Position numbers and translations under genes: made by a program
NCBI RefSeq assembly: GCF_058153355.1
Contig: NZ_CM177019.1
Direction: 5' to 3' (one strand)
DNA length: 64,000 nt
The notes under the pieces: model-generated
The model's input: the letters and a program-made list of their open reading frames with translations, nothing else
Databases searched by the model: none
Told to the model about the DNA's origin: nothing
In this document: in pieces, positions 1 to 64,000 of the stretch
How positions within the stretch are numbered: position 1 is the first letter of the stretch
Layout: every line of letters starts with the position of its first letter

Positions 1-373
1 GGCTGGGTAAAGCCATCTTTCAGAAGTTTAAAAATCAGCTCATCCGGCTGAACTGCCGCAGAACGGCCCATCTCCTGAAAAATCGGCGCATAAATACCCA
101 GATTGTCATCCTCGAAGTCATCACGGGAAATACCCACGGTGCCTTCAAACGTTTTATTGGCGATAGAGTAGCCATGCGCTTCCATTTGCTGAATGGTTCG
201 CTTACCCACCCATTCTTTCAGGGTCGGGAATTTACCCAGCCAGCCATAGGTATTACTGCGGGTGGAAGAGTTCACCACCATTGCAATTTTGCTGTACTGC
301 GACGGGGCGTCTTCAAGACCGCCCTGAAAATCCTTACGCCAGGAGGTCATCAGGGCTTTAATGGATGCCGGGG
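1..373 (-). CDS. T: Mu major head subunit T (gp34), N-terminal part only; gene runs off the window edge
   Basis: Reverse-strand translation from ATG at 373 gives MIVTPASIKALMTSWRKDFQGGLEDAPSQYSKIAMVVNSS...; lies directly downstream of I as in Mu. Confidence 0.8.
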
Positions 374-379
374 TGACAA

Positions 380-1465
380 TCATTTTTCTTGTTCCTGTTT
401 CATTTTCAGATACTCAGCCTCAGTAATGCCGAGCGCCTTCACTGCTGCCTGTTCATCAGCAGACAGCACCGCCACTGCCGGTTTTTCCTGTGACAGGTTT
501 TGTACCGTTGTGGTCTGCATGGCAGATAACGCAGCGATGGGCTGTTTTTTCTCAAGCTGTGCCGACAGTGCCGCCACGCCAATCTGACCGCCAAGCTGTT
601 CCAGATAGGTACGTTCGCTTTTGAAAATGCGGCCTTCCTGTTCCGCCTTGTCCAGAACGGCGCTCAGGCTGGCTGTGGCGCTTTGTGCAGTCGCCTGTGC
701 CAGTTCATCACGCAGGGCGTTGTAGCTTTCCACCGGGACGTATTTCGTCAGGTCAACGGCGGCGTTCTGTGCCTTTTCCAGTTCGGCGGATAACGACGCC
801 ACTTTCCCGGCATTACTTTCCAGCGTGTCCAGTGCGGTCAGTGCCGCTGTTGCCTGTTCATCGGTGATGTCTGCATTTTCGGGGACAGTCACCCCAAGAC
901 GCGCAAGCAGCTTGCGCAGCGTTTCATTCATGGGTTTGTTCTCCTGTTGAAGGATGTCGGGAAGGTCTGCCGCCAGTGCGGTCAGCTTTTTCATGCCGGT
1001 GGCACCGGGGTCATTGGTCAGCGCAGCAAGGCGGATTTGCAGCACCGCACCGGTGGCGGTGTCATACGGAAAAACCGCAGAGAGATAACCAAATTCGCCG
1101 TCATCGATGCGCTGCTGGGCCGCCGCCGTCCAGCGTGGGTGGATAAATAACCCTTCACCTTCACGCCACTGCATTTCATCGGCGTTAAACCAGCCAGCCG
1201 CGACGAGTTGTTCCGGGGGTAATCCTTTGTCCTTACGTAGCTGGTTATGCTCGTAATCAATCAGCACGTCCTGGTTGAGCGCGCGAACGCCTTCAACCAG
1301 ACGCCCGGCAATCTCACCGTCGATGAACCACCCCTGACCGTCTGTCACATCAAACGGACGACCATCACGGGCACTGAAATGACCGGCAGGCAATAGCTGG
1401 CACCAGCCGTCATCGTCAATGGACAGCGCACTCAGTGCGGCAATGCCAATCGCGTGTTTTTTCAT
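380..1465 (-). CDS. I: Mu protease/scaffold protein I (gp32; scaffold Z nested in the C-terminal part)
   Basis: ORF track 361 aa, MKKHAIGIAALSALSIDDDGWCQLLPAGHF...; position between G and T. Confidence 0.9.
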   Translation of the reverse strand: MKKHAIGIAALSALSIDDDGWCQLLPAGHFSARDGRPFDVTDGQGWFIDGEIAGRLVEGVRALNQDVLIDYEHNQLRKDKGLPPEQLVAAGWFNADEMQWREGEGLFIHPRWTAAAQQRIDDGEFGYLSAVFPYDTATGAVLQIRLAALTNDPGATGMKKLTALAADLPDILQQENKPMNETLRKLLARLGVTVPENADITDEQATAALTALDTLESNAGKVASLSAELEKAQNAAVDLTKYVPVESYNALRDELAQATAQSATASLSAVLDKAEQEGRIFKSERTYLEQLGGQIGVAALSAQLEKKQPIAALSAMQTTTVQNLSQEKPAVAVLSADEQAAVKALGITEAEYLKMKQEQEK

Positions 1466-1661
1466 GTCCTGCTGCTCATCATGGTTTGTGAGCAGTCAGT
1501 TTGCGGGTGGTGCGGGAAAATCTGGGGTTATGCTATTTGAGTAATGGAGAAAGAAAGTGGAAGGAAGATAAAACGGGATTCATACACCGTTAAATACCGG
1601 TTTAAAAATCCCCTGGCGCGTTTTAAAAAATCTGTGCGGCTGATTTCATGTCTGATTCAGT
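1466..1661 (-). promoter_or_regulatory. Mu G-I intergenic region; expected site of the centre-of-genome strong gyrase site and the C-dependent late promoter P_I
   Basis: 196-bp non-coding gap about 17.8-18.0 kb from the Mu left end; assignment from established Mu biology, exact motifs not mapped. Confidence 0.4.
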
Positions 1662-2132
1662 TTATTGCCTCAGAGCGGCGCTGACGCGTTTTCTGATGGC
1701 ATCAAAAATTTCCTGTTCCCCGGTCTTATCCAGCCCCATATAAGGACGCGCAGGAACGCCTGCCGGGCGGGGTGCCATATCGGGTGTACCTCCCCACTGA
1801 TGAATGGCAGCATAAATTTTTGGCGAACCAATCAGGGCATAATCCTGTCCATAATCGGTGGTAATGCTGCGTGCCAGATCGCCATGCAGGGTAAGGATAC
1901 TGCCCGGAACAAAACCATGATCCTGACGCCATGCCTGCCACGAATCGCTCCACGCTTCCCAGCCTTTCCCTGTATCCGGGTCTGCCTGCCGTTCAAATGC
2001 CTGTTCCGTGGATGACAGCAGCGCCGCAGCCATCACACGGGGAATGGCGCGGTCACGTGTAACGGTTCCCAGTTCATCCAGTGCAAGCTGAATACGTCGC
2101 ACATCCACGGCAACGTTCATATCAAGACTCAC
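1662..2132 (-). CDS. G: Mu G protein (gp31), virion morphogenesis
   Basis: ORF track 156 aa, MSLDMNVAVDVRRIQLALDELG...; synteny F-G-I. Confidence 0.85.
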   Translation of the reverse strand: MSLDMNVAVDVRRIQLALDELGTVTRDRAIPRVMAAALLSSTEQAFERQADPDTGKGWEAWSDSWQAWRQDHGFVPGSILTLHGDLARSITTDYGQDYALIGSPKIYAAIHQWGGTPDMAPRPAGVPARPYMGLDKTGEQEIFDAIRKRVSAALRQ

Positions 2133-3448
2133 TTATTCACCTCCACATGCCCCTCCAGTACGTCAATCATCCCGTCAGCAATCGCGGTTTCAAGCGACTG
2201 TGCAGATACGCGGCTGATACTGACCAGCACATCCGCACGGTCATTCTGCCTGCCGACTGTCTGTGATGTTCTGACCACAATCCGGGCCATGCCGTCACGG
2301 GTTGCCACAACATACAGCAACTGGTGGTTCTCCCTGTCCCACAATACTGCCTGTGGTTTTGCCATCAGCGACGGCAGATGCTGTAAATCCTCCGGTTTCA
2401 GGGCGGCATCAGCAGTGGTCGCCAGACTTTTCCCGTTCATCACAAGCAGACGGGCTGGCATATTCCCGGTGCGCTGATGTACGGCTTCAGCTACCGATTC
2501 CGTCATAAAACCCAGTGCCCGGATTTCATGACCGGTCTGACGTGATCCTGCCAGGCGTTTAAGCCAGAGGGAAAAAGCAAGCTGACGCTCCCGGCTGTTA
2601 TTCAGCGTCTGAACAACCTGCTCACGCAACTGCGCGTCGCGAATTTCCACCAGTTTTCGAATCAGTGCCTGATCCGTACCAAATGCCGCCGAACCGGGGT
2701 TATATGACCAGCCCACATCCGGCGTCATTTTTACCCGACCGTTGTCAAACGTGGTTGACGATGTGCGGAAAATCTCTCCGGTGCTTTCATCCGTACCGGC
2801 ATCCACTTCGCGGGTATTCATGAATGACGCACCATAACTGACCTGTAGCCCCAGTTCTTTCATGCGGGCCGCAGACAGCGCCCGGACGCGACAGCGGCAG
2901 TTCCAGCCATTGGGCGGGTAATGCGTCTGCCAGAAAATGTCGTCATACCGGAAAACCATATTGTGCAGCCGCGCATGTTCCGGGCGTGTTCTGCCATCCA
3001 TAACGGCAACGTACTGCCAGTACGGGTACAAATCGGCGGTATTCATCATCTGCGCATAACGTCCTGCCCCATACGCCGTACGGGTATTGACGTTATAAAT
3101 GGTTGCCAGACGACGCGGACTGCCCAGCTCGATTACCTTCGCGTTTCCGTCTGCATCCACGATGATTTGTTTTCCCCACCATCCGAGTTTTTGCAGCCGG
3201 GGGGCCAGTGTGCGGGTAAATTCCTCACGGGTGATGCCTTCACTGACAGCCCGCTCCACTTCCTCACGGATTGTGGTCAGGACATCCATCCGGGTGGCTT
3301 TGGCAACGGTAAAGGCGCGGGCGTGCGCGTCTGCCAGTTGTTCGTACCAGTTCCAGGTGATGTTGTAGCCTTTGGCGCGGAAATACGCGACAGCCTCCTT
3401 TGGCGGGAGGCGTGCGGCATACGCCAGATCAATGGTCTGCTGCGGCAT
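2129..3448 (-). CDS. F: Mu F protein (gp30), head morphogenesis
   Basis: ORF track 2129..3484 begins at a GTG; the ATG at 3448 (MPQQTIDLAY...) has a GGGGG Shine-Dalgarno 7 nt upstream, so the shorter start is preferred. Confidence 0.8.
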   Translation of the reverse strand: MPQQTIDLAYAARLPPKEAVAYFRAKGYNITWNWYEQLADAHARAFTVAKATRMDVLTTIREEVERAVSEGITREEFTRTLAPRLQKLGWWGKQIIVDADGNAKVIELGSPRRLATIYNVNTRTAYGAGRYAQMMNTADLYPYWQYVAVMDGRTRPEHARLHNMVFRYDDIFWQTHYPPNGWNCRCRVRALSAARMKELGLQVSYGASFMNTREVDAGTDESTGEIFRTSSTTFDNGRVKMTPDVGWSYNPGSAAFGTDQALIRKLVEIRDAQLREQVVQTLNNSRERQLAFSLWLKRLAGSRQTGHEIRALGFMTESVAEAVHQRTGNMPARLLVMNGKSLATTADAALKPEDLQHLPSLMAKPQAVLWDRENHQLLYVVATRDGMARIVVRTSQTVGRQNDRADVLVSISRVSAQSLETAIADGMIDVLEGHVEVNK

Positions 3449-4967
3449 CCAGACGCCCCCATATATCGGCAACAAAAATGGCACGGGTCAGCATGTCGAT
3501 AAGTTCTGCATCATCCATCTGCGGATATAATGAAGCAGCTTTGTTCATGGCGGCTTCCGGGCCATCTTTCAGCACAGAAAAAATGACGGGTTTCAGCAGG
3601 GGATCAACCGAACGCTGCCAGTCTTCCGGTGAGACGCCCATCCGGTCGATATCATCCTCCTGCGGGATATCTTCAGCGGATAATGCGGCCTCTTTCTGCG
3701 GACCGTTATCCGGGACAACCGGTTGAGCAGTAAACACGGCTTCATCACCGACCGGCTGTGGAATATGAAGTTTTTCCTGTATCCAGGAGACCGGAATACG
3801 CATTCCCGCCGCCAGTTTCGGAATGGCGTCAGACAGTGCCGTAATATCACCCGCTTCACTGGTATCAAACACAATGCCCGGCAGGCGGTTAATATCAATG
3901 GTGCTGTCACTGTTCAGTGCCAGCAGGGGATAAATCAGGTCACGGTTAATACTGCGGGCAAGCTGGCCCACATCCGCGTTACGGATTTCCCGGCGAACCT
4001 CATCATGCACTTCACCCAGCGACCGTGCACCTTTATCGCCAGCCTCTGTGGTCAGGGTGCCGCCCAGAATGGCTTTTGAAATCGCTTTTTCTGCCCAGCC
4101 AATCATCGCCATAAAGGGGTCTGACTGACCATCTGCGGCGCTCTGAAAATCCAGCGTCATCCCCATCGGAATAATGCCGCCGGCACGTCGCCCGATATCC
4201 ATCACGGCCTGCATCAGCGTGGCTTTCTCGCGGTTCGTTGAGCCGGTCGGATATTTACCGACGCGCATGGGGAGTCCGTAAATTTCCAGAAACTCTGCAA
4301 AATCACGCACGGAATAGTTTTTAAAAATAAAAGGCCAGATAAGCGTGCGCACAAGGCCATTGGTGCCGACATACCCGGTGCGGGATTTGGCCCGGTGCAT
4401 AAACCAGCCGAACGGTTGCAGCTCCAGCCCGTGATAAGACGCATCACGCAGGCGTAATTCGTTCAGATTGTCGGGGTTCGCACAGAACAGCGCCGGATCG
4501 CGATGATGCAGCGCCACCGGCACGCGCATTTTGCCCAGCCAGCCCCATTCAATCTCCTGCATGGAATAACCCTTGAGAATGGCATCACCGGCATCAAACA
4601 GGGCATCTTCAAACCACGCCGCATCATGCAGATATTCATTCAGCATGTCGGCGTCTTTTTTCTCCTGTGCGCTGGCATCACGTGCCGGAGCGATGCGCCA
4701 TTCCAGCGCCTGAATGGCAAGGCGGCGCTTGCTCAGTTCGGAAAAAAGGTGGGTGTCCTTTTCTTCCATATCAAAGGCCAGGTCAGCCTGTGCGGTCAGA
4801 TCACCGCGTTCGGCATCACGCAGCATCTGCGCGGCCCGGTTCGGCGTCACACCACTGGAAGGATGCTCCTGCGTACGCTTCATGACCATTGCCAGCTCAT
4901 CGCTGCGGGTCTGCATTTCATCGTCAAAATCAAACGGCTGCCCGGAAATATCCAGAATACGGCCCAT
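3429..4967 (-). CDS. H: Mu portal protein H (gp29)
   Basis: ORF track 512 aa, MGRILDISGQPFDFDDEMQTRSDELAMV...; between terminase and F. Confidence 0.9.
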   Translation of the reverse strand: MGRILDISGQPFDFDDEMQTRSDELAMVMKRTQEHPSSGVTPNRAAQMLRDAERGDLTAQADLAFDMEEKDTHLFSELSKRRLAIQALEWRIAPARDASAQEKKDADMLNEYLHDAAWFEDALFDAGDAILKGYSMQEIEWGWLGKMRVPVALHHRDPALFCANPDNLNELRLRDASYHGLELQPFGWFMHRAKSRTGYVGTNGLVRTLIWPFIFKNYSVRDFAEFLEIYGLPMRVGKYPTGSTNREKATLMQAVMDIGRRAGGIIPMGMTLDFQSAADGQSDPFMAMIGWAEKAISKAILGGTLTTEAGDKGARSLGEVHDEVRREIRNADVGQLARSINRDLIYPLLALNSDSTIDINRLPGIVFDTSEAGDITALSDAIPKLAAGMRIPVSWIQEKLHIPQPVGDEAVFTAQPVVPDNGPQKEAALSAEDIPQEDDIDRMGVSPEDWQRSVDPLLKPVIFSVLKDGPEAAMNKAASLYPQMDDAELIDMLTRAIFVADIWGRLDAAADH

Positions 4968-6622
4968 TACCAGCCCCCTCGTTCAAACTGGTGATAATCA
5001 TCAAAATCATCGTTATCAACATCATCACCACGGTGGCGTGGTGGCAGCGCCTGTATGCTGTCCTCGTCGATAACAAAACCATTCATATAAGACGCTCTGA
5101 CAGCCATACAGAGCGCCACGGCAAAGTCGCCATGTCGTCGGCCTTTACCACCTTCATCTTTTGTGCGCCCCTTATCAATCTGCGGAATACCTTTGTCCAC
5201 CTTGATGTGGAGCAGGTCATCAAGAGTGGTCTGGTGCCGGGCAATCGTGATGTTCTGCGCTTCAAACTCGCCTTTCAGTTTTGGCATCCACTCCTGATAC
5301 CAGGATGCGGTCAGATTCACACAGTCGATCATCTCCGGGCCATAAATCAGACGGGCGGCTTCTGCCAGATAACCGCCGTTACCGGTGGCATCAAATGCAG
5401 CGCCGGTAAAACGGGGCAAACGGGACAGAATGAATAAAAGGATTTGTCGCTGCTGGTCATAGGTCACATTACGCAGCTCCACGCGGAAACATTCGCGTTT
5501 GCGTAAGTCAGGAGTGATGGCAAGCGGAACAAACACCGTCAGGTCGCCACGGCGTGCAAAGTCTTCGCCCAGTACGTGTTTATTGAGCGGCGACAGCGCA
5601 TCGAGCAACGGGAGCAGCTCCTGTTCACACCAGTCCTGAACGATGCCGTGGCGCATTTGTGGTGTCAGCGATTCAAAATCGTCCGGGGCTTCAAAACGCA
5701 GAATCGGGATATCCCGCGCTGGCGTCATGGCGGCTTCAATCAGCACGCGTGACAGATAAGCGCCCCCGGATTTTTTAGGAATGCAGCCGTATTCCTCGTC
5801 GGCACTCTCTTTATTCGGCGCATTCCGGTACAGGCCATCACGCCAGGCTTTTTCCGCTTCCGGCGACCACGGCTGATTCGTGACGTAACAGATACGTCGG
5901 TACAACCCGTCAGCGATGGCATCATCCAGCGTGATGCGGTGAACGCTGTAATCCTTGCGCCCCTCGCGCGCATCCTGAATGTACTGGTTAAACAGGTTAT
6001 CGACGCCGTTATGTGTCGATATGATCCGCACGCGGGCACCCCACATGGTGAGAGCAAAGGCCGCTTTCAGGAGTTCGTCCAGGGCTTCATGAAATGCCGC
6101 CTCATCAATCACCACGTCCCCCTGCAAACCACGCAGGTTAGACGGACGGCTTGACAGCGCCTGCACCTTAAATCCGCTGTTAGGGAAACGGATCATATAA
6201 GTGAGGATTTCTTCTTTTTTGTCGCTGTCCCAGAAGGTCTGCTCCCAGACATCAGCCTTTGCCAGCTGGTTAAAGGCGCGGGCAAACAGGGCACAGGCGG
6301 CGATATATTCCAGCGCCATTTCCTGACGGGAACCCACATAAAAGACGTTGCGACCGCCACGGCGGCGCGGCTTTGCTGCCGTCATGACATTGCGGCCCGC
6401 TTCGGCCCATGTCAGACCGGTACGACGGGATTTTTCAGCGATGCAAATCTGGCTTTCATCCTCAAACCAGCGGCGCTGATAGCCCAGAAAAACCGGTTCA
6501 TTGCGGGGCTGTGCTTCCCCGATATCGGTCACGATATTCACGCCGAGCAGTTCGGCTTCCTCACGCAGGTTGATTTTTCGGGGGGCATGAAGGGCTTTAA
6601 GGTTGTTTTCTCTGGTGTTCAT
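4967..6622 (-). CDS. Mu large terminase subunit (gp28)
   Basis: Track ORF is 615 aa, but an internal ATG at 6622 (MNTRENNLKALHAP...) sits just downstream of the gp27 stop, giving 552 aa; position upstream of portal. Confidence 0.85.
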   Translation of the reverse strand: MNTRENNLKALHAPRKINLREEAELLGVNIVTDIGEAQPRNEPVFLGYQRRWFEDESQICIAEKSRRTGLTWAEAGRNVMTAAKPRRRGGRNVFYVGSRQEMALEYIAACALFARAFNQLAKADVWEQTFWDSDKKEEILTYMIRFPNSGFKVQALSSRPSNLRGLQGDVVIDEAAFHEALDELLKAAFALTMWGARVRIISTHNGVDNLFNQYIQDAREGRKDYSVHRITLDDAIADGLYRRICYVTNQPWSPEAEKAWRDGLYRNAPNKESADEEYGCIPKKSGGAYLSRVLIEAAMTPARDIPILRFEAPDDFESLTPQMRHGIVQDWCEQELLPLLDALSPLNKHVLGEDFARRGDLTVFVPLAITPDLRKRECFRVELRNVTYDQQRQILLFILSRLPRFTGAAFDATGNGGYLAEAARLIYGPEMIDCVNLTASWYQEWMPKLKGEFEAQNITIARHQTTLDDLLHIKVDKGIPQIDKGRTKDEGGKGRRHGDFAVALCMAVRASYMNGFVIDEDSIQALPPRHRGDDVDNDDFDDYHQFERGGW

Positions 6623-6629
6623 AACCCTC

Positions 6630-7220
6630 TCATGCCTTACCCAGCAGCACATCACGGATACGCTGCTCCAGCTCTTCGCTGATGCCATCCTGCCCGCGCA
6701 GTTCTTCACTGACGGCGTTTGCCGCTTCTTCTGCGAATGCCTGGCGGATTTCTTTCTCGCGCCGGTGGCTGGACATTGCCGTGGATTCCAGACGCTGTGC
6801 CGCCAGCATGGCATTTTTCAGCAGGTCAATATCCACGTCAGATTCCGGGTTTTCGATTTGCCGCATCATGGCCTTAAAAAGCTGGCTGCGGGCCATTTCC
6901 AGAATCAGCTTTGTGGTTTCTCCCATTGGCTTGTCGCCAAGTTCTGCGGTCAGTGCTGACGTCATTTCACGCATCTGTCGCAGGTTATGGCCTACCTGCT
7001 CGACGTTCGTCGCGTAACGATTCAGACCGGAACGGGAGAGTTTCATCTCATCCGGCAGGCCAGCGTCTTCAATCAGTGCGTTAATTTCTTCCAGAATGCG
7101 GGCCTGTGGGATCGCCTTATCACGCAGCATTTCATGCAGCGTTTTACGTACGTTTTCCGGCAGTAAATCCACTTTTGAAGCCCGGCCCCGTGTTTTCCTG
7201 TCCATCACGCCTCCTGTCAT
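6630..7220 (-). CDS. Mu gp27, DNA-binding small terminase-like protein
   Basis: ORF track 196 aa, charged helical protein immediately upstream of the large terminase gene. Confidence 0.7.
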   Translation of the reverse strand: MTGGVMDRKTRGRASKVDLLPENVRKTLHEMLRDKAIPQARILEEINALIEDAGLPDEMKLSRSGLNRYATNVEQVGHNLRQMREMTSALTAELGDKPMGETTKLILEMARSQLFKAMMRQIENPESDVDIDLLKNAMLAAQRLESTAMSSHRREKEIRQAFAEEAANAVSEELRGQDGISEELEQRIRDVLLGKA

Positions 7221-7507
7221 GCACGGGGACGCGGACGCTTGACACCGGCAACGCGGGCGCGGCCTTCCGCCACATCCTGACCTCGGGAGGTCAGCGTTAC
7301 GACATAAAAGCCGCGCAGGTTTTCCACGGTGACCAGTTGCTGCTCTGCCAGCCAGTCAATCTGGCCGCGAACCACATCGCGGGAAACGTTGTGTCCGTAT
7401 GCATCCAGACAGTCCTGAAGGATGGATTCGTTGGCTTCGTTATTGCAGTCCATCAGGGAACGCAGGATGACCAGACGACGGTCTTCAGTCAGAATATCGT
7501 TAATCAT
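7217..7507 (-). CDS. Mu gp26-position hypothetical protein
   Basis: ORF track 96 aa; start overlaps the upstream gene stop (ATGA). Confidence 0.6.
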   Translation of the reverse strand: MINDILTEDRRLVILRSLMDCNNEANESILQDCLDAYGHNVSRDVVRGQIDWLAEQQLVTVENLRGFYVVTLTSRGQDVAEGRARVAGVKRPRPRA

Positions 7508-7821
7508 GAATTACTCCGGTTTACTGCGTTTTCAAGCAGCAGCTCCAGTTGATGGGAAAATGACTGCACCCGCTGGGACAGCACCCGGATATCGCCGGAC
7601 AGCTCTGCAATACGCAGGCGCATTTCGTGTACATCTTCTGTGCCGGGGATGCTGGCGTAGCGGGTTTCCATTTCGGTCATCCGGTTTTCAAGACGCTCCA
7701 CACGCTCAGTGCTGGCAAAACTACGACGCATTGCCCAGACGGCCCCACCGGCCACAACAGGCAACAGGTAAGGCCATAACGCTAAAACTGAAATCAAATC
7801 CATTATTCTGCTCCACGGCAC
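7504..7821 (-). CDS. Mu gp25-position membrane protein (releasin or holin-like lysis accessory)
   Basis: ORF track 105 aa with N-terminal hydrophobic segment LISVLALWPYLLPVVAGGAVWAM, then a charged coiled region. Confidence 0.6.
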   Translation of the reverse strand: MPWSRIMDLISVLALWPYLLPVVAGGAVWAMRRSFASTERVERLENRMTEMETRYASIPGTEDVHEMRLRIAELSGDIRVLSQRVQSFSHQLELLLENAVNRSNS

Positions 7822-7997
7822 CAGTGGCAGTAGTTCGCCATCGGCTGCTGTCTCAGCACATCAGGCCGCAGCTCACGACCGCAACCGGCACACAATACAG
7901 GCGGGTCATACGCCGCCGGGCGGGGAATATCACGGGTATCCCCCTGCCAGAGTTCAGCGAGCAGCAGCGCCACCGCCCGGTTCTGGTCTTCGTTCAT
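7803..7997 (-). CDS. Mu gp24-position small zinc-ribbon protein
   Basis: ORF track 64 aa with CAGC...CHWC cysteine pairs. Confidence 0.5.
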   Translation of the reverse strand: MNEDQNRAVALLLAELWQGDTRDIPRPAAYDPPVLCAGCGRELRPDVLRQQPMANYCHWCRGAE

Positions 7998-8295
7998 AAA
8001 TTTCTTTCCTTCGGGTCTCCTGTTCCCGGACTGATGCCTTGTCGCGGTTGCACTGCCCGAGCGCCATCAACAGGTCAGCATTCCAGAGAAGGGATGCTCC
8101 CCACGTCAGGGGCTGTGGCATGGGCGGAACGGGCGTTGCTTCCGTCAGTTCTGCATCAGTTTCGGGCAGGATCACCACCGATGGCACGGGTGCGTTTTTC
8201 GAGTTCCCGCAACCTGTCAGCAGCAACGGCAGGCACAGGACGAGTGCTGCAATTGTCACCGGTAATGGCGGTTGTAATTTTTTGTTTTGCATCAT
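7954..8295 (-). CDS. Mu o-spanin outer-membrane lipoprotein (gp23.1), partly overlapping the i-spanin gene in another frame
   Basis: Inside track ORF 7954..8430: MMQNKKLQPPLPVTIAALVLCLPLLLTGC has a signal peptide plus LTGC lipobox, followed by a proline-rich mature region. Confidence 0.65.
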   Translation of the reverse strand: MMQNKKLQPPLPVTIAALVLCLPLLLTGCGNSKNAPVPSVVILPETDAELTEATPVPPMPQPLTWGASLLWNADLLMALGQCNRDKASVREQETRRKEIYERRPEPGGGAAAR

Positions 8296-8542
8296 GATGT
8301 TCTGTCTCATCTTCCAGCCGCGCGGCACGATTTGCGGCACGGATAGCGGAAAATACCTGCATCGTCTGTTCCTGACTGTGTAACAACCATTCAGCAGTGT
8401 GGCGGGCCTGTTGCTCCGTCTGTAATTCACGGCGCAGCGTCTGGTTATCGTGGCGGGTGCTGTCCAGCCTGTGCCACAACACCCCGGACAGAACGGCGGT
8501 AAACACGGCTGCCAGCAGTAAACTTTTACTGGCGAAGGTCAT
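8156..8542 (-). CDS. Mu i-spanin (gp23)
   Basis: ORF track 128 aa with N-terminal TM helix (LLLAAVFTAVLSGVLW) and a charged coiled-coil; immediately downstream of the endolysin. Confidence 0.7.
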   Translation of the reverse strand: MTFASKSLLLAAVFTAVLSGVLWHRLDSTRHDNQTLRRELQTEQQARHTAEWLLHSQEQTMQVFSAIRAANRAARLEDETEHHDAKQKITTAITGDNCSTRPVPAVAADRLRELEKRTRAIGGDPARN

Positions 8543-9044
8543 CCGCCCCCCTGATATTCCAGATTGCCATTTCCACTTCGCGACGGTTCATCAGTCCTTT
8601 CCATTTATGGCCTGCGGCAAACACCCAGCGGGCCATCTGGTCACGTGCTCCGGCGTAATCACCGGCATTGAGTTTTTTCAGCAGCGTTGATTTACTGAAT
8701 GCGGTAACACCGGTGTTGAAAATAAACGTTGCCAGCGCCGTTTTCTGATATGGCGTCAGCGGCACCCTGACAAGACGATCGATTGCCGCATAAACCGGTT
8801 TTAAATCACTGTCGAGGAGAGCCATACACTCCGCATGGCTGTAACGGCGCATTTCAATATCCGGCCCGGTATGTCCCACACAGACCGTAAGCACACCGGC
8901 AATATCGCGGTAAGGCAGATAAGCGATATTTTCCAGATGGATCAGAGACTGACGGGTCATTTCCTGATAACCACCCACACCGCCACCGGCAATTGTTACA
9001 GCCAGCAGTGCGGCTTTCAGTTTTTTTGGGATCTCCGCCATCAT
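8526..9044 (-). CDS. lys: Mu endolysin Lys (gp22), SAR-type lysozyme
   Basis: ORF track 172 aa, MMAEIPKKLKAALLAVTIAGGGVGGYQEM..., N-terminal signal-anchor-release helix followed by a lysozyme domain. Confidence 0.9.
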   Translation of the reverse strand: MMAEIPKKLKAALLAVTIAGGGVGGYQEMTRQSLIHLENIAYLPYRDIAGVLTVCVGHTGPDIEMRRYSHAECMALLDSDLKPVYAAIDRLVRVPLTPYQKTALATFIFNTGVTAFSKSTLLKKLNAGDYAGARDQMARWVFAAGHKWKGLMNRREVEMAIWNIRGADDLRQ

Positions 9045-9135
9045 GCTTCCCTGAAAAAATGCGCTGATGGCAGTCTAAAAAATCAGGTGACAGGTGCGGG
9101 ATTATGGTGACAGGAAATAACCGGCAGGATGCCGG
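9045..9135 (-). promoter_or_regulatory. C-lys intergenic region, expected location of C-dependent late promoter Plys
   Basis: 91-bp gap between C stop and lys start; assignment from Mu biology. Confidence 0.4.
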
Positions 9136-9558
9136 TTATTTCTGGCTTTCAGGTGAGAACAGGTCAGGCTGATGACGTCGTGTATGCAGCTTTCTCTGGC
9201 GGGCAATAATCTGGTAGATCTGCGGCTGGGACAGGCGATACTGGCGACGCAGTTCTTCCATGTTACGACCATTGAACTGGCAGTAAAGCAAATCGTCGCG
9301 TAACGCGGTCAGGATCGTATCGCCGCAGGGGATGTAAAACTGCCGCCCGCCCAGAAAACAGGACAGGGCAACGGCCTGTTTACGGGCAAGCTCACGGGGA
9401 TTGCTGACGTTCTGGCGTTTCAGTTCGTTTTCCAGAACATCAATCAGATCAACCACCGAACGGGGCCAGCGTGATTCCAGTTCCGGGGCCGGGATGTTAT
9501 CAATATGTCCGATTAACTGGCGAATTGCCGGATCGTGTTCAAATAAATCATGCTGCAT
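9136..9558 (-). CDS. C: Mu late transcription activator C
   Basis: ORF track 140 aa, MQHDLFEHDPAIRQLIGHIDNIPAPELESRWPR...; shares its C-terminal fold with Mor (..FNGRN..EL..Y). Confidence 0.9.
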   Translation of the reverse strand: MQHDLFEHDPAIRQLIGHIDNIPAPELESRWPRSVVDLIDVLENELKRQNVSNPRELARKQAVALSCFLGGRQFYIPCGDTILTALRDDLLYCQFNGRNMEELRRQYRLSQPQIYQIIARQRKLHTRRHQPDLFSPESQK

Positions 9559-9670
9559 ATTTTCCCCCGGTTAACAGACAGAAAGATACACCACGGCACT
9601 GATGGTTATCAGAACCACAAGGGCAATCACTTTTATCGCACTCATCAGCGTGGACGGACCGAAACATTCA

Positions 9671-9901
9671 TCACTGAATTTTCTGTACACAATATTTTTC
9701 CTTATAACGTTGGCAGTGGTGAAGAATTTCCGGCATATCAACCGACTGCCAGCCTTTCATGTAATAACTTCCGTGGGTGCCATCATGACCGGTATAGTCG
9801 CGGGGCGAAGGCCGTGGCCCACCGGCGACACGGTGTAAAACCTCCTGACGCAGCCGCTCACGTCTGCCAAGATGAAAGGATGCATTCCAGCCTTTACCCA
9901 T
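9671..9901 (-). CDS. Hypothetical small protein in the mor-C interval (uncertain coding)
   Basis: ORF track 76 aa; region should also hold the middle promoter Pm; overlaps a plus-strand ORF. Confidence 0.3.
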   Translation of the reverse strand: MGKGWNASFHLGRRERLRQEVLHRVAGGPRPSPRDYTGHDGTHGSYYMKGWQSVDMPEILHHCQRYKEKYCVQKIQ

Positions 9902-9978
9902 GATGATTTCCCCCGGTACGGTTATTCATCACAGGATATTGAGGACGTAAAAAAAGCCGGATTAACCGGCTTTACTGT

Positions 9979-10368
9979 TTACAGTAGTGAGGGCTGGTAC
10001 TGGCGGTATTTCAGCCGTCGCATCCGGCGAATGGCCTTGTAAACCGTATTGAAAGTGACACCATAACGGGTGGTCAGTTCGCTGACGTTGCGACCGTTAA
10101 AATCATTCCAGATACGCAAATCCCGAATCAGCGAGTCCAGAACCTGACCGCGTGGAATGTAGACCTGACCGCCGCCCAGATGCTTACAGATAGCCACAAC
10201 AATCTCCAGTGAATGGGCAGGATCAACACCCAGCCGGGACAATTCCCCGCGCAGTAAATCGTTCAGCTCCGCCAGCAGTGCCGGAAAGCGTGACGTATCC
10301 TCGGCGGGATTGTCAAGATGTGCCAGGATGGTGTCATCCTGCAAATCACCAAATAAATCTTCCGTCAT
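9979..10368 (-). CDS. mor: Mu middle operon regulator Mor
   Basis: ORF track 129 aa, MTEDLFGDLQDDTILAHLDNPAEDTSRF... Confidence 0.9.
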   Translation of the reverse strand: MTEDLFGDLQDDTILAHLDNPAEDTSRFPALLAELNDLLRGELSRLGVDPAHSLEIVVAICKHLGGGQVYIPRGQVLDSLIRDLRIWNDFNGRNVSELTTRYGVTFNTVYKAIRRMRRLKYRQYQPSLL

Positions 10369-10916
10369 TGTGCCATCCTCCGTGTCTTTCTGGCATGGGC
10401 ATAAGCCGCCGTCATGGCATCATAGCCGCGCAGTTCACGCCCGGACGGACTGACCGGCAACGGAAGCTCGTGACGGGAAAAGGCTTCACGAATACAGCGG
10501 ATGTGCCACTGCTTGAGTGTTTCGAGGACTGTCAGCAGCGTGTCGCCATGACACCACGCCAGTGTGGAAACGCCCTGTCCGCCGTTGCGTTTCGCGGTCA
10601 GGCGCTGAACATATTTATCCAGCGCCACATCACCGCCATCGGTAATAAAACCGTCTTCTGCCATCTGCTGCCAGACTTTGTATACCTTCTCGCGGGGCGT
10701 GACATGCCCCTTAAAGCGGCGACGTGGATGTTTATTCTGCTTCTTAAAGCCGCGTTCTTTCATGGCATCAATCACCTGTTCCAGTTGCGTAACCGTCAGC
10801 TCGCGGCAACTGATTTTGCCCGTTTTCTGCATCAGAAAGGCGCGGTAAGTATCGTCGCCGAGTTGTAGCTCCCGACGGGCGACATGGATTAATTTAATCA
10901 GGGATGTGCGATTCAT
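10365..10916 (-). CDS. gemA: Mu GemA
   Basis: ORF track 183 aa, MNRTSLIKLIHVARRELQLGDDTYRAFL...; immediately upstream of mor with ATGA overlap. Confidence 0.8.
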   Translation of the reverse strand: MNRTSLIKLIHVARRELQLGDDTYRAFLMQKTGKISCRELTVTQLEQVIDAMKERGFKKQNKHPRRRFKGHVTPREKVYKVWQQMAEDGFITDGGDVALDKYVQRLTAKRNGGQGVSTLAWCHGDTLLTVLETLKQWHIRCIREAFSRHELPLPVSPSGRELRGYDAMTAAYAHARKTRRMAQ

Positions 10917-10985
10917 GATCGTACCTCCGGAAAGAGGCGGTGCTGCAACACCGCCTGAATTTACACATCAATCAGAGAGGATTTT

Positions 10986-11252
10986 ATGGAAAATAATGTA
11001 CAACCTTATGATGTTGCAGGTTATGCGATTGCATCAGCACTGGTGCGCCTTCTGGTGAAGAAGGCGATCATCACCGCAGAAGAGGGCCAAGCCATTTTCA
11101 GCTCTTCAGCAGAGATTTTAAAAGATGCGCCTGCAATAAGAACAAGCCGCCGCGAAAACATGCAACTGTCAAAGATCATGGAAGACATTATCAGTTCGTT
11201 AGACCCAGATGCTGACGGATCTCAAAAGCCTCAAACACATGAGCGTCAGTAA
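10986..11252 (+). CDS. Plus-strand hypothetical protein inside the Mu early operon, antisense to the early transcript
   Basis: ORF track 88 aa; ATG preceded by GAGAGG Shine-Dalgarno 7 nt upstream; 3' end overlaps the convergent ORF 11191..11493 by 62 nt. Confidence 0.35.
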   Translation: MENNVQPYDVAGYAIASALVRLLVKKAIITAEEGQAIFSSSAEILKDAPAIRTSRRENMQLSKIMEDIISSLDPDADGSQKPQTHERQ

Positions 11253-11493
11253 CAATATCCTGGTCTGATAACCCCAGCCTGCGGCGGATGTACTCCTCGC
11301 GGGCTGTTTCATTTTGCAGTGCCACTACTGTTTCCAGACGATTCATTTCGCGGTTGATAATGTCACGGACTTCTCTGGCGGTGAGATTATGCTTAATACC
11401 ATATTCAACGATAGCGCGAACACGTTCCAGCATCCCTTTTTCAGCCATGACGTTATCAATATTAAGGGGAGTAAATTTATCTTCATTGTTCAT
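11191..11493 (-). CDS. Mu semi-essential region hypothetical protein
   Basis: ORF track 100 aa; ATGA overlap with the upstream ORF. Confidence 0.5.
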   Translation of the reverse strand: MNNEDKFTPLNIDNVMAEKGMLERVRAIVEYGIKHNLTAREVRDIINREMNRLETVVALQNETAREEYIRRRLGLSDQDIVTDAHVFEAFEIRQHLGLTN

Positions 11494-11813
11494 TTTGCGG
11501 CCCTCAGAATAAATTCAGGATAAAATTTCAGACTCATTTGCCGTAACACATCCAGTGCAGCAACGGCTGCTGATTTATCGTTGCCATCAGCAATAGCGCG
11601 GAGATTTTCAATAATCCAGTGAGGACTCAGTGACTCAGCAACAATACCGAGTCGGTACGCCATGACCTCATCAATTGCACGGTTATAAGACGGGGCGTAT
11701 ACCGCCGCCACAAAGTTACCGATCACATCTTCAGGAAAACCCGCCGCCGTCAACAACGCTGTCAGTTCCTCGGATTTTGTAAATACGCCATTATTCATTC
11801 TGTTCACCTTCAC
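11490..11813 (-). CDS. Mu semi-essential region hypothetical protein
   Basis: ORF track 107 aa. Confidence 0.55.
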   Translation of the reverse strand: MKVNRMNNGVFTKSEELTALLTAAGFPEDVIGNFVAAVYAPSYNRAIDEVMAYRLGIVAESLSPHWIIENLRAIADGNDKSAAVAALDVLRQMSLKFYPEFILRAAK

Positions 11814-11982
11814 AATTCATGCACGCCGTGTCATCGCCCATATCGCAGTGGTTGCATTTCTGCCCGCCACAATGGGGACACTCTTTCAGATATTCAGGGG
11901 ATTCATTACCGCAGGTCGGGCATTCCTGTTTCACCGTGGTGAATTTCCCCAGCCACGAATACGATGTTTCATTGTTTTCCAT
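11791..11982 (-). CDS. Mu semi-essential region small zinc-ribbon protein
   Basis: Track ORF 11791..12054; internal start MENNETSYSW at 11982 has a GGAGG Shine-Dalgarno; CPTCG...CPHCGGQKCNHC...CMNC cysteine clusters. Confidence 0.5.
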   Translation of the reverse strand: MENNETSYSWLGKFTTVKQECPTCGNESPEYLKECPHCGGQKCNHCDMGDDTACMNCEGEQNE

Positions 11983-12520
11983 TGTTTGCCTCCGCCTGCT
12001 CCAGTGCCATAACTGGTGCGTCAGAACAGTCAAGAATGAGATAGCGCAGTACATGGTCGGTGATATTCCATGCGCTTGAGCTGCAAATAAAACGCCCCAG
12101 CCGGATATCGATATAAGCCATCACAAAACGGGGCATTCCCTGTTTGCACATCTCGTCATCCACTTCTGCAACGATGTGAACGGATTCACAGGTCAGTACG
12201 CCTGTCGCAAACTCTTTTGCCAGCGCGGGGATAGTATTACCTTCCACCCAGGGTAATGAGCGACGCCAGTTGCACCACACCGCATCATCAACGGCAGGCT
12301 GCTCAGTTGCGTTTCGTCTTACAGGCGGCGTCGGACGCGGGCGCGGAACGTCATAAAATCCGTTGCATTCGGTGAGCACTCCGGCATCAACCGCATCCCG
12401 CAGGAAATACACCATTGACGAGGGCAGCATCTTCATTTTTTCAGCCAGAACCCCGCAGGTCAGACGCCCGTAAGCCAGTAATAATGTGCTGACCCCATTC
12501 AGAACTTTTGCATCAATCAC
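11969..12520 (-). CDS. Mu semi-essential region hypothetical protein
   Basis: ORF track 183 aa. Confidence 0.55.
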   Translation of the reverse strand: MIDAKVLNGVSTLLLAYGRLTCGVLAEKMKMLPSSMVYFLRDAVDAGVLTECNGFYDVPRPRPTPPVRRNATEQPAVDDAVWCNWRRSLPWVEGNTIPALAKEFATGVLTCESVHIVAEVDDEMCKQGMPRFVMAYIDIRLGRFICSSSAWNITDHVLRYLILDCSDAPVMALEQAEANNGKQ

Positions 12521-12523
12521 CGG

Positions 12524-13078
12524 TTATTCCTCCGTCAGTGCCACAAATTCAGAATGTTTAATACGCTGGCATTCGGAGGGAACTGGTCCTTTAACCTCAC
12601 CGTCCAGAAGGCGCACCTCAAACAAAATGCCGAATCCATCACGGGTGTGGTGCATCTCCCAGAGCGATTTGAAATCCCACATATTGGGTATGACATCAAC
12701 CCCAAGTTCATTGCACAGCCAGCCCGGAAAATCCGGGTATTTACCGAGCTGATTTTCATAGCCCCGGATAAGCTCCGCGTGTTCCCGGCCTGCTGGTGTT
12801 GTCATATCCGGCATCGCTGCCCATAACTGAATATCACCAATAAAAAGTGTCCTTGATTTAATCTCCCATCCTTCCGGTGGTAAACGGTTAAACCAGACAC
12901 GCGTAACCCTCTCAGGCCCTTTGTCACCAGACAAAAACACACCGCTTGCTTTCACTGATTGCTGTAATGACGCAATAATCTCACCACGCTTAACAGAAAC
13001 CTCTTTCAGCCAGCGAATCGTATAACCGTTAGCGGCTGCGTCACTCAGTTTAAAATAAGCACATGCTTTCATTTTCAT
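12524..13078 (-). CDS. Mu semi-essential region hypothetical protein
   Basis: ORF track 184 aa. Confidence 0.55.
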   Translation of the reverse strand: MKMKACAYFKLSDAAANGYTIRWLKEVSVKRGEIIASLQQSVKASGVFLSGDKGPERVTRVWFNRLPPEGWEIKSRTLFIGDIQLWAAMPDMTTPAGREHAELIRGYENQLGKYPDFPGWLCNELGVDVIPNMWDFKSLWEMHHTRDGFGILFEVRLLDGEVKGPVPSECQRIKHSEFVALTEE

Positions 13079-13169
13079 TCTCTCCGGTTCTGATTAAGGC
13101 GCGAGTCGTCCCCTGACGCATCGCGCCATAATTAAACGAATGTGAATTAATTAAATATTAATGGTGGTA

Positions 13170-13694
13170 TTAAATACCGGCTTCCTGTTCAAACGGAATA
13201 ATGGAAAAATCTTCAATTCCCGATTTAACTGTAATTCCGGCAACACCTGCGACCGCTTTCGGTTCCAGTAAAATCGCTTCCTTGTTGATTTCCTGCTTCG
13301 TGCGAATAAAGCGTTGCAGGCCAAGACGCTCCAGCGTTTCCATCACTGCATCCATACCACGAATACTTACTGATGGTGGACGGACCCGCCACGATACATC
13401 ACCGGTGACAAGATTTGCCGTTTTCACTTTGCCGCCGTTTGTCAGTTCGTCGCGGTTCGCTTCACACCATCCCTGAACGCCTTTTGAAAGGGTTTCAATA
13501 TCGGTTTTAATCGGTGCAATCCGGGCTGCAAATTTCTCCGTAATTTCCGCGATGGCATCATTCATTTCCGTTTCCAGACGTGATGCTTCGCGCTGTAAGT
13601 CCCCGATGCGTTTAATATCGGTAATCACCGCATCGCGGTTTTGTGGCACATAAGCCGCTGCGGCACTTTTGATACGTTTTGCTGGTTTAGCCAT
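13170..13694 (-). CDS. gam: Mu Gam, DNA-end-binding host nuclease inhibitor (Ku-like)
   Basis: ORF track 174 aa, MAKPAKRIKSAAAAYVPQNRDAVITDIKRIGDLQREASRLETEMNDAIAEI... Confidence 0.9.
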   Translation of the reverse strand: MAKPAKRIKSAAAAYVPQNRDAVITDIKRIGDLQREASRLETEMNDAIAEITEKFAARIAPIKTDIETLSKGVQGWCEANRDELTNGGKVKTANLVTGDVSWRVRPPSVSIRGMDAVMETLERLGLQRFIRTKQEINKEAILLEPKAVAGVAGITVKSGIEDFSIIPFEQEAGI

Positions 13695-13713
13695 AAATTA
13701 AAGCTCCTGTTAA

Positions 13714-14013
13714 TTAATATCCGCTGTATACAATGCTGGATACAGCTCGATTGCTTAATTCCATCTTTCGGGCAATGACATGAATATCCAGCCCTTCTTT
13801 ATAAAGTTCACGACATAAATATTTGTCGTGTTCACTGATTCGGTATACACACAATGATATTCCGTGCCTTCTGGCATGTGCCCGGAGGGCGGTTGTGGCG
13901 ACTTTCAGTTTTTCCGCCATTTCTTCAACGGTCATTTTCCCGACGTTGGCTTCGATAAATTCCCGGTCTTCGCGTGACCAGCGCTTACGATTACACTTCA
14001 TGTCAGCCACCAT
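13714..14013 (-). CDS. Mu early region hypothetical protein with a putative helix-turn-helix
   Basis: ORF track 99 aa; segment MTVEEMAEKLKVATTALRAHARRHGISL resembles an HTH. Confidence 0.55.
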   Translation of the reverse strand: MVADMKCNRKRWSREDREFIEANVGKMTVEEMAEKLKVATTALRAHARRHGISLCVYRISEHDKYLCRELYKEGLDIHVIARKMELSNRAVSSIVYSGY

Positions 14014-14433
14014 TCAGTACAGCAGAGGCTCGCGCAGTGATGCCGGAATATGCCGCAGCGATAACTGAACCGCTTTCAGGGCAAGCGAGGAATAACAGCA
14101 GCGCGCCCGGCCTTTTGCCATTAACCGGTAATCGCGCCAGATACGCTGCCACATTTCACGGGCTTCAGGGTCTGATGCGCAGATGTATTCCCGGTCCATG
14201 ACGTACTCCCATAAATCCACGTTGAACGCACCGCCAAATGCAATGGCGCGGGATATGCTTTCGCCGCAATAACGCGCACAGATGCTGTAATGGTCGAAAG
14301 CAATCAGGTAAGTCTTTTCACCACAATCATCAACTTTCCGGGCGTAAATAAATCCGCGTAATTCACCACCGTTGTTATTGCGTCCCTGAATTCGGATTAA
14401 TGCCTGAATTTCATTTCGGATTTTGACGTTCAT
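14014..14433 (-). CDS. Mu early region hypothetical protein
   Basis: ORF track 139 aa. Confidence 0.55.
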   Translation of the reverse strand: MNVKIRNEIQALIRIQGRNNNGGELRGFIYARKVDDCGEKTYLIAFDHYSICARYCGESISRAIAFGGAFNVDLWEYVMDREYICASDPEAREMWQRIWRDYRLMAKGRARCCYSSLALKAVQLSLRHIPASLREPLLY

Positions 14434-14453
14434 TGTCAGCGCTCCTTTGCGAA

Positions 14454-14723
14454 TTAATGTTTAACCGCATTCACCGGATGTGGTACTAAATCACATTCAG
14501 CCTCCATACCCACTTTCTTCATAGTGGTCAGCATCTCATCTTTGGCCTTTTTAATAATTTCAGGAGCCATAGTCAGGACGATATTTGCCAGTAAATCATG
14601 AGGCCCGGTATTTTCCGTTGGCGAGATATCTGCAAGACATGCTTTTGCATCCAGAACTTCTCTGCGCCCATTGCAACCTTCACAACTTTCCAGCCATGTA
14701 AACTCAAAGATAACTTTTGCCAT
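14454..14723 (-). CDS. Mu early region hypothetical protein
   Basis: ORF track 89 aa, cysteine-containing (CEGCNGRRE). Confidence 0.5.
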   Translation of the reverse strand: MAKVIFEFTWLESCEGCNGRREVLDAKACLADISPTENTGPHDLLANIVLTMAPEIIKKAKDEMLTTMKKVGMEAECDLVPHPVNAVKH

Positions 14724-14734
14724 TTTGTTTCCCC

Positions 14735-14989
14735 TTATTGATTCTGAATAACTGCGCTGGCTTTTACCTTCGCGCCTTTTACCTGCTTAAAGAAAACCGC
14801 GCTGCACCACGGACAACATGCAAAGGAGTCCCATACTTCATTTTCTGGTGAGCATTGCGTCATAATTTGCTCTTTGCACTTGGGGCAATTAAATGCAGTC
14901 AGAGCCACATTGTTATTCTGTACCCGTTTAACCCATTCAATATATTTTCCAGCTTTAGTACACATCGTTATCTCCAGATAATCTGGCAA
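14735..14989 (-). CDS. Mu early region small zinc-finger-like protein
   Basis: ORF track 84 aa with CPKC and CCPWC motifs. Confidence 0.5.
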
Positions 14990-15195
14990 CCATTAAGACG
15001 GGCCGTCCATACAGAACGGGCCACCCCGGACTTATGCTCCATAATTCTGACCGCGTTTTTTACCAGTTCCACCGGTGGGTAAGTGATTTCAAGAATCGGA
15101 CGCGCCACGCCGAGATATGATTCATTTACATGACTCCCGCGCGCCTGTAACCAGTTCTGCGCATCCGTTGCCATTTTTATATTTCGGGCCATCAT
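14968..15195 (-). CDS. kil: Mu Kil-position protein (first gene after B)
   Basis: ORF track 75 aa immediately downstream of B; assignment by position and size. Confidence 0.5.
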
Positions 15196-15210
15196 AATTT
15201 CTTCTCCTTC

Positions 15211-16149
15211 TTAATTACGCAGCAGCGTTAAAATATCAACGTCCAGGTCTAATTCACGGAAAGCCTGACGCAGATAATCTTCGTTAACACGCTCACCTTT
15301 ACCATGAGCCGTCATGGCGGCAAGGCGAAGCGAATGATTCAGAATGCGAAGCGCACCGGGTTTCTGTGCAATTTGCTGTAACAACTCCAGTTCTTTTTCG
15401 CCGTTAATATGCCAGGCATCCGCAATAGCTTTTACATCGGCTTTTTTGGTTTTATTAATTGCAGTGGGCTTTGCAATACGGGAAAACAGACGGGCAAATT
15501 CAACCGTTCTGTTGCCCCCCGTCATATTTGAATAAACGCGGTGATTGCCCATCAGCACAAGGCCAGTGCGGGTTGATTCCTGTAACAGGCGGAGTTCTTC
15601 CAGAGCTTCAGCACCAAGATGATCAGCTTCGTCGATGATAACCAGCCCCTGTGTACCTTCAAGGCGGCGTCGCAGGGCGCGGGAGAGCGGCCCTTTACGG
15701 CGTGGTGCGTCATTCATTCCCAGCTCAAACGCCAGTTCAGTAAGACATTCCAGAACGCTGGCACAGGATGGCGTAATGGTGATCATCCAGACATTGTTAT
15801 TGGTGCGGCGATATTCACGGGCCGCTTCGGTTTTGCCCACACCAGGATTGCCACATACAACAGCAATACTTTCAGTCAGGCTGGCAAAACGCATACTTGT
15901 CCAGATTTGTTTTACCGTCTGCGTTTCCACAAAGCGGGGCGGTTCCGGTAGTTCTGCGACTGCATGATATTTTTCCAACCAGCGTTGCAGTATTTGTGCA
16001 ACACGTTCGTTATCCCCGTTGTACTTATCATTGATAAAACTACTGATAGTCCCGGTAGAAAGTCCGCTCTCAAGGGCAATTTGTTTAAAGGTGGTTTCTT
16101 CATTTTCTACAAGGGTGCGCAGTCCTGCGCGAATATCTGAAATATTCAT
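15211..16149 (-). CDS. B: Mu transposition ATPase / target DNA activator MuB
   Basis: ORF track 312 aa, MNISDIRAGLRTLVENEETTFKQIALESGLS..., Walker A GNPGVGKTE. Confidence 0.95.
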   Translation of the reverse strand: MNISDIRAGLRTLVENEETTFKQIALESGLSTGTISSFINDKYNGDNERVAQILQRWLEKYHAVAELPEPPRFVETQTVKQIWTSMRFASLTESIAVVCGNPGVGKTEAAREYRRTNNNVWMITITPSCASVLECLTELAFELGMNDAPRRKGPLSRALRRRLEGTQGLVIIDEADHLGAEALEELRLLQESTRTGLVLMGNHRVYSNMTGGNRTVEFARLFSRIAKPTAINKTKKADVKAIADAWHINGEKELELLQQIAQKPGALRILNHSLRLAAMTAHGKGERVNEDYLRQAFRELDLDVDILTLLRN

Positions 16150-16187
16150 CTGAATAACCTCGTAATTAAATTTTGTTAAAACGTTAA

Positions 16188-18179
16188 TTAAATGACTTTT
16201 TTACGTCTGTTCTGTTCCAGAATATCCAGCGAATGATTCAGATATTCATCACGCTCAGTTTCGTATTCATCATCACGCTCCTGATTCTTCACCCGTTCCG
16301 TATTACCGGAAGGCCGGAAAATGCTTACAATTCGTGATTCTGGTGCTTCAGGTTCGGCTATCTGCGGCAGCAGCTCTGCCACTTCCAGTGCATCCATTTG
16401 TTTCTGTGCCTTAATCGCTGCTTTCGTCGCAGATTTCAGTTGTTTCTGGCGGCGGCGATATTCACGGCCTGCCGCAGCATCATTAAACGCAACAGGTGCC
16501 AGACATTCCGCTTCACAGATAAACCGACCGTCCAGGGTGTAGCAATAAACCGTGCTGTGTAACTGCTGTGGATCAAATCTGACCACAACTTTTTTCACTC
16601 CGGCATTCATTAACGCCATGTTGTAATAAACGTTTTTCGCGCCTTTAAGGGAGCCGCCAACTTTAAGCGCGAACTCGCCTTTACGTGAAACGTTCACCGC
16701 CTCGGCAGGCAGTAACAGCATCCGTTTTTGCTCTTCGGTAGGCTTACGCACAATCGTTCTGGCGTATTCACGCTCAAAAACGTCATCAAACGAAAGTTTG
16801 CCCCCGCACATTTCTGTTTCTCGGCCTGTTCTGGCATTGAACATCGCCACACCTTCGGCAAGGGTTTTCAGAAACAGCTCTGCATCAACAGCGCGGTCGC
16901 CATAGTTATCAGGTTTTGCCTGCGGATTAGGCCCCGTATATGCGCCAGCCAGTGCCGGATGTTTATCAACGTATTCCTCAAGGCCACCAACACCGAAAGC
17001 ACGTTCTACAGGTTTTGCCTGGCCCCAGCCTTTACCGGCAACAACGCTTGTCCAGTGCATGGTCGCCCCCATCAGTAAAAACAGCCCCTTTGGATCGTCC
17101 TCTTTCACCTTAAAGCGGTAGCGATTGGGCGCGCCCCCCGTCAGCCATTTATTCGCAGCACCACGGGTGTTATCAATGGTGATGTGAAAATCCTCCGGGA
17201 TGCCGTAGCGTGTCACTACATCCATGAACGAGAGGCGAATTGAATCGATGTTCTCGCTAACATCGCAGCGCCAGCCCAGAATTTTTCGGGTTTTCACATC
17301 CTGCCAGAACCATGTTTTCGGGCGGATCACATCACCGTTAAACCAGCGTACAAAGACGTTATGCAGATAACCGTCGCCGTTGATCCACTGCATGGCGTCC
17401 AGGTGTTCCACAGTTCGTTGCTGTGCCGGTATCAGATGCATCAGTGCATGTTCACCTTCACGGCAGGCAACAACCATTGCCCCGTCCAGTTGCTGAATCC
17501 GGCGAAATGCCGTGGCTCGGGAGGGAATACTCCAGCCATGCTCGCGGGCTGCCAGTTCCAGACGCTCATAACATTTGCGGAAGGCGGGTTTTTCCGGTCG
17601 CAGATAATCTGCAATCAGAAACTGCCAGGCATCCTCGTCAAATTCACTTTTGTGAACATTGCGACGGGATGCTCCACGTCCATCAACAAGTGCAGCCGCC
17701 CAGTCAGGCTTCGCAAACTTCTGTACCTGGTAATACTTGTCCCGCAAAGTGGATGCGCTGACCTGGTAATGCCCTGCAACGGTCGCAAAAGCCGTTTTCG
17801 TTGAAATCCCCTGGTTCAGCATTTCGTCTGCAGCCTGAACCGCAGGCAACCATTTTTCAGCAAGTCTGCGCTGGGAATCGCTGGCGTTATCCCATTTGCT
17901 CCACAGTGCCTCACGATCATAATCATGGGCTTCCAGCGTGGGGCGGGCGATTTCAAAATACCCCTGACTTGTTTCAATCTCTCCTTGTCTCAGCAATAAC
18001 GCCGCTTTCGCTTCAACAGGTAAAGAGTTCGCATTGTATTCAATTGCTTTACCACCTTTGACACCTGCTCTAGTGCGGTTTTGCCATCCTTGCTTTTTAG
18101 CAACATAAATCACACCAGCCGATGTTTTCGGCAAACCAGGAAGATTCGCACACTCTTTCGGTGATACCCAAAGTTCCAT
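16188..18179 (-). CDS. A: Mu transposase MuA
   Basis: Track ORF 666 aa; canonical 663-aa MuA begins at [23 protein letters not shown] (ATG at 18179). Confidence 0.95.
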
Positions 18180-18180
18180 G

Positions 18181-18408
18181 TTATTCACCTGCTTGATATC
18201 GGCTAGGCCAGATTACTTCCGGTTTAGTTTCTAAGGCGTTAGCAATAATCTGCTCACCCTTTGGCCAGTGTCGTTCTAGCGCATTAGCTAATGTAGTTGG
18301 CGCATAACCGAACTGCCGGGAAAGAGCTGATAAAGAGAGCTTTCTTTTCTTAAGTCCCGCAATCACATCCGCTCGATGCCAATCACGGGCCTTTTCGTTG
18401 GAACACAT
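18181..18408 (-). CDS. ner: Mu Ner, early-transcription negative regulator
   Basis: ORF track 75 aa, [36 protein letters not shown]... Confidence 0.9.
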
Positions 18409-18577
18409 TTAAAAACCCTCCTAAGTTTTGTAATCTATAAAGTTAGCAATTTAACTAAGTGTAAAAACTTAGCTAGCTTGCTAAAAAGATAATTACTGAA
18501 AAGCTTTTTGTAAAGTTACTTTTTAGTAAATTTCTTTGATTACTGATTAATGCATTGATAAATAAGGGGTTTAAATT
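18409..18577. promoter_or_regulatory. Mu early operator/promoter region (O1-O3, divergent Pe and Pc, Ner and IHF sites, transposition enhancer)
   Basis: AT-rich divergent intergenic region between c and ner with repeated CTTTT/AAGT-type repressor half-sites. Confidence 0.7.
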
Positions 18578-19168
18578 TTGAAAAGTAACTTTATAGAAAA
18601 AGACGATACTGAAAAGTCAATTTGGTGTTCGCCGCAAGAAATTATGGCTGCTGATGGTATGCCTGGATCTGTTGCTGGTGTTCACTATCGAGCAAATGTT
18701 CAAGGCTGGACGAAGCGAAAAAAGGAAGGTGTCAAGGGGGGGAAAGCTGTTGAATACGATGTGATGTCTATGCCCACCAAAGAACGAGAGCAAGTTATTG
18801 CGCACTTGGGGTTATCCACACCGGATACTGGTGTTCAAGCCAATGAGAAACAGGATTCTTCGGAACTGATAAACAAATTAACCACAACCTTAATCAATAT
18901 GATTGAAGAGCTGGAACCAGATGAAGCACGCAAGGCACTGAAACTTTTAAGTAAAGGGGGGTTGTTGGCGTTAATGCCTCTTGTATTTAATGAACAGAAA
19001 CTTTACAGCTTTATAGGATTTTCACAGCAAAGTATTCAGACGTTGATGATGTTAGATGCATTACCTGAAGAAAAACGCAAAGAGATTTTGTCAAAGTATG
19101 GGATTCATGAACAGGAAAGTGTTGTAGTACCTTCACAGGAACCACAGGAGGTAAAAAAAGCCGTATAA
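18578..19168 (+). CDS. c: Mu repressor c
   Basis: ORF track 196 aa, MKSNFIEKDDTEKSIWCSPQEIMAADGMPGSVAGVHYRANVQGW... Confidence 0.95.
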   Translation: MKSNFIEKDDTEKSIWCSPQEIMAADGMPGSVAGVHYRANVQGWTKRKKEGVKGGKAVEYDVMSMPTKEREQVIAHLGLSTPDTGVQANEKQDSSELINKLTTTLINMIEELEPDEARKALKLLSKGGLLALMPLVFNEQKLYSFIGFSQQSIQTLMMLDALPEEKRKEILSKYGIHEQESVVVPSQEPQEVKKAV

Positions 19169-19319
19169 CAACCATGAACCAGCTAAAACATACTTCACCT
19201 CACATAATCACACATGTAACATACCTAAACGGCATAAGCTGATTTGTGATATGAGTCATTTGGTGACAGCCTGGTTGTTATCGGTTTTGAACGTTTTTTG
19301 AAGCTGTTATTGAAATGAT

Positions 19320-19506
19320 TTGCAGTGTTTTTGTTTTTCGTATTTTGAATGAAACAAAAGCAATTTTTTACTATCTTTCGCGTTTCATTGATTAACGACT
19401 AAAATTTGCGCTACAGGCTTGCAAGCCCCACCAAATCTAATCCCATCAGATCCCGAATAATCCAATGTCCTCCCGGTTTTTTTCGTACTTCAAGTGAATC
19501 AATACA
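19320..19506. repeat. Mu left end (attL) with transposase binding sites L1-L3; terminus at 19506
   Basis: Sequence ...cccggtttttttcgtacttcaagtgaatcaataca is the reverse complement of the canonical Mu left terminus. Confidence 0.85.
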
Positions 19507-19540
19507 CCGGGTATGTCGTTATTCAATAAAGGTGCCTCGT

Positions 19541-20443
19541 ATGCAAATCACCAACATGCATTGCAGTGGACAAACCGTTTCACTTGCCGCGGGGGATTAT
19601 CACGCGACTATCGTGACGGTTGGTGCTGGTCTGGCTGAATTAACTTTTCAGGGTTGTCATTTAGTCATCCCGCACAAACCCGAAGAGATGCCGCTGGCGC
19701 ATCTGGGTAAAGTGCTTATTCCGTGGCCGAACCGGATCGCCAACGGCTGTTACCGCTATCAGGGACAGGAATATCAGTTACCCATTAATGAACATAGTTC
19801 AAAAGCCGCTATTCACGGGCTGCTTGCCTGGCGAGACTGGCAAATTAGCGAATTAACCGCCACCAGCGTTACCCTGACAGCTTTTCTACCGCCCAGTTAC
19901 GGCTATCCGTTTATGCTGGCTTCGCAGGTTGTTTATTCGCTCAATGCTCGCACGGGCCTTTCCGTTGAGATCGCAAGCCAGAATATTGGTACTGTGACCG
20001 CACCTTATGGTGTGGGTATTCATCCTTATTTAACCTGCAACTTAACATCTGTTGATGACTATCTTTTCCAGCTTCCGGCAGAACAGGTTTATGCCGTCGA
20101 TGAGCACGCAAATCCGACAACGCTTCACCACGTTGATGAGCTGAATTTAAATTTCACGCGGGCGACAAAAATAGCCGCGACAAAAATAGACCATACCTTT
20201 AAAACCGCTAATGATCTGTGGGAAATGACCATTACCCATCCACAGCAGGCGCTGTCGGTGAGTCTTTGTTCCGATCAACCCTGGGTGCAGGTTTATAGCG
20301 GCGAAAAATTACAGCGTCAGGGACTGGCAGTTGAACCTATGAGTTGCCCGCCTAACGCCTTTAATTCAGGTATCGACTTATTATTACTGGAACCAGGAAA
20401 AACGCACCGCCTGTTTTTTAATATTCACGGGCAGCACAATTAA
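19541..20443 (+). CDS. yihR: Aldose 1-epimerase family protein (sulfoquinovose mutarotase YihR-like)
   Basis: ORF track 19406..20443; the Mu end at 19506 lies inside that ORF, so the ATG at 19541 with AAAGG Shine-Dalgarno is used; GIHPYL epimerase-type motif; synteny with yihQPO. Confidence 0.8.
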   Translation: MQITNMHCSGQTVSLAAGDYHATIVTVGAGLAELTFQGCHLVIPHKPEEMPLAHLGKVLIPWPNRIANGCYRYQGQEYQLPINEHSSKAAIHGLLAWRDWQISELTATSVTLTAFLPPSYGYPFMLASQVVYSLNARTGLSVEIASQNIGTVTAPYGVGIHPYLTCNLTSVDDYLFQLPAEQVYAVDEHANPTTLHHVDELNLNFTRATKIAATKIDHTFKTANDLWEMTITHPQQALSVSLCSDQPWVQVYSGEKLQRQGLAVEPMSCPPNAFNSGIDLLLLEPGKTHRLFFNIHGQHN

Positions 20444-20503
20444 TTTTATTAAGAAAAGAACGAGATTATTGTTTAGGGTTGTATTTACACAACAGGAAAT
20501 ATT

Positions 20504-21379
20504 ATGGACTTTTTTACGTTATTTTCGCCAGATGGGGCCATGCTGGAAACAAACGTGGTATGTATCGTTATCGCGTTGATGTTTCTTTATACCTTTGTGG
20601 GGATATGCGCGGGATTTGGTGGCGGTTTAACCACCATGCCACTCGTCACGTTAATGCTCCCCGTAAAAATGGCAACACCACTTTCGGTAATTGTCGGCAC
20701 CGCAACCGCCTTGTACGCCACCTGGCTATCACGCAAAGAAACGGATTGGCGCTCGGCAATGGTGCTGATTATTTTCTCATTTTTGGGAATACCCGTCGGT
20801 TTATATGCGCTGTCATATTTACCCGACCATTTTATGAAAGTGGGCTTAGGTGGATTTCTTATCCTCTACTCCTTTTACAGCATGTTTATTCCTCGCTTGC
20901 CGATTTATGACCGTAACTGGATCGCCGCACCTATCGGCGCAGTAGCTGGCGCATTAGGCGCGGCGTTCTCAACCAACGGGCCGCCGATGGTTATCTACGG
21001 GATGCTGCGTAACTTAGGTCCGGCGGCATTTCGCGGCACTCTGAACGCTTTCTTCACCGCAAACAACATCGCGGTGATCGGCGGGCTGGCGACCAGCGGA
21101 ATTTTGACTGTTTCTATCTTTAAACTGGTGCTGTTTTGTATTCCCACCATGATCCTCGGTTCACTGATTGGACAATATGTGCATAAACGCATTTCGGTCA
21201 AAGTGTTTCGTGTGATGGTCTTTTTATTGTTGATTGCCTCCGGTTCTATGTTGATAAAAGGTGCGTTGGGAATTCCCGCCGCTGCCGCACTTCTGCCTCC
21301 GTTTACCTTGTTAGTTATACTGCAACTGGCATTTGGTAAAAAAGTGGCGGCAATCCGCCGGGCTGAAGAAAGTAAATAA
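20504..21379 (+). CDS. TauE/SafE (DUF81) family anion/sulfite exporter-like membrane protein
   Basis: ORF track 291 aa, multi-TM with duplicated glycine-rich motifs (GICAGFGGGLTTMPL; GAVAGALGAAFSTNGPP). Confidence 0.75.
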   Translation: MDFFTLFSPDGAMLETNVVCIVIALMFLYTFVGICAGFGGGLTTMPLVTLMLPVKMATPLSVIVGTATALYATWLSRKETDWRSAMVLIIFSFLGIPVGLYALSYLPDHFMKVGLGGFLILYSFYSMFIPRLPIYDRNWIAAPIGAVAGALGAAFSTNGPPMVIYGMLRNLGPAAFRGTLNAFFTANNIAVIGGLATSGILTVSIFKLVLFCIPTMILGSLIGQYVHKRISVKVFRVMVFLLLIASGSMLIKGALGIPAAAALLPPFTLLVILQLAFGKKVAAIRRAEESK

Positions 21380-21485
21380 TCATTATGCGGGTTTTAATTT
21401 ATACCTTCACACATTCTTTAATTAATGAAACCTGTAATAACAGGATGGCATGAAATATTAGTTTTATACTCTATGGAGATTATTT

Positions 21486-23522
21486 ATGGATACGCCACGC
21501 CCACAGTTATTAGATTTTCAATTTCATCAGAATAACGACAGTTTTACTCTACGTTTTCAAGACCGTCTTATTTTAATCCATAGCAAAGATAATCCTTGCT
21601 TATCGATTGGCTCAGGTATAGCGGATATCGATATGTTCCGCGGTAATTTCAGCATTAAAGATAAATTGCAGGAGAAGATTGCGCTCACCGACGCCATCGT
21701 CAGCCAGTCACCGGATGGCTGGTTAATCCATTTCAGCCGTGGTTCTGACATTAGCGCCACGCTGCGTATCTCTGCCGACGATCAGGGCCGTTTATTGCTG
21801 GAACTACAAAACGACAACCATCACCACAACCGCATCTGGCTGCGTCTTGCCGCACAACCAGAGGACCATATCTACGGCTGCGGCGAACAATTCTCCTACT
21901 TTGATCTGCGCGGCAAACCGTTCCCGCTATGGACCAGTGAACAAGGCGTTGGTCGCAACAAACAAACCTATGTCACCTGGCAGGCCGACTGCAAAGAGAA
22001 CGCGGGCGGCGACTATTACTGGACTTTCTTCCCGCAGCCTACTTTTGTCAGCACGCAGAAGTATTACTGCCATGTCGATAACAGCTGCTATATGAACTTC
22101 GACTTCAGTGCTCCGGAATACCATGAACTGGCATTGTGGGAAGACAATGCCACCCTGCGTTTTGAATGTGCGGACACATACATCTCCCTGTTGGAAAAAT
22201 TAACCGCCCTGCTGGGACGTCAGCCAGAACTGCCCGACTGGATTTATGACGGGGTAACGCTAGGTATTCAGGGCGGGACAGATGTATGCCAGAAGAAACT
22301 GGATACCATGCGTAACGCGGGTGTGAAGGTCAACGGCATCTGGGCGCAGGACTGGTCCGGGATCCGCATGACCTCGTTTGGCAAACGTGTGATGTGGAAC
22401 TGGAAGTGGAACAGTGAAAACTACCCACAGTTAGATTCCCGCATCAAGCAATGGAAAGAAGAAGGCGTGCAGTTCCTCGCCTACATCAACCCGTATGTTG
22501 CCAGCGATAAGGACCTCTGCGCCGAGGCGGCTTCACATGGCTATCTGGCAAAAGATGCCTCTGGCGGTGACTATCTGGTGGAATTTGGGGAGTTTTACGG
22601 CGGCGTTGTCGATTTGACCAATCCTGAAGCATATTCCTGGTTCAAAGAAGTCATCAAGAAAAACATGATCGAATTGGGCTGCGGCGGCTGGATGGCAGAT
22701 TTTGGCGAATACTTGCCGACCGATACGTATCTGCATAACGGCGTTAGCGCCGAAATTATGCATAACGCCTGGCCCGCACTGTGGGCGAAATGTAACTACG
22801 AAGCCCTTGAAGAAACGGGCAAGCTTGGCGAGATCCTTTTCTTTATGCGCGCCGGTTCTACCGGTAGCCAGAAATACTCCACCATGATGTGGGCGGGCGA
22901 CCAGAACGTCGACTGGAGTCTGGACGATGGCCTGGCGTCGGTTGTTCCGGCGGCGCTCTCGCTGGCGATGACCGGGCATGGCCTGCATCACAGTGACATT
23001 GGCGGTTACACCACCCTGTTTGAGATGAAGCGCAGCAAAGAGCTGCTGCTGCGCTGGTGCGATTTCAGCGCCTTCACGCCGATGATGCGCACCCACGAAG
23101 GTAACCGTCCTGGCGACAACTGGCAGTTTGACGGCGACGCGGAAACCATCGCCCATTTTGCCCGTATGACCACCGTCTTCACCACCCTGAAACCTTACCT
23201 CAAAGACGCCGTCGCGCTGAATGCGAAGTCCGGCCTGCCGGTTATGCGCCCGCTGTTCCTGCATTACGAAGACGACGCGCAGACCTACACCCTGAAATAT
23301 CAGTACCTGTTAGGCCGCGACATTCTGGTCGCTCCGGTGCATGAACAAGGCCGTAGCGACTGGACGCTCTATCTGCCGGAGGATAACTGGGTCCACGCCT
23401 GGACAGGTGAAGCGTTCCGGGGCGGGGAAGTTACCGTTAATGCGCCCATCGGTAAACCGCCGGTCTTTTATCGCGCCGATAGCGAATGGGCGGCACTGTT
23501 CGCGTCGTTAAAAAGCATCTAA
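21486..23522 (+). CDS. yihQ: Sulfoquinovosidase (GH31 alpha-glucosidase family)
   Basis: ORF track 678 aa; GH31-like sequence; synteny. Confidence 0.9.
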   Translation: MDTPRPQLLDFQFHQNNDSFTLRFQDRLILIHSKDNPCLSIGSGIADIDMFRGNFSIKDKLQEKIALTDAIVSQSPDGWLIHFSRGSDISATLRISADDQGRLLLELQNDNHHHNRIWLRLAAQPEDHIYGCGEQFSYFDLRGKPFPLWTSEQGVGRNKQTYVTWQADCKENAGGDYYWTFFPQPTFVSTQKYYCHVDNSCYMNFDFSAPEYHELALWEDNATLRFECADTYISLLEKLTALLGRQPELPDWIYDGVTLGIQGGTDVCQKKLDTMRNAGVKVNGIWAQDWSGIRMTSFGKRVMWNWKWNSENYPQLDSRIKQWKEEGVQFLAYINPYVASDKDLCAEAASHGYLAKDASGGDYLVEFGEFYGGVVDLTNPEAYSWFKEVIKKNMIELGCGGWMADFGEYLPTDTYLHNGVSAEIMHNAWPALWAKCNYEALEETGKLGEILFFMRAGSTGSQKYSTMMWAGDQNVDWSLDDGLASVVPAALSLAMTGHGLHHSDIGGYTTLFEMKRSKELLLRWCDFSAFTPMMRTHEGNRPGDNWQFDGDAETIAHFARMTTVFTTLKPYLKDAVALNAKSGLPVMRPLFLHYEDDAQTYTLKYQYLLGRDILVAPVHEQGRSDWTLYLPEDNWVHAWTGEAFRGGEVTVNAPIGKPPVFYRADSEWAALFASLKSI

Positions 23523-23567
23523 TCACGTCCGCCCGTGGGGAAACTCACGGGCAAAGGGAGAACAACG

Positions 23568-24953
23568 ATGAGTCACATCACAACGGAAGATCCGGCTACT
23601 TTACGTCTGCCCTTTAAAGAGAAACTCTCTTACGGTATCGGCGATCTGGCCTCTAACATCCTGCTGGATATCGGCACGCTTTATCTTTTGAAGTTTTATA
23701 CCGACGTTCTGGGGCTGCCCGGTACCTATGGCGGCATTATCTTTTTGATTTCGAAGTTCTTTACTGCGTTTACCGATATGGGTACCGGCATCATGCTCGA
23801 TTCCCGACGCAAGATCGGTCCAAAAGGTAAGTTCCGTCCTTTTATTCTGTATGCGTCATTCCCGGTCACCTTACTGGCGATCGCCAACTTTGTCGGCACA
23901 CCGTTTGATGTCACCGGTAAAACGGTGATGGCCACTATCCTGTTTATGCTCTACGGGCTGTTTTTCAGCATGATGAACTGCTCTTATGGCGCAATGGTCC
24001 CCGCTATTACCAAAAACCCCAACGAACGCGCATCACTGGCGGCATGGCGTCAGGGTGGCGCTACATTGGGCCTGCTGCTTTGTACGGTGGGATTCGTGCC
24101 GGTTATGAATCTTATCGAGGGTAATCAGCAACTTGGCTATATCTTCGCCGCCACGCTGTTTTCACTGTTCGGCCTGCTGTTTATGTGGATCTGCTATTCG
24201 GGCGTGAAAGAGCGTTATGTCGAAACGCAACCTGCAAATCCGGCGCAAAAGCCTGGCTTGTTGCAGTCTTTCCGCGCAATTGCGGGTAACCGCCCACTGT
24301 TCATTCTGTGTATTGCCAACCTCTGCACCTTAGGGGCGTTTAACGTCAAGCTCGCCATCCAGGTCTATTACACCCAGTACGTACTTAACGATCCCATCCT
24401 GTTGTCGTATATGGGATTTTTCAGCATGGGCTGTATTTTCATCGGCGTGTTCCTGATGCCTGGCGCAGTCAGACGTTTTGGTAAGAAGAAGGTCTATATC
24501 GGCGGTCTGCTGATCTGGGTGCTGGGCGATCTGCTCAACTATTTCTTCGGCGGCGGCTCGGTTAGCTTTGTGGCGTTCTCCTGCCTGGCATTCTTCGGCT
24601 CGGCGTTTGTTAACAGCCTGAACTGGGCACTGGTTTCTGACACCGTCGAGTACGGCGAGTGGCGCACCGGTGTGCGTTCGGAAGGTACGGTCTACACCGG
24701 CTTCACCTTCTTTCGCAAAGTTTCTCAGGCGCTGGCAGGCTTCTTCCCTGGCTGGATGCTGACGCAAATCGGCTATGTACCAAACGTCGCCCAGGCTGAC
24801 CACACCATTGAAGGGTTGCGCCAGCTGATCTTCATCTACCCAAGCGCACTGGCGGTAGTCACCATTGTTGCGATGGGTTGCTTCTACAGCCTGAACGAGA
24901 AGATGTACGTCCGCATTGTAGAAGAAATAGAAGCCCGTAAACGCACGGCATAA
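23568..24953 (+). CDS. yihP: GPH-family sugar/sulfonate transporter YihP
   Basis: Track ORF 23535..24953; ATG at 23568 with AAGGGAG Shine-Dalgarno; paralogous to the downstream yihO. Confidence 0.85.
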   Translation: MSHITTEDPATLRLPFKEKLSYGIGDLASNILLDIGTLYLLKFYTDVLGLPGTYGGIIFLISKFFTAFTDMGTGIMLDSRRKIGPKGKFRPFILYASFPVTLLAIANFVGTPFDVTGKTVMATILFMLYGLFFSMMNCSYGAMVPAITKNPNERASLAAWRQGGATLGLLLCTVGFVPVMNLIEGNQQLGYIFAATLFSLFGLLFMWICYSGVKERYVETQPANPAQKPGLLQSFRAIAGNRPLFILCIANLCTLGAFNVKLAIQVYYTQYVLNDPILLSYMGFFSMGCIFIGVFLMPGAVRRFGKKKVYIGGLLIWVLGDLLNYFFGGGSVSFVAFSCLAFFGSAFVNSLNWALVSDTVEYGEWRTGVRSEGTVYTGFTFFRKVSQALAGFFPGWMLTQIGYVPNVAQADHTIEGLRQLIFIYPSALAVVTIVAMGCFYSLNEKMYVRIVEEIEARKRTA

Positions 24954-24993
24954 ATAATAAACAACGCCCTGCGGGGCGTTATAAGGAGTGATT

Positions 24994-26397
24994 ATGTCTG
25001 ACCATAATCCACTGACATTAAAACTGAATCTGCGGGAAAAAATCGCTTATGGCATGGGCGACGTCGGTTCGAATTTAATGCTTAGCATCGGCACTCTGTA
25101 TCTCCTCAAATTTTATACCGATGAATTAGGGATGCCTGCTTACTATGGCGGGATTATCTTTCTGGTGGCGAAATTCTTTACCGCGTTTACCGATATGCTC
25201 ACCGGATTTTTACTCGACTCGCGGAAAAATATTGGGCCTAAAGGCAAATTTCGTCCCTTTATTTTATATGCAGCGGTTCCGGCGGCGTTAATTGCAACGC
25301 TCCAGTTTATCGCCACCACTTTTAGTTTGCCGATTAAAACGACGATTGCCACCGCGCTGTTTATGATGTTTGGACTTTCATACAGTCTGATGAACTGCTC
25401 GTATGGCGCGATGATCCCAGCAATTACCAAAAACCCCAATGAGCGCGCGCAGCTTGCGGCTTACCGCCAGGGTGGTGCAACCATAGGGCTATTGATTTGT
25501 ACCGTAGCATTTATTCCATTGCAGTCGCTTTTTTCTGACTCCACTGTCGGTTATGCCTGCGCGGCACTGATGTTCTCCATTGGTGGCTTTATTTTTATGA
25601 TGCTGTGCTACAGAGGCGTCAAAGAGCATTATGTGGACACGACGCCAACCGGACATAAAGCCAGTATTCTCAAATCTTTTTGCGCGATATTTCGTAATCC
25701 GCCATTGCTGGTTTTATGCATTGCTAACCTGTGTACCCTGGCGGCATTTAATATCAAACTGGCAATTCAGGTCTATTACACCCAGTATGTGCTGAATGAT
25801 ATTAATTTATTGTCGTGGATGGGATTCTTCAGTATGGGATGCATCCTCATCGGCGTATTGCTGGTGCCATTAACTGTAAAATATTTTGGTAAAAAACAGG
25901 TTTATTTAGCTGGCATGGTGCTGTGGGCGGTGGGGGATATCCTGAATTATTTCTGGGGCAGTAACTCTTTCACTTTCGTCATGTTCTCTTGTGTCGCCTT
26001 TTTTGGTACGGCCTTTGTAAACAGCCTGAACTGGGCGCTGGTACCGGATACCGTAGATTATGGTGAATGGAAAACAGGTATACGTGCCGAAGGTTCTGTT
26101 TATACCGGTTATACCTTCTTTCGTAAAATTTCAGCCGCACTTGCTGGCTTCTTGCCAGGCATTATGCTGACGCAAATCGGTTATGTTCCCAACATCGCGC
26201 AAAGCGATGCAACATTACAGGGTTTGCGTCAGCTCATTTTTATTTGGCCTTGTGCGCTGGCGATAATTGCTGCATTGACGATGGGATTCTTTTACACGCT
26301 CAATGAAAAACGTTTTGCGATGATTATTGAGGAAGTTAACCAACGCAAAAATAAAGAAATTAAGACAGAAGAAAAAACGGCTTCCGTAACGTTATAA
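24994..26397 (+). CDS. yihO: GPH-family sulfoquinovose transporter YihO
   Basis: Track ORF 24988..26397; ATG at 24994 after AAGGAG. Confidence 0.85.
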   Translation: MSDHNPLTLKLNLREKIAYGMGDVGSNLMLSIGTLYLLKFYTDELGMPAYYGGIIFLVAKFFTAFTDMLTGFLLDSRKNIGPKGKFRPFILYAAVPAALIATLQFIATTFSLPIKTTIATALFMMFGLSYSLMNCSYGAMIPAITKNPNERAQLAAYRQGGATIGLLICTVAFIPLQSLFSDSTVGYACAALMFSIGGFIFMMLCYRGVKEHYVDTTPTGHKASILKSFCAIFRNPPLLVLCIANLCTLAAFNIKLAIQVYYTQYVLNDINLLSWMGFFSMGCILIGVLLVPLTVKYFGKKQVYLAGMVLWAVGDILNYFWGSNSFTFVMFSCVAFFGTAFVNSLNWALVPDTVDYGEWKTGIRAEGSVYTGYTFFRKISAALAGFLPGIMLTQIGYVPNIAQSDATLQGLRQLIFIWPCALAIIAALTMGFFYTLNEKRFAMIIEEVNQRKNKEIKTEEKTASVTL

Positions 26398-26463
26398 AAA
26401 CAATAGCCGCTATGACCATCTACAGGGATGGCGGCCTTCCTACATATAAAAAATGGATTTAAT

Positions 26464-27156
26464 ATGAAAAAGTTAAATGCAATAATTTTATTATCCTCTC
26501 TGACTTCCGCATCGGTATTCGCAGGCGCATACGTCGAAAACAGGGAGGCATATAATCTCGCCTCCGATCAGGGCGAGGTTATGCTACGTGTGGGTTATAA
26601 CTTCGATATGGGCGCGGGTATCATGTTAACCAATACCTACAACTTTCAGCGAGAAGATGAACTAAAACATGGATATAACGAAATCGAAGGTTGGTATCCT
26701 TTATTTAAACCAACCGATAAATTAACCATCCAGCCCGGTGGCTTAATTAATGATAAGAGCGCCGGTTCCGGTGGTGCTGTTTATCTGGATGTTAACTACA
26801 AATTTGCCCCGTGGTTTAACCTGACGGTACGCAACCGTTTTAACCATAATAACTACAGCACAACCGATTTAAACGGTGATCTGGATAATAATGACAGCTA
26901 CGAGATTGGTAACTACTGGAACTTTATTATTACCGATAAGTTCTCATATACCTTTGAACCGCATTATTTTTATAATATTAATGATTTCAACAGCAGCAAT
27001 GGCACCAAGCATCACTGGGAAATCACTAACACCTTCCGTTACCGAATTAATGAGCACTGGCTGCCCTATATTGAATTGCGCTGGTTAGACCGCAACGTCG
27101 AGCCGTACCACCGCGAGCAAAACCAGATCCGTATCGGGACGAAGTATTTCTTCTGA
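26464..27156 (+). CDS. ompL: Outer membrane porin OmpL
   Basis: Track ORF 26428..27156; signal peptide MKKLNAIILLSSLTSASVFA; C-terminal YFF beta-barrel signature. Confidence 0.85.
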   Translation: MKKLNAIILLSSLTSASVFAGAYVENREAYNLASDQGEVMLRVGYNFDMGAGIMLTNTYNFQREDELKHGYNEIEGWYPLFKPTDKLTIQPGGLINDKSAGSGGAVYLDVNYKFAPWFNLTVRNRFNHNNYSTTDLNGDLDNNDSYEIGNYWNFIITDKFSYTFEPHYFYNINDFNSSNGTKHHWEITNTFRYRINEHWLPYIELRWLDRNVEPYHREQNQIRIGTKYFF

Positions 27157-27168
27157 TGTAAAAATGTA

Positions 27169-27198
27169 AAAAGCCGCTGATATTTAAGCGGCTTTTTA
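27169..27198 (+). terminator. Rho-independent terminator after ompL
   Basis: Hairpin aagccgct-gatattt-aagcggctt followed by a T-run. Confidence 0.7.
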
Positions 27199-27336
27199 CA
27201 CAGATATTCACAATATAAATAACTCCCCATAATTATATAACCGCGTTGATTATAAAATATTCCTCGTCCTCTCTATCAAAGTCATTGACTACCAGGTAAG
27301 ATCTTTTCCACTGCAACACTCACAAGGAATGAGAAA

Positions 27337-28185
27337 ATGGAAAAGAAATTTTTTATGGATTGGGATAATGAAATCCCGCAAGAAGAGTTTATTAACAATA
27401 TTTTAGCCGATGAAGACCTGCCTAAAATCCGCTCTCTGATTATTGGTCGTTGGGGGGAGTGCTGGGATGAGGAAAGTTGCCAACCAATAATCGACATGTT
27501 TGTTGAACATGCCGAACGCTTTGCTCATCTCGAATCCCTATTTATCGGCGATATGGAAAGCGAAGAGTGTGAAATTTCGTGGATAAAACAAGGGGATTAT
27601 TCTCGTCTGTATGCTGCGCTGCCGAACCTGAAAAAGCTGACAATTAAAGGTACTCAGGGCCTGGAACTGGGAGAAATCGCCCATGACAAACTGGAGCATC
27701 TGGAAATTATCTCTGGCGGTACGCCGTGTGACGTGTTCGCCTCATTGCAAAATGCCCAACTGCCTGCGTTAAAAACACTTATCGTTTATATTGGCGTTGA
27801 GAATTATGGTTTTGATGCATCGCTGGATATCGTAATGAAGCTGGCGTCGAAATCCCTCTTCCCGAGCCTGACGCATCTTGGCCTGGTGAACAGCGAAGAG
27901 CAAAACGAAATCGTCCGCCGCGTGCTGGAAAGCGACATTCTGCCGCAACTGGAAGTGCTGGCACTCTCCTGCGGTACGCTTACCGACGAAGGTGCAGAGC
28001 ATCTTCTCAAACATGCCGATCGCCTTAGCCATCTGAAACTGCTGGATTTGTACCATCATTACCTGACAGAAGAGATGCAGAAAAAACTGCAAAAAACACT
28101 GACATGTACTCTCGAATTATCAGAAGCGCTAACGCCTGAAGTCTATGATGACGAAATTTATATGCATGCGATGTATACCGAATAA
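27337..28185 (+). CDS. Leucine-rich-repeat (ribonuclease-inhibitor-like) cytoplasmic protein; first gene of non-K-12 operon
   Basis: ORF track 282 aa; repeated LxxLxxLxL units (LPNLKKLTIKG, LEHLEIISG, LPALKTLIVY, FPSLTHLGLVN, LPQLEVLALSCGTLTDEGAEHLL, LSHLKLLDL); AAGGA Shine-Dalgarno. Confidence 0.7.
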   Translation: MEKKFFMDWDNEIPQEEFINNILADEDLPKIRSLIIGRWGECWDEESCQPIIDMFVEHAERFAHLESLFIGDMESEECEISWIKQGDYSRLYAALPNLKKLTIKGTQGLELGEIAHDKLEHLEIISGGTPCDVFASLQNAQLPALKTLIVYIGVENYGFDASLDIVMKLASKSLFPSLTHLGLVNSEEQNEIVRRVLESDILPQLEVLALSCGTLTDEGAEHLLKHADRLSHLKLLDLYHHYLTEEMQKKLQKTLTCTLELSEALTPEVYDDEIYMHAMYTE

Positions 28186-29232
28186 ATGACATTTATTGGG
28201 AGAGAGTCATCTCTCCCATTATTTATCACAGAAAAGGAATTCTTCGTGATTACGCTAATTGGTCATCCTGAAAGCAAACGCACATTTTATTTTTGCCAGG
28301 CAGCGTCACGCTTACAGGAACATATCAACGTAGTGAGCTATGATCAAGCACTTACCCTGCTCTTAAATAAAGGCATGGTAAAAATCGATCCCCCCTTACA
28401 TCAGGAAACAGATATTCGCTTAATTAATACGGTTAGCCAAAACTATATTACTTTTTTACAAAAAATGGCTACCAGAAGGGAGATCCGTTTTATTAACTCA
28501 CCAGAAGGTATTATTCATCTTCTGGATAAACGCCACTGTAAGCAACGATTAGTCGAACACGCGATCCCGACACCGCCAATATTAGCGGATGATATCCGTA
28601 GCTACGATCAACTGATCGCCTGTATGCGCAGCGAAAAGGTTTATCGCGTGTTTATTAAGCCGAATTTCGGATCAGGGGCCGCCGGGGTGCTGGCTTTGAG
28701 TCTACATCCCGGCGATAACCGTCAGGCGCTTTATTGCGCCATCCAGGTTGCAGGTGACAGGCTGGTGAACAGTAAACATATTATCCGCTATGAAAACAGC
28801 GGTGATATTACGTTGATTGTGAATGCTATTTTACAACAAGACAATATTATCGAACGCTGGCTGGCAAAAGCCAGAGTGGGCAATAAAAGCTACGATTTAC
28901 GCATAGTGTACGTTAATGGTGAAATCGTCTGGCGGGTTGTCAGAACATCATCACAGCCGATCACCAATTTGCATCTGCAAAATGAAGCCATTCGTTTTGC
29001 CGATCTTAATTTACCCGCAGAAAAAGTGGCTGACATTGACACGCTTTGTCTCAACGCCATGAAACTCTACCCGGACGTACACATTGCCGGGCTTGATGTA
29101 TTACTCACGCAAAACTTAACCCCCTATATTATCGAAATTAACGGCCAGGGCGATCTTATTTATCAGGACACCTGCGAACAAAATATGATTTATCAACGCC
29201 AGATTCAGGTAATGAGAGAACACCATGTATAA
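28186..29232 (+). CDS. ATP-grasp ligase, RimK-like
   Basis: ORF track 348 aa; KPNFGSGAAGV and EINGQGD ATP-grasp motifs; alternative GTG start at 28246 with AAAGGAA Shine-Dalgarno. Confidence 0.75.
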   Translation: MTFIGRESSLPLFITEKEFFVITLIGHPESKRTFYFCQAASRLQEHINVVSYDQALTLLLNKGMVKIDPPLHQETDIRLINTVSQNYITFLQKMATRREIRFINSPEGIIHLLDKRHCKQRLVEHAIPTPPILADDIRSYDQLIACMRSEKVYRVFIKPNFGSGAAGVLALSLHPGDNRQALYCAIQVAGDRLVNSKHIIRYENSGDITLIVNAILQQDNIIERWLAKARVGNKSYDLRIVYVNGEIVWRVVRTSSQPITNLHLQNEAIRFADLNLPAEKVADIDTLCLNAMKLYPDVHIAGLDVLLTQNLTPYIIEINGQGDLIYQDTCEQNMIYQRQIQVMREHHV

Positions 29233-30097
29233 CGTAACAGACGAAGTCCCGGAAAATACCCGCACGGCAATCCATTCCTGCGATGGCGAAATCAATATGA
29301 ATGATTTGATAGCCAGGGAGGCGAATGTTCTGTTTGTAGTGCTTGATTCCCTGCGTTTTGATATTGCGTTTCAGGAACAAGAGGCGGGCAATACGCCGAA
29401 CATTAACCGCTATGGTCGCTGGATAAAGTGCGAAGCCGCTGGCAATTTTACCTGGCCTTCGCATCATTCGATGTTTTCTGGTTTTATGCCTAAGCCGCTG
29501 GAAGCCGCACCGGGCCATTCAATGCTCTTTTTTCCCAAAGATATTGGCTTAGGGCGTTTAGGGCCAAAAAATGCATTCGCATTCAGCGAAGAGACGTGGA
29601 TTAAAGGGCTGGAAAACAAAGGTTACCGCACTATCTGCGTGGGTGGCATCTCCTTTTTTAATAACCGCTCAGGGATGGGAAAAGTGTTCCCGGCGATGTT
29701 TAAAGAGAGTTACTGGTATCCTAATTTCTCCTGCACGGTGAAAGAGAGCATGGATAATCAGCTCACCTTAATTAACAAAAAGGTGAACGCTGAACAGCCG
29801 CTGATGATGTATATCAATATCGACACCATTCATTATCCGAATCATTTTTATATTGAAAATGCCAAACCTGGCGATACGGTAGAAACTCACGCCGCTGCCC
29901 TGCATTATATTGATGCCAGAATCGAAAAACTTTTCGATATCTTTCGGCAAACCGGGCGGGAAACGTTAGTTATTCTCTGTTCCGATCATGGCACCTGCTA
30001 CGGGGAAGACGGTAAATATTTCCACAGTTTTAACCATCCGATTGTGAATACCGTACCCTATTTTCACTTTGTGTTAGACGGCAAAGACCATGAATAA
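29225..30097 (+). CDS. Alkaline-phosphatase-superfamily metalloenzyme, type I phosphodiesterase / nucleotide pyrophosphatase (NPP)-like
   Basis: ORF track 290 aa; VVLDSLRFD metal-ligand motif, NFTWPSHHSMFSG (Thr nucleophile context), C-terminal CSDHG. Confidence 0.65.
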   Translation: MYNVTDEVPENTRTAIHSCDGEINMNDLIAREANVLFVVLDSLRFDIAFQEQEAGNTPNINRYGRWIKCEAAGNFTWPSHHSMFSGFMPKPLEAAPGHSMLFFPKDIGLGRLGPKNAFAFSEETWIKGLENKGYRTICVGGISFFNNRSGMGKVFPAMFKESYWYPNFSCTVKESMDNQLTLINKKVNAEQPLMMYINIDTIHYPNHFYIENAKPGDTVETHAAALHYIDARIEKLFDIFRQTGRETLVILCSDHGTCYGEDGKYFHSFNHPIVNTVPYFHFVLDGKDHE

Positions 30098-31232
30098 TGA
30101 ATCGATTTATCAGCAATATATGTACAGTTACCCGCATAAGACCGCTTATCGGGAATTAAACAATATTGCTTTTGCGGATGTGAAATCGCGTATTTACGAG
30201 CATAAAACACATCTCTATATTCATATGCCTTTTTGCCAGAGCCGCTGCGGGTTTTGTAATCTCTTTACCTGCACGGGGGCAGACAATGCCTTTATCGACA
30301 ACTACATAGAAGCAATTATTATCCAGGCCCGGCAAATGCAACTTGCGCCTGTAGACTGGGCCAGTTTTACCATTGGCGGCGGTACGCCACTACTGCTTAA
30401 TACCGGGCAACTGTCACGGTTGTTTCGCGGGGTGTTTGACGAATTACAGGTCGATGCGCAGATTTTTAAGGCAATTGAAACATCGCCTTCCGATACCACC
30501 GCCGAAAAGGTCGCGTTATTGCGCCAGCTTGCGGTAAGCCGCGGCAGGGGTAATTTCCCGATAATCAATATTGATATTATTTACGGTATTCCTGGTCAAA
30601 CAGCCGCAAGTTTAATGGCGTCGCTTAATCAGGCATTAGATTATCAGCCTGACGAACTTTTTTTGTACCCGCTGTATAACATGCCGCGCCAGCCGGATAT
30701 GTATAGCCTCTATATTGAAGCCCGCGATCGCTTATTGCATGAAGGTTATACGCAAACGTCAATGCGCCGTTTTGTGCGGGTGAATAATGAGTCGACGGCT
30801 GAAAGTTGTGGCTTTGAAAATTCGCTGGCGCTTGGCGCGGGCGGGCGCAGTTATCTTGGCAATTTACATTACTGCACGCCGTGGTCGCAAAACCAGCCCG
30901 CATCGCGGCAAATTGTCACGGATTTTATCGCCCGGCCAGATAAGACCCAGATTCACCACGGCTATGTACTTTCACAAGCAGAAATGAAGCGGCGTTTTAT
31001 TATCAAGAATCTCTTTTTCTATAAGGGGCTTTCGTTACGGGATTATCAGCATCAGTTCTTCTCTGAGGTATTAAGCGATTTTCCCCTGCTGGGAGATTTC
31101 ATCAAACAAGATTACTGCCACCAGCAGGATAATCGTATTCTGCTCACCGCGCAGGGTTTAGCGCTTTCGGACCAGCTTGGCCCGCTGTTTATCTCCCCGG
31201 AAGTTCGCAGGCTGGAGACGCATAAACGATGA
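30090..31232 (+). CDS. HemN-like radical SAM enzyme (HemN/HemW/class C rSAM methyltransferase family)
   Basis: ORF track 380 aa; YIHMPFCQSRCGFC CxxxCxxC motif, FTIGGGTP, IDIIYGIPGQT; parallels hemN in this window (YVHIPFCHKLCYFC). Confidence 0.8.
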   Translation: MNNESIYQQYMYSYPHKTAYRELNNIAFADVKSRIYEHKTHLYIHMPFCQSRCGFCNLFTCTGADNAFIDNYIEAIIIQARQMQLAPVDWASFTIGGGTPLLLNTGQLSRLFRGVFDELQVDAQIFKAIETSPSDTTAEKVALLRQLAVSRGRGNFPIINIDIIYGIPGQTAASLMASLNQALDYQPDELFLYPLYNMPRQPDMYSLYIEARDRLLHEGYTQTSMRRFVRVNNESTAESCGFENSLALGAGGRSYLGNLHYCTPWSQNQPASRQIVTDFIARPDKTQIHHGYVLSQAEMKRRFIIKNLFFYKGLSLRDYQHQFFSEVLSDFPLLGDFIKQDYCHQQDNRILLTAQGLALSDQLGPLFISPEVRRLETHKR

Positions 31233-32086
31233 CGCTCAAGCAGATCCAGACGCTGATTTATCGCGGCGAGATAAAGTCGTGTAATTATCGCTGTGGTTAT
31301 TGCCCTTTTCATAAACAAGACCGCAATGATAAACAGCAGGATGAAGTGGCATTATGGCGCATGGTTGAACATTTACCGGCGCTGGGTTCACCATTAAATG
31401 TATTTATTACGCCCTACGGCGAAGCATTGCGTTATCGTTATTATATGGCGGCGATGGCGGAAATCAGCCGCTATTCCCATGTGCAGGCGGTGGGTATTCA
31501 GACCAACGCCTCTTTTAATTTATCCACCTTAGTCGCGACTTTTCAGCACTCTCAGGGCGATTTAGCAAAGCTGCGGCTGTGGTGTTCGTTTCATCCTTCC
31601 CAGGTCAGTAAAGAAGTTTTCCTTAAACAGTTACTGGCAATTAAGGACACGGGGATTACCTGTTCTGTGGGGGCCGTCGCCAGCGTAGCCGACTATGACG
31701 AATTACAGTGGTTACGCGCGCATCTTCCTCCCGATATCTATTTCTGGCTAAACGCCAATGAGCGCGATAAAAGGCCCACCAGCGACGAAAGAAATAGCCA
31801 GTTTCAGTTGCTGGACCCGCTTTATTATCTGGAAACCAGCCTCTGGCCTGCCAATGTCGAGTTTTGTCTGGGCGGCAAAAAGAGCGTGTTTATGAATGCT
31901 GATGGCGATCTCTTCGCCTGTAATATCAGCAAAATTAAGATTGGCAATTTATATCAACAGCAACTTTCATCTCCGGCTTGTATGTCCAGGCACTGTCACT
32001 GTTATCTGGCTTATCACCTGCGTGAGGATATTCCGGCCCTCTCACAATTTGATGCTGAACGCTGCTTTCGGATCTTCTCGTTATGA
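31229..32086 (+). CDS. Small radical SAM-like protein with viperin-like cluster motif
   Basis: ORF track 285 aa; N-terminal CNYRCGYCPFH (CxxxCxxC); C-terminal cysteines CNISK...CMSRHCHC; ATGA overlap with the upstream gene. Confidence 0.55.
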   Translation: MTLKQIQTLIYRGEIKSCNYRCGYCPFHKQDRNDKQQDEVALWRMVEHLPALGSPLNVFITPYGEALRYRYYMAAMAEISRYSHVQAVGIQTNASFNLSTLVATFQHSQGDLAKLRLWCSFHPSQVSKEVFLKQLLAIKDTGITCSVGAVASVADYDELQWLRAHLPPDIYFWLNANERDKRPTSDERNSQFQLLDPLYYLETSLWPANVEFCLGGKKSVFMNADGDLFACNISKIKIGNLYQQQLSSPACMSRHCHCYLAYHLREDIPALSQFDAERCFRIFSL

Positions 32087-32778
32087 TCTGGCGGTTAATC
32101 GCGCTCGATTTAGACGGCACATTGCTGAACAGCAAGAAGATGATTTCCCCTGCGTCTGTTTCGGCACTGCAAAGCGCACAACAGGCAGGTGTGAAGATTA
32201 TCCTTGCCACCGGACGTTCGCACAGCAAAGCCCTGCCTTATTACCAACAATTGCAGTTAACCGAGCCGATGATTTGCTGTAACGGCAGCTATCTTTATCA
32301 TCCGCGCCAGCGGCAAATATTGCGTCCGCTGGCGCTTGATATCCACAAGGTGGAACAACTACGACTCTGGTTTTCACAACAAATATTGCAGCCAAATATT
32401 TATACGTACGATGATTTTGTTTTGCAGATTAGCCTGATACACCGCAAGACTTCGTTATTGCGCCAGACAGAGGAATTTGCCCGGCAAGAATTATCGCTGG
32501 CCTGTAGCTGGTCCTGGCATCATCAACTGGATATTACTCAGGCGGGGTGCGATAAAGGCAAAAGTCTGCTCTGGTATGCCCAGCAGCAAAATATCGCGCT
32601 GGATGAAATTATTGCCTTTGGCGACAACGATAATGATGCGGGGATGCTGCGGATGGTAGGCAAAGGGATTGCGATGGGCAATGGCAGTTCGCTGGCAAAA
32701 GTCAGTGCTGACCGCGTTATTGGTCACAACAACACAGATGCTATTGCGGATTTTCTTGATGCGCAGGGTTTCAGATGA
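32083..32778 (+). CDS. HAD-superfamily Cof-type (IIB) phosphatase
   Basis: ORF track 231 aa; LIALDLDGTLL (DxDGT) and FGDNDNDAGM motifs. Confidence 0.8.
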   Translation: MIWRLIALDLDGTLLNSKKMISPASVSALQSAQQAGVKIILATGRSHSKALPYYQQLQLTEPMICCNGSYLYHPRQRQILRPLALDIHKVEQLRLWFSQQILQPNIYTYDDFVLQISLIHRKTSLLRQTEEFARQELSLACSWSWHHQLDITQAGCDKGKSLLWYAQQQNIALDEIIAFGDNDNDAGMLRMVGKGIAMGNGSSLAKVSADRVIGHNNTDAIADFLDAQGFR

Positions 32779-32821
32779 CGCCTGATGCGATGCTGGCGCA
32801 TCTTATCAGGCCTACAAAAGC

Positions 32822-32851
32822 AAAAAACCTGCCATCGCTGGCAGGTTTTTT
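32822..32851. terminator. Bidirectional Rho-independent terminator between the island operon and typA, next to a REP-like element
   Basis: aaaaaacctgccatcgctggcaggtttttta hairpin flanked by A- and T-runs. Confidence 0.75.
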
Positions 32852-32868
32852 ATGACTAAAAAACGAAA

Positions 32869-34692
32869 TTAATCGTCTTTCGGTGCGCGGTTGGCGCGAC
32901 GACGATCGTTTTCCGTCAGGTGACGTTTACGAATACGGATAGAGGTCGGAGTCACTTCTACCAGTTCGTCATCATCGATGAACTCCAGAGCTTGTTCCAG
33001 AGTCATGCGGATAGGCGGAACCAGAACAACGGCTTCGTCAGTACCGGAAGCACGCATGTTGGTCAGTTTCTTACCGGTCAGACAGTTTACAGTCAGGTCG
33101 TTAGAGCGGCTATGAATACCGATAATCTGACCTTCGTAAACTTCTGCACCGTGACCGAGGAACAGCTTACCGCGATCCTGCAGACCGAACAGCGCGAACG
33201 CGACCGCTTTACCCTGACCGTTAGAGATCAGTACACCGTTCTGACGCTGTCCCACTTCGCCCGGACGTACGTCGTCGTAGTGGCTGAAGGTGGAGTACAG
33301 CAGACCAGTACCGGAAGTCATGGTCATGAACTCAGAACGGAAGCCAATCAGACCACGGCTTGGGATCACGTAGTCGAGACGTACGCGGCCTTTACCGTCT
33401 GGATTCATGTTTTTCAGGTCGCCTTTACGTTCGCCCAGCGCCTGCATCACAGAACCCTGATGCTGTTCTTCAACGTCCAGAGTCACGTTTTCATACGGCT
33501 CTTGTTTACGACCGTCGATTTCACGGAAGATAACTTTCGGACGGGATACCGCCAGTTCGAAACCTTCACGACGCATGTTTTCGATCAGAACAGACAGGTG
33601 CAGTTCGCCACGACCAGAAACGCGGAACGCATCGGCGTCTTCAGTTTCTTCTACGCGCAGCGCAACGTTGTGTACCAGTTCTTTGTTCAGACGATCCAGG
33701 ATCTGACGAGACGTTACGAACTTACCTTCTTTACCGCAGAACGGCGAGGTGTTAACGCAGAAGAACATAGAAACGGTCGGCTCATCAACGGAGAGTGCCG
33801 GCAGCGCTTCAACGTTTTGCGTGTCGCAAACGGTGTCAGAAATGTTCAGTTCGCCCAGGCCCGTGATCGCCACGATATCGCCAGCTTCCGCCAGATCGGT
33901 TTCGATACGTTCCAGACCGAGGTGGCCCAGCACTTTACCGACTTTCGCGTTGCGGGTTTTGCCTTCGCTATCGATGATAGTAACTTGCTGGTTCGGCTTC
34001 ACTTTACCGCGCTTGATGCGGCCAATGCCGATAACGCCAACATAGCTGTTGTAATCGAGCTGAGAAATCTGCATCTGGAACGGACCGTCAAGGTCAACGT
34101 CCGGCGCAGGAACGTGGTCAACAATTGCCTGATACAGCGGGGTCATGTCTTCCGCCATATCTTCGTGGTCCAGACCGGCGATACCGTTCAGCGCAGAAGC
34201 GTAAACGATCGGGAAGTCCAGCTGCTCGTCGGTCGCGTCGAGGTTAACGAACAGGTCGAATACCTGATCCACAACCCAGTCAGGACGCGCGCCAGGGCGG
34301 TCAACTTTGTTGATAACAACAATCGGCTTCAGGCCATAAGCAAACGCTTTTTTGGTTACGAAGCGCGTTTGCGGCATCGGGCCGTCAAATGCGTCAACCA
34401 CCAGCAGCACTGAGTCTACCATGGACATTACACGTTCAACTTCACCACCGAAGTCGGCGTGCCCCGGGGTATCAACGATGTTGATACGGTAATCATTCCA
34501 TTTGATAGCGGTGTTTTTCGCGAGGATGGTAATCCCACGCTCTTTCTCCAAATCGTTGGAGTCCATCACGCGCTCTTGGGTTTCGGCACGAGAGTCGAAC
34601 GTACCAGATTGTTGGAGCAGCTTGTCTACCAGGGTGGTTTTACCATGGTCTACGTGCGCGATGATGGCGATATTACGCAATTTTTCGATCAC
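32869..34692 (-). CDS. typA: Ribosome-associated translational GTPase BipA/TypA
   Basis: ORF track 607 aa, [26 protein letters not shown]... Confidence 0.95.
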
Positions 34693-34843
34693 AACTTTGC
34701 CTCAGGCATTAGAAATAGCGCGTTATTGTACACGGATTAATCGCACTACAAAACAGGATCACAAACATCCTCCGCAAACAAGTATTGCAGAGTCCCTTTG
34801 TGATCGCTTTCACGGAGCATAAAAAGGGTTATCCAAAGGTCAT

Positions 34844-34981
34844 TGCACCAATATGGTGCTTAATGTTTCCATTGAAGCACTATATTGGTGCAACATTCAC
34901 ATCATGGTGCAGCCCTTTTGCACGATGTTAAGCATGATAACGCCTTTTAGGGGCAATTTAAAAGTTGGCACAGTTTTCGCT
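34844..34981 (+). promoter_or_regulatory. glnA upstream region: NtrC enhancer sites and sigma54 promoter glnAp2
   Basis: TGCACCAATATGGTGCT at 34844..34860, further GCAC...GGTGCA half-sites, and TTGGCACAGTTTTCGC -24/-12 element at about 34965..34980. Confidence 0.8.
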
Positions 34982-35064
34982 TTATCTTTTTTACGGCGAC
35001 ACGGCCAAAATAATTGCAGATTTCGTTACCACGACGACCATGACCAATCCAGGAGAGTTAAAGT

Positions 35065-36474
35065 ATGTCCGCTGAACACGTACTGACGATGCTGAACGAG
35101 CACGAAGTGAAGTTTGTTGATTTGCGCTTCACCGATACCAAAGGTAAAGAACAGCACGTCACTATCCCTGCTCATCAGGTGAATGCTGAATTCTTCGAAG
35201 AAGGCAAAATGTTTGACGGCTCCTCGATTGGCGGCTGGAAAGGCATTAACGAATCCGACATGGTGCTGATGCCAGACGCATCCACCGCAGTGATTGACCC
35301 GTTCTTCGCGGACTCTACCCTGATTATCCGTTGCGATATCCTTGAACCAGGCACCCTGCAAGGCTATGACCGTGACCCGCGTTCCATCGCGAAGCGCGCT
35401 GAAGATTACCTGCGTTCTACTGGCATTGCCGACACCGTACTGTTCGGGCCAGAACCTGAATTCTTCCTGTTCGATGACATCCGTTTCGGCGCGTCTATCT
35501 CCGGTTCTCATGTTGCCATCGACGATATCGAAGGTGCATGGAACTCCTCCACCAAATATGAAGGTGGTAACAAAGGTCACCGTCCGGCAGTGAAAGGCGG
35601 TTACTTCCCGGTTCCGCCGGTAGACTCTGCTCAGGATATCCGTTCTGAAATGTGTCTGGTGATGGAACAGATGGGCCTGGTAGTTGAAGCCCATCACCAC
35701 GAAGTAGCGACTGCTGGTCAGAACGAAGTGGCAACCCGCTTCAATACCATGACCAAAAAAGCTGACGAAATTCAGATCTACAAATATGTTGTGCACAACG
35801 TGGCGCACCGCTTCGGTAAAACCGCGACCTTTATGCCAAAACCGATGTTCGGTGATAACGGCTCCGGTATGCACTGCCACATGTCACTGTCTAAAAACGG
35901 CGTCAACCTGTTCGCGGGCGACAAATATGCAGGTCTGTCTGAGCAGGCGTTGTACTACATTGGCGGCGTAATCAAACACGCTAAAGCAATTAACGCCCTG
36001 GCAAACCCGACCACCAACTCTTACAAGCGTCTGGTCCCGGGCTACGAAGCACCAGTAATGCTGGCTTACTCTGCGCGTAACCGTTCTGCGTCTATCCGTA
36101 TTCCAGTGGTTTCTTCTCCGAAAGCACGTCGTATCGAAGTACGTTTCCCGGATCCGGCGGCTAACCCGTACCTGTGCTTTGCTGCCCTGCTGATGGCCGG
36201 TCTTGATGGTATCAAGAACAAGATCCACCCAGGCGAAGCCATGGACAAAAACCTGTATGACCTGCCGCCAGAAGAAGCGAAAGAGATCCCACAGGTTGCT
36301 GGTTCTCTGGAAGAAGCACTGAACGAACTGGATCTGGACCGCGAGTTCCTGAAAGCCGGTGGTGTGTTCACTGATGAAGCGATCGATGCGTACATCGCTC
36401 TGCGTCGCGAAGAAAATGACCGCGTGCGTATGACTCCGCATCCGGTAGAGTTTGAGCTGTACTACAGCGTCTAA
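35065..36474 (+). CDS. glnA: Glutamine synthetase
   Basis: ORF track 469 aa, [31 protein letters not shown]... Confidence 0.97.
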
Positions 36475-36562
36475 TAGTTGAAGTTGTACTACCCGGTGCA
36501 AAGAAGGCCGGGATTTAGTTGCCGTGGAAACTTTCAGCCCATCTCTGCATGGGCTTTTTTCT
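36475..36562 (+). ncRNA. glnZ: glnA 3'UTR with terminator; putative GlnZ-type 3'UTR-derived sRNA
   Basis: Hairpin gcccatctctgcatgggc plus T-run at about 36537..36560 directly after the glnA stop; sRNA assignment by position only. Confidence 0.4.
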
Positions 36563-36610
36563 CCGTAACTTCTTTGATGCTTCGCGCTTTTTATCCGTAA
36601 AAAGCTATAA

Positions 36611-36627
36611 TGCACTAAAATGGTGCA
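36611..36627 (+). promoter_or_regulatory. NtrC binding site at the glnL promoter
   Basis: TGCACTAAAATGGTGCA palindrome. Confidence 0.7.
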
Positions 36628-36648
36628 ACCTGTTCAGGAGACTGCTTT

Positions 36649-37698
36649 ATGGCAACAGGCACGCAGCCCGATGCTGGGCAGATCCTCAACTCGCTGATTA
36701 ACAGTATTTTGTTAATTGATGACAACCTGGCGATCCATTACGCCAACCCCGCCGCACAACAACTGCTCGCTCAAAGCTCCCGCAAATTGTTTGGTACACC
36801 GTTACCGGAACTGTTGAGCTACTTCTCATTAAATATCGAGCTGATGCAAGAAAGTCTTGAGGCGGGGCAAGGTTTTACCGATAACGAAGTGACGCTGGTC
36901 ATCGACGGGCGCTCGCATATCCTTTCTGTGACGGCCCAGCGTATGCCGGACGGCATGATCCTGCTGGAGATGGCACCGATGGATAACCAGCGCCGCTTAA
37001 GTCAGGAACAGCTACAGCACGCCCAGCAGGTTGCTGCCCGTGATTTAGTGCGCGGCCTGGCACATGAGATTAAAAATCCGCTTGGCGGTTTACGTGGCGC
37101 GGCCCAGTTGCTCAGCAAAGCATTACCTGACCCGTCACTACTCGAATATACCAAAGTGATTATCGAACAGGCGGACCGGCTGCGAAATCTGGTCGACCGT
37201 CTGTTGGGGCCGCAACTGCCCGGTACGCGCGTTACCGAAAGTATTCACAAAGTGGCTGAACGCGTGGTGACGCTGGTGTCGATGGAACTGCCGGACAACG
37301 TGCGGTTGATTCGTGATTACGACCCCAGCCTGCCGGAACTGGCGCACGACCCGGATCAAATTGAACAGGTATTGCTGAATATTGTGCGCAATGCGCTACA
37401 GGCACTGGGGCCGGAAGGTGGTGAAATCATTCTGCGTACCCGCACCGCGTTTCAACTGACCTTACACGGCGAGCGCTATCGGCTGGCGGCGCGGATTGAT
37501 GTGGAAGATAACGGGCCAGGCATTCCGCCTCATTTGCAGGATACGCTGTTTTACCCGATGGTCAGCGGCCGCGAAGGTGGCACCGGGCTTGGCTTATCCA
37601 TCGCCCGTAATTTGATTGATCAGCATTCAGGCAAAATTGAATTTACCAGTTGGCCAGGTCATACCGAGTTCTCGGTTTACCTGCCTATCAGGAAATAA
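36649..37698 (+). CDS. glnL: Nitrogen regulation sensor kinase NtrB
   Basis: ORF track 349 aa with histidine-kinase H-box (LAHEIKNPL). Confidence 0.95.
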
Positions 37699-37709
37699 AG
37701 GTGACGTTT

Positions 37710-39119
37710 ATGCAACGAGGGATAGTCTGGGTAGTCGATGACGATAGTTCCATCCGTTGGGTGCTTGAACGTGCGCTCGCTGGAGCGGGTTTAACCTGTA
37801 CGACATTTGAGAACGGCGCGGAAGTACTGGAGGCGCTGGCGAGCAAAACGCCGGATGTGCTGCTTTCAGATATCCGTATGCCGGGAATGGACGGGCTTGC
37901 GCTGCTCAAGCAGATTAAACAGCGCCATCCGATGCTTCCGGTCATCATTATGACCGCACATTCCGATCTGGATGCTGCCGTCAGCGCCTATCAACAAGGG
38001 GCGTTTGATTATCTGCCCAAACCGTTTGATATCGACGAAGCCGTGGCGCTGGTTGAGCGCGCCATCAGCCATTATCAGGAACAGCAGCAACCGCGTAATG
38101 TTCAGCTTAACGGCCCGACGACCGATATCATCGGCGAAGCGCCAGCCATGCAGGACGTGTTCCGGATTATCGGTCGGCTTTCACGTTCTTCTATTAGCGT
38201 GCTGATTAACGGCGAATCCGGCACCGGTAAAGAACTGGTCGCTCATGCCCTGCATCGCCACAGTCCTCGAGCCAAAGCGCCGTTTATCGCGCTGAATATG
38301 GCGGCTATCCCGAAGGATTTGATCGAATCAGAACTGTTCGGTCACGAGAAAGGCGCGTTTACCGGCGCGAATACTATTCGTCAGGGGCGTTTTGAACAGG
38401 CCGATGGCGGCACGTTATTCCTCGATGAAATTGGCGATATGCCGCTCGATGTACAGACGCGTTTGCTGCGCGTGCTGGCAGACGGTCAGTTTTATCGCGT
38501 TGGCGGCTATGCGCCGGTGAAAGTGGATGTGCGGATTATCGCTGCAACCCATCAGAATCTCGAACAGCGGGTACAGGAAGGCAAGTTCCGTGAGGATTTG
38601 TTCCACCGCCTGAACGTTATCCGCGTTCATCTGCCGCCGCTGCGTGAGCGTCGGGAAGATATTCCCCGTCTGGCACGCCATTTTTTACAGGTTGCCGCGC
38701 GCGAACTGGGCGTAGAAGCGAAGTTGCTGCATCCGGAAACCGAAGCCGCGCTGACGCGTCTGGCATGGCCGGGTAACGTGCGCCAGCTGGAAAACACCTG
38801 CCGTTGGTTAACGGTGATGGCCGCCGGGCAGGAAGTGTTGATTCAGGATTTGCCTGGCGAACTGTTTGAATCAACGGTTGCGGAGAGTACTCCGCAAATG
38901 CAACCGGACAGTTGGGCAACGCTGTTAGCGCAGTGGGCAGACAGAGCGCTGCGTTCCGGTCATCAAAATTTGCTTTCCGAAGCGCAGCCTGAGCTTGAGC
39001 GGACGTTACTGACGACCGCGTTGCGACATACGCAGGGGCATAAACAGGAAGCGGCGCGGCTACTTGGCTGGGGGCGTAACACCCTGACGCGGAAGTTAAA
39101 AGAGCTGGGGATGGAGTGA
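37710..39119 (+). CDS. glnG: Nitrogen regulation response regulator NtrC (sigma54 activator)
   Basis: Track ORF 37650..39119; ATG at 37710 gives [23 protein letters not shown]...; [11 protein letters not shown]+ motif. Confidence 0.95.
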
Positions 39120-39230
39120 TTCACAGCTTGTGTGTAAAGATTGATTATTGAGCGCAAATTGCTGGTATTTTGCGCTTTACTGTTCCGATAAGTTCAGTAT
39201 GATCTTGCCCGGAAAACGGGGAGAGTCATT

Positions 39231-39341
39231 ATGCTGGAATCAATAATTAATCTGGTATCGAGTGGCGCAGTTGACAGCCACACACCGCAAACTGCCGTTG
39301 CTGCCGTGCTGTGTGCTGCGATGATTGGGCTGTTTAGCTGA
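39231..39341 (+). CDS. yshB: Small membrane protein YshB (36 aa), absent from the ORF track
   Basis: ATG at 39231 after GGGGAGAG; translation MLESIINLVSSGAVDSHTPQTAVAAVLCAAMIGLFS; position between glnG and hemN. Confidence 0.75.
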   Translation: MLESIINLVSSGAVDSHTPQTAVAAVLCAAMIGLFS

Positions 39342-39470
39342 AGCTCGTTGTTTATGCCGGATGCGGAGAAAGTCGTAGGCCTGATAAGACGCGACCAGCG
39401 TCGCATCAGGCATCATGCTCAGATGCCGGATGCAGCGTAAACGCCTTATCCGGCCTACAAAAGCAATAAT
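39342..39470. repeat. REP (repetitive extragenic palindromic) elements
   Basis: gccggatgcgg...cgcatcaggc and cgccttatccggcctac REP-type palindromes. Confidence 0.7.
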
Positions 39471-39569
39471 TTCAACAGGTTTTCTTAACCAGCGCATCAA
39501 GCAATCTTGTTCTCAGCACATTGATGGCGCTTTCGTTTTCTACTTTGTAAACGAAGCGCCATTCACCAT

Positions 39570-40943
39570 TTAAATCACCCGTGAGAACTGCTGCATCCGC
39601 GCTTTCTGGCGCAGATAGGTATCAAAGCACATGCAAATGTTGCGGATCAGCAGGCGACCTTTCGCCGTTACCTGAATCCCCTTCTCATCCACATCCACCA
39701 GCCCATCTTTTGCTAACGGGGCAAGCAGCTTGAGATCTTCTGCAAAGTAGTCAGCGAAGAGCAAATCCCACTGTTGCTCAATAGGGGCGTAATCCAGACG
39801 GAAGTTGCAGATGAGCGACTTAATCACATCGCGGCGAATACAGTCATCACGCGTTAGCGCAATACCACGCCACAGCGCATTGCCTTGTTCATCCACTTGC
39901 TGATAGTACTGCTTCAACTCTTTCTGGTTCTGCGCGTAGCAGTCGCCAATCATGCTGATGGCGGAAACGCCCATCCCCAGCAGATCGGTATCGCCCTGAG
40001 TGGTGTAGCCCTGGAAGTTACGATGCAGCACGCCTTCACGCTGGGCCACCGCCAGCTCGTCATCCGGACGGGCAAAGTGATCCATACCGATAAACTGATA
40101 GCCCGATTGTGTCAGGAAGGCGATGGTTTCCTGCAGGATATCCAGTTTTTGCTGTGGACTCGGCAGGTCAGCATCTTTGATTTTTCGCTGAGCAGCAAAA
40201 ATGGTCGGCAGATGCGCATAGTTAAAGACGCTCAGACGATCGGGGTTCAGCTCCGCCACGCGTTTCAGGGTAAAAGCGAAACTCTCCGGCGTCTGTTTCG
40301 GCAGGCCGTAAATCAGGTCGATGTTGGTGGAGGTAAAGCCAATCTCACGCGCATGGTTAAGCAGTGCAAAGATGAACTCTTCATCCTGCTCGCGGTTAAC
40401 CAGACGTTGCACTTCTTTATTGAAGTCCTGCACGCCCATGCTCAGGCGATTAAAGCCTTCGGCGCGTAAATGATCGAGTACATCCAGTTCGATTTCCCGC
40501 GGATCGACTTCGATCGAAATCTCCGCATCGGCATTGAACTGGAAGTTTTCGCGCAGCAGCTTCATCAGGCGGCTGATTTGCGCTTTGTTCAGATACGTCG
40601 GCGTACCACCGCCCCAGTGCAATTGGCTGACGTGACGCCCGGCGAACAGCGGTGCACGATGGACGATTTCTTGCTCCAGTGCGTCCAGATACTGATCGGC
40701 CTTGTGCTGCTGGCGAGTAACAATCTTATTGCAACCGCAGAAGTAACAAAGCTTATGGCAGAACGGGATATGTACGTAGAGAGATAATGGACGCTCAGGA
40801 TAGCGCGCCACGGCTTGTAAAAACGCCTGTTCGCCGAAGTCTTCTGAAAACTCCAGCGCGGTTGGGTACGAGGTGTATCGTGGCCCGGAATAGTTATATT
40901 TCTGGATCAGGGCCAGATCCCAGTCGATTTGCTGTACAGACAT
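39570..40943 (-). CDS. hemN: Oxygen-independent coproporphyrinogen III oxidase (radical SAM)
   Basis: Track ORF 39570..40949; MSVQQIDWDLALIQKYNYSGPRYTSYPTA...; CxxxCxxC motif. Confidence 0.95.
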   Translation of the reverse strand: MSVQQIDWDLALIQKYNYSGPRYTSYPTALEFSEDFGEQAFLQAVARYPERPLSLYVHIPFCHKLCYFCGCNKIVTRQQHKADQYLDALEQEIVHRAPLFAGRHVSQLHWGGGTPTYLNKAQISRLMKLLRENFQFNADAEISIEVDPREIELDVLDHLRAEGFNRLSMGVQDFNKEVQRLVNREQDEEFIFALLNHAREIGFTSTNIDLIYGLPKQTPESFAFTLKRVAELNPDRLSVFNYAHLPTIFAAQRKIKDADLPSPQQKLDILQETIAFLTQSGYQFIGMDHFARPDDELAVAQREGVLHRNFQGYTTQGDTDLLGMGVSAISMIGDCYAQNQKELKQYYQQVDEQGNALWRGIALTRDDCIRRDVIKSLICNFRLDYAPIEQQWDLLFADYFAEDLKLLAPLAKDGLVDVDEKGIQVTAKGRLLIRNICMCFDTYLRQKARMQQFSRVI

Positions 40944-41131
40944 GCTCACTCCTTCCGATGGCGTCTCTGGCGGCTACGGCGTACCGGCGGATGCCCGTTT
41001 CGAGTCATCAGCCGGTTGCGCAGCCACTTTTGTCGCCGCGACAACCGCTGTAGTTTAACGAATAACCACACCAGATAACATATAACCGGAAGGGTTATCA
41101 GCAGAACGGGAAGGCCCACGGCGGCAATCCG

Positions 41132-41641
41132 TTAGTTGCCCCGCAGCAGACGCATCATGTCTTCTTGCTTCTCGTCTTCTTCCTCTTCTTCGTCATCGTC
41201 ATAAGAGAGGCCGAGTTTCTGCATCAACTCATCAATACGATCCAGTTTGGCATCCACCCAGGATTGCTCTTCGGCGCTCAGGGTTTCGCCTGCCTCCAGA
41301 CGTTCCAGCAGCGCATCCAGACGCTCATCCGTTTCCAGTAACTCCAACTCCGCCTGCGGTGAAAGCATAGGTTTCTCACTCTTCGGTTTGTGCTGTTTGG
41401 TGACTTTTTCAGTCACGCCCAATGGAATAGGGGTTTTACTGCCAATACGTGGATCTTTCGGTGCGTTCTGGCCTTTGCTGCCTGACGTGGTGTTACCGCC
41501 CGCTGCGCGGCTGCCCGGCGCATGACCACGACGTTTTTTCTGACGCTTGCGGTCACGAGCTTCCTGATCCAGCTCCTCGCGTGTTTTTCGACGCGCTTTT
41601 GCATGACCTTTGCTGCGTGAGTTTGAAGATGATGGTTTCAT
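41132..41641 (-). CDS. yihI: Der GTPase-activating protein YihI
   Basis: Track ORF extends to 41704; the ATG at 41641 ([19 protein letters not shown]...) matches the known N-terminus. Confidence 0.85.
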
Positions 41642-41704
41642 AATGGTTCGTCTTTTAGCCGTTTTATTCAGTATAGATTTGCGGCGGAATCTAACAGAAA
41701 GCAA

Positions 41705-41952
41705 GCAAAGAAAAAAGGCGACAGATTACTCTGTCGCCTTTTTTCCTGACTCATAACCCTTAACGGGTCTTACAATCCTTGCAGGCCGCCAACACACCCT
41801 GTTTTTCCATTAGCCGGAACAATCCGTGTTGATTCCATTTCCGTTTAATTACGTCTCCGGACGTTTGTCTTCCTGACAATCCTCTGTCTTCGCCTCCTGG
41901 CGCTCCTGACCCTCATCCTGAGTCATTGTTCCTGTTAGCGTCCTCGCTCTAT
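41705..41952 (-). ncRNA. csrC: CsrC sRNA (CsrA-sequestering)
   Basis: Minus strand from 41952 reads ATAGAGCGAGGACGCTAACAGGAACAATGACTCAGGATGAGGGTCAGGAGCGCCAGGAGG... with multiple GGA motifs; terminator hairpin at 41711..41744. Confidence 0.85.
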
Positions 41953-42222
41953 GGGTGCTACTTTACGCCTTTGCTTTAAACAAACAATCAACCGCCATCA
42001 GTATTTGCACATTTTCAGAGTTTTATATAAAAGCAATTAACTGATTTATATAGCTTATTTGACATGCATCGCAGAATTTTCTCTGCTATTTCGCATAAAG
42101 ACTATCGGCAATGTCTCACAAAGCGTATGGCTTTTACTTACAACGCTCACGCCGAAAAATCCGCCTTTTATTATGGTTCAGGTATAATCGCCGCAAAGCT
42201 TTGACTGACGGAGACGACCGCT

Positions 42223-42855
42223 TTGACTAATTTGAATTATCAACAGACGCATTTTGTGATGAGTGCGCCTGATATTCGCCACCTACCTTCCGATACCGGA
42301 ATTGAAGTGGCTTTTGCAGGCCGTTCCAACGCAGGTAAATCCAGCGCGCTGAACACGCTGACTAACCAGAAAAGCCTGGCGCGGACCTCAAAAACCCCAG
42401 GGCGCACCCAGCTTATCAACCTGTTTGAAGTGGCTGACGGCAAGCGTCTGGTTGACCTGCCCGGCTATGGCTACGCGGAAGTCCCGGAAGAGATGAAGCG
42501 CAAATGGCAACGCGCGCTCGGCGAGTACCTCGAAAAACGTCAGAGCCTGCAAGGCCTGGTGGTACTCATGGATATTCGCCATCCGTTGAAAGACCTCGAT
42601 CAGCAGATGATTGAGTGGGCGGTAGACAGTAATATCGCCGTACTGGTGCTGCTGACCAAAGCGGACAAACTGGCAAGCGGCGCACGTAAAGCACAATTGA
42701 ATATGGTGCGTGAAGCAGTGCTGGCGTTTAACGGTGATGTGCAGGTTGAAACGTTCTCTTCGCTGAAGAAGCAAGGCGTGGACAAGCTGCGGCAGAAACT
42801 GGATACCTGGTTTAGCGAGATGCAGCCTGTAGAAGAAACGCAGGACGGCGAATAA
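42223..42855 (+). CDS. engB: Ribosome biogenesis GTP-binding protein EngB/YihA (TTG start)
   Basis: ORF track 210 aa, [24 protein letters not shown]...; [10 protein letters not shown]1 motif. Confidence 0.9.
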
Positions 42856-42980
42856 TTTTCTTGCCTTAATGCTTGTGCCGGATGTGGCGTATCCGGCCCG
42901 TAAATTCAATAGATTACACTTCTACCGTTGGCCTGATAATCAGTGCGCATCAGGCATTACAGATCTTTTCTTTCGCCCAA

Positions 42981-43089
42981 TAAAAAACGCCCCAGTCATT
43001 ACTGACTGGGGCGGCTAAAATATTCAGCCAAATCCGATTACGTGAAGTAAAAGGTCTGAAAGATAGAACATCTTACCTCTGTACCCTAC
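42981..43089 (-). ncRNA. spf: Spot 42 sRNA
   Basis: Minus strand reads GTAGGGTACAGAGGTAAGATGTTCTATCTTTCAGACC...GCCCCAGTCAGTAATGACTGGGGCGTTTTTTA, the canonical 109-nt Spot 42 with its terminator. Confidence 0.95.
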
Positions 43090-43236
43090 GCGACTAACTT
43101 TACTCTTTTTTGTTCAGTTCAGAAAGCATTTTTTGTAATTTTTTTTCAGTTGTTGCATAGGAATTTCTAATAGCCATCACAAAACGTGACAGCTTATGTT
43201 GCTTACTTACGAAAAAAGGGCATGTTCAGGCGAATC

Positions 43237-46023
43237 TTAGTGCGCCTGATCCCAGTTTTCGCCACTCCCCACTTCCACCAGCAACGGCACATCCAGACGG
43301 GTACAGTTTTCCATCAGTTGATGAATCTGTTTCGCGACGGCATCGACATCATCTTTATGAACTTCAAATACCAGTTCATCGTGTACCTGCATAATCATAC
43401 GCACACGCGGTTGCTCAGCTTGTAACCACGCATCAACGGCAATCATCGCTCGTTTGATAATGTCGGCGGCGGTTCCCTGCATTGGCGCGTTAATGGCTGC
43501 ACGTTCAGCCGCTGCACGACGAGCACCATTGCTGGATTTGATATCCGGCAGATACAGACGGCGTCCGTCCAGCGTTTCAACGTAGCCCTGTTCTTTCGCC
43601 TGCGCACGGGTGCGCTCCATATACTCCAGCACGCCTGGGTAGCGTTCGAAGTAAAGGTCCATGTACTTCTGCGCTTCTTTACGTGGAATGTTCAATTGTC
43701 GCGCCAGACCGAAAGCACTCATGCCATAAATCAGACCAAAGTTGATCGCTTTCGCGCTACGACGTTGCTCGCTGGTGACGGTTTCCAGTGGCAAACCAAA
43801 CACTTCTGCCGCCGTAGCCCGGTGGATATCTTTTCCTTCCGCGAATGCGGTCAGCAAGCCTTTGTCACGCGAGAGATGCGCCATAATGCGCAGTTCAATC
43901 TGCGAGTAGTCCGCCGAGACAATCACATAATCCTCTGGCGCAATAAACGCCTGGCGGATACGACGACCTTCTTCGTTACGCACCGGAATGTTTTGCAGGT
44001 TAGGATCGGTTGACGATAAACGTCCCGTTGCGGTTACTGCCTGGTGATAAGAGGTATGTACACGCCCGGTTTTCGGGTTGATCATCAGCGGCAGCTTGTC
44101 GGTGTAGGTCGATTTCAGCTTCGCCAGACCACGATACTCCAGAATCACTTTTGGCAACGGATAGTCCAGCGCCAGTTCTTCCAGTACCTCTTCCGACGTT
44201 GACGGCGCACCACCCGGCGTTTTCTTCAGCGGTTTAATGCCCTGTTTTTCAAACAGAATGGTTTGTAACTGCTTGGTGGAAGAAAGGTTAAATTCTTCAC
44301 CTGCAATTTCATGCGCTTTCTTTTCCAGCTCAGCCAGACGTAGAGTGAGCTCTTCAGAATGATTATGAAGCACTTTCGGATCGATCTTCACACCGTTACG
44401 TTCAATGCGTGAAAGCACCGGCACCAGCGGCATTTCGATGTTCTCGAAGACGTTCAACGGCCCTTTGTGTTTTTGCAGATCCGGCCACATTTTCAGATGC
44501 AGCTGCAAGGTGACATCGGCATCTTCGGCTGCGTAACGTCCGGCCTCTTCGAGGGCAATCTGGTTAAAGGTCAGTTGATTTTTGCCTTTACCGGCAATCT
44601 CTTCAAAAGTGATGGTTTTGTGCTTCAACCAACGTTCCGCGAGGCTGTCCATATCGTGACGCCCGGCAACGCTATTGAGAATGTAGGATTCAAGCATGGT
44701 ATCAAACGCAATCCCACGCAGCTCAATGCCGTAATTCGCCAGAATACCGCGATCGTATTTTAGGTTTTGCCCAACCTTCAGCGCCTTTTCATCTTCCAGC
44801 AGCGGTTTTAGCAACTCGAGTGCACGCCCGCGAGAGATTTGATCGGGCGCATCAAGATAATCATGAGCAACCGGAATATATGCCGCTACGCCTGGCTCGA
44901 TAGCAAAAGAAAGCCCGACCAGGTTGGCAGAGATGTTATCGAGGCTGTCGGTTTCGGTATCAAATGCAAATACCGGCGCTTTTTCCAGCTTCGCAATCCA
45001 CGCTTTCAGTATTTCTTCATCAAGGATGGTGACGTAGTTGTCATAAGAAATCACCGTTGCCGTCACTTCTGGCGCTTCGTCTGCAACACTGGTTTCCTGC
45101 GGCTTCGCGGCTGGTTTTTCCCCTTTAGCCTGTAACCATTTGCCCGCTTCGACATCAGCAGTCCAGCGTTTGAACTCATACTTTTTGAACAGCCCCAACA
45201 ACTCTTCCGCCGCCGGTTGCTGCACTTCCAGTTGTTCACAGGTCAGCTCCAGTTCAACGTCGGTTTTAATCGTCGCCAGCTGGTAAGAGAGATAAGCCAC
45301 TTCTTTGTTTTGCTCGAGCTTCGCTGCCATTGTTTTCGCGCCACGGAAGCTCAACCCAGCAATTTTTTCTGGCTCGGCATACAGCGTATCCAGTCCGCCA
45401 AGACCTTGCAGCAATGCCTGCGCGGTTTTTTCACCAACGCCCGGTACGCCAGGGATGTTATCGGAGGAGTCACCCATCAGCGCCAGGAAATCGATGATCA
45501 GTTCTGGCGGCACGCCGTACTTATTCACCACCTCTTCCGGTCCGAGGATGGTATTCGTCATGGTATTGATAAGCGTAATATTTGGCGTCACCAGCTGCGC
45601 CATATCTTTATCGCCAGTGCTGATCAGCACCGGACGCCCGGCTTTTTCGGCTTCGCGCGCCAGAGTACCGATAACGTCGTCCGCTTCTACGCCAGAAACC
45701 GCCAGCAGCGGCAGTCCCATCGCTTTGACCATCGCGTGCAGAGGTTCGATTTGTGCTCGCAGATCGTCCGGCATTGGCGGGCGATGTGATTTGTAATGTT
45801 CAAACAGTTCATCACGAAAGGTTTTTCCCTTGGCGTCAAAGACCACCGCTGCATGCGTCGGTTTATATTGCATGATTAGACTGCGCAGCATGTTGAGGAC
45901 ACCATACATCGCACCGGTCGGCTCGCCTGCGCTGTTAGTCAGCGGGGGAAACGCGTGATATGCGCGATAAAGATAAGATGAACCATCTACAAGGATAAGT
46001 GGATTTTGGGGGATCTGAACCAT
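43237..46023 (-). CDS. polA: DNA polymerase I
   Basis: ORF track 928 aa, [45 protein letters not shown]... Confidence 0.97.
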
Positions 46024-46145
46024 AATGTCCGTGCCTGTTTATCAGATTATGGGTAAAGGATGCCACAGACAGGATGAAAACATGAGTTTTTCACCGCTTT
46101 TCGTGAAAATCTTTTGTAGATCTTCTGGATCGCTCGCAAATCGTC

Positions 46146-46296
46146 ATGTGGATAACTTTGTGCATAAATTATTTACATCACTTTTAATTTATTATCATGC
46201 TTTTTACAGCATGATGTTTGTCTTTGCTTTTCATACAGTTAAATATAAAGCCATCCCTAATAATTGTGATAATGGGATTTTTTCTAATGTGGATAG
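46146..46296. promoter_or_regulatory. polA promoter region with DnaA boxes
   Basis: TGTGGATAA at 46146..46154 and TGTGGATAG at 46288..46296, reverse complements of the TTATCCACA consensus. Confidence 0.6.
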
Positions 46297-46386
46297 ATAT
46301 GAATTATTTTTCTCCTTAAGGATCATCCGTTATTTGGGGCGTTTTCTGCTAAAATCGGCGCCTTGCGCTTCTTTAGCGCACTGTCT

Positions 46387-47319
46387 ATGGCTAACCTTTT
46401 GAATAAATTCATTATGACGAGAATACTCGCTGCGATAACCCTTTTGCTGAGTATCGTATTGACCATTTTGGTCACTATTTTTTGCTCCGTCCCGATCATC
46501 ATTGCCGGGATTGTAAAACTATTGCTACCTGTGCCAGTCATTTGGCGAAAGGTTTCGCGTTTTTGTGATTTTATGATGTATTGCTGGTGTGAAAGTCTGG
46601 CGGTATTACTGCATCTGAACCCACACCTGCAATGGGAAGTTCACGGGCTGGAAGGGTTAAGTAAGAAGAACTGGTATCTGCTTATTTGTAACCACCGTAG
46701 TTGGGCAGATATTGTCGTACTGTGCGTGCTGTTTCGTAAGCACATTCCGATGAATAAATATTTCCTCAAGCAGCAGCTTGCCTGGGTGCCATTTCTTGGC
46801 CTGGCATGCTGGGCGCTGGATATGCCGTTTATGAAGCGTTATTCCCGCGCTTATTTATTACGTCATCCGGAACGACGTGGTAAAGATGTTGAAACCACCC
46901 GGCGTTCTTGTGAAAAGTTTCGCCTGCACCCCACCACCATTGTCAATTTCGTTGAAGGCTCCCGTTTCACGCAAGAAAAACATCAGCAAACCCACTCCAC
47001 TTTTCAAAACTTGTTGCCACCAAAGGCGGCAGGCATTGCGATGGCGCTAAATGTACTGGGTAAACAATTCGATAAACTGCTTAATGTTACGCTGTGTTAT
47101 CCGGACAATAACCGTCAGCCGTTCTTCGATATGTTAAGCGGTAAACTGACGCGAATTGTCGTACATGTGGATTTGCAGCCTATTTCCGATGAGTTACATG
47201 GCGACTACATCAATGACAAAAGCTTTAAGCGCCATTTTCAGCAATGGCTGAACTCACTGTGGCAGGAAAAAGACCGGCTTCTGACGTCGTTGATGTCATC
47301 ACAGCGGCAGGACAAGTAA
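46387..47319 (+). CDS. yihG: Acyltransferase-family inner-membrane protein YihG
   Basis: Track ORF 46363..47319; [22 protein letters not shown]...; start chosen by recall of the roughly 310-aa K-12 protein. Confidence 0.8.
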
Positions 47320-47359
47320 ATTTTGCTCGCCTCTGAATGAGCAGAGGCGAGTGAGTATT

Positions 47360-48790
47360 TTAATGAACAAAACGTCCGGCACGAGACATAAATTCTTCTT
47401 CGCTCATCTCCTGTCCGTTAAAAACAACTTTACCCGGTGTATAACGCAGTTGCAGCGAGGCGGTATTGTTGTCAATCGTGATTAACTGAAACATCTGACC
47501 TAATGTCATCATCCCGCTGATTTGTTTATCAGCCTGCTTTTGCGCTTTTTCCGCATCCATGCCTTCAGATAAATTAAGCTGTTTTGCGGTTTCTGTGACA
47601 ACATTAAGCGGTAACTTCACGTCAAAATTGAGCGATTTAATATCTTTGTTTGTGGATGATGAAGATTTGGCTGGGTCGGCAATACTGATATCCAGATTGG
47701 CATTTAGTTCGCCGAGTGCGTTCTTCCATCTTACCGGTTGTTTAATGGTCGGCTCACTTTTTTGTAATAACGGTAAATACTCTTTGAACAATGCAGCATT
47801 CACTTCTTGCAGAGCAACTTCATCGTTTGCTAACTCAGGGTGTGCAGCAAGCTGCTTCTGCATCGCAATGTTATACTGAATGATAAATTGGCGCACCGCT
47901 GAGGGATCAATAGATTCCGCAATCAAGGACCACTCACCACTACCGAGTTGCTGATTCCCTTTTGTTAACTTATCAAGTTCGTAGGTCAGATTGACATTGA
48001 TATAATCTTTGTCTTTAACGCGATCCAGCCTGGTTTTTGCAACGAAAGCATCGATTTGGGCAACGTCTTCTCCCTGATTGATAATGTTAATCTTGTTAAA
48101 TTTCGACTCGCTTTCGCCAACCGGAAATTTCTTTTCTTCTAATCGCGTCAGAGAATCAATGGTAAAACTTTTCGCTGTTACTTTGTTCAATGGCGATAAT
48201 TCCAGAACAAGATCTTCGACTTTGCCTTCAATATCCAGATTAAACAATGAACTACCATCACCATTAAAAGTAAACTGGCCTTCACCAAAAGAAAAATTTC
48301 CATATTTTGCAGGGGCAACATCTAATGTCGTGGAGAATGAGCCACCAAACGCGAATCGCAATGTCGCTTCCACGGGCGATTTATTTTTTGCGGCGATAAA
48401 TAGCGGTTGTGTCAGTTCATTATTCACTAAGTTCACTTTTGCCGCTGCCAGTACGGGGATGACATTACCACGCATTAACATTGTGATGGGCAACGGACCG
48501 TGCTCAACATCCACATCAAATGCAACTTTCTGGCCTGGCTTGATATTGAGATCGGGTGCACCGTTATCAAATGTCATTTGCATTTGAAAATGAGAATTAA
48601 AAAAGCCTTTGTCAAAGTTTTTATAACTTAACGTCATATCGTAGGCATGTTCACCTTTCTTTTTAGCATCGTTAAAATCTTTAATAAACTTTTCGACACC
48701 AGGCTGAATTTGCGTACCTGTGTACCATGTGCCACCACCCCAGATTACGGCTAACGCAACAATAACACCTGTAGCTGACTTACGTATCAT
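47360..48790 (-). CDS. yihF: DUF945-family protein YihF
   Basis: Track ORF 47360..48832; N-terminal signal/TM segment MIRKSATGVIVALAVIWGGGTWY. Confidence 0.8.
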   Translation of the reverse strand: MIRKSATGVIVALAVIWGGGTWYTGTQIQPGVEKFIKDFNDAKKKGEHAYDMTLSYKNFDKGFFNSHFQMQMTFDNGAPDLNIKPGQKVAFDVDVEHGPLPITMLMRGNVIPVLAAAKVNLVNNELTQPLFIAAKNKSPVEATLRFAFGGSFSTTLDVAPAKYGNFSFGEGQFTFNGDGSSLFNLDIEGKVEDLVLELSPLNKVTAKSFTIDSLTRLEEKKFPVGESESKFNKINIINQGEDVAQIDAFVAKTRLDRVKDKDYINVNLTYELDKLTKGNQQLGSGEWSLIAESIDPSAVRQFIIQYNIAMQKQLAAHPELANDEVALQEVNAALFKEYLPLLQKSEPTIKQPVRWKNALGELNANLDISIADPAKSSSSTNKDIKSLNFDVKLPLNVVTETAKQLNLSEGMDAEKAQKQADKQISGMMTLGQMFQLITIDNNTASLQLRYTPGKVVFNGQEMSEEEFMSRAGRFVH

Positions 48791-48944
48791 ATAAATATTC
48801 CCTGATAAAACAGCAAAACTTTGAATATCCACTTATGCTGAAATAATGTCCAGCGGCAGGACGCATTATCAGAATGTATTTATATTTATTAAATAATAAA
48901 AAAAGCCCGTGAATATTCACGGGCTTTATGTAATTTACATTGAA

Positions 48945-49571
48945 TTATTTTTTCTCGGACAGATATTTCACAGTATCAGCATACTGCTGAACAAAAACAT
49001 CCATATTGCTGGTATCCATACCCTGCGGATTCAGCTGATATTTACCGTTAACAAACATCGCCGGAACGCCACGCAATTGCACGTCAGCTGCAGCTTTTTC
49101 CTGCTGAGCGACCAGGGATTTCACCACGAAGCTGTTCCACGCCGCGTCGTACTCTTCACCTTTAATACCTGCGTTGATAAATACATCGCGGATATCAGAT
49201 GCTGAACGAATGGTCTGGGTTTTCTGTACGCCTTCAAACAGCGGAACAGTGACTTTGTCTTCCACGCCCAGTGCCATCGCCACTGCCCATGCCTGAGTCA
49301 GATCTTTGCCCAGGTCACCCCCCATGAAGTTGACGTGGTATTTAGTCATCTTCACGCCTTCCGGCAGTTTTTTCTTCACGTTATCAGAAATATGCAGAAC
49401 TTCTTCAAACTGATAGCAGTGCGGGCAGAAGAAAGAGAAAAACTCCAGCACTTGCGGCGCGCCAGCTACCGGTTTTTCCAGGGTAGTGTACTGTTTACCA
49501 TCTTCATACTGCGCCGCCGATGCGCTAAACGCTAAAACTAAACCAGCCAGCGCCAGCCAAATCTTTTTCAT
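48945..49571 (-). CDS. dsbA: Periplasmic thiol:disulfide oxidoreductase DsbA
   Basis: ORF track 208 aa with CPHC active site. Confidence 0.95.
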
Positions 49572-49587
49572 GATCTACTCTCTCCGA

Positions 49588-50574
49588 TTAATACATAGGT
49601 GTTAATTGCAAAGGGGGTTCTTGTAGAACTTTTGCCTGTTCTATAAAAGTCGCCGTCTGTCGCAGCCAGTAATCTTCCCCGGTTAACCACGGGAAATTTT
49701 TCGGGAACGCGGGATCAGCCCAACGCCGCATTAGCCAGGCAAGATAATAAACCAAACGCATGGCGCGTAAAGGTTCAATCAGTCCGATTTCAGCGGTGTC
49801 GAACTCGCTAAATTCTTCATAAGCCTCAATAATAGTTTCCAGTTGCATCCGCTGCTCGGCTTTATCGCCATTGAGCAACATCCACAAATCCTGAATAGCC
49901 GGACCATTACGTGCATCATCCAGATCAACAAACATTGGACCATCGCGCCAGAGGATATTCCCGGCGTGGCAGTCTCCATGTAGCCGCAGAACGGTGAAAT
50001 CTTCCCGCCAATGTGCTGTAACGGCGGCGATCAGCTCATCTGTCGCTTTCAGGAATGCCGCTTTCAACCCGGAAGGTATCAGTGTAGCGTCCTCAAACAG
50101 CTTGCGTGGCTCAATGAGATATTCATTCAGACCGATGGTCGGGCGATGGATAAAAAGCTGTTTGCGCCCCGTCTGGTGCATACGCCCTAAATAACGCCCA
50201 ACAGCTTCCATCTGATCGATATTATCAGCTTCGAACTGGCGACCACCGACGCTTGGAAAAACAGCGAAATAAAATCCCTGATGATTCAATAAAGTCTGAC
50301 CGTTAAAGGCCACAGGCGCTGCGACCGGAACTTCATCGTTAACCAGCTGCAACGCAAATTGATGTTCTTCGAGGATTTGATCGGCTGTCCAACGTTCAGG
50401 GCGATAAAATTTGACGACAAAACGTCGACGATCTTCGTCCTGAAATTGATAGACACGGTTTTCATAGCTGTTAAGCGGGGTAAGACCGGAATCCACCCGG
50501 ATCCCATGCTCAAACAGAGCGTCCATGATGGTATCCGGGTGTAGTGTCTGGAAAGTAAAAGCGCTGTTGTTCAT
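49588..50574 (-). CDS. srkA: Stress-response Ser/Thr kinase SrkA (YihE)
   Basis: ORF track 328 aa; synteny upstream of dsbA. Confidence 0.9.
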   Translation of the reverse strand: MNNSAFTFQTLHPDTIMDALFEHGIRVDSGLTPLNSYENRVYQFQDEDRRRFVVKFYRPERWTADQILEEHQFALQLVNDEVPVAAPVAFNGQTLLNHQGFYFAVFPSVGGRQFEADNIDQMEAVGRYLGRMHQTGRKQLFIHRPTIGLNEYLIEPRKLFEDATLIPSGLKAAFLKATDELIAAVTAHWREDFTVLRLHGDCHAGNILWRDGPMFVDLDDARNGPAIQDLWMLLNGDKAEQRMQLETIIEAYEEFSEFDTAEIGLIEPLRAMRLVYYLAWLMRRWADPAFPKNFPWLTGEDYWLRQTATFIEQAKVLQEPPLQLTPMY

Positions 50575-50650
50575 CCCATCATCCGGAAAACATTACGAAT
50601 GATGAAGGATATCATTTCACGATGATTTTGGTGGCACCGCTTACAAGCTT

Positions 50651-50920
50651 TTACTCTTTAATTACGCCGCGAGCGCGTAACAGCGCCGTTTTGAAATCTT
50701 CTTCATAATCTTTCTGCAAACCCGGGATCACCGCATCTTTCGCGGAATCACGCATTTTCAGGTGATAGATCAGAATGTCATCCGTCAAATCCGCCAGTTC
50801 GCCGTCAAAACCTGACTCTTTCGCCAGTTTCTGCAAAAATTGCAGCAGGTTAAGGTCTGGCTCTTTTTGCCAGGCTGGCTGGAGGAGTTCAATAACTTCA
50901 TTCAGACGTTTACATTTCAT
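50651..50920 (-). CDS. yihD: YihD (DUF1040) protein
   Basis: Track ORF 99 aa; internal start [23 protein letters not shown] gives 89 aa. Confidence 0.8.
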
Positions 50921-50989
50921 AGTAATGCTCCTTACTCTTGAGACAGACACGTTAGCAGGGTCAATCCCACAATAAAAGAGGCGATATCG

Positions 50990-51574
50990 GTGAATCTGAT
51001 GACGACGATAACAGGCGTTGTGCTGGCGGGCGGTAAAGCCAGACGAATGGGCGGCGTAGATAAAGGATTGCTTGAATTAAACGGCAAACCATTATGGCAA
51101 CATGTCGCTGACGCGCTTATGACGCAGCTCTCTCACGTCATGGTTAATGCTAATCGTCATCAGGAAATCTATCAGGCAAGCGGTCTGAAAGTGATTGAAG
51201 ATACACTGGCGGATTACCCAGGCCCTCTGGCAGGAATGCTTTCAGTAATGCAGCAGGAAGCGGGGGAGTGGTTTTTGTTTTGCCCATGCGATACGCCTTA
51301 CATTCCCCCTGATTTAGCTGCCCGGCTTAATCATCAGCGCAAAGATGCGCCTGTCGTGTGGGTCCACGACGGTGAACGCGATCACCCGACTATTGCTCTG
51401 GTAAACCGCGCAATTGAGCCTTTATTACTGGAATATCTGCAAGCAGGAGAACGCCGGGTAATGGCATTTATGCGTCTGGCTGGCGGTCACGCGGTCGATT
51501 TCAGCGATCATAAAGATGCATTTGTAAACGTGAATACGCCAGAGGAGCTTGCCCGATGGCAGGAAAAACGATGA
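50990..51574 (+). CDS. mobA: Molybdenum cofactor guanylyltransferase MobA
   Basis: ORF track 194 aa, [22 protein letters not shown]... Confidence 0.95.
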
Positions 51575-52083
51575 TACCGTTACTCGCCTTTGCCGCGTGG
51601 AGCGGCACTGGAAAAACTACGCTGCTGAAAAAACTGATCCCGGCATTATGCGCCAGAGGGATCCGTCCAGGGCTGATTAAGCATACGCACCATGATATGG
51701 ATGTTGATAAACCGGGCAAAGATAGCTATGAGCTGCGCAAGGCTGGCGCGGCACAAACCATCGTTGCCAGCCAGCAGCGATGGGCCTTGATGACGGAAAC
51801 ACCAGACGAAGAAGAGCTGGATCTACATTTTCTCGCAAGTCGAATGGATACCTCAAAACTGGATTTGATTCTGGTCGAAGGGTTTAAGCATGAAGAGATC
51901 GCAAAGATTGTGCTGTTTCGCGATGGAGCCGGACATCGACCGGAAGAATTAGTGATAGACAGACATGTTATTGCTGTAGCCAGTGATGTGCCGCTTAATC
52001 TTGATGTCGCGTTACTGGATATTAATGATGTTGAGGGGCTGGCTGATTTTGTGGTGGAGTGGATGCAAAATCAGGACGGATAA
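51571..52083 (+). CDS. mobB: Molybdopterin-guanine dinucleotide biosynthesis adapter MobB
   Basis: Track ORF 51556..52083; [22 protein letters not shown] (Walker A); ATGA overlap with mobA. Confidence 0.9.
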
Positions 52084-52140
52084 GCAAGAGTAGGCTGGAT
52101 AAAACGCGCCATGCGTCGCACCCGGCATTTTTTTCTGCAC

Positions 52141-52175
52141 CAACGCAAAAAGGCCATCCGTCAGGATGGCCTTCT
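52141..52175 (-). terminator. rrnA operon terminator
   Basis: Hairpin aaggccatccgtcaggatggcctt with flanking T-run on the transcribed strand, immediately 3' of the 5S gene. Confidence 0.75.
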
Positions 52176-52185
52176 GCTTGATTTG

Positions 52186-52305
52186 ATGCCTGGCAGTTCC
52201 CTACTCTCGCATGGGGAGACCCCACACTACCATCGGCGCTACGGCGTTTCACTTCTGAGTTCGGCATGGGGTCAGGTGGGACCACCGCGCTAAGGCCGCC
52301 AGGCA
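52186..52305 (-). rRNA. rrfA: 5S ribosomal RNA
   Basis: Reverse complement matches E. coli 5S (TGCCTGGCGGC...GGGAACTGCCAGGCAT), 120 nt. Confidence 0.95.
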
Positions 52306-52398
52306 AATTCTGTTTCATCAGACCGCTTCTGCGTTCTGATTTAATCTGTATCAGGCTGAAAATCTTCTCTCAATCCGCCAAAACACCTTCGGCGTTGT

Positions 52399-55303
<2,905 letters not shown>

Positions 55304-55486
55304 TCACAACCCGAAGATGTTTCTTGCGATTCATCATCGTGTTGCGAAAATTTGAGAGACTCACGAACAACTTTCGTTGTTCAGTGTTTCAATTTTCAGC
55401 TTGATCCAGATTTTTAAAGAGCAAAACTTCGCAGTGAACCTTTGCAGGTACACTCTGAAGTATTTTTTATTTAATCACTACAGAGA

Positions 55487-55562
55487 TGGTGGAGCTATGC
55501 GGGATCGAACCGCAGACCTCCTGCGTGCAAAGCAGGCGCTCTCCCAGCTGAGCTATAGCCCC
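55487..55562 (-). tRNA. alaT: tRNA-Ala (UGC)
   Basis: Reverse complement GGGGCTATAGCTCAGCTGGGAGAGCGCCTGCTTTGCACGCAGGAGGTCTGCGGTTCGATCCCGCATAGCTCCACCA. Confidence 0.95.
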
Positions 55563-55604
55563 ATAACATGTAGTTAAAACCTCTTCAAATTTGCGGTGCA
55601 AATT

Positions 55605-55681
<77 letters not shown>

Positions 55682-55749
55682 GTAGAGGTTTTACTGCTCA
55701 TTTTCATCAGACAATCTGTGTGAGCACTGCAAAGCACAGTTCTTTAAGG

Positions 55750-57291
<1,542 letters not shown>

Positions 57292-57422
57292 AAAAGTTTG
57301 ATGCTCAAAGAATTAAACTTCGTAATGAATTACGTGTTCACTCTTGAGACTTGGTATTCATTTTTCGTCTTGCGACGTTAAGAATCCGTATCTTCGAGTG
57401 CCCACACAGATTGTCTGATAAA

Positions 57423-57640
57423 TTGTTAAAGAGCAGTGCCGCTTCGCTTTTTCTCAGCGGCGCGGGGTGTGCATAATACGCTTTCCCGCTACAGAGTCAA
57501 GCATTTTTTGCTTTTCTCTGTCGAGATTCTCAGGAGAATCTCGCTGACCCGGCGGCGTGTTTGCCGTTGTTCCGTGTCAGTGGTGGCGCATTATAGGGAG
57601 TTATTCCGGCCTGACAAGAGGAAATTTAAAATAATTTTCC
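57423..57640 (-). promoter_or_regulatory. rrnA promoters P1 and P2 with UP element and leader boxA antiterminator
   Basis: P1 -35 TTGTCA (57612..57617) and -10 TATAAT (57590..57595); AT-rich UP element 57618..57640; P2 -35 TTGACT (57495..57500) and -10 TATTAT (57473..57478); boxA TGCTCTTTAACAA (57423..57435); all read on the minus strand. Confidence 0.85.
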
Positions 57641-57666
57641 GACCGCGCATTTTTTACTCTTTATGC

Positions 57667-58212
57667 TTATTTCAGCGTCGGTTTGTCGGTTAAATGGGCG
57701 ATTTCTCGGGCGAAATTCGCCACCTGCTGCCAATCGGTATAGACAACTTCTTTGCGCGTATCCGTTTCACCGCCTGACATCTTCATAATCAGCTTGATCA
57801 TAAAGCGGTCGTACCAGCGGTAACGTGGATAACGTAGCGCCCCGGCAATGACGGCACAGCGATCGGGACGCCATTGTGAACTCATCAGAAACTTCCGCGC
57901 GTAGCTGTTGGTCTGTGGAGTACGCTTCTCCGGTTTACGCGCCACCAGGTTTACGGAGTAAAAGGCGCTCGGCATCGAATTCAGCCGCGTCGCATGCTTT
58001 TTGACAAATTCCTGGAACGCAGAGTGGTAGTGACCATAGCGAATAGAAGCACCAATGACCACGCGATCGTAGTTTTCCCACTGGGGTTCTTCAATGCGAT
58101 GCACATTAGCGACATCTGCCTGGATCCCCAGTTCTTTCAGTTCCGAAGCCAGGTAGGCGGCAATCTCGCGCGTTTGTCCGTCCCTTGTTGAGAAAAGAAT
58201 TAATGTTTTCAC
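57667..58212 (-). CDS. hemG: Protoporphyrinogen oxidase HemG (flavodoxin-like)
   Basis: ORF track 181 aa, [29 protein letters not shown]... Confidence 0.95.
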
Positions 58213-58223
58213 GTATTACTCCA

Positions 58224-59675
58224 TCATTCACGCCAGAAAGTCGGGGTAAAGAGCACCAGCAATGTAAAGACCTCGAGACGACCAAACAGCATATTGGCAA
58301 TCAGGATCCATTTAGCCACCGGGTTCATACTGGTAAAGTTATCAGCAACCACGCCAAGCCCTGGCCCCAGGTTATTCAATGTCGCAACAACCGAGGCAAA
58401 GGCAGAAAAGTCATCCACACCCGTGGCGATAATCGCCAGCATACTGACAATAAACACCAATGCATAGGCAGAGAAAAATCCCCAAACAGCTTCGAGGATA
58501 CGTTCCGGCAGTGCGCGATTCCCCAGCTTAATGCTGTAAACGGCGTTCGGATGCACCAGTCGTTTCAGCTCACGGTTCCCCTGCTTAAACAGCAGCAGAA
58601 TGCGGATCACTTTCAGGCCACCGCCCGTAGACCCGGCGCAACCGCCAATAAATGCTGAACATAAAAGCAGTACCGGCAAAAAGAGCGGCCAGCGGGCAAT
58701 GCTGTCAGTCGTAAACCCGGCGGTTGTCGCCATCGACACCACCTGGAAAAACGCCTGGTTAATTGTCATCAGCGCCGAACTATAGACATTATGAAACCAC
58801 AGCACGAGGGTACAAATAACCACCAGCGTAAACTGTACGCCGATAAACATGCGAAATTCCGGATCGCGCCAATAAACCTTCAGACTACGCCCACTTAACA
58901 GCGAAAAGTGCAGACCGTAGTTACAGCCGGAGATCAGCAGGAAGATAGCAATGATAGTGTTAATAGTCGGGCTGTCGAAATAACCGATACTGGCATCATG
59001 TGTCGAGAAGCCGCCAATAGCGATAGTCGCAAAGCTATGGCCGATGGCATCAAAGGCATCCATTCCGGCAAACCACAACGCCAGCGCACAGGCGACGGTC
59101 AGCAAGACATAAATCAACCACAGGGTTTTCGCCGTTTCCGCAATTCGCGGGCGCATTTTGTTATCTTTCAGCGGGCCGGGCATTTCCGCGCGATAGAGCT
59201 GCATCCCACCCACGCCGAGGATAGGCAGTATCGCAACCGCCAAAACGATGATCCCCATCCCGCCAAACCATTGCAGCATCTGGCGATAAAAGAGGATTGC
59301 GTGAGGAAGTGTATCCAGTCCCACCAGCGTAGTGGCCCCCGTGGTAGTCAGACCGGAGAAAGATTCAAAAAACGCATCGGTAATCGTGAGGTTTGGGCTT
59401 TCCGAAAAGATAAAAGGGAGCGCACCGACGCTACCCAACACGGTCCAGAACAGCACCACTATCAGAAACCCTTCACGGGATTTCAGTTCGCCCTTTTCTT
59501 TACGGTTCGGCCACCACAGCATAGAACCAATGGCAAGGGCGACAAAAAAGGTCTGGGTAAAGGCGCGGCCCGCACCATCCCGGTAGATGAGTGCTACCAG
59601 CCCAGGGATAATCATGGTCCCTGAAAATAAGATGACCAGTAGTCCAACAATTCGGGTAATGGCGCGAAAATGCAT
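58224..59675 (-). CDS. trkH: Potassium uptake protein TrkH
   Basis: ORF track 483 aa polytopic membrane protein; synteny. Confidence 0.93.
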   Translation of the reverse strand: MHFRAITRIVGLLVILFSGTMIIPGLVALIYRDGAGRAFTQTFFVALAIGSMLWWPNRKEKGELKSREGFLIVVLFWTVLGSVGALPFIFSESPNLTITDAFFESFSGLTTTGATTLVGLDTLPHAILFYRQMLQWFGGMGIIVLAVAILPILGVGGMQLYRAEMPGPLKDNKMRPRIAETAKTLWLIYVLLTVACALALWFAGMDAFDAIGHSFATIAIGGFSTHDASIGYFDSPTINTIIAIFLLISGCNYGLHFSLLSGRSLKVYWRDPEFRMFIGVQFTLVVICTLVLWFHNVYSSALMTINQAFFQVVSMATTAGFTTDSIARWPLFLPVLLLCSAFIGGCAGSTGGGLKVIRILLLFKQGNRELKRLVHPNAVYSIKLGNRALPERILEAVWGFFSAYALVFIVSMLAIIATGVDDFSAFASVVATLNNLGPGLGVVADNFTSMNPVAKWILIANMLFGRLEVFTLLVLFTPTFWRE

Positions 59676-59713
59676 CTCTGCCGCTTCCTTAGTTCTGCAA
59701 AATGAAGTGGGGA

Positions 59714-60331
59714 TTATTCTTCAATCGCTAACAATTGCAATGAACCACGGCTAAAATCCGCCAGTTTTGCGGAAAATTCAGCCACTTTCGCCGCCGGAAG
59801 CGCCACCCGCAGCAGAACGAATGCCTGATAATCACTGTTGATAATTTTGCCGCCACACTGCCCCAGCAACGCTTCAATGCCGGTTAACTGACTATATTCA
59901 CATTGCAAAGTATATTCGGTTAATGGCGTCTTGCGTTGGGTCGTTAGCTGGCGCAGTGCCTGATTCACGCCGCCGCCATACGCTTTCACTAACCCACCGG
60001 TGCCCAGCAATATGCCGCCGTAGTAGCGCACCACCACGGCGGTAATTTCCCCGACGCCGCTGCCCATAAGTTGGGCGAGCATCGGTTTACCTGCCGTTCC
60101 CGCCGGTTCCCCGTCATCAGAGAAACCCAGTTGTTGAGAATCATCCGGTGCGCCAGCTACCCACGCCACACAATGGTGGCGAGCATCGGGATGCTCTGCC
60201 CGCACCGATTCAACAAACGCTTTCGCCGCCTCAACGCCATCGGTATGCGCCAACAGCGTAATGAAGCGGCTCTTTTTGATCTCTTCAACGACCGTGACCG
60301 GTGCCGCAGGGATTAACCAGCTTTCCATCAC
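59714..60331 (-). CDS. yigZ: IMPACT-family protein YigZ
   Basis: ORF track 205 aa; synteny between trkH and pepQ. Confidence 0.85.
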
Positions 60332-61659
60332 GCCAGTTTCAGATCCCGGGTCATGTTTTCCACGTTGTTTTCGTGGATCACCACGTTGTCTTCGATACGA
60401 ATGCCACCAAACGGTTTCAGTGCTTCAATTTTCTGCCAGTTGAAGTGTTTGCTGAACTGCCCTTCACGCCACGGCGCCAGCAGCGATTCGATGAAGTAGA
60501 TACCCGGTTCGATGGTTAACACCATGCCCGGCTGGAGAATACGAGTGCAGCGCAGGTACGGATATTTTGCCGGTGCCGCGAGGTGCGTACCGCTATCATC
60601 CTGCATAAAACCAGCGACGTCATGCACCTGCAGGCCCAGCGGATGGCCGATACCATGCGGCATAAACGGTCCGGTAAGATCATTTTCGACCATCGCCTCT
60701 TCACTCATATCGGTGATGATTTGATGTTTACGCAGCAGTTTGGCGATACGCTGATGGAACTGGATGTGGTAATCCACATAGCTGACGCCTGCTTTCATGG
60801 TAGCGATCAGCGCCAGTTGTTCATCATTTACGTCTTTCACCAGCTGTGCGTAGTCGTTGTCGCTTTTTGCCGACCAGGTACGGGTCAAGTCAGCCGCATA
60901 GCCGTTATATTCTGCCCCGGCATCCAGCAGGAAGCTGCGCATCTCTTCCGGAGCCTGATGGTCCAGTTTGGTGTAATGCAGTACCGCAGCGTGTTCGTTG
61001 AGCGCCACAATGTTGCTGTAAGGCACGTCGGTATCACGATGACCGGTCGCGGTCAGATAGGCAATGTTGATATCGAACTCGCTCATGCCAGAACGGAACG
61101 CTTCTTCTGCCGCGCGATGACCGTTGACCGCCATTTTCTGCGCTTCACGCATACAGGCCAGTTCGTACTCGGTTTTGAAGGAGCGATAGTAATGCAGGTA
61201 GTCGATCACCCCTTTCGGGTTGATATTGCTGGCCTCAATGCCCAGTTGCAGCGCTCGTTCCGGCACCGGGCCGATATACCCGATATTGCCGCGCGCAGCA
61301 GGCAACAGACTACCAATACCATCGGCTTTCGGCAGCGCGATCACTTCTACATCTTCAGTCCAGAAGGAGGTCGGCAGTGGTTCGACGTTGTGCCAGTAAT
61401 CAACCGGCAGATAAAACCACAGTTTCGGCTTGTTCACGCCATCTACCAGCAGCCAGCAGTTTGGCACCTGAGTTACCGGCACCCACGCTTTGAATTGCGG
61501 GTTCACTTTAAACGGATAGGGATGATCGTCGAGAAAAACGTTGAACAGTTCGCCGGAGTGAATAAGTAACGCATCCAGCTTGAAGCGCGCCAGCGCATCG
61601 CGAGTCCGTTCCTGTAAGGTAGCTATATGATTTTTATAGAGCGAGGCCAGTGATTCCAT
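60328..61659 (-). CDS. pepQ: Xaa-Pro dipeptidase (prolidase) PepQ
   Basis: ORF track 443 aa; metallopeptidase M24 motifs ([13 protein letters not shown]). Confidence 0.95.
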
Positions 61660-61805
61660 TTTTTACCCTTCTGTTTTTTGACCTTAAGTCTCCGCATCTT
61701 AGCACAACGTTAATACAGAGCGTGATTTCTGCCGAGCGTGATCAGATTGGCATTTCTTTAATCTTTTATTTGCATATTTTTAACACAAAATACACACTTC
61801 GTTTC

Positions 61806-61822
61806 ATCTGGTACGACCAGAT
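61806..61822 (+). promoter_or_regulatory. FadR operator in the fadBA promoter
   Basis: ATCTGGTACGACCAGAT palindrome 26 bp upstream of the fadB start. Confidence 0.8.
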
Positions 61823-61847
61823 CACCTTGCGGATTCAGGAGACTGAC

Positions 61848-64000
61848 ATGCTTTACAAAGGCGACACCCTGTACCTTGACTGGCTGGAAGATGGCATTGC
61901 CGAACTGGTATTTGATGCCCCAGGTTCAGTTAATAAACTCGACACTGCGACCGTCGCCAGCCTCGGCGAGGCCATCGGCGTGCTGGAACAGCAATCAGAT
62001 TTAAAAGGGCTGCTGCTGCGTTCGAATAAAGCAGCCTTTATCGTCGGTGCTGATATCACCGAATTCTTGTCCCTGTTCCTCGTTCCTGAAGAACAGTTAA
62101 GCCAGTGGCTGCATTTTGCCAATAGCGTGTTTAATCGCCTGGAAGATCTGCCGGTGCCGACCATTGCTGCCGTCAACGGCTATGCGCTGGGCGGTGGCTG
62201 CGAATGTGTGCTGGCGACCGATTATCGTCTGGCGACGCCAGATCTGCGCATCGGTCTACCGGAAACCAAACTGGGCATCATGCCGGGCTTTGGCGGTTCT
62301 GTACGTATGCCACGTATGCTCGGTGCTGATAGTGCGCTGGAAATCATTGCCGCCGGTAAAGATGTCGGCGCGGATCAGGCGCTGAAAATCGGTCTGGTGG
62401 ATGGCGTAGTCAAAGCAGAAAAACTGGTTGAAGGCGCGAAGGCAATTTTACGTCAGGCCATTAACGGCGACCTCGACTGGAAAGCGAAACGTCAGCCGAA
62501 GCTGGAACCGCTAAAACTGAGCAAGATTGAAGCCACCATGAGCTTCACCATCGCTAAAGGAATGGTCGCACAAACAGCAGGGAAACATTACCCCGCACCC
62601 ATCACCGCAGTAAAAACCATTGAAGCGGCTGCCCGTTTTGGTCGTGAAGAAGCATTAAATCTGGAAAACAAAAGTTTTGTCCCGCTGGCGCATACCAACG
62701 AAGCTCGCGCACTGGTCGGCATTTTCCTTAACGATCAATATGTAAAAGGTAAAGCGAAGAAACTCACCAAAGATGTTGAAACCCCGAAACAGGCCGCTGT
62801 GCTGGGCGCAGGCATTATGGGCGGCGGCATCGCTTACCAGTCTGCGTGGAAAGGCGTGCCGGTTGTCATGAAAGATATCAACGACAAGTCGTTAACCCTC
62901 GGCATGACCGAAGCCGCGAAACTGCTGAACAAGCAGCTTGAGCGCGGCAAGATCGACGGTCTGAAACTGGCTGGCGTGATCTCCACGATTCATCCAACGC
63001 TCGACTACGCCGGGTTTGATCGCGTGGACGTTGTGGTAGAAGCGGTTGTCGAAAACCCGAAAGTGAAAAAAGCCGTGCTGGCAGAAACCGAGCAGAAAGT
63101 ACGCCCGGATACCGTGCTGGCTTCCAATACTTCAACCATTCCTATCAGCGAACTGGCCAACGCGCTGGAACGCCCGGAAAACTTCTGCGGGATGCATTTC
63201 TTTAACCCAGTGCACCGGATGCCGTTGGTGGAAATTATTCGCGGTGAGAAAAGCTCCGACGAAACCATCGCGAAAGTTGTCGCATGGGCGAGCAAGATGG
63301 GTAAAACGCCAATTGTGGTTAATGACTGCCCCGGCTTCTTTGTTAACCGCGTGCTGTTCCCCTATTTCGCCGGTTTCAGTCAGCTGCTGCGCGACGGCGC
63401 GGATTTTCGCAAGATCGACAAAGTGATGGAAAAACAGTTCGGCTGGCCGATGGGTCCGGCATACCTGCTGGATGTCGTGGGCATTGATACCGCGCATCAC
63501 GCCCAGGCAGTGATGGCAGCAGGTTTCCCGCAGCGGATGCAGAAAGATTATCGCGATGCCATCGACGCACTGTTTGATGCCAACCGTTTTGGTCAGAAGA
63601 ACGGCCTCGGTTTCTGGCGTTATAAAGAAGACAGCAAAGGTAAGCCGAAGAAAGAAGAAGACGCCGCCGTTGACGACCTGCTGGCAGAAGTCAGCCAGCC
63701 GAAGCGCGATTTCAGCGAAGAAGAGATTATCGCCCGCATGATGATCCCGATGGTCAACGAAGTGGTGCGTTGTCTGGAGGAAGGCATTATCGCCACTCCG
63801 GCAGAAGCCGATATGGCGCTGGTCTACGGCCTGGGCTTCCCTCCGTTCCACGGCGGCGCGTTCCGCTGGCTGGACACCCTCGGTAGCGCAAAATACCTCG
63901 ATATGGCACAACAATATCAGCACCTCGGCCCGCTGTATGAAGTGCCGGAAGGTCTGCGTAATAAAGCGCGTCATAACGAACCGTACTATCCCCCGGTTGA
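61848..64000 (+). CDS. fadB: Fatty acid oxidation complex alpha subunit FadB, N-terminal ~717 codons; gene runs off the window end
   Basis: ATG at 61848, [73 protein letters not shown]...; no stop before the window end. Confidence 0.95.

Follow-up and report, generated by a model that had tools for sequence, protein, structure and literature searches.

The G–I intergenic gap of a Mu-type prophage as a homologue of the Mu strong gyrase site region

The locus considered here is the non-coding gap between the virion genes G and I of a Mu-type prophage, and it raises the question of what a phage keeps in 196 bp that encode none of its known proteins. In particular, does the gap hold the strong gyrase site (SGS) for which phage Mu is known? 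No natural gyrase site stronger than the Mu SGS is known; it explains the end pairing of a 37-kb transposon, and it serves as a standard substrate for single-molecule and cryo-EM work on gyrase; reportedly, the relevant Mu studies are those of Pato, Howe and Higgins from 1990 and of Oram et al. from 2006. From comparison with Mu and its relatives of the window (the whole stretch of 64,000 nucleotides that was analysed), the gap is understood as the G–I region of a Mu-type prophage that would comprise the SGS, a hairpin followed by a U-run and a late promoter, P_I, dependent on the activator C. We assign this reading a probability of roughly 0.93. The presence of an SGS in the G–I gap is already known, indeed of textbook standing, and there is nothing new in kind about it.

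The prophage and its G–I gap

The left 19.5 kb of the prophage, read on the minus strand, corresponds to window 1..19506 and shows 97.5% identity to Mu 1-19520. The sequence at its left end matches the canonical Mu end exactly (Table 1). A tblastn comparison with Mu covers the whole length of the products of repressor c, ner, A, B, Mor, C, lys, E, H, F, G and I, with amino acid identities of 97-100%, and the homologue of the activator gene C (window 9139-9558) is likewise full length and 98.6% identical to Mu C. The window contains the left half of a Mu-type prophage, intact by appearance, with the right half lying beyond window position 1. Relatives have lengths of 36.7-37.2 kb, and Yersinia-phage records reach up to 39.5 kb. 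As regards spacing, the twelve prophage genes checked are conserved and lie, in total, 14 bp nearer the left end than in Mu. In a megablast search, Mu covered just 84% of a 22-kb query, in 6 pieces; from this coverage, some parts of the left half must have diverged from Mu or been replaced.

On the host side, the junction is found at 19506-19507, and the flank analysed (19507-23400) reveals that the Mu left end adjoins the 67-bp intergenic region between yihS and yihR, the insertion point being 34 bp upstream of yihR in the sulfoquinovose catabolism cluster. Compared with 5,426 complete E. coli genomes, a set to which the window itself does not belong, the flank has a best identity of 98.3%, with most of the genomes at 90-95%. 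Given identities no higher than these, the host may represent a divergent Escherichia lineage.

An earlier note on this DNA had described the gap as 196 bp of non-coding sequence situated about 17.8-18.0 kb from the left end, and both statements hold. The list of open reading frames returns exactly 1466-1661 as the interval between the two genes; on the Mu strand this interval has zero ORFs of at least 20 aa with an ATG, GTG or TTG start, a search of Rfam with the gap gave no match, and the measured distance from window 19506 is 17,846-18,041 bp. The flanking genes are assigned with ease. The gene I protein matches Pfam Mu-like_Pro (E 5e-98) and is 97.2% identical to Mu I over its full length by tblastn, and the gene G protein matches Pfam Phage_tail_S (virion morphogenesis; E 2e-42) and is 99.4% identical to Mu G, again over the full length. 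The gap stands out from its flanks by composition, with a G+C content of 39-48% vs 54-60%.

Throughout the G–I region the alignment to Mu proceeds without indels, and positions are converted as Mu position = 19521 - window position. The 'gyrase cut site' is annotated at 17879^17880 in each of the two GenBank records of Mu, and the record AF083977 also annotates a TransTermHP terminator (17908-17953), a late promoter (17977-18043) and a ribosome-binding site (18044-18046), all of them within the gap. The alignment to canonical Mu that the earlier note had asked for was thus run, and the cut site at 17879^17880 falls into the gap, that is, into Mu 17860-18055.

Table 1. Coordinates of the features of the G–I region and of the prophage left end in the window
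Feature	Window position	Strand	Mu equivalent, basis or remark
Gene I, head maturation protease/scaffold, 361 aa	380..1465	minus	ORF list, Pfam, tblastn
G–I intergenic gap, 196 bp	1466..1661	minus	G stop to I ATG; Mu 17860-18055, 189/196 identical
RBS (GAG) of gene I	1475..1477	minus	Mu annotation
Late promoter P_I	1478..1544	minus	Mu 17977-18043, annotated 'late promoter, PMID 2522923'
-10 hexamer CAAACT of P_I	1498-1503	minus	aligned with other late promoters
C-box right half ATAACCCC (plus strand GGGGTTAT)	1524-1531	minus	ATAA plus CCCC; intact
Equivalent of D108 '31.5', 42 aa, ATC start	1527-1655	minus	GenBank CDS of D108
Equivalent of Mu_3F6 hypothetical protein, 46 aa, antisense	1544-1684	plus	GenBank CDS of Mu_3F6
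Hairpin then UUUUAU (putative terminator)	1568..1613	minus	homologous to TransTermHP-predicted Mu terminator 17908-17953
Strong gyrase site, 150 bp (-65..+85)	1559..1708	minus	Mu 17813-17962, 145/150 identical; boundaries PMC6463007
SGS right arm (+26..+85)	1559..1618	minus	phased A/T tracts; private C>G at 1613 (+31)
SGS gate/core (-25..+25)	1619..1668	minus	right half as in Mu; left half with 3 substitutions; 1662-1668 overlap end of G
Cleavage stagger AATC, 4 bp	1642..1645	minus	Mu 17876-17879; GenBank cut 17879^17880 = window 1642/1641
SGS left arm (-65..-26)	1669..1708	minus	within 3' end of G; identical to Mu
Gene G, virion morphogenesis / Neck1, 156 aa	1662..2132	minus	ORF list, Pfam, tblastn
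Mu left end TGTATTGATTCAC (canonical TGTATTGATTCACTTGAAG)	starts at 19506	minus	exact match

Anatomy, register and natural variation of the gyrase site

The 150-bp SGS of Mu is composed of a left arm (-65 to -26), which is dispensable, a gate or core (-25 to +25) and a right arm (+26 to +85) whose first 40 nt, equivalent to window 1579-1618, are essential (PMC6463007). Projected onto the prophage, the site is cut ~17-20 bp from the G stop and reaches 47 bp into the G coding sequence. The proposal of the earlier note that the gap holds the SGS is hence right for the parts reported to matter, namely the cut itself, the greater part of the core and the right arm; G takes in the left arm along with 7 bp of the core. 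The distance of the cut-site homologue from the left end is 17.86 kb here vs 17.88 kb in Mu.

The register of cleavage was derived from six bases that have been named individually for the SGS, namely A at +3, G at +7 and C at +8 of the top strand together with T at -3, G at -7 and C at -8 of the bottom strand (PMC6463007). All six fit Mu only with the cleavage centre between Mu 17877 and 17878, from which it follows that the stagger is AATC at Mu 17876-17879, with the GenBank feature at one of its edges. In gyrase binding assays, a 133-bp 'Mu SGS' fragment has been used (Sutormin 2019, suppl. table S2), for which that study gives a score of 14.3 with the Topo-Seq matrix; it equals window 1577-1709 (Mu 17812-17944; 128/133 matches), and its alignment to the consensus published with it yields a register in agreement with the AATC stagger. 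A proxy for the gyrase motif, an unweighted count of positions that agree with the 133-bp consensus of Sutormin 2019 either exactly or by S/W class, gives 79/129 for 17876-17879 vs 55-57/129 for 17880-17883, a difference to be read with the crudeness of the proxy in mind. Right beside the stagger, at window 1640 (Mu 17881), the fragment of Sutormin, which derives from pMP1000, differs by one base (G>C on the Mu strand) from the window and from GenBank Mu. The similarly named plasmid pM1000 is said to carry nuB103 (PMC6463007), and the description of nuB1/nuB103 given there does not reconcile with the pMP1000-derived fragment.

Besides position and identity, the arms of the site can be compared by sequence periodicity. 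Periodicity was measured as the power of A/T vs G/C at 10.0-11.2 bp in sliding 48-bp windows, with the 64-kb window as background. On the side of the right arm, the best 48-bp window (1567-1614) reaches a power of 2.50 and is placed in the top 0.06% of the 64-kb window, a fraction that is somewhat optimistic for being the best of ~26 overlapping starts; the corresponding segment of Mu also has a power of 2.50 (top 0.02% within Mu). The left-arm side has a power of just 0.88, at ~12% from the top. A repeat finder identified the pattern CGKTTTAAAAA twice in the right arm, as CGGTTTAAAAA and CGTTTTAAAAA, with a spacing of 21 bp or two helical turns. According to the literature, the right arm harbours phased anisotropic bending signals and is essential, and the left arm is replaceable (PMC10052514, PMC6463007, PMC13284261, PMC11626157). 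The asymmetry in periodicity between the right and left arm reproduces the published asymmetry, and it does so independently of annotation.

The likeness to the Mu SGS thus includes the same G–I locus, 145 of 150 bases, the same cleavage tetranucleotide and right half of the core (AATC and +1..+25 are unchanged) and the same phased right arm. What sets the prophage site apart are five substitutions, at -16, -8, -4, +31 and +84. At Mu 17862/17870/17874 (-16, -8, -4) the window reads T/A/G, a left-core haplotype that it has in common with D108 and Mu_3F6 and that is partly present in Tongde and two viral contigs. One of these changes, at -8, hits the bend dinucleotide singled out in PMC6463007, which counts against a site acting just as in Mu. 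The left-core changes are shared with viable phages such as D108 and therefore are tolerated by viable phages. Mu_3F6 differs from the window in only 2 of 281 positions; like D108, it reads C at +31 and T at Mu 18013, as opposed to G and A in the window.

The C>G change at +31 (window 1613) is private to the prophage and falls among those 40 right-arm nucleotides that are reported essential. The G was absent from 7 phages, 4 viral contigs and 46-47 E. coli prophage copies, and a 45-mer centred on it gave zero matches in the 5,426 complete E. coli genomes, whereas the same 45-mer with C, used as the positive control, was retrieved in 46 exact copies from 39 E. coli genomes. The segment Mu 17909-17960 is invariant across 12/12 compared sequences. 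Such rarity of the G, together with the 100% conservation of the C-containing 45-mer in the 46 copies and the invariance of the neighbouring segment, could speak for an SGS homologue that is altered in strength or impaired by the +31 change, or for a prophage that has become a decaying remnant. To this explanation we accord only a small probability. The change stays in the G/C class, and for that reason the phasing score is unmoved at 2.50 in both alleles; a difference of a single base at +31 could also be a sequencing error; and decay is at odds with all 12 of the left-half genes tested being full length at 97-100% identity. Nothing points to impairment of the site by the +31 change. The SGS homologue with its critical parts intact remains the preferred reading.

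Hairpin, late promoter and the coding capacity of the gap

Between the cut and P_I, and wholly inside the right arm of the SGS, the gap specifies a hairpin followed by UUUUAU. By analogy with Mu, where the terminator annotation is a TransTermHP prediction only, the hairpin and U-run probably end the upstream late transcript running from lys to G. The hairpin has a predicted folding energy of -16.8 kcal/mol here vs -19.8 kcal/mol in Mu, with z-scores of -1.9 vs -3.2, and the +31 C>G change removes its outer C-G pair. A simple terminator scan of the region returned no terminator, as is expected because the hairpin has an internal loop. If the hairpin terminates, the same bases would act as a gyrase-wrapping signal in the DNA and as a terminator in the RNA. 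Of the two signals, just the RNA hairpin is weakened by the private C>G at 1613.

The gap also accommodates, as the earlier note had anticipated, the late promoter upstream of I, seeing that the annotated Mu 17977-18043 aligns inside it. Stacking of Plys, P_I, PP and Pmom reveals a common cATAAcCCc box, with the -10 hexamers TAGACT, CAAACT, TATCCT and TAAGAT, respectively, in register. P_I resembles the other three promoters in having this box, a weak -10 and no -35 hexamer; it differs from them in the poor left half of its C dyad, which is true of the Mu P_I too. The dyad in the prophage has its right half intact and its left half imperfect exactly as in Mu. The C protein binds a 16-bp dyad that is imperfect, has its centre at -43.5 and follows the consensus TTAT-N5-6-ATAA (PMC2582627, PMC12867686), and at P_I the protein promotes the productive open complex (PMC4461284). 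A promoter scan found no sigma-70 consensus promoter in the region, an expected outcome because the promoter is activator-dependent.

P_I has two substitutions relative to Mu, both outside the C-box and the -10: G>T at 1544, on the upstream edge, and T>A at 1508, in the spacer 5 bp upstream of the -10. The latter is private: none of 47 E. coli prophage copies has it, nor do the 7 phages or the 4 viral contigs. Two further observations concern the promoter and the leader. A 10-bp sequence, TCCCGCACCT, occurs both in P_I (window 1508-1517) and in Mu Plys (L009 10420-10429), with a 10-bp offset relative to the -10 (PMC4461284), and the private T>A at 1508 alters its last base. The predicted leader of gene I contains a perfect 7-bp inverted repeat, CTGCTCA/TGAGCAG (1472-1478 + 1489-1495), with a 10-nt loop, one arm of which covers the annotated GAG of the RBS. 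The inverted repeat at 1472-1495 may have arisen by chance, or it may block access to the RBS once transcribed into mRNA.

A different kind of reading would have the gap encode a small protein, as called in D108 (31.5) or in Mu_3F6 (46 aa). Both CDS calls exist in GenBank records, and no stop codon interrupts the 46-aa frame in the window. Nevertheless, we hold this reading to be very improbable. The D108 frame relies on an ATC start and has no ATG, GTG or TTG start in the window; the antisense ORF needs a T at Mu 17977 for its ATG, and the base is a G (giving CTG) in Mu, D108, YpM_3, PhiR68_1 and Tongde; Mu, SfMu and the other relatives whose G–I region was compared carry no annotation of either ORF; and known cis elements account for the whole region. 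The reading of the gap as a small ORF was rejected since its start codons vary from relative to relative, and judging from these sequences the small CDSs of D108 and Mu_3F6 are probably over-calls.

That the gap might be transcriptional punctuation only (terminator and P_I), with the gyrase site elsewhere in the prophage, has negligible probability and is ruled out by the alignment to Mu, for the experimentally mapped and annotated Mu cut site aligns inside the gap and the published SGS fragment maps here, and the crude consensus scan that puts other positions higher fails on Mu too, hence is not evidence. The consensus proxy was dropped as an SGS detector, given that the true Mu SGS ranks just 1025 of 73,170 positions in Mu itself. 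An exact-pattern scan for the SGS core in GTDB species representatives gave 0 matches.

Proposed action of the site and its significance

Because of the 97% identity and the intact critical parts, it is very likely that the SGS homologue of the G–I gap has the same function here as the SGS has in Mu. What the sequence itself shows is homology, position, intact motifs and the asymmetry in periodicity; that gyrase binds and cleaves the site, that the site takes part in end synapsis, that P_I depends on C and that transcripts end at the hairpin would follow by analogy with the Mu work. Host DNA gyrase would bind the SGS and cleave it with a 4-bp stagger at 1642-1645, the right arm being wrapped round the C-terminal domain of GyrA by way of its phased A/T-G/C bending signals. 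According to the published model, gyrase at the SGS would supercoil processively, so extruding the prophage as a plectonemic supercoiled loop that has the SGS at its apex. The loop would bring the left and right ends, ~37 kb apart, together for transpososome assembly and replicative transposition. At the level of transcription, the hairpin with its U-run would stop the late transcript from lys to G, and the C protein, bound to the dyad near -43.5, would activate P_I for expression of I and the downstream head genes.

In Mu, the roles of the SGS in replication and end synapsis are documented, deletion of the site delaying replication by ~100 minutes and end cleavage by ~40 minutes, and the optimal position of the SGS is central only (PMC10052514). 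Before induction, the SGS is needed as well, for the prophage to be held apart as a chromosomal domain of its own (PMC3820752). The strong gyrase sites of the plasmids pSC101 and pBR322 and the 130-bp gyrase motif from Topo-Seq belong to the same class, in that a cleavage core is combined with helically phased G/C-A/T arms. The pSC101 and pBR322 sites are, however, unrelated in sequence to the SGS of Mu, and plasmid strong gyrase sites cannot take over its role in promoting the replication of Mu (PMC10052514).

An SGS in another Mu-type prophage makes no conceptual addition. Laboratory nuB mutations near the cleavage site alter the strength or the processivity of gyrase cleavage. One might conceive of the natural SGS alleles (the Mu type, the D108 type with -4/-8/-16, and the +31 C>G of this prophage) as a functional series that tunes cleavage strength or processivity akin to nuB, with the +31 change also weakening termination into P_I; this idea is doubtful and offered as speculation. 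The value of the locus is modest and consists in its entry to a catalogue of natural variants, to which it contributes a D108-type left-core haplotype combined with one private change in the right arm. Natural variants of the SGS represent ready-made alleles for the sequence determinants of gyrase wrapping.

Follow-up and report, generated by a model that had tools for sequence, protein, structure and literature searches.

How a phage frees a membrane-tethered endolysin when it encodes no holin is the question raised by a set of lysis genes on contig NZ_CM177019.1 (assembly GCF_058153355.1), found within an analysed stretch of 64,000 nucleotides, hereafter the window. In most phages with signal-anchor-release (SAR) endolysins, a pinholin depolarises the membrane and the enzyme is thereby freed. 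Mu was found by Chamblee et al. (2022, mBio 13:e00813-22, PMC9239132) to lack a holin and to free its tethered endolysin with gp25; for Mu itself, their study established SAR behaviour and the spanin phenotype, showed that no holin is present and that endolysin release depends on gp25, and defined what residues K6 and K7 of the endolysin gp22 contribute. We consider, with a probability of roughly 0.93, that the genes in the window are the late-operon lysis genes of a Mu-type (Muvirus) prophage, which would be expected to work as published for Mu. The holin-less Mu lysis system with its releasin is already known, and the present copy is nearly identical to that of Mu.

A Muvirus prophage and its transcription units

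A Muvirus prophage occupies window positions 1-19506 on the minus strand; this is its left ~19.5 kb, the only part of it contained in the window, and the host chromosome is E. coli-like. A perfect Mu left end at 19506 adjoins host DNA, and the prophage contents also include the transposase region, GemA and Mor. Over 3.1 kb, nucleotide identity is ~98% to Mu, D108, SfMu and several Yersinia Mu-like phages (plaque-forming), and the lysis-cassette proteins are 96-100% identical to their Mu counterparts, figures which together exclude a chance origin of the cassette; gp24, gp25, gp26 and gp27 are each 100% identical to the Mu homologue. Phage_lysozyme, LysC (Rz1-like), DUF2730 and Mor (twice) are the Pfam families matched in the region. 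The analysis rests on gene content, order, overlaps, motifs and family membership alongside this protein identity, and it bears out the attribution to a Mu lysis cassette made in a preliminary description of the locus, in agreement with the findings of Chamblee et al. (2022, PMC9239132). Every feature of that description was located in the sequence, either at the position given or only a few codons away.

A prophage gene set may also be an inactive remnant, idle in its present host, and of the competing explanations this one survives best: the window shows only part of the prophage, and the exact gp22 variant found here (G3E and M42L relative to Mu) occurs on a single contig among ~15 billion proteins. 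That the cassette belongs to such a defective prophage is nevertheless quite unlikely, as all genes from mor through terminase are intact and 96-100% identical to their counterparts in active phages, the Mu left end is perfect and the promoter regions are conserved.

The promoters and genes described below lie on the minus strand unless stated otherwise. By analogy with Mu, genes 22 through 25 and onward would be transcribed from the C-dependent late promoter Plys, placed at 9052-9118 by the coordinates of the Mu record AF083977. A C terminator-like hairpin (9115-9138) is found directly upstream of Plys. The late-gene transcription activator C, a Mor family protein of 140 aa (9136-9558; Pfam Mor, E=9e-34), is identical to Mu C at 138 of 140 residues. 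When the C-lys segment at 9030-9145 (116 nt) was aligned to Mu, 7 differences were seen, three in the Plys promoter/leader and four in the coding ends of C and gp22.

The mor-C interval (9559-9978) had been described as carrying ORFs that overlap on both strands; the overlap is present, but the only genuine genes are 18 and 20, both on the minus strand. Upstream of them is the Mor-dependent middle promoter Pm (9916-9986), placed from the Mu record and near-identical in sequence to Mu, with a mor terminator-like hairpin at ~9953-9973 within the Pm region. Gene 18 (9671-9901) encodes a soluble protein of 76 aa, recognised by its alignment to the 72-aa gp18 of Mu (66 identities over the 76/72-aa alignment), the C-terminus of which it does not share because gene 19 is absent. 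Gene 20 (9571-9690), with a GTG start, encodes 39 aa with one transmembrane domain (PHROG 19823, E=2e-29; 37 of 39 residues identical to Mu gp20), which is strongly hydrophobic, its maximum 19-residue Kyte-Doolittle mean (KD19) reaching 2.77; the gene is part of the middle (Pm) operon, and in Mu its product does not serve as a holin. The 372 bp that carry gene 19 in Mu have no counterpart here, the gap falling precisely at the junction of genes 18 and 20, an absence on which the preliminary description did not remark. The same gene-19-less arrangement occurs in SfMu, Tongde, PhiR68_1 and most prophage relatives and is apparently more frequent in nature, which agrees with gp19 not being a lysis gene.

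Endolysin, spanins and gp24

The endolysin ORF (8526-9044, minus strand) begins MMAEIPKKLKAALLAVTIAGGGVGGY. Its product gp22 (lys; 8526-9041, 171 aa) is assigned as a SAR endolysin of the GH24/T4-lysozyme type from Pfam, PHROG and identity to Mu gp22, with which it shares 169 of 171 residues (99%), differing only by G3E and M42L. It matches Pfam Phage_lysozyme (E=1.6e-37) and the PHROG endolysin family (E=1e-51), has the catalytic domain of the GH24/T4-lysozyme type, and contains the triad E37-x8-D46-x5-T52, found by pattern search. The cytoplasmic tail was assigned from sequence as MAEIPKKLK, with K6, K7 and K9 present, and the SAR domain as residues ~8-25. Counting from the second ATG, residues 6-25 are KKLKAALLAVTIAGGGVGGY, with four Ala, five Gly and one Thr, such that 10 of the 20 positions are G, A, S or T; the maximum KD19 of gp22 is 1.09, below the usual transmembrane threshold, and this weak hydrophobicity is as expected of a SAR domain. 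The earlier proposal of a SAR endolysin with a hydrophobic, glycine-rich N-terminus is therefore upheld by the Gly/Ala-rich segment and its KD19, the Phage_lysozyme match and the E-D-T triad. Among solved structures, RrrD (4zpu) and the phage 21 SAR endolysin (3hde/3hdf) are nearest in sequence, at E~1e-37, and the alignment to these structures extends into the N-terminal segment. SAR behaviour of Mu gp22, which can be released by a pinholin, was shown experimentally by Chamblee et al. (2022, PMC9239132), and by analogy the present gp22 would be exported, tethered and released in the same way.

An alternative in-frame ATG at 9044, one codon upstream, gives the 172-aa gp22 of the preliminary description. 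This start is less likely, as only 2 nt separate it from the upstream GGGAAG, compared to 5 nt for the second ATG, at which Mu numbering begins; the 172-aa form of the exact gp22 sequence was not found in the protein collection searched, while the 171-aa form was.

Overlapping the last 17 nt of gp22 is the start of gp23 (8156-8542, 128 aa), identified as the i-spanin by PHROG 214 ‘Rz-like spanin’ (E=1.5e-34), the annotation of the Mu record and identity to Mu gp23 at 124 of 128 residues (97%); its match to Pfam DUF2570 is below cut-off. The protein has an N-terminal transmembrane domain at ~4-22 (maximum KD19 1.80) and, on its sequence, is an N-in/C-out i-spanin with a putative periplasmic helical domain. 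A single cysteine, Cys98, is present. The o-spanin lipoprotein gp23.1 (7954-8295, 113 aa; 108 residues, or 96%, identical to Mu gp23.1) matches Pfam LysC (Rz1-like) above the gathering score (E=7.7e-15) and the PHROG Rz-like spanins (E=9e-30). Its signal peptide has the lipobox LTGC, with Cys29 as the predicted lipidation site, followed by G-N-S, and since Gly rather than Asp occupies the +2 position, the protein is expected to be sorted to the outer membrane. Of the 85 mature residues 10 are Pro, and a second Cys is found at position 82. It had been noted previously that the o-spanin gene, with a lipobox LLTGC, starts inside the i-spanin gene in a different frame and outruns its stop, and this arrangement was confirmed: gp23.1 starts 247 nt into gp23 in the +1 frame, overlaps it by 140 nt and continues for 202 nt past the gp23 stop, giving an overlapped spanin architecture adjoining the endolysin gene. 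In Mu, amber mutants in 23/23.1 yield spherical cells, and lambda RzRz1 complements the Mu 23.1 amber mutant (Chamblee et al. 2022, PMC9239132; the latter from the Fig. 2A legend).

Between the o-spanin and gp25 lies gp24 (7803-7997), which was left out of the preliminary description. This soluble protein of 64 aa is 100% identical to Mu gp24, matches PHROG 3260 (E=1e-42) and contains CxxC...CxxC, a putative zinc ribbon. There is a 44-nt overlap between its gene and the 3' end of the o-spanin gene, and in TAATG a single base belongs both to its gene and to the start of gp25. For gp24, as for gp18 and gp20, no Pfam or NCBIfam match reached the cut-offs, permissive thresholds included.

gp25 and the question of a holin

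The fourth gene after gp22 (following 23, 23.1 and 24), and so no more than five genes past the endolysin gene of this transposable phage, encodes gp25 (7504-7803, 99 aa), which is 100% identical to Mu gp25 and matches Pfam DUF2730 (PF10805 type I) over its full length (E=2.5e-13, 50.4 bits compared to a gathering cut-off of 24.9). The unnamed membrane protein of the preliminary description is this DUF2730 releasin, which takes over the endolysin-freeing job of a holin. Reported there as a 105-aa membrane protein at 7504-7821, it does have the ORF and the membrane segment, but the start was over-extended by 18 nt and the true product is 99 aa. The ATG at 7803 was taken as the start and the GTG at 7821 rejected, because the ATG is the one annotated in Mu, is preceded at 7 nt by GGAG and forms TAATG with the stop of gp24, to which it is coupled.

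A single transmembrane domain spans residues ~4-25 of gp25 (maximum KD19 1.84), with RR at 26-27 marking the membrane-cytoplasm junction, and from the positive-inside rule the protein is probably N-out/C-in with almost nothing in the periplasm. The AF2 model (pLDDT 88.8) has helices at 3-50 and 55-98 with a turn at the near-invariant P53, so that the cytoplasmic part of 73 residues is predicted to be a simple two-helix hairpin. Searches of this model against PDB and BFVD gave no significant fold match and therefore no mechanistic lead beyond a helical hairpin. In Mu, a 25::cam mutant does not lyse in a timely manner, and either K6A or K7A in gp22 abolishes gp25 dependence (Chamblee et al. 2022, PMC9239132); the present gp22 retains K6 and K7 and would, by analogy, have the same releasin requirement. 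Because the predicted cytoplasmic part is a plain helical hairpin, a non-enzymatic mode of action is preferred, in which gp25 may shield the charge of the basic tail or escort it.

The statement that there is no canonical holin was likewise borne out, as the only membrane proteins of the late transcript are gp23, gp23.1 and gp25, matching the Mu experiments. Across the part of the prophage within the window, gp20, gp23, gp23.1 and gp25 are the only free-standing coding-strand ORFs with a strong hydrophobic segment. Other hydrophobic ORF matches are short and were judged by position to be out-of-frame inside larger genes, with only one of them, 4930-5082, compared with its neighbouring gene (the terminase 3' end). 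Gene content and the Mu data together revealed no holin or pinholin, looked for as a small membrane protein of the late transcript, in this part of the prophage.

Could gp20 be a cryptic holin, which alone or with gp18 permeabilises or depolarises the membrane and so releases gp22? Its very hydrophobic transmembrane domain and its position upstream of lys would suit such a role, and Samanta et al. (2021, as cited in PMC9239132) proposed gp19 and gp20 as a holin/antiholin pair. However, gene 20 belongs to the middle operon and not the late one, gene 19, which would encode its partner, is lacking both here and in the plaque-forming SfMu, Tongde and PhiR68_1, and Mu lysis was unaffected when genes 19 and 20 were inactivated (Mathee & Howe 1993, as cited in PMC9239132). 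Chamblee et al. (2022, PMC9239132) found that Mu gp19, gp20 and both together are non-lethal after DNP triggering, and that DNP delays Mu lysis and does not advance it. For Mu this proposal is largely refuted, and it is very improbable for the present copy.

Equally improbable is that gp25 is itself a pinholin-like membrane depolariser instead of a releasin that acts on the tail of the endolysin. It is a small protein of the late lysis cassette with a single transmembrane domain, and it boosts the release of unrelated SAR endolysins (PMC9239132), as a pinholin would. Against this, expression of Mu gp25, to which the present protein is 100% identical, has no growth effect and is non-lethal with DNP, Mu lysis is not prematurely triggered by DNP (PMC9239132), and a single K6A or K7A change in gp22 removes the gp25 requirement, which implicates the cytoplasmic tail as opposed to membrane potential. 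The last candidate, a plus-strand ORF at 9602-9838 raised previously as a possible holin and antisense to genes 18/20, is open for 78 codons with a moderately hydrophobic stretch (KD19 1.69) and can be dismissed as an antisense artefact, since it has an in-frame stop in the near-identical relatives SfMu, Tongde and PhiR68_1, is split in Mu and D108 by the 372-bp gene 19 insertion, matches no Pfam or PHROG family, and owes its open frame here solely to a TCA>TCG change that is synonymous in gene 18.

Returning to gp25 as a releasin, the present copy probably behaves identically to Mu, and the following sequence of events can be proposed. Late in the lytic cycle, activator C would turn on Plys, and gp22 would be exported via Sec and, enzymatically restrained, would remain anchored in the inner membrane through its N-terminal SAR domain, which is rich in Gly and Ala and only weakly hydrophobic. 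Without a holin, the positive K6/K7 pair on the cytoplasmic side would lock gp22 in the bilayer, such that gp25, with its N-out/C-in anchor and cytoplasmic hairpin, would be needed for the SAR domain to exit the membrane. The freed gp22 would refold and degrade peptidoglycan, after which the spanin complex of gp23 in the inner membrane and the outer-membrane lipoprotein gp23.1 would disrupt the outer membrane.

Known lysis systems and the G3E allele

Comparison with the Mu cassette gp22-gp23/23.1-gp24-gp25 (AF083977) provides the closest likeness, extending to gene order, overlaps, promoters and proteins, with K6/K7/K9, the E-D-T triad, the lipobox and the DUF2730 domain all kept. The present copy differs from it by G3E and M42L in gp22 and three substitutions in the Plys promoter/leader and, in the middle operon, by the lack of gene 19 and the GTG start of gene 20. 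In common with the present copy, SfMu, Yersinia phages vB_YpM_Tongde/3/23 and Escherichia phage PhiR68_1 have the gene-19-less order mor-18-20-C with an identical junction, and their lysis cassettes are 98-99% identical to it in nucleotide sequence; all have G3 in gp22, unlike the E3 found here, and gp25 of SfMu has a small N-terminal indel compared to the present gp25. In the public annotations of these phages the o-spanin and releasin are unnamed.

More distant systems share parts of this logic. The phage 21 endolysin R21 is a gp22 homologue (E~1e-37 to 3hde/3hdf) with the same Sec-dependent signal-anchor-release logic, but there the pinholin S21-68 depolarises the membrane to free the enzyme, whereas the Mu-type system has no holin and requires the DUF2730 releasin. 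Unlike P1 Lyz, gp22 has no cysteine in its SAR domain, and thiol-disulfide activation in the style of P1 Lyz is therefore inapplicable. The spanins resemble lambda Rz/Rz1 in that a type II protein of the inner membrane is paired with a lipoprotein of the outer membrane, whose gene occupies the +1 frame of the same DNA, but lambda Rz1 is fully embedded in Rz, while the Mu-type 23.1 is ‘overlapped’ and runs 202 nt beyond the gp23 stop; the sequence similarity of gp23 to lambda Rz is weak, as reflected in the sub-threshold DUF2570 match.

Considering the alleles of gp22, G3E was not found in any of the 16 gp22 relatives inspected. This rare substitution adjoins K6/K7, the residues that impose releasin dependence, placing an acidic residue three positions away from this pair and lowering the net side-chain charge of the tail from +3 to +2. 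There is a slight chance that G3E could partly relieve the dependence of gp22 on gp25, or shift the timing of lysis.

The value of this locus as a discovery is small, since the SAR endolysin, overlapped spanins and releasin of Mu were dissected experimentally in 2022. Its value for annotation lies in the o-spanin, gp20 and releasin, which most public records of such prophages have yet to name. If G3E does act in either of these ways, this prophage would offer a natural allele from which to learn how the charge of the tail holds a SAR domain in the bilayer.

Prophage and gene order

The canonical left end of Mu (attL; TGTATTGATTCACTTG) lies at position 19506 on the minus strand and the DNA from 19507 onwards is of E. 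coli chromosomal type (98.8% identity), so the window comprises ~19.5 kb from the left part of a Muvirus prophage and ~44 kb of host DNA. Of the two prophage ends it covers the left one. The junction with host DNA (19506/19507) falls between yihS and yihR, in intergenic sequence at 34 bp upstream of the latter, within the sulfoquinovose catabolism cluster. Mu, D108, SfMu, PhiR68_1 and several Mu-like phages of Yersinia pestis share 98–99% identity with a 3.1-kb query from mor to gp26, and they are also the phages matched by the head genes and early region that flank it.

The ORF map and sequence place a compactly packed series of minus-strand genes between mor and the terminase genes: mor (9979–10368; product 128/129 identical to Mu), gene 18 (9671–9901), gene 20 (9571–9690), C (9136–9558; 138/140), lys, encoding gp22 (8526–9041; 169/171), the genes for gp23 (8156–8542; 124/128) and gp23.1 (7954–8295; 108/113), and those for gp24 (7803–7997), gp25 (7504–7803) and gp26 (7217–7507), which, like gp27, are 100% identical to Mu. 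All of the features in the preliminary description are present, with three corrections: the start of gp25, the gene for gp24, which lies between the o-spanin and gp25 and was missing from its list, and the plus-strand ORF at 9602–9838. Its lys boundary of 9044 corresponds to an in-frame ATG one codon upstream.

Endolysin, spanins and lysis without a holin

The lysis system is already known in detail from Mu, and the current GenBank record for that phage (AF083977) already uses these lysis-gene names. Chamblee et al. (2022, mBio; PMC9239132) showed that Mu gp22 is a SAR endolysin releasable by the pinholin of phage 21, that gp19, gp20 and gp25 all fail as holins when tested by DNP triggering, and that Mu lysis is delayed, not advanced, by DNP; they termed Mu a holin-less phage, with the gp25 releasin as substitute. 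The statement that no canonical holin is present is therefore correct. Across the window, gp20, gp23, gp23.1 and gp25 are the only free-standing ORFs on the coding strand of the prophage that contain a strongly hydrophobic segment.

The SAR endolysin assignment holds for gp22, which matches Pfam Phage_lysozyme (E=1.6e-37), contains the catalytic triad E37-x8-D46-x5-T52 and begins MAEIPKKLKAALLAVTIAGGGVGGY. Residues 6–25 include 4 Ala, 5 Gly and 1 Thr, the composition given for the Mu SAR domain (PMC9239132), and the best 19-residue Kyte–Doolittle mean (KD19) is just 1.09. Standard TM predictors may overlook so weakly hydrophobic a segment, and a failed TM prediction is thus an unsafe refutation test for gp22. 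Among solved structures, the sequence of gp22 is closest to RrrD (4zpu) and to R21, the SAR endolysin of phage 21 (3hde/3hdf), with the alignment reaching into the N-terminal segment. Unlike P1 Lyz, gp22 would not be activated through a disulfide, because its SAR segment has no Cys.

The two spanin genes overlap as described. An N-terminal TMD (KD19 1.80) and a match to the PHROG ‘Rz-like spanin’ family (E=1.5e-34) identify gp23, within which gp23.1 starts in the +1 frame, overlapping it by 140 nt and extending 202 nt past its stop. The lipobox LTGC of gp23.1 (Cys29) is followed by Gly-Asn-Ser, 10 of its 85 mature residues are Pro, and it matches Pfam LysC (Rz1-like; E=7.7e-15). Mu genes 23 and 23.1 encode the subunits of the spanin, and their amber mutants, which lambda RzRz1 complements, produce spherical cells (Chamblee et al. 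2022, PMC9239132).

By analogy with the near-identical Mu, the late promoter Plys would be switched on by C; gp22 would be exported and its SAR domain would keep it in the inner membrane, with the K6/K7 charges as lock, until gp25 enabled its release; released gp22 would degrade peptidoglycan and the gp23/gp23.1 complex would breach the outer membrane. The promoter and leader stretch (Plys 9052–9118; alignment 9030–9145) has three substitutions relative to Mu. Two of them set the window apart from all of Mu, SfMu and Tongde, and the third is a position where SfMu and Tongde agree with the window and Mu alone differs.

Two residues of gp22 differ from Mu, G3E (GGG>GAG; minus strand, codon 3, 9033–9035) and M42L, and this exact protein is recorded once, in a single E. 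coli contig (HFG3511432.1). Position 3 is Gly in all 16 relatives inspected (6 phage homologues and 10 further cluster members). G3E lies in the short cytoplasmic tail (MAEIPKKLK), lowering its side-chain net charge from +3 to +2, three residues ahead of K6/K7, the pair on which the releasin dependence of Mu gp22 rests (PMC9239132). In Mu gp22 charge arrangement rather than total mattered, since K9A was without effect (Chamblee et al. 2022, PMC9239132). A functional effect of G3E is therefore conceivable, with a low probability.

The gp25 releasin and gp24

What had been left as an unexplained 105-aa membrane protein is, judged by its sequence, the known holin substitute, the gp25 releasin. 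Its membrane character stands (TMD with KD19 1.84, followed by RR; DUF2730 match above the gathering score) and its length does not: the longest-ORF start, GTG at 7821, was rejected in favour of the Mu-annotated ATG at 7803, which gives 99 aa, is preceded by GGAG and overlaps the gp24 stop by one base (TAATG). Chamblee et al. (2022, PMC9239132), who coined the name releasin, found that Mu gp25 and gp22 together suffice for lysis from plasmids, that a 25::cam lysogen does not lyse on schedule and yet chloroform can liberate active gp22, that gp22 with K6A or K7A no longer needs gp25, and that the release of unrelated SAR endolysins is likewise enhanced by gp25.

Proposals for how gp25 acts are tail proteolysis, neutralisation of charge, formation of a transient channel and involvement of a host partner. 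From the family, 91 representative clusters were collected at E≤1e-3, and 66 sequences of these were aligned. In the predicted model (pLDDT 88.8) the TMD and a cytoplasmic helix form one uninterrupted helix (residues 3–50), followed by a turn (51–54), whose P53 is almost invariant in the aligned sequences, and a second helix (55–98); the predicted fold is a membrane-anchored antiparallel hairpin, with no significant relative in PDB or BFVD (Foldseek). A 73-residue two-helix hairpin would leave no room for a protease fold, and for that reason prediction, rather than demonstration, favours the non-enzymatic models.

Also inside the cassette is the 64-aa gp24 (CxxC...CxxC; PHROG 3260, ‘unknown’), whose gene shares 44 nt with the 3′ end of the o-spanin gene and, via TAATG, is translationally coupled to that of the releasin. 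It is dispensable for gp22 plus gp25 lysis from plasmids in Mu (PMC9239132).

The mor–C interval and gene 19

Compared with Mu, exactly the 372-bp segment carrying gene 19 (Mu sequence L001, 2211–2582), which encodes a 4-TMD protein once proposed as holin, is missing at junction 9690/9691. Gene 18 continues into another C-terminus, giving a 76-aa product, and gene 20 starts with GTG. The identical junction occurs in SfMu, Tongde and PhiR68_1, and the divergence from Mu at 10 of the 30 nt just upstream is more suggestive of mosaic recombination than of a simple deletion. The 76-aa gp18 is found in at least 1000 contigs and the 72-aa Mu form in tens; 40 of 5426 complete E. coli genomes carry the cassette, and gene 19 is missing in 16 of the 25 listed. 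The gene-19-less arrangement (76-aa gp18, GTG-start gp20) appears far commoner in public assemblies than that of Mu.

A hydrophobic plus-strand ORF at 9602–9838, noted in the preliminary description, exists and is an artefact rather than a genuine gene. It spans the gene-19 junction and is therefore impossible in Mu or D108, has an in-frame stop in all three gene-19-less relatives (SfMu, Tongde, PhiR68_1), is open here solely through TCA>TCG, synonymous in gene 18, and has no family match in Pfam or PHROG.

Other cargo occupies the mor–C slot in the Yersinia phages vB_YpM_5/6, where a 186-aa protein upstream of gene 18 (vB_YpM_5, L002 705–1265; Pfam GH108, E=9e-25; PG_binding_3, E=7e-14) is a putative second peptidoglycan hydrolase in the middle operon of a holin-less phage. 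In vB_YpM_5, gp20 is present and unannotated (L002 1469–1588).

The observation is confirmed and its interpretation supported. A corrected annotation is the useful output: it resets the start of gp25, includes gp24, gp20 and gp23.1, discards the antisense ORF as spurious and notes the absence of gene 19 and the G3E allele. Plaque-forming phages without gene 19 offer natural support for that gene being dispensable in lysis.

Follow-up and report, generated by a model that had tools for sequence, protein, structure and literature searches.

The early and middle genes of the Mu-like prophage in the 64,000-nt stretch of DNA analysed here (the window) are all located on the minus strand. Within this region an open reading frame of 88 amino acids runs the opposite way (10986..11252, plus strand), and the question it raises is whether such a frame is a gene at all and, if so, what kind of protein a phage would encode backwards in its own early operon. 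A preliminary description, made from the sequence alone, had left the choice between an unannotated antisense gene, for example an anti-defence or regulatory moron, and a chance ORF. Our comparisons indicate that the plus-strand ORF is very probably a genuine antisense protein gene. It is an already known and annotated one, gene 15 of phage Mu, and the gain is modest: a correction of annotation, not a new kind of system.

Locus and identity of the antisense frame

The prophage region is closest to SfMu (95%), and agrees with Mu at 97% over the shared parts. Its minus-strand genes include C (9136..9558), mor (9979..10368), gemA (10365..10916; 183 aa, identified by the Pfam model GemA, 1.5e-30, and by the Mu and SfMu annotations), gene 14 (11191..11493; Mu_14/Mup14, 100 aa, PHROG 6075), B (15211..16149) and A (16188..18188). 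The plus-strand frame exists as initially claimed (ORF list): it opens with ATG, is separated from the divergent gemA by a 69-nt spacer and converges with gene 14, the final 62 nt of which overlap its last 20 codons. This overlap, reported in the preliminary description, is borne out by both the sequence and the ORF list, and the ORFs of the window together with the Mu and SfMu annotations agree with the statement that the other Mu genes recognised between B and the head genes are all on the minus strand. A further early ORF of 107 aa (11490..11813, minus strand) is common to SfMu, where it is gp14, and to some Yersinia phages; it is absent from canonical Mu and D108, which explains a gap in the Mu alignment, and its codon-usage score is coding-like (+34 bits).

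The suggestion that the antisense frame might be unannotated has to be abandoned, because gene 15 is already present in RefSeq Mu, in SfMu, in the PGAP calls of E. coli, in PHROG 8747 and in M64097. The RefSeq genome of Mu (NC_000929) contains exactly this ORF on the reverse strand under the name Mup15/gp15 (NP_050619.1, formerly AAF01092.1), the SfMu counterpart is gp16 (YP_009152202.1), PGAP calls the gene as a CDS in E. coli chromosomes, and the old record of the Mu left end (M64097) lists it as the putative ORF 'F-134'. The gp15 of the window shows 95.5% amino acid identity to that of Mu and 100% to that of SfMu (tblastn), and PHROG 8747 matches it over residues 1-88 of 88 (hmmscan, 1.3e-60). 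Membership in this family is thus documented by full-length similarity as well as by synteny, i.e. a slot between gemA and gene 14, antisense orientation and an overlap with the 3' end of gene 14. Position, strand, length and the 62-nt overlap are all identical between the window ORF and Mu gp15 or SfMu gp16; nothing material differs, and we regard them as the same gene.

Mu is a reference phage, and the databases conflict on this 270-bp segment: RefSeq carries gp15 in reverse orientation, the revised GenBank record carries Mu_54 in forward orientation, and D108 carries nothing. In the revised record (AF083977.1), gp15 is missing and Mu_54 (AAF01092.2, 55 aa, early strand) stands in its place; the annotation update behind that record is acknowledged in PMC9239132. 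The D108 record has no annotation in its 376-nt gap, the slot of gene 15.

Conservation of the plus frame and its protein family

The length of the ORF alone is within chance expectation, as window positions 1..18500 contain 27 plus-strand ORFs that are antisense to Mu genes and reach 88 aa or more. Codon usage, scored with a table trained on 14 Mu genes of the window, places gene 15 first among the prophage's 44 plus-strand ORFs with 60 aa or more. Its frame gains +20.9 bits, the sole positive score among the six frames, and its 0.21 bits per codon fall within the span of accepted small early genes (-0.04 to 0.50). The gene fills a gap between accepted minus-strand genes.

More information comes from diverged relatives of the window sequence. 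A second lineage is represented by E. coli KFu019 and RIVM_C019217 (L006, L007), with 72% identity over a 421-nt block, and a third by the Salmonella proteins P0008 and P0007 (loci L009-L013), which were recovered by an exhaustive HMMER search. All three lineages possess a plus-strand ORF of 86-88 codons, whose start is about 70 nt away from that of gemA and whose end overlaps a gene-14-like frame by 56-62 nt at the 3' end of the latter. From ATG to TAA the alignment is gapless (72% over the block, about 60% DNA identity in the ORF), whereas the upstream 70-nt spacer has accumulated frame-shifting indels, and this difference between window and KFu019 fixes the ATG as the start of gene 15.

Over the 67 codons outside the gene 14 overlap, the gene 15 frame is free of stops and shows dN/dS values of 0.18-0.39, compared to 0.7-2.3 in the four frames with other wobble positions. 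In codons 1-37 the differences accumulate in excess at third positions (e.g. 6/8/24 at positions 1/2/3; p = 0.0005-0.06). In codons 38-67 the periodicity is non-significant, with differences near saturation, and between window and Mu all four differences in the part unique to gene 15 alter the amino acid. The conservation of frame, start and length, the purifying selection and the codon usage are accordingly strong evidence for coding in codons 1-37 and weak evidence in codons 38-67. Taken together, the comparisons show the plus frame to be, as judged from sequence, the selected reading frame of this segment. The two checks named at the outset, conservation of ORF and start in Mu and Mu-like phages and constraint at synonymous sites, thus both speak for the antisense gene, which is very probably a real protein gene, and the in-frame conservation in diverged relatives together with the best codon score renders the chance-ORF option the disfavoured one. 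The literature that we searched contains no expression data for gene 15, and the papers on SfMu and on the Yersinia phages do not mention it.

The conserved core of gp15 comprises about 45 residues, in which an AlphaFold2 model built from 13 sequences predicts two helices (residues 8-25 and 31-47) that form a hairpin. This hairpin is modelled with pLDDT values of 83-92 (residues 11-40), the remainder with low confidence, and the first helix contains R/K/D/N in all lineages. The C-terminal half (residues ~48-88) evolves fast, with about 50% nucleotide and 30% amino acid identity between lineages; it displays no periodicity, yet neither stops nor indels. According to these comparisons the C-terminal half is free to vary, and the overlapping gene 14 dictates a part of it. 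Four proteins of the L020 type introduced below (P0019, P0020, P0023, P0024) have the first ~43 residues in common and then continue with another, frameshifted C-terminal tail, which may mean either that this half is dispensable or that the copies are decaying or mis-assembled. A different pattern is found between the otherwise almost identical E. coli prophages L006 and L007, in which 15 sites differ within 85 nt in the centre of gp15 (codons 34-62; L006 1712-1796), compared to 0-4 differences per 100 nt over about 1.3 kb of flanking DNA. These differences are distributed 6/4/5 over codon positions 1/2/3, i.e. with no third-position bias, and a hotspot of this type is not seen in comparisons of the window with Mu or SfMu. 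It could equally represent diversifying selection or a patch of recombination.

The gp15 sequence has no relatives in Pfam, NCBIfam, PADLOC or PDB sequence searches and corresponds to no Rfam family. Its PDB sequence matches (dihydroorotase, MotA and LysR; E 0.24-0.57) are at chance level and were rejected, and a Foldseek search against PDB and BFVD returned as sole match Mu's own ORF Q38493 ('F-134'). The anti-phage defence models of PADLOC gave no match for four family members at E values up to 1. The anti-defence role that had been proposed for the frame finds no support in these searches, since relatives are lacking in PADLOC, Pfam, NCBIfam and PDB alike. A type I toxin-antitoxin pair was likewise considered and rejected, because by inspection the gene 14 protein and gp15 are hydrophilic or amphipathic helical proteins with no membrane-spanning segment.

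Homologues of gp15 with 45-51% identity and identical synteny occur in Mu-like prophages of E. coli and Salmonella, and a profile search yielded a small family of 23 clusters, all from Escherichia or Salmonella elements. One HMMER match, to an Asp-rich repeat protein of 1438 aa (P0005), adds up 12 stretches of low complexity and was discarded as an artefact. More divergent ORFs occupy the same slot in further elements. In a Mu-like element inside the Stx1 phage LC727895 (L020) we found a plus-strand ORF of 79 aa (1501..1740), and in D108 an unannotated plus-strand ORF of 119 aa (L004 987..1346, corresponding to the complement of NC_013594 ~7853-8212), which matches PHROG 38610, scores +40 bits in codon usage and is present in Mu_3F6 too. 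P0013 is a variant of the D108 ORF, again of 119 aa, with replacements that are by eye mostly conservative.

The DNA similarity of D108 and L020 to the window ends 39 nt past the gemA start, and none is detectable in the slot itself; relationships among these ORFs have to be traced at the protein level. P0008 and the L020 ORF share 41% identity over 41 residues (E 3e-9), the L020 and D108 ORFs 40% over 35 residues (E 3e-7), and PHROG 32893 matches gp15, P0008 and the D108 ORF alike. A direct comparison of gp15 with the D108 ORF gave no BLASTP match and, with hhalign, a weak one (E 0.0035, probability 9%), so that we accept their homology only via the L020-type intermediate and PHROG 32893. On these grounds the D108 ORF is to be viewed as a distant homologue of gp15. 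The D108 and L020 ORFs resemble gp15 in slot and antisense orientation; their Shine-Dalgarno sequence (SD) is likewise about 70 nt away from where gemA starts, they overlap gene 14 at its 3' end, and gene 14 again contains a plus-strand terminator. All three have the core motif [DG][VI][AT][AG][YF]x[IVML][AV][SG]xL[LVMI]xxL[VLFI]x[KN][GA][IVL]I in common. In contrast, overall identity to gp15 is merely 11-24%, and the D108 ORF differs by a 26-residue N-terminal extension and another C-terminal half. Our study thus adds evidence for true coding and extends the family to D108, to Salmonella and to Mu-like elements borne by Stx phages.

In the Mu-like prophage of Salmonella Aberdeen (L013), a transposase gene of the IS256 family (Pfam Transposase_mut; 4236..5444, minus strand) is inserted at the 3' end of the gp15 homologue. 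The insertion has provided this homologue (P0007) with a new C-terminal tail, and has separated it from gene 14.

Signals of the cassette and its possible role

The preliminary description credited the frame with a strong Shine-Dalgarno sequence at a spacing of 7 nt. The motif GAGAGG is present on the plus strand at 10975..10980, while direct counting places it 5 nt before the ATG and not 7. Purine-rich blocks of this kind (GAGG, GAGGAAG, GAAGG, AAGGA) are found at equal distance in every lineage despite differing surroundings and indels.

Downstream of the gene, an intrinsic-terminator-like element is predicted on the plus strand by RNA folding and covariation (11275..11316). It consists of a GC-rich hairpin (11275-11306), which begins 22 nt past the gene 15 stop and lies antisense within the gene 14 CDS, and of a T-run (TTTCATTTTG, 11307-11316). 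In three lineages the hairpin folds with -20.7 to -25.8 kcal/mol (z -2.2 to -3.3), and it is found in all nine aligned sequences, D108 and L020 included; in the latter two, changes in both arms alter gene 14 residues, yet keep the pairing. Overall, 90.6% of cells are paired, compared to 44-50% with slid partners, and compensatory changes occur at 3 pairs. At several positions G pairs with U; minus-strand RNA would have A-C mismatches there, and the structure is therefore specific to the strand of gp15. The same element is listed in AF083977.1 as a TransTermHP terminator (Mu 7839-7873).

The search for a promoter gave a different result: crude scans detected no match to the plus-strand sigma-70 consensus in 10600-11600, and a comparison of the 200 nt upstream in 7 lineages yielded no conserved one. 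Weak candidates picked by hand, e.g. a -35 in a hairpin loop or the CATGAT where gemA starts, are not conserved, and we do not retain them.

Gene 15 is dispensable and patchily present. The Yersinia phages vB_YpM_3 (L005) and vB_YpM_23 carry a natural deletion of about 220 bp (window ~10971-11190), which joins 'ACACATCA' to 'GTTCG' and has an imperfect short direct repeat (ACAyATCA...ATCAG) at its borders; it takes away the SD and that part of gp15 which does not overlap gene 14, and gene 14 itself is intact. Both were isolated as infectious, plaque-forming phages (PMC10434027). A similar two-piece match at the deletion is seen in H85, a prophage of E. coli JCKP02. Three E. coli Mu-like prophages (L021-L023) lack genes 14 and 15 together, and the block is present in about 53 of 5426 complete E. 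coli genomes. E. coli W/KO11FL/LY180 have a copy at 98% identity (NC_017635, 321248-321669).

The reading that we favour, and consider fairly probable, is that the Mu gene 15 orthologue is a genuine small protein gene in an antisense cassette, most likely for an accessory, moron-like protein of the quiet-operon state. The compact cassette consists of the SD, the 88-codon ORF and its own plus-strand terminator, placed backwards between gemA and gene 14. Its orientation is that of the repressor gene c, and lytic early transcription meets it head-on. We infer that gp15 is an accessory protein of the lysogen, which would be produced at times of a silent early operon, i.e. during lysogeny or ahead of full induction. 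Early transcription running head-on into a gene with its own terminator, combined with a dispensable and patchy presence, makes an accessory, moron-like protein the most likely option. The small helical hairpin suggests binding of a partner, and gp15 may work through protein-protein contacts made by this hairpin, probably in dimeric form, and not by enzymatic activity. Between B and the head genes, no other ORF on the strand of the repressor has support as a gene; this position and its own terminator make gene 15 a reasonable candidate for a function expressed by the prophage in the semi-essential early region.

Prophage morons such as HK97 gp15 or lambda bor and lom are autonomous units of promoter, gene and terminator that are expressed from the prophage. 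Gene 15 is similar in being small, in having its own SD and terminator, in opposing the lytic operon, and in being patchy and dispensable for plaque formation. It differs in that crude scans detected no promoter, in that its expression from the prophage is putative, and in that its slot is fixed, conserved and occupied by one protein family, not by a recent foreign insertion. The moron idea of the preliminary description is hence sustained as far as SD, terminator and patchy presence are concerned, and finds no such backing in the crude promoter scans.

A comparable arrangement has been described from Fc02, a transposable phage of Pseudomonas, in which olg1/olg2 overlap gene 10 on opposite strands; one partner of the overlapping pair is active during lysogeny, the early lytic promoter drives the other, and exclusion activity was shown experimentally (PMC9936078). 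Compared by description, both cases concern a Mu-like phage with opposite-strand protein genes that overlap in the early or regulatory region; unlike gene 15, however, olg1/olg2 lie next to the repressor and ner, and their overlap is extensive and not 3'-terminal (PMC9936078).

A gene 14 homologue stands beside every gene-15-like ORF examined, and this companionship bears on what the antisense arrangement may do. It is conceivable, although unlikely in our estimation, that the function lies mainly in antisense transcription, with the protein being secondary: a plus-strand transcript, antisense to roughly 125 nt at the 3' end of gene 14 as well as to the untranslated sequence ahead of gemA, would reduce the leakage of early transcription into gemA and mor by interference or RNA pairing. 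The convergent geometry with its 20-62-nt CDS overlap, a terminator well within gene 14 in every lineage, the co-occurrence of gene-14-like and gene-15-like genes and the low-level Pe transcription reported in prophages (PMC3820752) are all consistent with this. On the other hand, the purifying selection on the N-terminal 45 residues and the conserved SD argue that the protein matters, YpM_3 is viable with gene 14 but without gene 15, and the transcript on which the antisense mechanism depends is a candidate only, with no promoter detected in the scans. Given the overlap of the 3' ends and the invariable association with gene 14, there is nevertheless room for an antisense or interference component beside the protein. 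A bolder variant, to which we assign a similarly small chance, treats genes 14 and 15 as a conserved convergent module with 3' overlap that is peculiar to enterobacterial Mu-like phages, in which a lysogeny-expressed hairpin protein, with or without an antisense transcript, would counteract or gate the early-expressed gene 14 product or the read-through into gemA and mor; the locus would then be a hidden switch for control or exclusion, and the hotspot between L006 and L007 the trace of an arms race.

Competing readings of the segment

Between the ribosome site of gemA and the SD of gene 15 lies a GC-rich inverted repeat of the form A-GGCGGTG-N6-CACCGCC-T (10935..10956). Its stems are invariant and its loops variable in 11 Mu-like lineages (window, L002, L004-L006, L009, L013, L020-L023), including prophages without gene 15, and its fold amounts to -15 to -16 kcal/mol. 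On the minus strand, a T-run (TCTTTTTTCGG in the Salmonella type) comes next, and the gemA SD after it. This order and the retention of the repeat in prophages that lack gp15 point to a control of gemA, not of gp15. The element looks like an attenuator or terminator before gemA-mor, or like the 5' stem-loop of a 'semi-early' gem transcript.

The inverted repeat gives some substance to the idea that neither ORF of the segment is translated and that the DNA is an untranslated regulatory spacer, consisting of a semi-early gem promoter and an attenuator, in which the open frame is incidental. The 'semi-early promoter' of AF083977.1 (Mu 8151-8217) spans the SD and start of gene 15, a conserved hairpin with T-run immediately precedes the gemA ribosome site, the scans found no plus-strand promoter, and the segment is deletable. 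Regulatory DNA does not, however, explain a 3-nt periodicity with synonymous changes, the maintenance of length and frame with no indels at ~50-60% identity, or a positive codon-usage score; protein homology persists between lineages whose slots show no detectable similarity in DNA, and the plus-strand terminator would need a separate explanation. We judge such a spacer improbable.

The revised GenBank annotation implies still another reading. Mu_54, whose equivalent in the window would encode 55 aa on the minus strand (11021..11188; Mu AF083977.1 7960-8127), is read in the single antisense frame that has its third positions in common with gene 15. Its dN/dS of 0.20-0.46 is low because the wobble positions are shared, as expected for any frame that shares those of a true gene, and dN/dS alone consequently separates Mu_54 and gene 15 poorly. 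That Mu_54 is the real gene, translationally coupled to gene 14 (TGA-TA-ATG) on the early strand, with the plus-strand ORF as its shadow, is the least probable of the readings and hardly tenable, since the points in its favour (an annotated RBS in AF083977.1 and the choice of the curators of the latest Mu annotation, an ATG 2 nt past the gene 14 stop, a frame that is open in the KFu019/RIVM lineage too, with 61 aa, and a dN/dS below 1) are countered by an internal stop and the lack of a Met start in the Salmonella lineage (L009/L013), where the frame has no ORF in L009 that reaches 25 aa, by slots in L020 and D108 with no homologous minus-strand ORF, by codon-usage scores of -1.7 and -10.8 bits (+15.1 in the gene 15 frame vs -1.7 over the same span), by BLOSUM62 scores per residue of 1.6-1.9 vs 2.3-2.6 for gene 15, lower in five of five comparisons, and by the lack of a significant PHROG match (best E 0.13). 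Mu_54 is not conserved across the related Mu-like elements, and most probably represents a shadow ORF; we do not consider it a gene. The comparative evidence therefore favours the restoration of gp15 in the Mu annotation, and the 119-aa ORF of D108 is to be annotated.

Gene 15 may have company among the antisense frames of these elements. The Salmonella loci L009 and L010 contain a second reverse ORF (3052..3387, plus strand; 111 aa, no Pfam match) between gemA and a Mor-family gene, which is missing from L011 and L012 and may be a further antisense accessory gene of the early or middle region.

What the first reader, a model, noticed from the sequence alone, without database searches (positions are those of the whole stretch)
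11191..15195. Mu semi-essential early region: about ten small proteins of unknown function, including zinc-ribbon and HTH candidates
Between B and gemA only gam has a defined function. The other ORFs include two Cys4 zinc-ribbon-like proteins (14735..14989 and 11791..11982), an HTH-like 99-aa protein (13714..14013), and two roughly 184-aa proteins (12524..13078 and 11969..12520) with no motif I can place. Early-expressed accessory regions of transposable phages are where host-takeover and anti-defence functions tend to sit.
Basis: partly seen in the sequence, partly recalled or inferred. Interest (0 to 1): 0.45.

Follow-up and report, generated by a model that had tools for sequence, protein, structure and literature searches.

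The report
Mu-like prophage semi-essential early genes
This stretch is the long-known "semi-essential early" gene block of a Mu-type transposable prophage in an Escherichia chromosome: eleven real, tightly packed small genes, of which only kil and gam have known roles. It is an ordinary new mosaic of genes already present in public Mu-like phage genomes.

Summary
The ORFs are real and lie at the stated coordinates, on the minus strand between transposition gene B and gemA. They form the semi-essential early (SEE/SE) region of a Muvirus prophage whose left end sits between host genes yihS and yihR. There are eleven genes: kil, gp6, a gp7-slot gene, gp8, gp9, gam, a 184-aa ORF, gp11, gp13, a 107-aa ORF and gp14. 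All are intact in eight related phages and prophages where present, have dN/dS of 0.1-0.45, and most have Shine-Dalgarno motifs.

Three are not canonical Mu genes. The gp7 slot holds a D108-like allele. The 184-aa ORF is a divergent DUF5420 relative. The 107-aa ORF is absent from Mu. Mu gp12 is missing.

New inferences:
- gp11 has a likely winged-helix N-terminal domain, a disordered linker and the Pfam Gp11_C domain.
- gp9 is probably a tandem helix-turn-helix protein.
- gp6 and gp13 carry conserved CxxC pairs, two in gp6 and four in gp13.
- The DUF5420 relative gives a confident AlphaFold model with no relative among solved structures.

No function beyond kil and gam could be assigned, and nothing matches known defence families. 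In 31 IMG/VR Mu-like loci, kil, gam, gemA and mor are near-universal, gp9, gp11, gp8 and gp7 are common, and the rest are sporadic cassettes. The region is already described in the literature as largely of unknown function.

The parts
14968..15195 (-). kil (75 aa), first gene after B
   Evidence: 100% identical to Mu Kil. PHROG 2743, E 3e-43. Present in 31 of 31 surveyed Mu-like loci. Mu kil expression gives spherical cells (PMC3961180).
   Evidence: 98% identical to SfMu and 77% to Mu gp6. CPxC...CPWC is conserved between alleles. Zinc-ribbon Pfam hits are only sub-threshold, 16 bits against a cutoff of 23.8. GGAG sits before the ATG. Other Mu-likes hold unrelated proteins in this slot.
14454..14723 (-). 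gp7-slot gene (89 aa), not the Mu allele
   Evidence: No BLASTP match to Mu gp7. 98% identical to E. coli 20AH011 and 42% to D108 gp7. Same PHROG 2230 as D108 gp7. dN/dS 0.27-0.42.
14014..14433 (-). gp8/E7 (139 aa), unknown function
   Evidence: 93% identical to Mu gp8. PHROG 3690. No Pfam, NCBIfam or PDB match. The family is confined to E. coli and Salmonella Mu-likes. Present in 19 of 31 loci.
13714..14013 (-). gp9/E8 (99 aa), probable tandem helix-turn-helix DNA-binding protein; its start abuts the gp8 stop
   Evidence: PHROG 323 'transcriptional regulator, D5-like', E 7e-29. Two sets of weak HTH hits, at residues ~9-53 and ~64-98. Weak match to PDB 2lvs, E 0.043. Present in 25 of 31 loci.
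13170..13694 (-). gam (174 aa), Ku-like dsDNA-end-binding host-nuclease inhibitor
   Evidence: 100% identical to Mu Gam. Pfam PF07352, 144 bits against a cutoff of 28.
12524..13078 (-). 184-aa ORF (182 aa from the second ATG), divergent DUF5420-family protein; absent from Mu and D108
11969..12520 (-). gp11 (183 aa): N-terminal winged-helix-like domain, Pro-rich linker, Gp11_C domain; its last 18 aa derive from the gp12 C-terminus
11791..11982 (-). gp13 (63 aa), four CxxC pairs; overlaps the gp11 stop by 14 nt
   Evidence: 97% identical to Mu gp13. PHROG 5584. Fused to a 170-aa N-terminal domain in another prophage, PHROG 6418. Pfam zinc hits are sub-threshold.
11490..11813 (-). 107-aa ORF (102 aa from ATG 11798); absent from Mu, D108 and Tongde
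   Evidence: PHROG 1988. 98% identical to YpM_3 and 20AH011, and 80% to SfMu. ~40% identical homologues lie just upstream of gemA in more distant Mu-likes.
11191..11493 (-). gp14 (100 aa), helical, unknown function; ATGA overlap with the upstream ORF
   Evidence: 99% identical to Mu gp14. PHROG 6075. D108 carries a 36% identical allele.
15211..16149 (-). context: transposition ATPase B, upstream boundary
   Evidence: 98% identical to MuB.
10365..10916 (-). context: gemA, downstream boundary
   Evidence: 96% identical to Mu GemA.
9953..9973 (-). context: predicted intrinsic terminator just after mor, the likely end of the early operon
   Evidence: 8-bp stem with 5 GC pairs plus a T-run. No promoter or terminator excess inside the region.

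Best explanation
Shown. This is the distal, non-essential part of the early (Pe) operon of a Mu-type transposable prophage. Eleven co-oriented, closely packed genes lie between B and gemA. There is no internal promoter or terminator signal above chance, and a strong predicted terminator follows mor.

Two products are identical to proteins with known roles. Gam is a Ku-like protein that binds double-stranded DNA ends and protects them from host exonuclease. Kil kills the host and rounds the cells.

Inferred. The other nine are small accessory proteins made at the start of lytic growth, and at low level in lysogens. They condition the host and boost replicative transposition.
- gp9 (tandem HTH) and gp11 (winged helix plus Gp11_C) most likely act by binding nucleic acid or by docking on host DNA-handling proteins.
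- gp6 and gp13 are most likely small zinc-stabilised proteins that bind and inhibit or redirect host factors.
- gp8, gp14, the DUF5420 relative and the 107-aa protein have no predictable activity.

The block consists of a conserved backbone (kil, gp9, gam, gemA, mor, and often gp7, gp8 and gp11) interrupted by exchangeable cassette slots (gp6; gp7 alleles; DUF5420 or gp12; gp13; the 107-aa ORF; gp14). This is the pattern expected of genes that interact with variable host or competitor factors.
For: - Synteny with and identity to Mu, SfMu, D108 and the Yersinia Mu-like phages.
- Purifying selection and intact reading frames. Shine-Dalgarno motifs and start/stop coupling.
- A terminator only after mor.
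- Gam and Gp11_C Pfam hits above their cutoffs. PHROG assignments.
- gp9 HTH hits.
- CxxC pairs conserved between diverged gp6 alleles and retained in a gp13 fusion protein.
- Literature. [quoted passage not shown] DNA between B and C amplifies Mu replication (PMC10052514). Deleting the SE region restores host viability after MuBam infection (PMC3325207). SE genes are transcribed at low level in lysogens and are 'largely unknown' (PMC3820752).
- Core-versus-cassette pattern in 8 annotated genomes and 31 IMG/VR loci.
Against: - No biochemical function could be derived for any of the nine unassigned ORFs.
- All HTH and zinc-ribbon Pfam hits are below their gathering thresholds.
- The gp11 model is only of moderate confidence (mean pLDDT 63; N-terminal domain 65-73).
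- The confident DUF5420-relative model has no informative structural neighbour.
- Operon structure rests on pattern scans and analogy with Mu, not on transcript data for this prophage.
- Cassette variability is also what neutral phage mosaicism produces.
Confidence: 0.8

Rival explanations
1. The unassigned ORFs, especially those in the variable slots (gp6, gp7, DUF5420/gp12, the 107-aa ORF), are dedicated counter-defence genes. They would inhibit restriction, abortive-infection or other immune systems, much like the anti-CRISPR and anti-quorum-sensing genes of Pseudomonas Mu-like phages.
For: - The genes are expressed early.
- At least three unrelated proteins occupy the gp6 slot, and there are three diverged gp7 alleles.
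- One alternative gp6-slot occupant falls in PHROG 1518, 'host nuclease inhibitor'.
- dN/dS is higher for the cassette genes (0.3-0.45) than for B, gam and kil (0.1 or less).
- The families are taxonomically very narrow.
Against: - No homology to any characterised inhibitor was found.
- PHROG places none of the window's unassigned ORFs in the host-takeover category.
- The PHROG 1518 name may be transitive from Gam fusion proteins.
- No anti-defence HMM library was available, so this was not tested directly.
- gp8, gp9 and gp11 are backbone genes rather than variable ones.
Confidence: 0.3
2. The ORFs mainly serve the phage's own DNA transactions. They would be the molecular basis of the genetically mapped arm (amplified replication of Mu) and cim (control of immunity) functions. 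For example, gp9 and gp11 might bind Mu DNA or the transpososome.
For: - Functions between B and C amplify mini-Mu replication (PMC10052514).
- arm and cim are listed in this interval (PMC4553209).
- gp9 and gp11 are predicted DNA-binding proteins and belong to the conserved backbone.
Against: - No ORF-level assignment of arm or cim was found in the searchable literature.
- No binding sites were identified.
- Winged-helix and HTH domains also mediate protein-protein contacts.
Confidence: 0.35
3. The ORFs are lysogen-benefit genes (morons). Low-level Pe transcription in the prophage would produce proteins that protect or otherwise help the host, for instance by superinfection exclusion or defence against other phages.
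For: Basal Pe/Pe* transcription covers the SE genes in lysogens, and the authors speculate about a host benefit (PMC3820752).
Against: - No PADLOC defence model matches any ORF at a meaningful level.
- SE expression is toxic rather than beneficial after infection.
- The genes lack their own promoters.
Confidence: 0.1
4. Some or all of the small ORFs are non-functional remnants or annotation artefacts in a decaying prophage.
For: Many are short and lack any domain match. The plus-strand gp15 ORF next to the region could not be shown to be coding.
Against: - All eleven ORFs are intact in every relative that carries them, with dN/dS well below 1.
- They have ribosome-binding sites.
- The same genes occur in plaque-forming phages: Mu, SfMu, D108 and the Yersinia phages.
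Confidence: 0.03

Closest known systems
Semi-essential early (SEE/SE) region of Escherichia phage Mu (NC_000929, about 4.3-8.2 kb: kil, gp6-gp9, gam, gp11-gp14)
   Same: Same position between B and gemA, same strand and same order. Kil and Gam are 100% identical. gp9, gp14 and gp13 are 97-99% identical, gp8 is 93%, gp11 is 92% and gp6 is 77%.
   Different: The gp7 slot holds a protein with no BLASTP similarity to Mu gp7. gp12 is absent, and only its last 18 codons survive, fused to gp11. A 184-aa DUF5420 relative is inserted after gam, and a 107-aa ORF is inserted before gp14. Only 72% of the DNA aligns to Mu.
Yersinia phages vB_YpM_3 / vB_YpM_23 (MT374852, MT374856), all genes annotated 'hypothetical'
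   Same: Best overall match: 96.8% identity over 93% of the region. They carry the 184-aa ORF (93%), the 183-aa gp11 form (95%) and the 107-aa ORF (98%).
   Different: They carry Mu-type gp6 and gp7 alleles, and they lack the 274-bp gp14-gemA spacer that holds gp15.
Shigella phage SfMu (NC_027382)
   Same: Same gp6 allele (98%). It has a 184-aa ORF annotated 'DUF5420 family protein' (70%) and the 107-aa ORF (80%). The SfMu paper already notes that ORF11 and ORF14 have no Mu or D108 homologues.
   Different: Mu-type gp7. It retains most of the gp12 sequence (96% over 89%, unannotated). gp9 is only 85% identical.
Pfam DUF5420 (PF17457), for the 184-aa ORF
   Same: A profile built from the ORF and its relatives retrieves proteins that hit PF17457 (13 of 21 alignment members). 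They share the motifs YFK, PD.R..EG and a C-terminal IKxSEF[IV]ALTEE. Some lie directly after gam in other Mu-likes.
   Different: The window protein itself gives no PF17457 hit at E up to 1. The family has no known function, and no paper in the searchable library mentions it.
Early accessory genes of other temperate phages, by function only. Examples are the lambda pL-operon kil and gam, and (from my own knowledge, not tested here) Pseudomonas Mu-like phage accessory genes such as Tip, Aqs1 and the anti-CRISPR loci.
   Same: Small, early-expressed, dispensable, host-directed proteins in a mosaic block.
   Different: There is no sequence relationship. Mu kil is unrelated to the lambda and Rac kil genes and gives round rather than filamentous cells (PMC3961180). 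Mu Gam is Ku-like (PMC3820752); that it is not a lambda Gam homologue is from my own knowledge.

Membership tests
Mu-type semi-essential early region (Muvirus) | Lies between transposition gene B and gemA/mor on the same strand as A and B | tested here: met
   B is at 15211-16149, gemA at 10365-10916 and mor at 9979-10368, all on the minus strand and 96-99% identical to Mu.
Mu-type semi-essential early region (Muvirus) | Contains kil directly after B and gam in mid-region | tested here: met
   Kil and Gam are 100% identical to Mu. Both are present in 31 of 31 surveyed loci.
Mu-type semi-essential early region (Muvirus) | Part of one early transcription unit that ends after mor | tested here: inconclusive
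   Pattern scan only. There is a strong terminator-like hairpin at 9973-9953 and no excess of internal sites. No transcript data are available.
Mu-type semi-essential early region (Muvirus) | Dispensable for plaque formation but improves growth | not testable with these tools
   Known for Mu from the literature. Not testable for this prophage.
Pfam Phage_Mu_Gam (PF07352) | Score above the gathering threshold | tested here: met
   144.1 bits against a cutoff of 28.3.
Pfam Gp11_C (PF25754) | Score above the gathering threshold | tested here: met
   136.2 bits against a cutoff of 27, residues 90-166 of the 183-aa ORF.
Pfam DUF5420 (PF17457), 184-aa ORF | Direct hit of the protein to the family HMM | tested here: not met
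   No family at E up to 1 for the window protein, nor at E up to 0.1 for the SfMu homologue.
Pfam DUF5420 (PF17457), 184-aa ORF | Homology to bona fide members through a profile | tested here: met
   The profile search finds P0039-P0049 at E 2e-7 to 8e-4 over the full length. 13 of 21 alignment members hit PF17457. Precomputed PF17457 hits exist on these proteins.
Zinc ribbon (gp6, gp13) | Paired CxxC knuckles conserved among homologues | tested here: met
   In gp6, C27/C30 and C52/C55 are conserved between alleles that are 77% identical. In gp13, all four CxxC pairs are kept in every homologue and in a 231-aa fusion protein.
Zinc ribbon (gp6, gp13) | Pfam zinc-ribbon model above its gathering threshold; metal binding | tested here: not met
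   Best scores are 16.2 bits (cutoff 23.8) for gp6 and 19.2 bits (cutoff 32.7) for gp13. Zinc content is not testable here.
Helix-turn-helix DNA-binding protein (gp9) | Significant match to an HTH family profile | tested here: inconclusive
   PHROG 323 'transcriptional regulator, D5-like' at E 7e-29. All Pfam and NCBIfam HTH hits are below their cutoffs. PDB 2lvs at E 0.043. The two halves show no BLASTP self-similarity.
Winged-helix domain (gp11 N-terminus) | Structural similarity to solved winged-helix domains | tested here: inconclusive
Known anti-phage defence systems (PADLOC-DB) | Match to any defence-system protein model | tested here: not met
   The only hit is a 14-bit match of gp9 to mad1 at E 0.0099.
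Kil 'septation inhibitor' (PHROG 2743 name) | Blocks septation or FtsZ as the lambda and Rac Kil proteins do | not testable with these tools
   Sequence membership in PHROG 2743 is met at E 3e-43. The literature says Mu kil is unrelated to the lambda and Rac kil genes and produces spherical cells, so the functional label is doubtful.

The most novel reading that the evidence does not exclude
At least one of the cassette genes would be a host-factor or immune-system inhibitor that works by a mechanism not yet described. The candidates are the gp6 zinc-ribbon protein, the gp7-slot protein, the DUF5420 relative, whose confidently predicted fold has no relative among solved structures, and the 107-aa protein. 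On this reading the B-gemA interval of enterobacterial Mu-like phages would be a counter-defence or host-takeover locus, comparable to the accessory loci of Pseudomonas Mu-like phages.
Probability: 0.3. Interest if true: 0.6.

Novelty: already known. Interest (0 to 1): 0.25.

Why it matters
The Mu semi-essential early region has been an acknowledged blind spot since the 1980s. Phenotypes such as arm and cim, and the toxicity beyond kil, were mapped to it but never tied to genes.

This work adds a gene-by-gene map for one more prophage and separates backbone genes from exchangeable cassettes. It also gives three structural leads: a winged helix in gp11, a tandem HTH in gp9, and an orphan fold for the DUF5420 relative. 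These leads help decide which ORFs to test first.

It does not reveal a new kind of system. Every gene has a 93-100% identical counterpart already deposited in a public phage or E. coli genome.

Tried and rejected
1. Domain searches of all ORFs against Pfam, NCBIfam and PADLOC. Only Gam and Gp11_C passed their thresholds.

2. PDB sequence searches with single sequences and with profiles, for gp8, gp9, gp11, gp14, the gp7-slot protein, the 184-aa ORF and the 107-aa ORF. Nothing was significant.

4. The idea that the 184-aa ORF is a diverged gp12, because the two are largely mutually exclusive across genomes. BLASTP finds nothing, and hhalign gives 4.6% probability. Rejected as unsupported.

5. 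The idea that the gp7-slot protein is a Mu gp7 homologue. There is no BLASTP alignment and the PHROGs differ (2230 versus 10252). It is instead related to D108 gp7.

6. An Rfam scan of 9000-20000 found no credible RNA family.

7. Genomic context of distant DUF5420 members, looking for a constant partner. Some follow gam in Mu-likes, but others sit in unrelated early regions, so there is no consistent partner.

8. Literature searches for any ORF-level function or for DUF5420. Nothing turned up beyond statements that the region is largely unknown. Several hits were false matches to 'phage mutants'.

9. The coding status of gp15 versus a 55-aa ORF on the operon strand. There are too few substitutions to decide.

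Full report
**1. What is there**

ORF listing shows an unbroken series of minus-strand ORFs from 15195 down to 11191, flanked by a 312-aa ORF at 15211-16149 and a 183-aa ORF at 10365-10916. Megablast of the interval finds only Muvirus phages:
- Yersinia phages vB_YpM_3/23: 96.8% identity over 93%.
- SfMu: 90.5% over 93%.
- Mu: 95.4% over only 72%.
- D108: 91.5% over 71%.

Protein comparison with the annotated Mu genome identifies the flanks as B (98%) and GemA (96%), followed by Mor and C. The prophage's left end is at about 19507, between the host genes yihS and yihR of an Escherichia chromosome. The Mu-type repressor and ner lie at 18181-19168.

**2. Gene map, in the direction of transcription on the minus strand**

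| Gene | Coordinates | Size | Identity and notes |
|---|---|---|---|
| kil | 14968-15195 | 75 aa | 100% identical to Mu Kil |
| gp6 | 14735-14965 | 76 aa | 77% to Mu, 98% to SfMu |
| gp7-slot gene | 14454-14723 | 89 aa | No similarity to Mu gp7; 42% to D108 gp7; 98% to an E. coli prophage |
| gp8 | 14014-14433 | 139 aa | 93% to Mu |
| gp9 | 13714-14013 | 99 aa | 99% to Mu |
| gam | 13170-13694 | 174 aa | 100% to Mu |
| 184-aa ORF | 12524-13078 | 184 aa | Absent from Mu and D108 |
| gp11 | 11969-12520 | 183 aa | 92% to Mu; its last 18 residues come from the end of Mu gp12, which is otherwise missing |
| gp13 | 11791-11982 | 63 aa | 97% to Mu |
| 107-aa ORF | 11490-11813 | 107 aa | Absent from Mu, D108 and Tongde |
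| gp14 | 11191-11493 | 100 aa | 99% to Mu |

The ATG at 14965 has a GGAG six bases upstream and is the Mu-annotated start.

**3. Are the ORFs real genes?**

Yes.
- Every ORF is intact in each of the eight related phages and prophages that carries it.
- Pairwise dN/dS is 0.1 or less for B, kil and gam, about 0.2 for gp11, gp13 and gemA, and 0.3-0.45 for gp6, the gp7-slot gene, gp8, the 184-aa ORF and the 107-aa ORF.
- Nearly all starts have a Shine-Dalgarno motif, or they abut or overlap the preceding stop: gp8/gp9 TGAATG, the gp11/gp13 14-nt overlap, and ATGA before gp14.
- A pattern scan finds no excess of promoter-like or terminator-like sites inside the block. It finds one strong hairpin with a T-run just after mor, at 9973-9953.

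**4. What can be said about each product**

*Gam and Kil.* Gam passes Pfam PF07352 by a wide margin. Kil belongs to PHROG 2743. The PHROG label 'septation inhibition' is doubtful for Mu. The literature states that Mu kil is unrelated to the lambda and Rac kil genes and gives spherical cells (PMC3961180).

*gp11.* It carries Pfam Gp11_C (136 bits). An AlphaFold model built on a 21-sequence alignment has three parts:
- a three-helix N-terminal domain (pLDDT 65-73);
- a disordered Pro-rich linker (residues 54-88);
- a better-defined C-terminal alpha/beta domain (pLDDT 78-90).

*gp9.* It hits PHROG 323 ('transcriptional regulator, D5-like') at E 7e-29. It also gives two clusters of sub-threshold HTH hits, at residues ~9-53 and ~64-98, including NCBIfam Cbp1 and the PDB entry 2lvs. 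From memory, 2lvs is an archaeal multi-HTH CRISPR-repeat-binding protein. I infer a tandem HTH. The two halves show no BLASTP self-similarity.

*gp6 and gp13.* gp6 keeps CPxC...CPWC across alleles that are 77% identical. gp13 has four CxxC pairs, which are kept even where the module is fused to a 170-aa N-terminal domain. All Pfam zinc-ribbon hits are below threshold.

*The 184-aa ORF.*
- The family is tiny: 10 clusters in the 5.8-billion-sequence set and 15 representatives among 1.84 billion proteins.
- It shares the motifs YFK, PD.R..EG and a C-terminal IKxSEF[IV]ALTEE.
- 13 of 21 aligned members hit Pfam DUF5420, but the window protein does not.
- Its AlphaFold model is confident, with pLDDT 92.5 and pTM 0.82.
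- Distant members follow gam in other Mu-likes, but they also occur in unrelated phage or element early regions.

*gp8, gp14, the gp7-slot protein and the 107-aa protein.* None has an informative match in Pfam, NCBIfam, PADLOC or PDB sequences.

**5. Conserved versus variable members**

Across eight annotated genomes, kil, gp8, gp9, gam, gp11 and gp13 are always present. The other positions vary:
- gp14 is present in all eight but is a 36%-identical allele in D108.
- The gp6 slot holds three unrelated proteins in different genomes.
- The gp7 slot holds three alleles or families.
- The DUF5420 relative and gp12 largely exclude each other.
- The 107-aa ORF and the gp15-containing spacer are present or absent.

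In 31 IMG/VR Mu-like loci that contain both B and gemA (found by searching with Gam), the counts are as follows:

| Gene | Loci (of 31) |
|---|---|
| kil | 31 |
| gam | 31 |
| mor | 30 |
| gp9 | 25 |
| gp11 | 21 |
| gp8 | 19 |
| gp7, window/D108 type | 17 |
| gp7, Mu type | 8 |
| 107-aa ORF | 10 |
| DUF5420 relative | 7 |
| gp6 | 6 |
| gp14 | 6 |
| gp13 | 3 |
| gp12 | 1 |

The B-to-gemA distance ranges from 1.6 to 4.5 kb, and the window's 4.3 kb is near the top of that range. In 5,426 complete E. coli genomes, gp8 is found in 55, the 107-aa ORF in 19, and a full-length copy of the 184-aa ORF in only 5.

**6. Literature**

[quoted passage not shown] Deleting it raises host viability after MuBam infection from about 20% to 100% (PMC3325207).
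- Its genes' functions 'are largely unknown', and they are transcribed at low level in lysogens (PMC3820752).
[quoted passage not shown] - DNA between B and C amplifies Mu replication, the arm function (PMC10052514).
- The SfMu paper already reports that its ORF11 and ORF14, the counterparts of the 184-aa and 107-aa ORFs, have no Mu or D108 homologues.
- No paper in the searchable library mentions DUF5420.

Equally, the region's status as uncharacterised is itself well known.

**7. Most likely mode of action**

Shown: this is the distal part of the Mu-type early operon. It contains an end-protecting Gam and a host-killing Kil identical to those of Mu.

Inferred: the remaining nine proteins are early accessory factors.
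- gp9 and gp11 probably bind nucleic acid.
- gp6 and gp13 are probably small zinc-stabilised binders of host proteins.
- Four proteins have no predictable activity.

The split between backbone and cassettes, the narrow taxonomic range and the somewhat relaxed constraint on the cassette genes are all compatible with host-directed or competitor-directed roles. They are also what ordinary phage mosaicism produces. A dedicated counter-defence role, a role in Mu's own replication or immunity control (arm, cim), and a lysogen-benefit role remain open. The junk-ORF reading is excluded.

**8. Verdict**

The feature is an already described kind of region, and every gene has near-identical copies in public genomes. 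The specific cassette combination is not matched end-to-end by any record searched. The best coverage is 93% in phages and 86% in complete E. coli genomes, which is ordinary mosaic variation. Interest is low to moderate. The most useful leads are the orphan-fold DUF5420 relative and the predicted DNA-binding pair gp9 and gp11.

Noticed in passing
window 9560-9980: Between mor and C, the Mu gene E19 (a 120-aa hydrophobic protein) is missing. E18-like (9671-9901) and gp20-like (9571-9741) ORFs remain. None of the seven other annotated relatives fetched (loci L003-L009) has E19 either.
   Followed up: partly
window 10917-11190 (gp14-gemA spacer); gp15 at 10986-11252 (+); 55-aa ORF at 11021-11188 (-): The 274-bp spacer carries the annotated plus-strand gp15 (PHROG 8747). 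It also carries a 55-aa ORF on the operon strand that starts 2 nt after the gp14 stop. Substitutions are too few to tell which, if either, is coding. The whole spacer is absent from YpM_3 and one E. coli prophage, and it is 98-99.6% conserved where present.
   Followed up: partly
L008:5579-5860 (E. coli 30602_1#64 Mu-like prophage), the slot equivalent to window 14735-14965: In this relative the gp6 slot holds an unrelated 93-aa protein of PHROG 1518, labelled 'host nuclease inhibitor'. The same domain is fused to Gam in PHROG 18351, so the label may be transitive.
   Followed up: no
window ~19507: The prophage left end lies in the yihS-yihR intergenic region of the sulfoquinovose catabolism cluster. 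The host flank is 98.2% identical to a minority of E. coli genomes and 90-95% identical to most, which suggests a divergent Escherichia lineage.
   Followed up: partly
window 12524-13078: 219 of 5,426 complete E. coli genomes have a partial DNA match at 90-95% identity to the 184-aa ORF, but only 5 have a full-length one. This is probably a conserved segment shared with DUF5420 genes of other Mu-like prophages. One such copy, 37% identical at the protein level, lies in a Mu-like phage inserted in an Stx2c phage record.
   Followed up: no
window 14968-15195: The database label 'Kil protein for bacterial septation inhibition' (PHROG and RefSeq) conflicts with the literature. Mu kil is unrelated to the lambda and Rac kil genes and makes cells spherical.
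   Followed up: yes
window 11969-12022 (3' end of gp11): The last 18 codons of gp11 match the 3' end of Mu gp12. This looks like a deletion or cassette-exchange scar that preserves the ribosome-binding site and the overlapping start of gp13. The same 183-aa form occurs in YpM_3 and Tongde.
   Followed up: partly

What the first reader, a model, noticed from the sequence alone, without database searches (positions are those of the whole stretch)
19260..19545. Mu prophage left end lies 34 bp upstream of the yihR start codon
The Mu terminus (...GAATCAATACA) ends at 19506 and the yihR ATG is at 19541, so about 37 kb of phage DNA (most of it outside the window) separates yihR and downstream genes from their native upstream sequence. 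Because Mu inserts almost randomly, this position is strain-specific. It may be polar on yihR, the TauE-like gene and yihQPO, or place them under read-through from the Mu c-side. It also shows the host is a Mu lysogen, which matters for genome stability.
Basis: seen in the sequence. Interest (0 to 1): 0.55.

Follow-up and report, generated by a model that had tools for sequence, protein, structure and literature searches.

The report
Natural Mu-like prophage inserted before yihR
A complete-looking wild relative of the transposable phage Mu sits between two genes of the E. coli sulfoquinovose (plant sulfo-sugar) cluster, with the textbook 5-base duplication at both ends; this is a real but ordinary strain-specific prophage insertion.

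Summary
Window 19506 is base 1 of the Mu left end, host DNA resumes at 19507 (CCGGG...), and the yihR ATG is at 19541.

I found the other end of the element. A public short-read assembly (SRR31441161) is 100.000% identical to the window over 22 kb. A second contig from the same sample reads yihS...CATG-CCGGG-TGAAGCGGCGCACG (Mu right end, then mom, com, gin). A near-isogenic genome (2 mismatches in 14 kb) has the empty site ...CATGCCGGGTATG. The 5-bp target duplication CCGGG is therefore confirmed, and it fits Mu's 5'-CYSRG target consensus.

The element is not lab Mu or a mini-Mu:
- It is about 94% similar to Mu overall.
- 49 of 53 Mu proteins are present full length; gp7, gp12 and gp19 found no match.
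- The repressor carries wild-type R47, not the Q47 of the reference Mu record.

All host coding sequences are intact. The insertion splits a 67-nt yihS-yihR spacer that folds into a strong hairpin. Polarity on yihR and read-through from the repressor gene remain plausible but untested. This is a known kind of element, and interest is low.

The parts
1..19506 (-). Left 19.5 kb of a Mu-like (genus Muvirus) prophage, read on the minus strand. It runs from the left end through c, ner, A, B, the early region, mor, C, lysis genes, terminase, portal, F, G and I, to the start of the major capsid gene T.
   Evidence: Colinear with Mu AF083977 1-19520 at 97.5% identity and 94% coverage. All Mu proteins of this part are found full length except gp7, gp12 and gp19.
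19327..19506 (-). Mu left attachment end (attL). It holds the terminal 5'-TG and the region that carries the transposase binding sites L1-L3 in Mu. The site positions come from established knowledge and were not mapped here.
   Evidence: Two substitutions relative to Mu within Mu 1-180, at Mu 97 and 160 (a third, at 236, lies outside this part). The terminus TGTATTGATTCACTTGAAGTACG is identical.
18578..19168 (+). Mu-type c repressor gene (196 aa, TTG start), transcribed towards the left end and therefore towards yihR.
   Evidence: 98% identical to Mu c, with differences N9D, N10D, Q47R and A86V relative to AF083977. The window has R47. Pfam HTH_Tnp_Mu_1.
18181..18408 (-). ner (early negative regulator).
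   Evidence: 100% identical to Mu Ner.
16188..18179 (-). MuA DDE transposase (663 aa).
   Evidence: 98.9% identical to MuA over its full length. Pfam HTH_Tnp_Mu_1, HTH_Tnp_Mu_2, DDE_2 and Mu-transpos_C.
15211..16149 (-). MuB AAA+ target-capture ATPase (312 aa).
   Evidence: 97.8% identical to MuB. Pfam Phage-MuB_C.
19507..19511 (.). attL-side copy of the 5-bp target-site duplication CCGGG.
   Evidence: The empty site reads CATGCCGGGTATG. The attR junction reads CATGCCGGG|TGAAGCGG. The attL junction reads CAATACA|CCGGGTATG.
19512..19540 (+). Remaining 29 nt of the yihS-yihR spacer. It holds the 3' arm of the spacer hairpin and the yihR ribosome-binding region (AAAGGTG).
   Evidence: Sequence. 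The intact spacer folds at -25 kcal/mol, z = -4.1.
19541..20443 (+). yihR (sulfoquinovose mutarotase / aldose-1-epimerase, 300 aa), intact.
   Evidence: RefSeq annotation of the orthologous site. The exact protein is found in many E. coli assemblies.
20504..21379 (+). TauE/SafE-family membrane protein gene, intact.
   Evidence: Annotation and Pfam PF01925.
21486..27156 (+). yihQ (21486-23522), yihP (23568-24953), yihO (24994-26397) and ompL (26464-27156), all intact and co-directional with yihR.
   Evidence: Gene calls on the 100%-identical contig L016, shifted by +11485. Annotation.

Best explanation
A natural, apparently intact Mu-like transposable prophage (genus Muvirus, roughly 36.7 kb if its G segment is Mu-sized) integrated by MuA-catalysed transposition into the pentamer CCGGG. 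That pentamer lies in the 67-nt spacer between yihS and yihR of the sulfoquinovose cluster of a wild E. coli lineage.

Shown:
- The exact left end in the window.
- The right end next to yihS in the same strain.
- The 5-bp duplication.
- The empty site in near-isogenic strains.
- Full-length transposition, regulatory, head, tail, gin, com and mom genes.

The phage is oriented with its right end next to yihS and its left (c repressor) end next to yihR. No host coding sequence is broken.

Inferred:
- The insertion separates yihR, the TauE-like gene and yihQPO-ompL from any transcription coming from the CsqR-controlled yihU promoter.
- It removes the upstream half of the spacer, where RNA polymerase binding was reported in K-12.
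- It splits a strong spacer hairpin.
- In a lysogen, transcripts of the co-directional c repressor gene could run out of the left end into yihR.

The net effect on expression is unknown. It is probably a modest change in yihR expression rather than loss of the pathway.
For: - Left end and colinearity with Mu.
- Junction split at 19506/19507, and no complete E. coli genome with this junction.
- Contig SRR31441161_60 is 100.000% identical to window 6188-32809.
- Contig SRR31441161_122 carries yihU-yihT-yihS, then CCGGG, then the Mu right end TGAAGCGGCGCACGAAAAACGC with mom, com and gin.
- Empty site in GCA_015332025.1, with 2 mismatches in 14,016 bases to the window's host DNA.
- 49 of 53 Mu proteins are full length without gaps, at 76-100% identity.
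- Overall similarity is 94.2% to Mu and 96.3% to Yersinia phage vB_YpM_23.
- The repressor has R47.
- CCGGG is one of the 8 sequences of Mu's 5'-CYSRG target consensus, which is preferred 7-fold in vivo: PMC7350765.
- Other Mu-like left ends in E. coli genomes abut unrelated genes.
- c is on the same strand as yihR, with no canonical terminator between them.
- The literature describes a yihUTS operon and a CsqR site in the yihU/V spacer (PMC8006165, PMC8249747), and RNA polymerase binding in the yihS/R spacer with independent yihR/yihQ transcription (PMC5816610).
Against: - The roughly 3 kb invertible G segment was not recovered. Both short-read contigs stop at its boundaries and one look-up failed. 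Total length and tail-fibre genes are therefore inferred.
- The right junction comes from a different assembly than the window. It is linked to the window by 100% identity of its sister contig, not by one continuous sequence.
- No expression data exist for this strain.
- A long-range stem followed by a U-rich tract just after c (window 19157-19300) could limit read-through.
- The K-12 promoter data may not transfer, because this lineage has a different spacer (67 nt against 118 nt in other strains) and an extra TauE-like gene.
Confidence: 0.93

Rival explanations
1. It is laboratory phage Mu (for example Mu cts62) or an engineered mini-Mu/Mud element in a laboratory strain.
For: The left end and the repressor are of Mu immunity type. 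Lab strains such as S17-1, ST18 and MFDpir do carry Mu DNA.
Against: - Only 97.5% nucleotide identity to Mu, with substitutions spread over the whole length.
- gp7, gp12 and gp19 found no match; the sequence there is non-Mu.
- The repressor has R47, not the Q47 of the reference record.
- All head, tail, gin, com and mom genes are present and no marker genes were seen.
- The host is a rare wild lineage with a TauE-containing yih cluster.
Confidence: 0.02
2. The junction is an assembly artefact, a chimeric join between a Mu-containing contig and the yih region.
For: Phage ends and repeats are common places for misassembly. The window alone shows only one junction.
Against: - An independent assembly of public reads reproduces the same junction at 100% identity.
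- The reciprocal junction exists, with the exact 5-bp duplication expected from the empty site.
- A chimera would not create a target-site duplication that matches the Mu consensus.
Confidence: 0.01
3. It is a defective or domesticated Mu remnant that can no longer transpose or form particles, so it matters only as an insertion mutation.
For: The G segment, which holds the variable parts of the tail-fibre genes, was not recovered. Intactness of open reading frames does not prove function.
Against: - c, ner, A, B, both ends, and the lysis, head, tail, gin, com and mom genes are all full length at 92-100% protein identity to Mu.
- A near-identical prophage (3 mismatches in 11.5 kb) occurs in a sister strain whose yihS-yihR site is empty. 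This suggests recent mobility or independent lysogenisation.
Confidence: 0.1
4. The insertion is strongly polar and abolishes sulfoquinovose use by silencing yihR, the TauE-like gene, yihQ, yihP, yihO and ompL.
For: - All these genes are co-directional with yihUTS, with short spacers.
- In K-12 they are all induced by sulfoquinovose (PMC12608037), while the only strong CsqR site is in the yihU/V spacer (PMC8249747). That fits read-through from the yihU promoter.
- 36.7 kb of phage DNA now intervenes.
Against: - K-12 work reports RNA polymerase binding in the yihS/R spacer, predicted promoters for yihQ, and independent transcription of yihR and yihQ (PMC5816610).
- yihUTS is described as its own operon (PMC8006165).
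- The c gene may supply outward transcription.
Confidence: 0.25

Closest known systems
Escherichia phage Mu (AF083977 / NC_000929), genus Muvirus
   Same: - Identical gene order.
- Identical terminal sequences at both ends.
- Mu-type c repressor (98% identity) and Ner (100%).
- MuA 98.9% and MuB 97.8% identical.
- 5-bp target duplication at a CYSRG site.
- gin-com-mom at the right end.
   Different: - 94.2% overall similarity, that is 96.7% aligned at 97.4% identity.
- gp7, gp12 and gp19 found no match; the non-Mu ORFs in that region belong to PHROG families of unknown function.
- The repressor has R47 where the reference record has Q47.
Yersinia phages vB_YpM_23 / vB_YpM_3 (MT374856, MT374852), Mu-like phages isolated on Y. 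pestis EV76
   Same: These are the closest sequenced relatives, with 98.5% aligned at 97.8% identity, or 96.3% similarity. They share the non-Mu early genes at composite 6419-6971 and 7719-8010.
   Different: They differ at composite 4804-5058 and 8318-8536. They are free phage isolates, not a prophage at this site.
Natural Mu-like prophages in other E. coli and Shigella (SfMu, D108, and prophages in about 36 of 5,426 complete E. coli genomes)
   Same: Same family and the same random-insertion lifestyle. Each sits next to different host genes (SfMu: PMC4406740).
   Different: None is more than 98% identical over most of the left half, and none sits at yihS/yihR. SfMu and D108 have a different immunity region; their matches start only at query base 1508-1519.

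Membership tests
Transposable phage Mu / genus Muvirus prophage | Defined termini: left end 5'-TGTATTGATTCAC..., right end ...GCGCCGCTTCA-3' (5'-TG...CA-3'). | tested here: met
   The left end in the window is identical to Mu base 1 onwards. The right end TGAAGCGGCGCACGAAAAACGCGAAAGCG (reverse complement) is in the sister contig L030. The last 78 bases are identical to Mu.
Transposable phage Mu / genus Muvirus prophage | 5-bp target-site duplication flanking the element. | tested here: met
   CCGGG is present at both junctions and once in the empty site. It fits the 5'-CYSRG consensus (PMC7350765). The right junction comes from assembly SRR31441161, whose other contig is 100% identical to the window.
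Transposable phage Mu / genus Muvirus prophage | MuA DDE transposase and MuB AAA+ ATPase next to a c repressor / ner switch at the left end. | tested here: met
   Full-length A (98.9%), B (97.8%), c (98.0%) and ner (100%). Pfam DDE_2, Mu-transpos_C and Phage-MuB_C.
Transposable phage Mu / genus Muvirus prophage | Complete Mu-type lysis, head and contractile-tail modules. | tested here: met
   Every Mu structural protein from lys to gp48, plus the constant N-terminal part of S, is found full length.
Transposable phage Mu / genus Muvirus prophage | Invertible G segment with alternative tail-fibre genes, and the Gin invertase. | tested here: inconclusive
   gin is present at 99% identity and the constant part of S is present. 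Both contigs stop at the expected G boundaries, but the G segment itself was not recovered. A 34-bp inverted repeat would break a k=31 graph regardless of inversion, so Gin activity cannot be inferred.
Transposable phage Mu / genus Muvirus prophage | Com/Mom DNA-modification module at the right end. | tested here: met
   com 100% and mom 99.6% identical, full length.
Same species as phage Mu (Muvirus mu), taking 95% genome similarity as the limit | At least 95% nucleotide similarity over the whole genome. | tested here: inconclusive
   94.2% over the recovered 33.7 kb, without the G segment. This is borderline. The 95% limit is from established practice and was not checked here.
Laboratory Mu cts62 / engineered mini-Mu | Sequence essentially identical to lab Mu, the cts62 repressor allele (R47Q), or deletion of phage genes with marker or lac cargo. 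| tested here: not met
   2.5% divergence throughout, a repressor with R47, no deletions and no cargo. The assignment of R47Q to cts62 is from memory of the literature. The tool result only shows Q in AF083977 and R in the window.

The most novel reading that the evidence does not exclude
The prophage acts as a regulatory rewiring element. In the lysogen the constitutive c-repressor transcript reads out of the left end, since no canonical terminator lies in the 338 nt before the end. It would then drive yihR, the TauE-like gene, yihQPO and ompL independently of CsqR and sulfoquinovose, while the loss of the spacer hairpin changes how the yihUTS message ends. Phage lysogeny would thus uncouple uptake and hydrolysis genes from the core sulfoglycolysis genes.
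Probability: 0.1. Interest if true: 0.3.

Novelty: new member of a known kind. Interest (0 to 1): 0.15.

Why it matters
It matters mainly for annotation and strain biology.
- It marks this isolate as a lysogen of a wild, probably active transposable phage, which can cause insertions, deletions and inversions on induction.
- It flags a possible change in expression of part of the sulfoquinovose cluster.
- It adds one more natural Mu relative at a documented insertion site, with the matching empty site in a sister strain.

It does not reveal a new mechanism.

Tried and rejected
- **Predicted right junction in the species-representative genome collection.** The scan for GGCTACATGCCGGGTGAAGCGG gave one hit, in a contig of a Campylobacter metagenome bin. 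Reading it showed a chance 22-mer match: neither flank resembles yihS or Mu. The pattern itself later proved correct.
- **Both junctions in the viral contig collection.** No match.
- **Exact-protein look-ups with YihR and YihS.** These alleles are too common (283 and 2,527 blocks). Only long contigs with the uninterrupted site were returned.
- **What worked.** Rare alleles did the job. MuA and YihQ of the window located the identical contig and the sister strains. I then picked the lineage-specific YihT allele by comparing loci, and that led to the right-end contig.
- **G segment.** A look-up with the U protein of a related prophage (CP065624.1) did not return this sample.
- **Promoters.** The consensus scan found no convincing promoter in the spacer or at the new junction. 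The location of a yihR promoter therefore remains unknown.
- **Read-through literature.** A search on transcription out of the Mu left end gave nothing usable.
- **Non-Mu early genes.** They match only PHROG families of unknown function.

Full report
**1. The observation**

The sequence at 19260-19545 is as described.
- The reverse complement of window 19107-19506 aligns with bases 1-400 of phage Mu (AF083977) with three substitutions. It starts at the terminal TGTATTGATTCAC.
- A 600-base query centred on the junction was searched against 5,426 complete E. coli genomes. The matches fall into two classes that meet exactly at 19506/19507: Mu-like left ends, and yihR. No genome covers both halves.
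- In an uninterrupted genome (strain Z0117EC0005) the yihS stop codon, the pentamer ccggg and the yihR ATG lie within a 67-nt spacer. The window resumes at that ccggg, which puts the yihR ATG at 19541, 34 nt from the phage end.

**2. What lies to the left**

Window 1-19506 is colinear with Mu 1-19520 at 97.5% identity and 94% coverage. About 53% of a Mu-sized genome is therefore inside the window, not a minority.

The genes are:
- c (18578-19168, plus strand)
- ner
- A (16188-18179)
- B (15211-16149)
- the early region, mor, C, lysis, terminase, portal, F, G, I, and the start of T

**3. Finding the rest of the element**

The junction is absent from complete E. coli genomes and from the viral contig collection. 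A scan of representative genomes for the predicted right junction gave only a chance 22-mer hit in a Campylobacter bin.

Exact-protein look-ups succeeded once I used rare alleles.
- The window's MuA occurs on a single public contig, SRR31441161_60 (45,261 bp). Together with the YihQ look-up, this contig is 100.000% identical to window 6188-32809.
- That contig carries 31,958 bp of phage and ends at the position of the G-segment boundary in Mu.
- The YihQ allele also led to GCA_015332025.1. Its host DNA differs from the window by 2 bases in 14,016, and its yihS-yihR spacer is uninterrupted.
- I compared that genome's proteins with 19 other loci and chose its YihT allele as lineage-specific. Looking it up returned SRR31441161_122, which carries yihU-yihT-yihS followed by mom, com and gin on the opposite strand.

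**4. The three sequences**

| Site | Sequence |
|---|---|
| Empty site | ...GGCTACATG CCGGG TATGTCG... |
| Right junction | ...GGCTACATG CCGGG / TGAAGCGGCGCACGAAAAACGC... |
| Left junction (window) | ...GAATCAATACA / CCGGG TATGTCG... |

This is a 5-bp target-site duplication, the signature of Mu transposition. CCGGG is one of the eight sequences of the 5'-CYSRG consensus, which Mu prefers about 7-fold in vivo (PMC7350765). An assembly artefact is excluded.

**5. What kind of Mu**

I built a composite from the window and the two contigs (31,958 + 1,699 bp).
- It contains 49 of 53 Mu proteins full length and without gaps, at 76-100% identity.
- gp7, gp12 and gp19 gave no match; the non-Mu ORFs in that part of the early region fall in PHROG families of unknown function.
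- U lies in the G segment, which was not recovered.
- Similarity is 94.2% to Mu and 96.3% to Yersinia phage vB_YpM_23.
- The repressor differs from the reference at four residues. It has R47 where the reference record has Q47, which I recall as the cts62 change.

This is therefore a natural Muvirus prophage of Mu immunity type, not lab Mu, not a cts allele and not a mini-Mu.

About 36 of 5,426 complete E. coli genomes hold a similar prophage. Each sits next to different genes, and none is more than 98% identical over most of the left half.

**6. Consequences for the host genes (inference)**

No coding sequence is broken. The phage's right end faces yihS and its c end faces yihR.

The intact spacer folds into a strong hairpin (-25 kcal/mol, z = -4.1). 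The insertion separates its two arms.

What the K-12 literature says:
- yihUTS is one operon, repressed by CsqR at the yihU/V spacer (PMC8006165, PMC8249747).
- RNA polymerase binds in the yihS/R spacer, and yihR and yihQ are transcribed independently (PMC5816610).
- All genes of the long cassette are induced on sulfoquinovose (PMC12608037).

The insertion could therefore remove part of a yihR promoter and block any read-through from the yihU promoter.

In the other direction, the c gene is co-directional with yihR. The scan found no canonical terminator in the 372 nt between its stop codon and the yihR ATG. A long-range stem followed by a U-rich tract does exist just after c.

Which effect dominates cannot be decided from sequence. 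YihR supplies the beta-anomer that YihS prefers (PMC8006165), so reduced expression would probably slow the pathway rather than abolish it.

**7. Verdict**

The finding is real, and its structural interpretation is right after three corrections:
- the element is a natural Mu relative, not Mu itself;
- more than half of it is inside the window;
- the repressor is not a cts allele.

This is a well-understood kind of element at a new, strain-specific site. Interest is low.

Noticed in passing
L015 7994-8040 (empty site); 3' arm = window 19507-19525: The uninterrupted yihS-yihR spacer folds into a strong extended hairpin (-25 kcal/mol, z = -4.1). It may end or stabilise the yihUTS message. The Mu target pentamer lies near its apex, so the insertion separates the two arms.
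   Followed up: partly
L014, L017, L031 (sample SRR28786219): A sister strain has host DNA with 2 mismatches in 13.3 kb to the window and a near-identical Mu-like prophage (3 mismatches in 11.5 kb). Its yihS-yihR site is empty; contigs _117 and _119 overlap by 30 bases across yihS. The phage therefore sits elsewhere in that strain. Its MuA is not identical to the window's.
   Followed up: partly
window 27337-32778: A six-gene block lies downstream of ompL: a 282-aa unknown protein, an ATP-grasp protein, a sulfatase-family protein, a radical-SAM protein, a 285-aa unknown protein and a HAD-type phosphatase. It is present in this lineage and some other strains. Other strains have an MFS transporter, an AP-endonuclease-fold protein and a GntR regulator there instead.
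   Followed up: no
window 20504-21379 and the yihS-yihR spacer; loci L018-L027: The yih cluster is polymorphic among E. coli. The TauE-like gene between yihR and yihQ is absent in some strains (L020, L025). The yihS-yihR spacer comes in 67-nt and 118-nt versions.
   Followed up: no
window 11496-14703 (Mu coordinates 4804-8010 of the composite): Three segments of the early region (composite 4804-5058, 6419-6971, 7719-8010) have no counterpart in Mu. Two of them are shared with Yersinia phage vB_YpM_23. The encoded small proteins match only PHROG families of unknown function.
   Followed up: partly
window 19406-20443: The yihR reading frame stays open upstream across the junction into the Mu left end, up to a TTG at 19406. 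Nothing suggests that this extension is translated.
   Followed up: no
L003 11170-11191: The 22-base predicted right-junction sequence occurs by chance in a contig of a Campylobacter metagenome bin (CALKQT010000097.1). The flanks are unrelated to yihS or Mu. Short junction patterns can give false hits in very large collections.
   Followed up: yes
L032 (GCA_016026375.1, CP065624.1 1136812-1157951): A complete E. coli chromosome carries a related Mu-like prophage with an identical baseplate protein P. It is inserted next to ygbA/mutS and has a full G segment, gin, com and mom.
   Followed up: no
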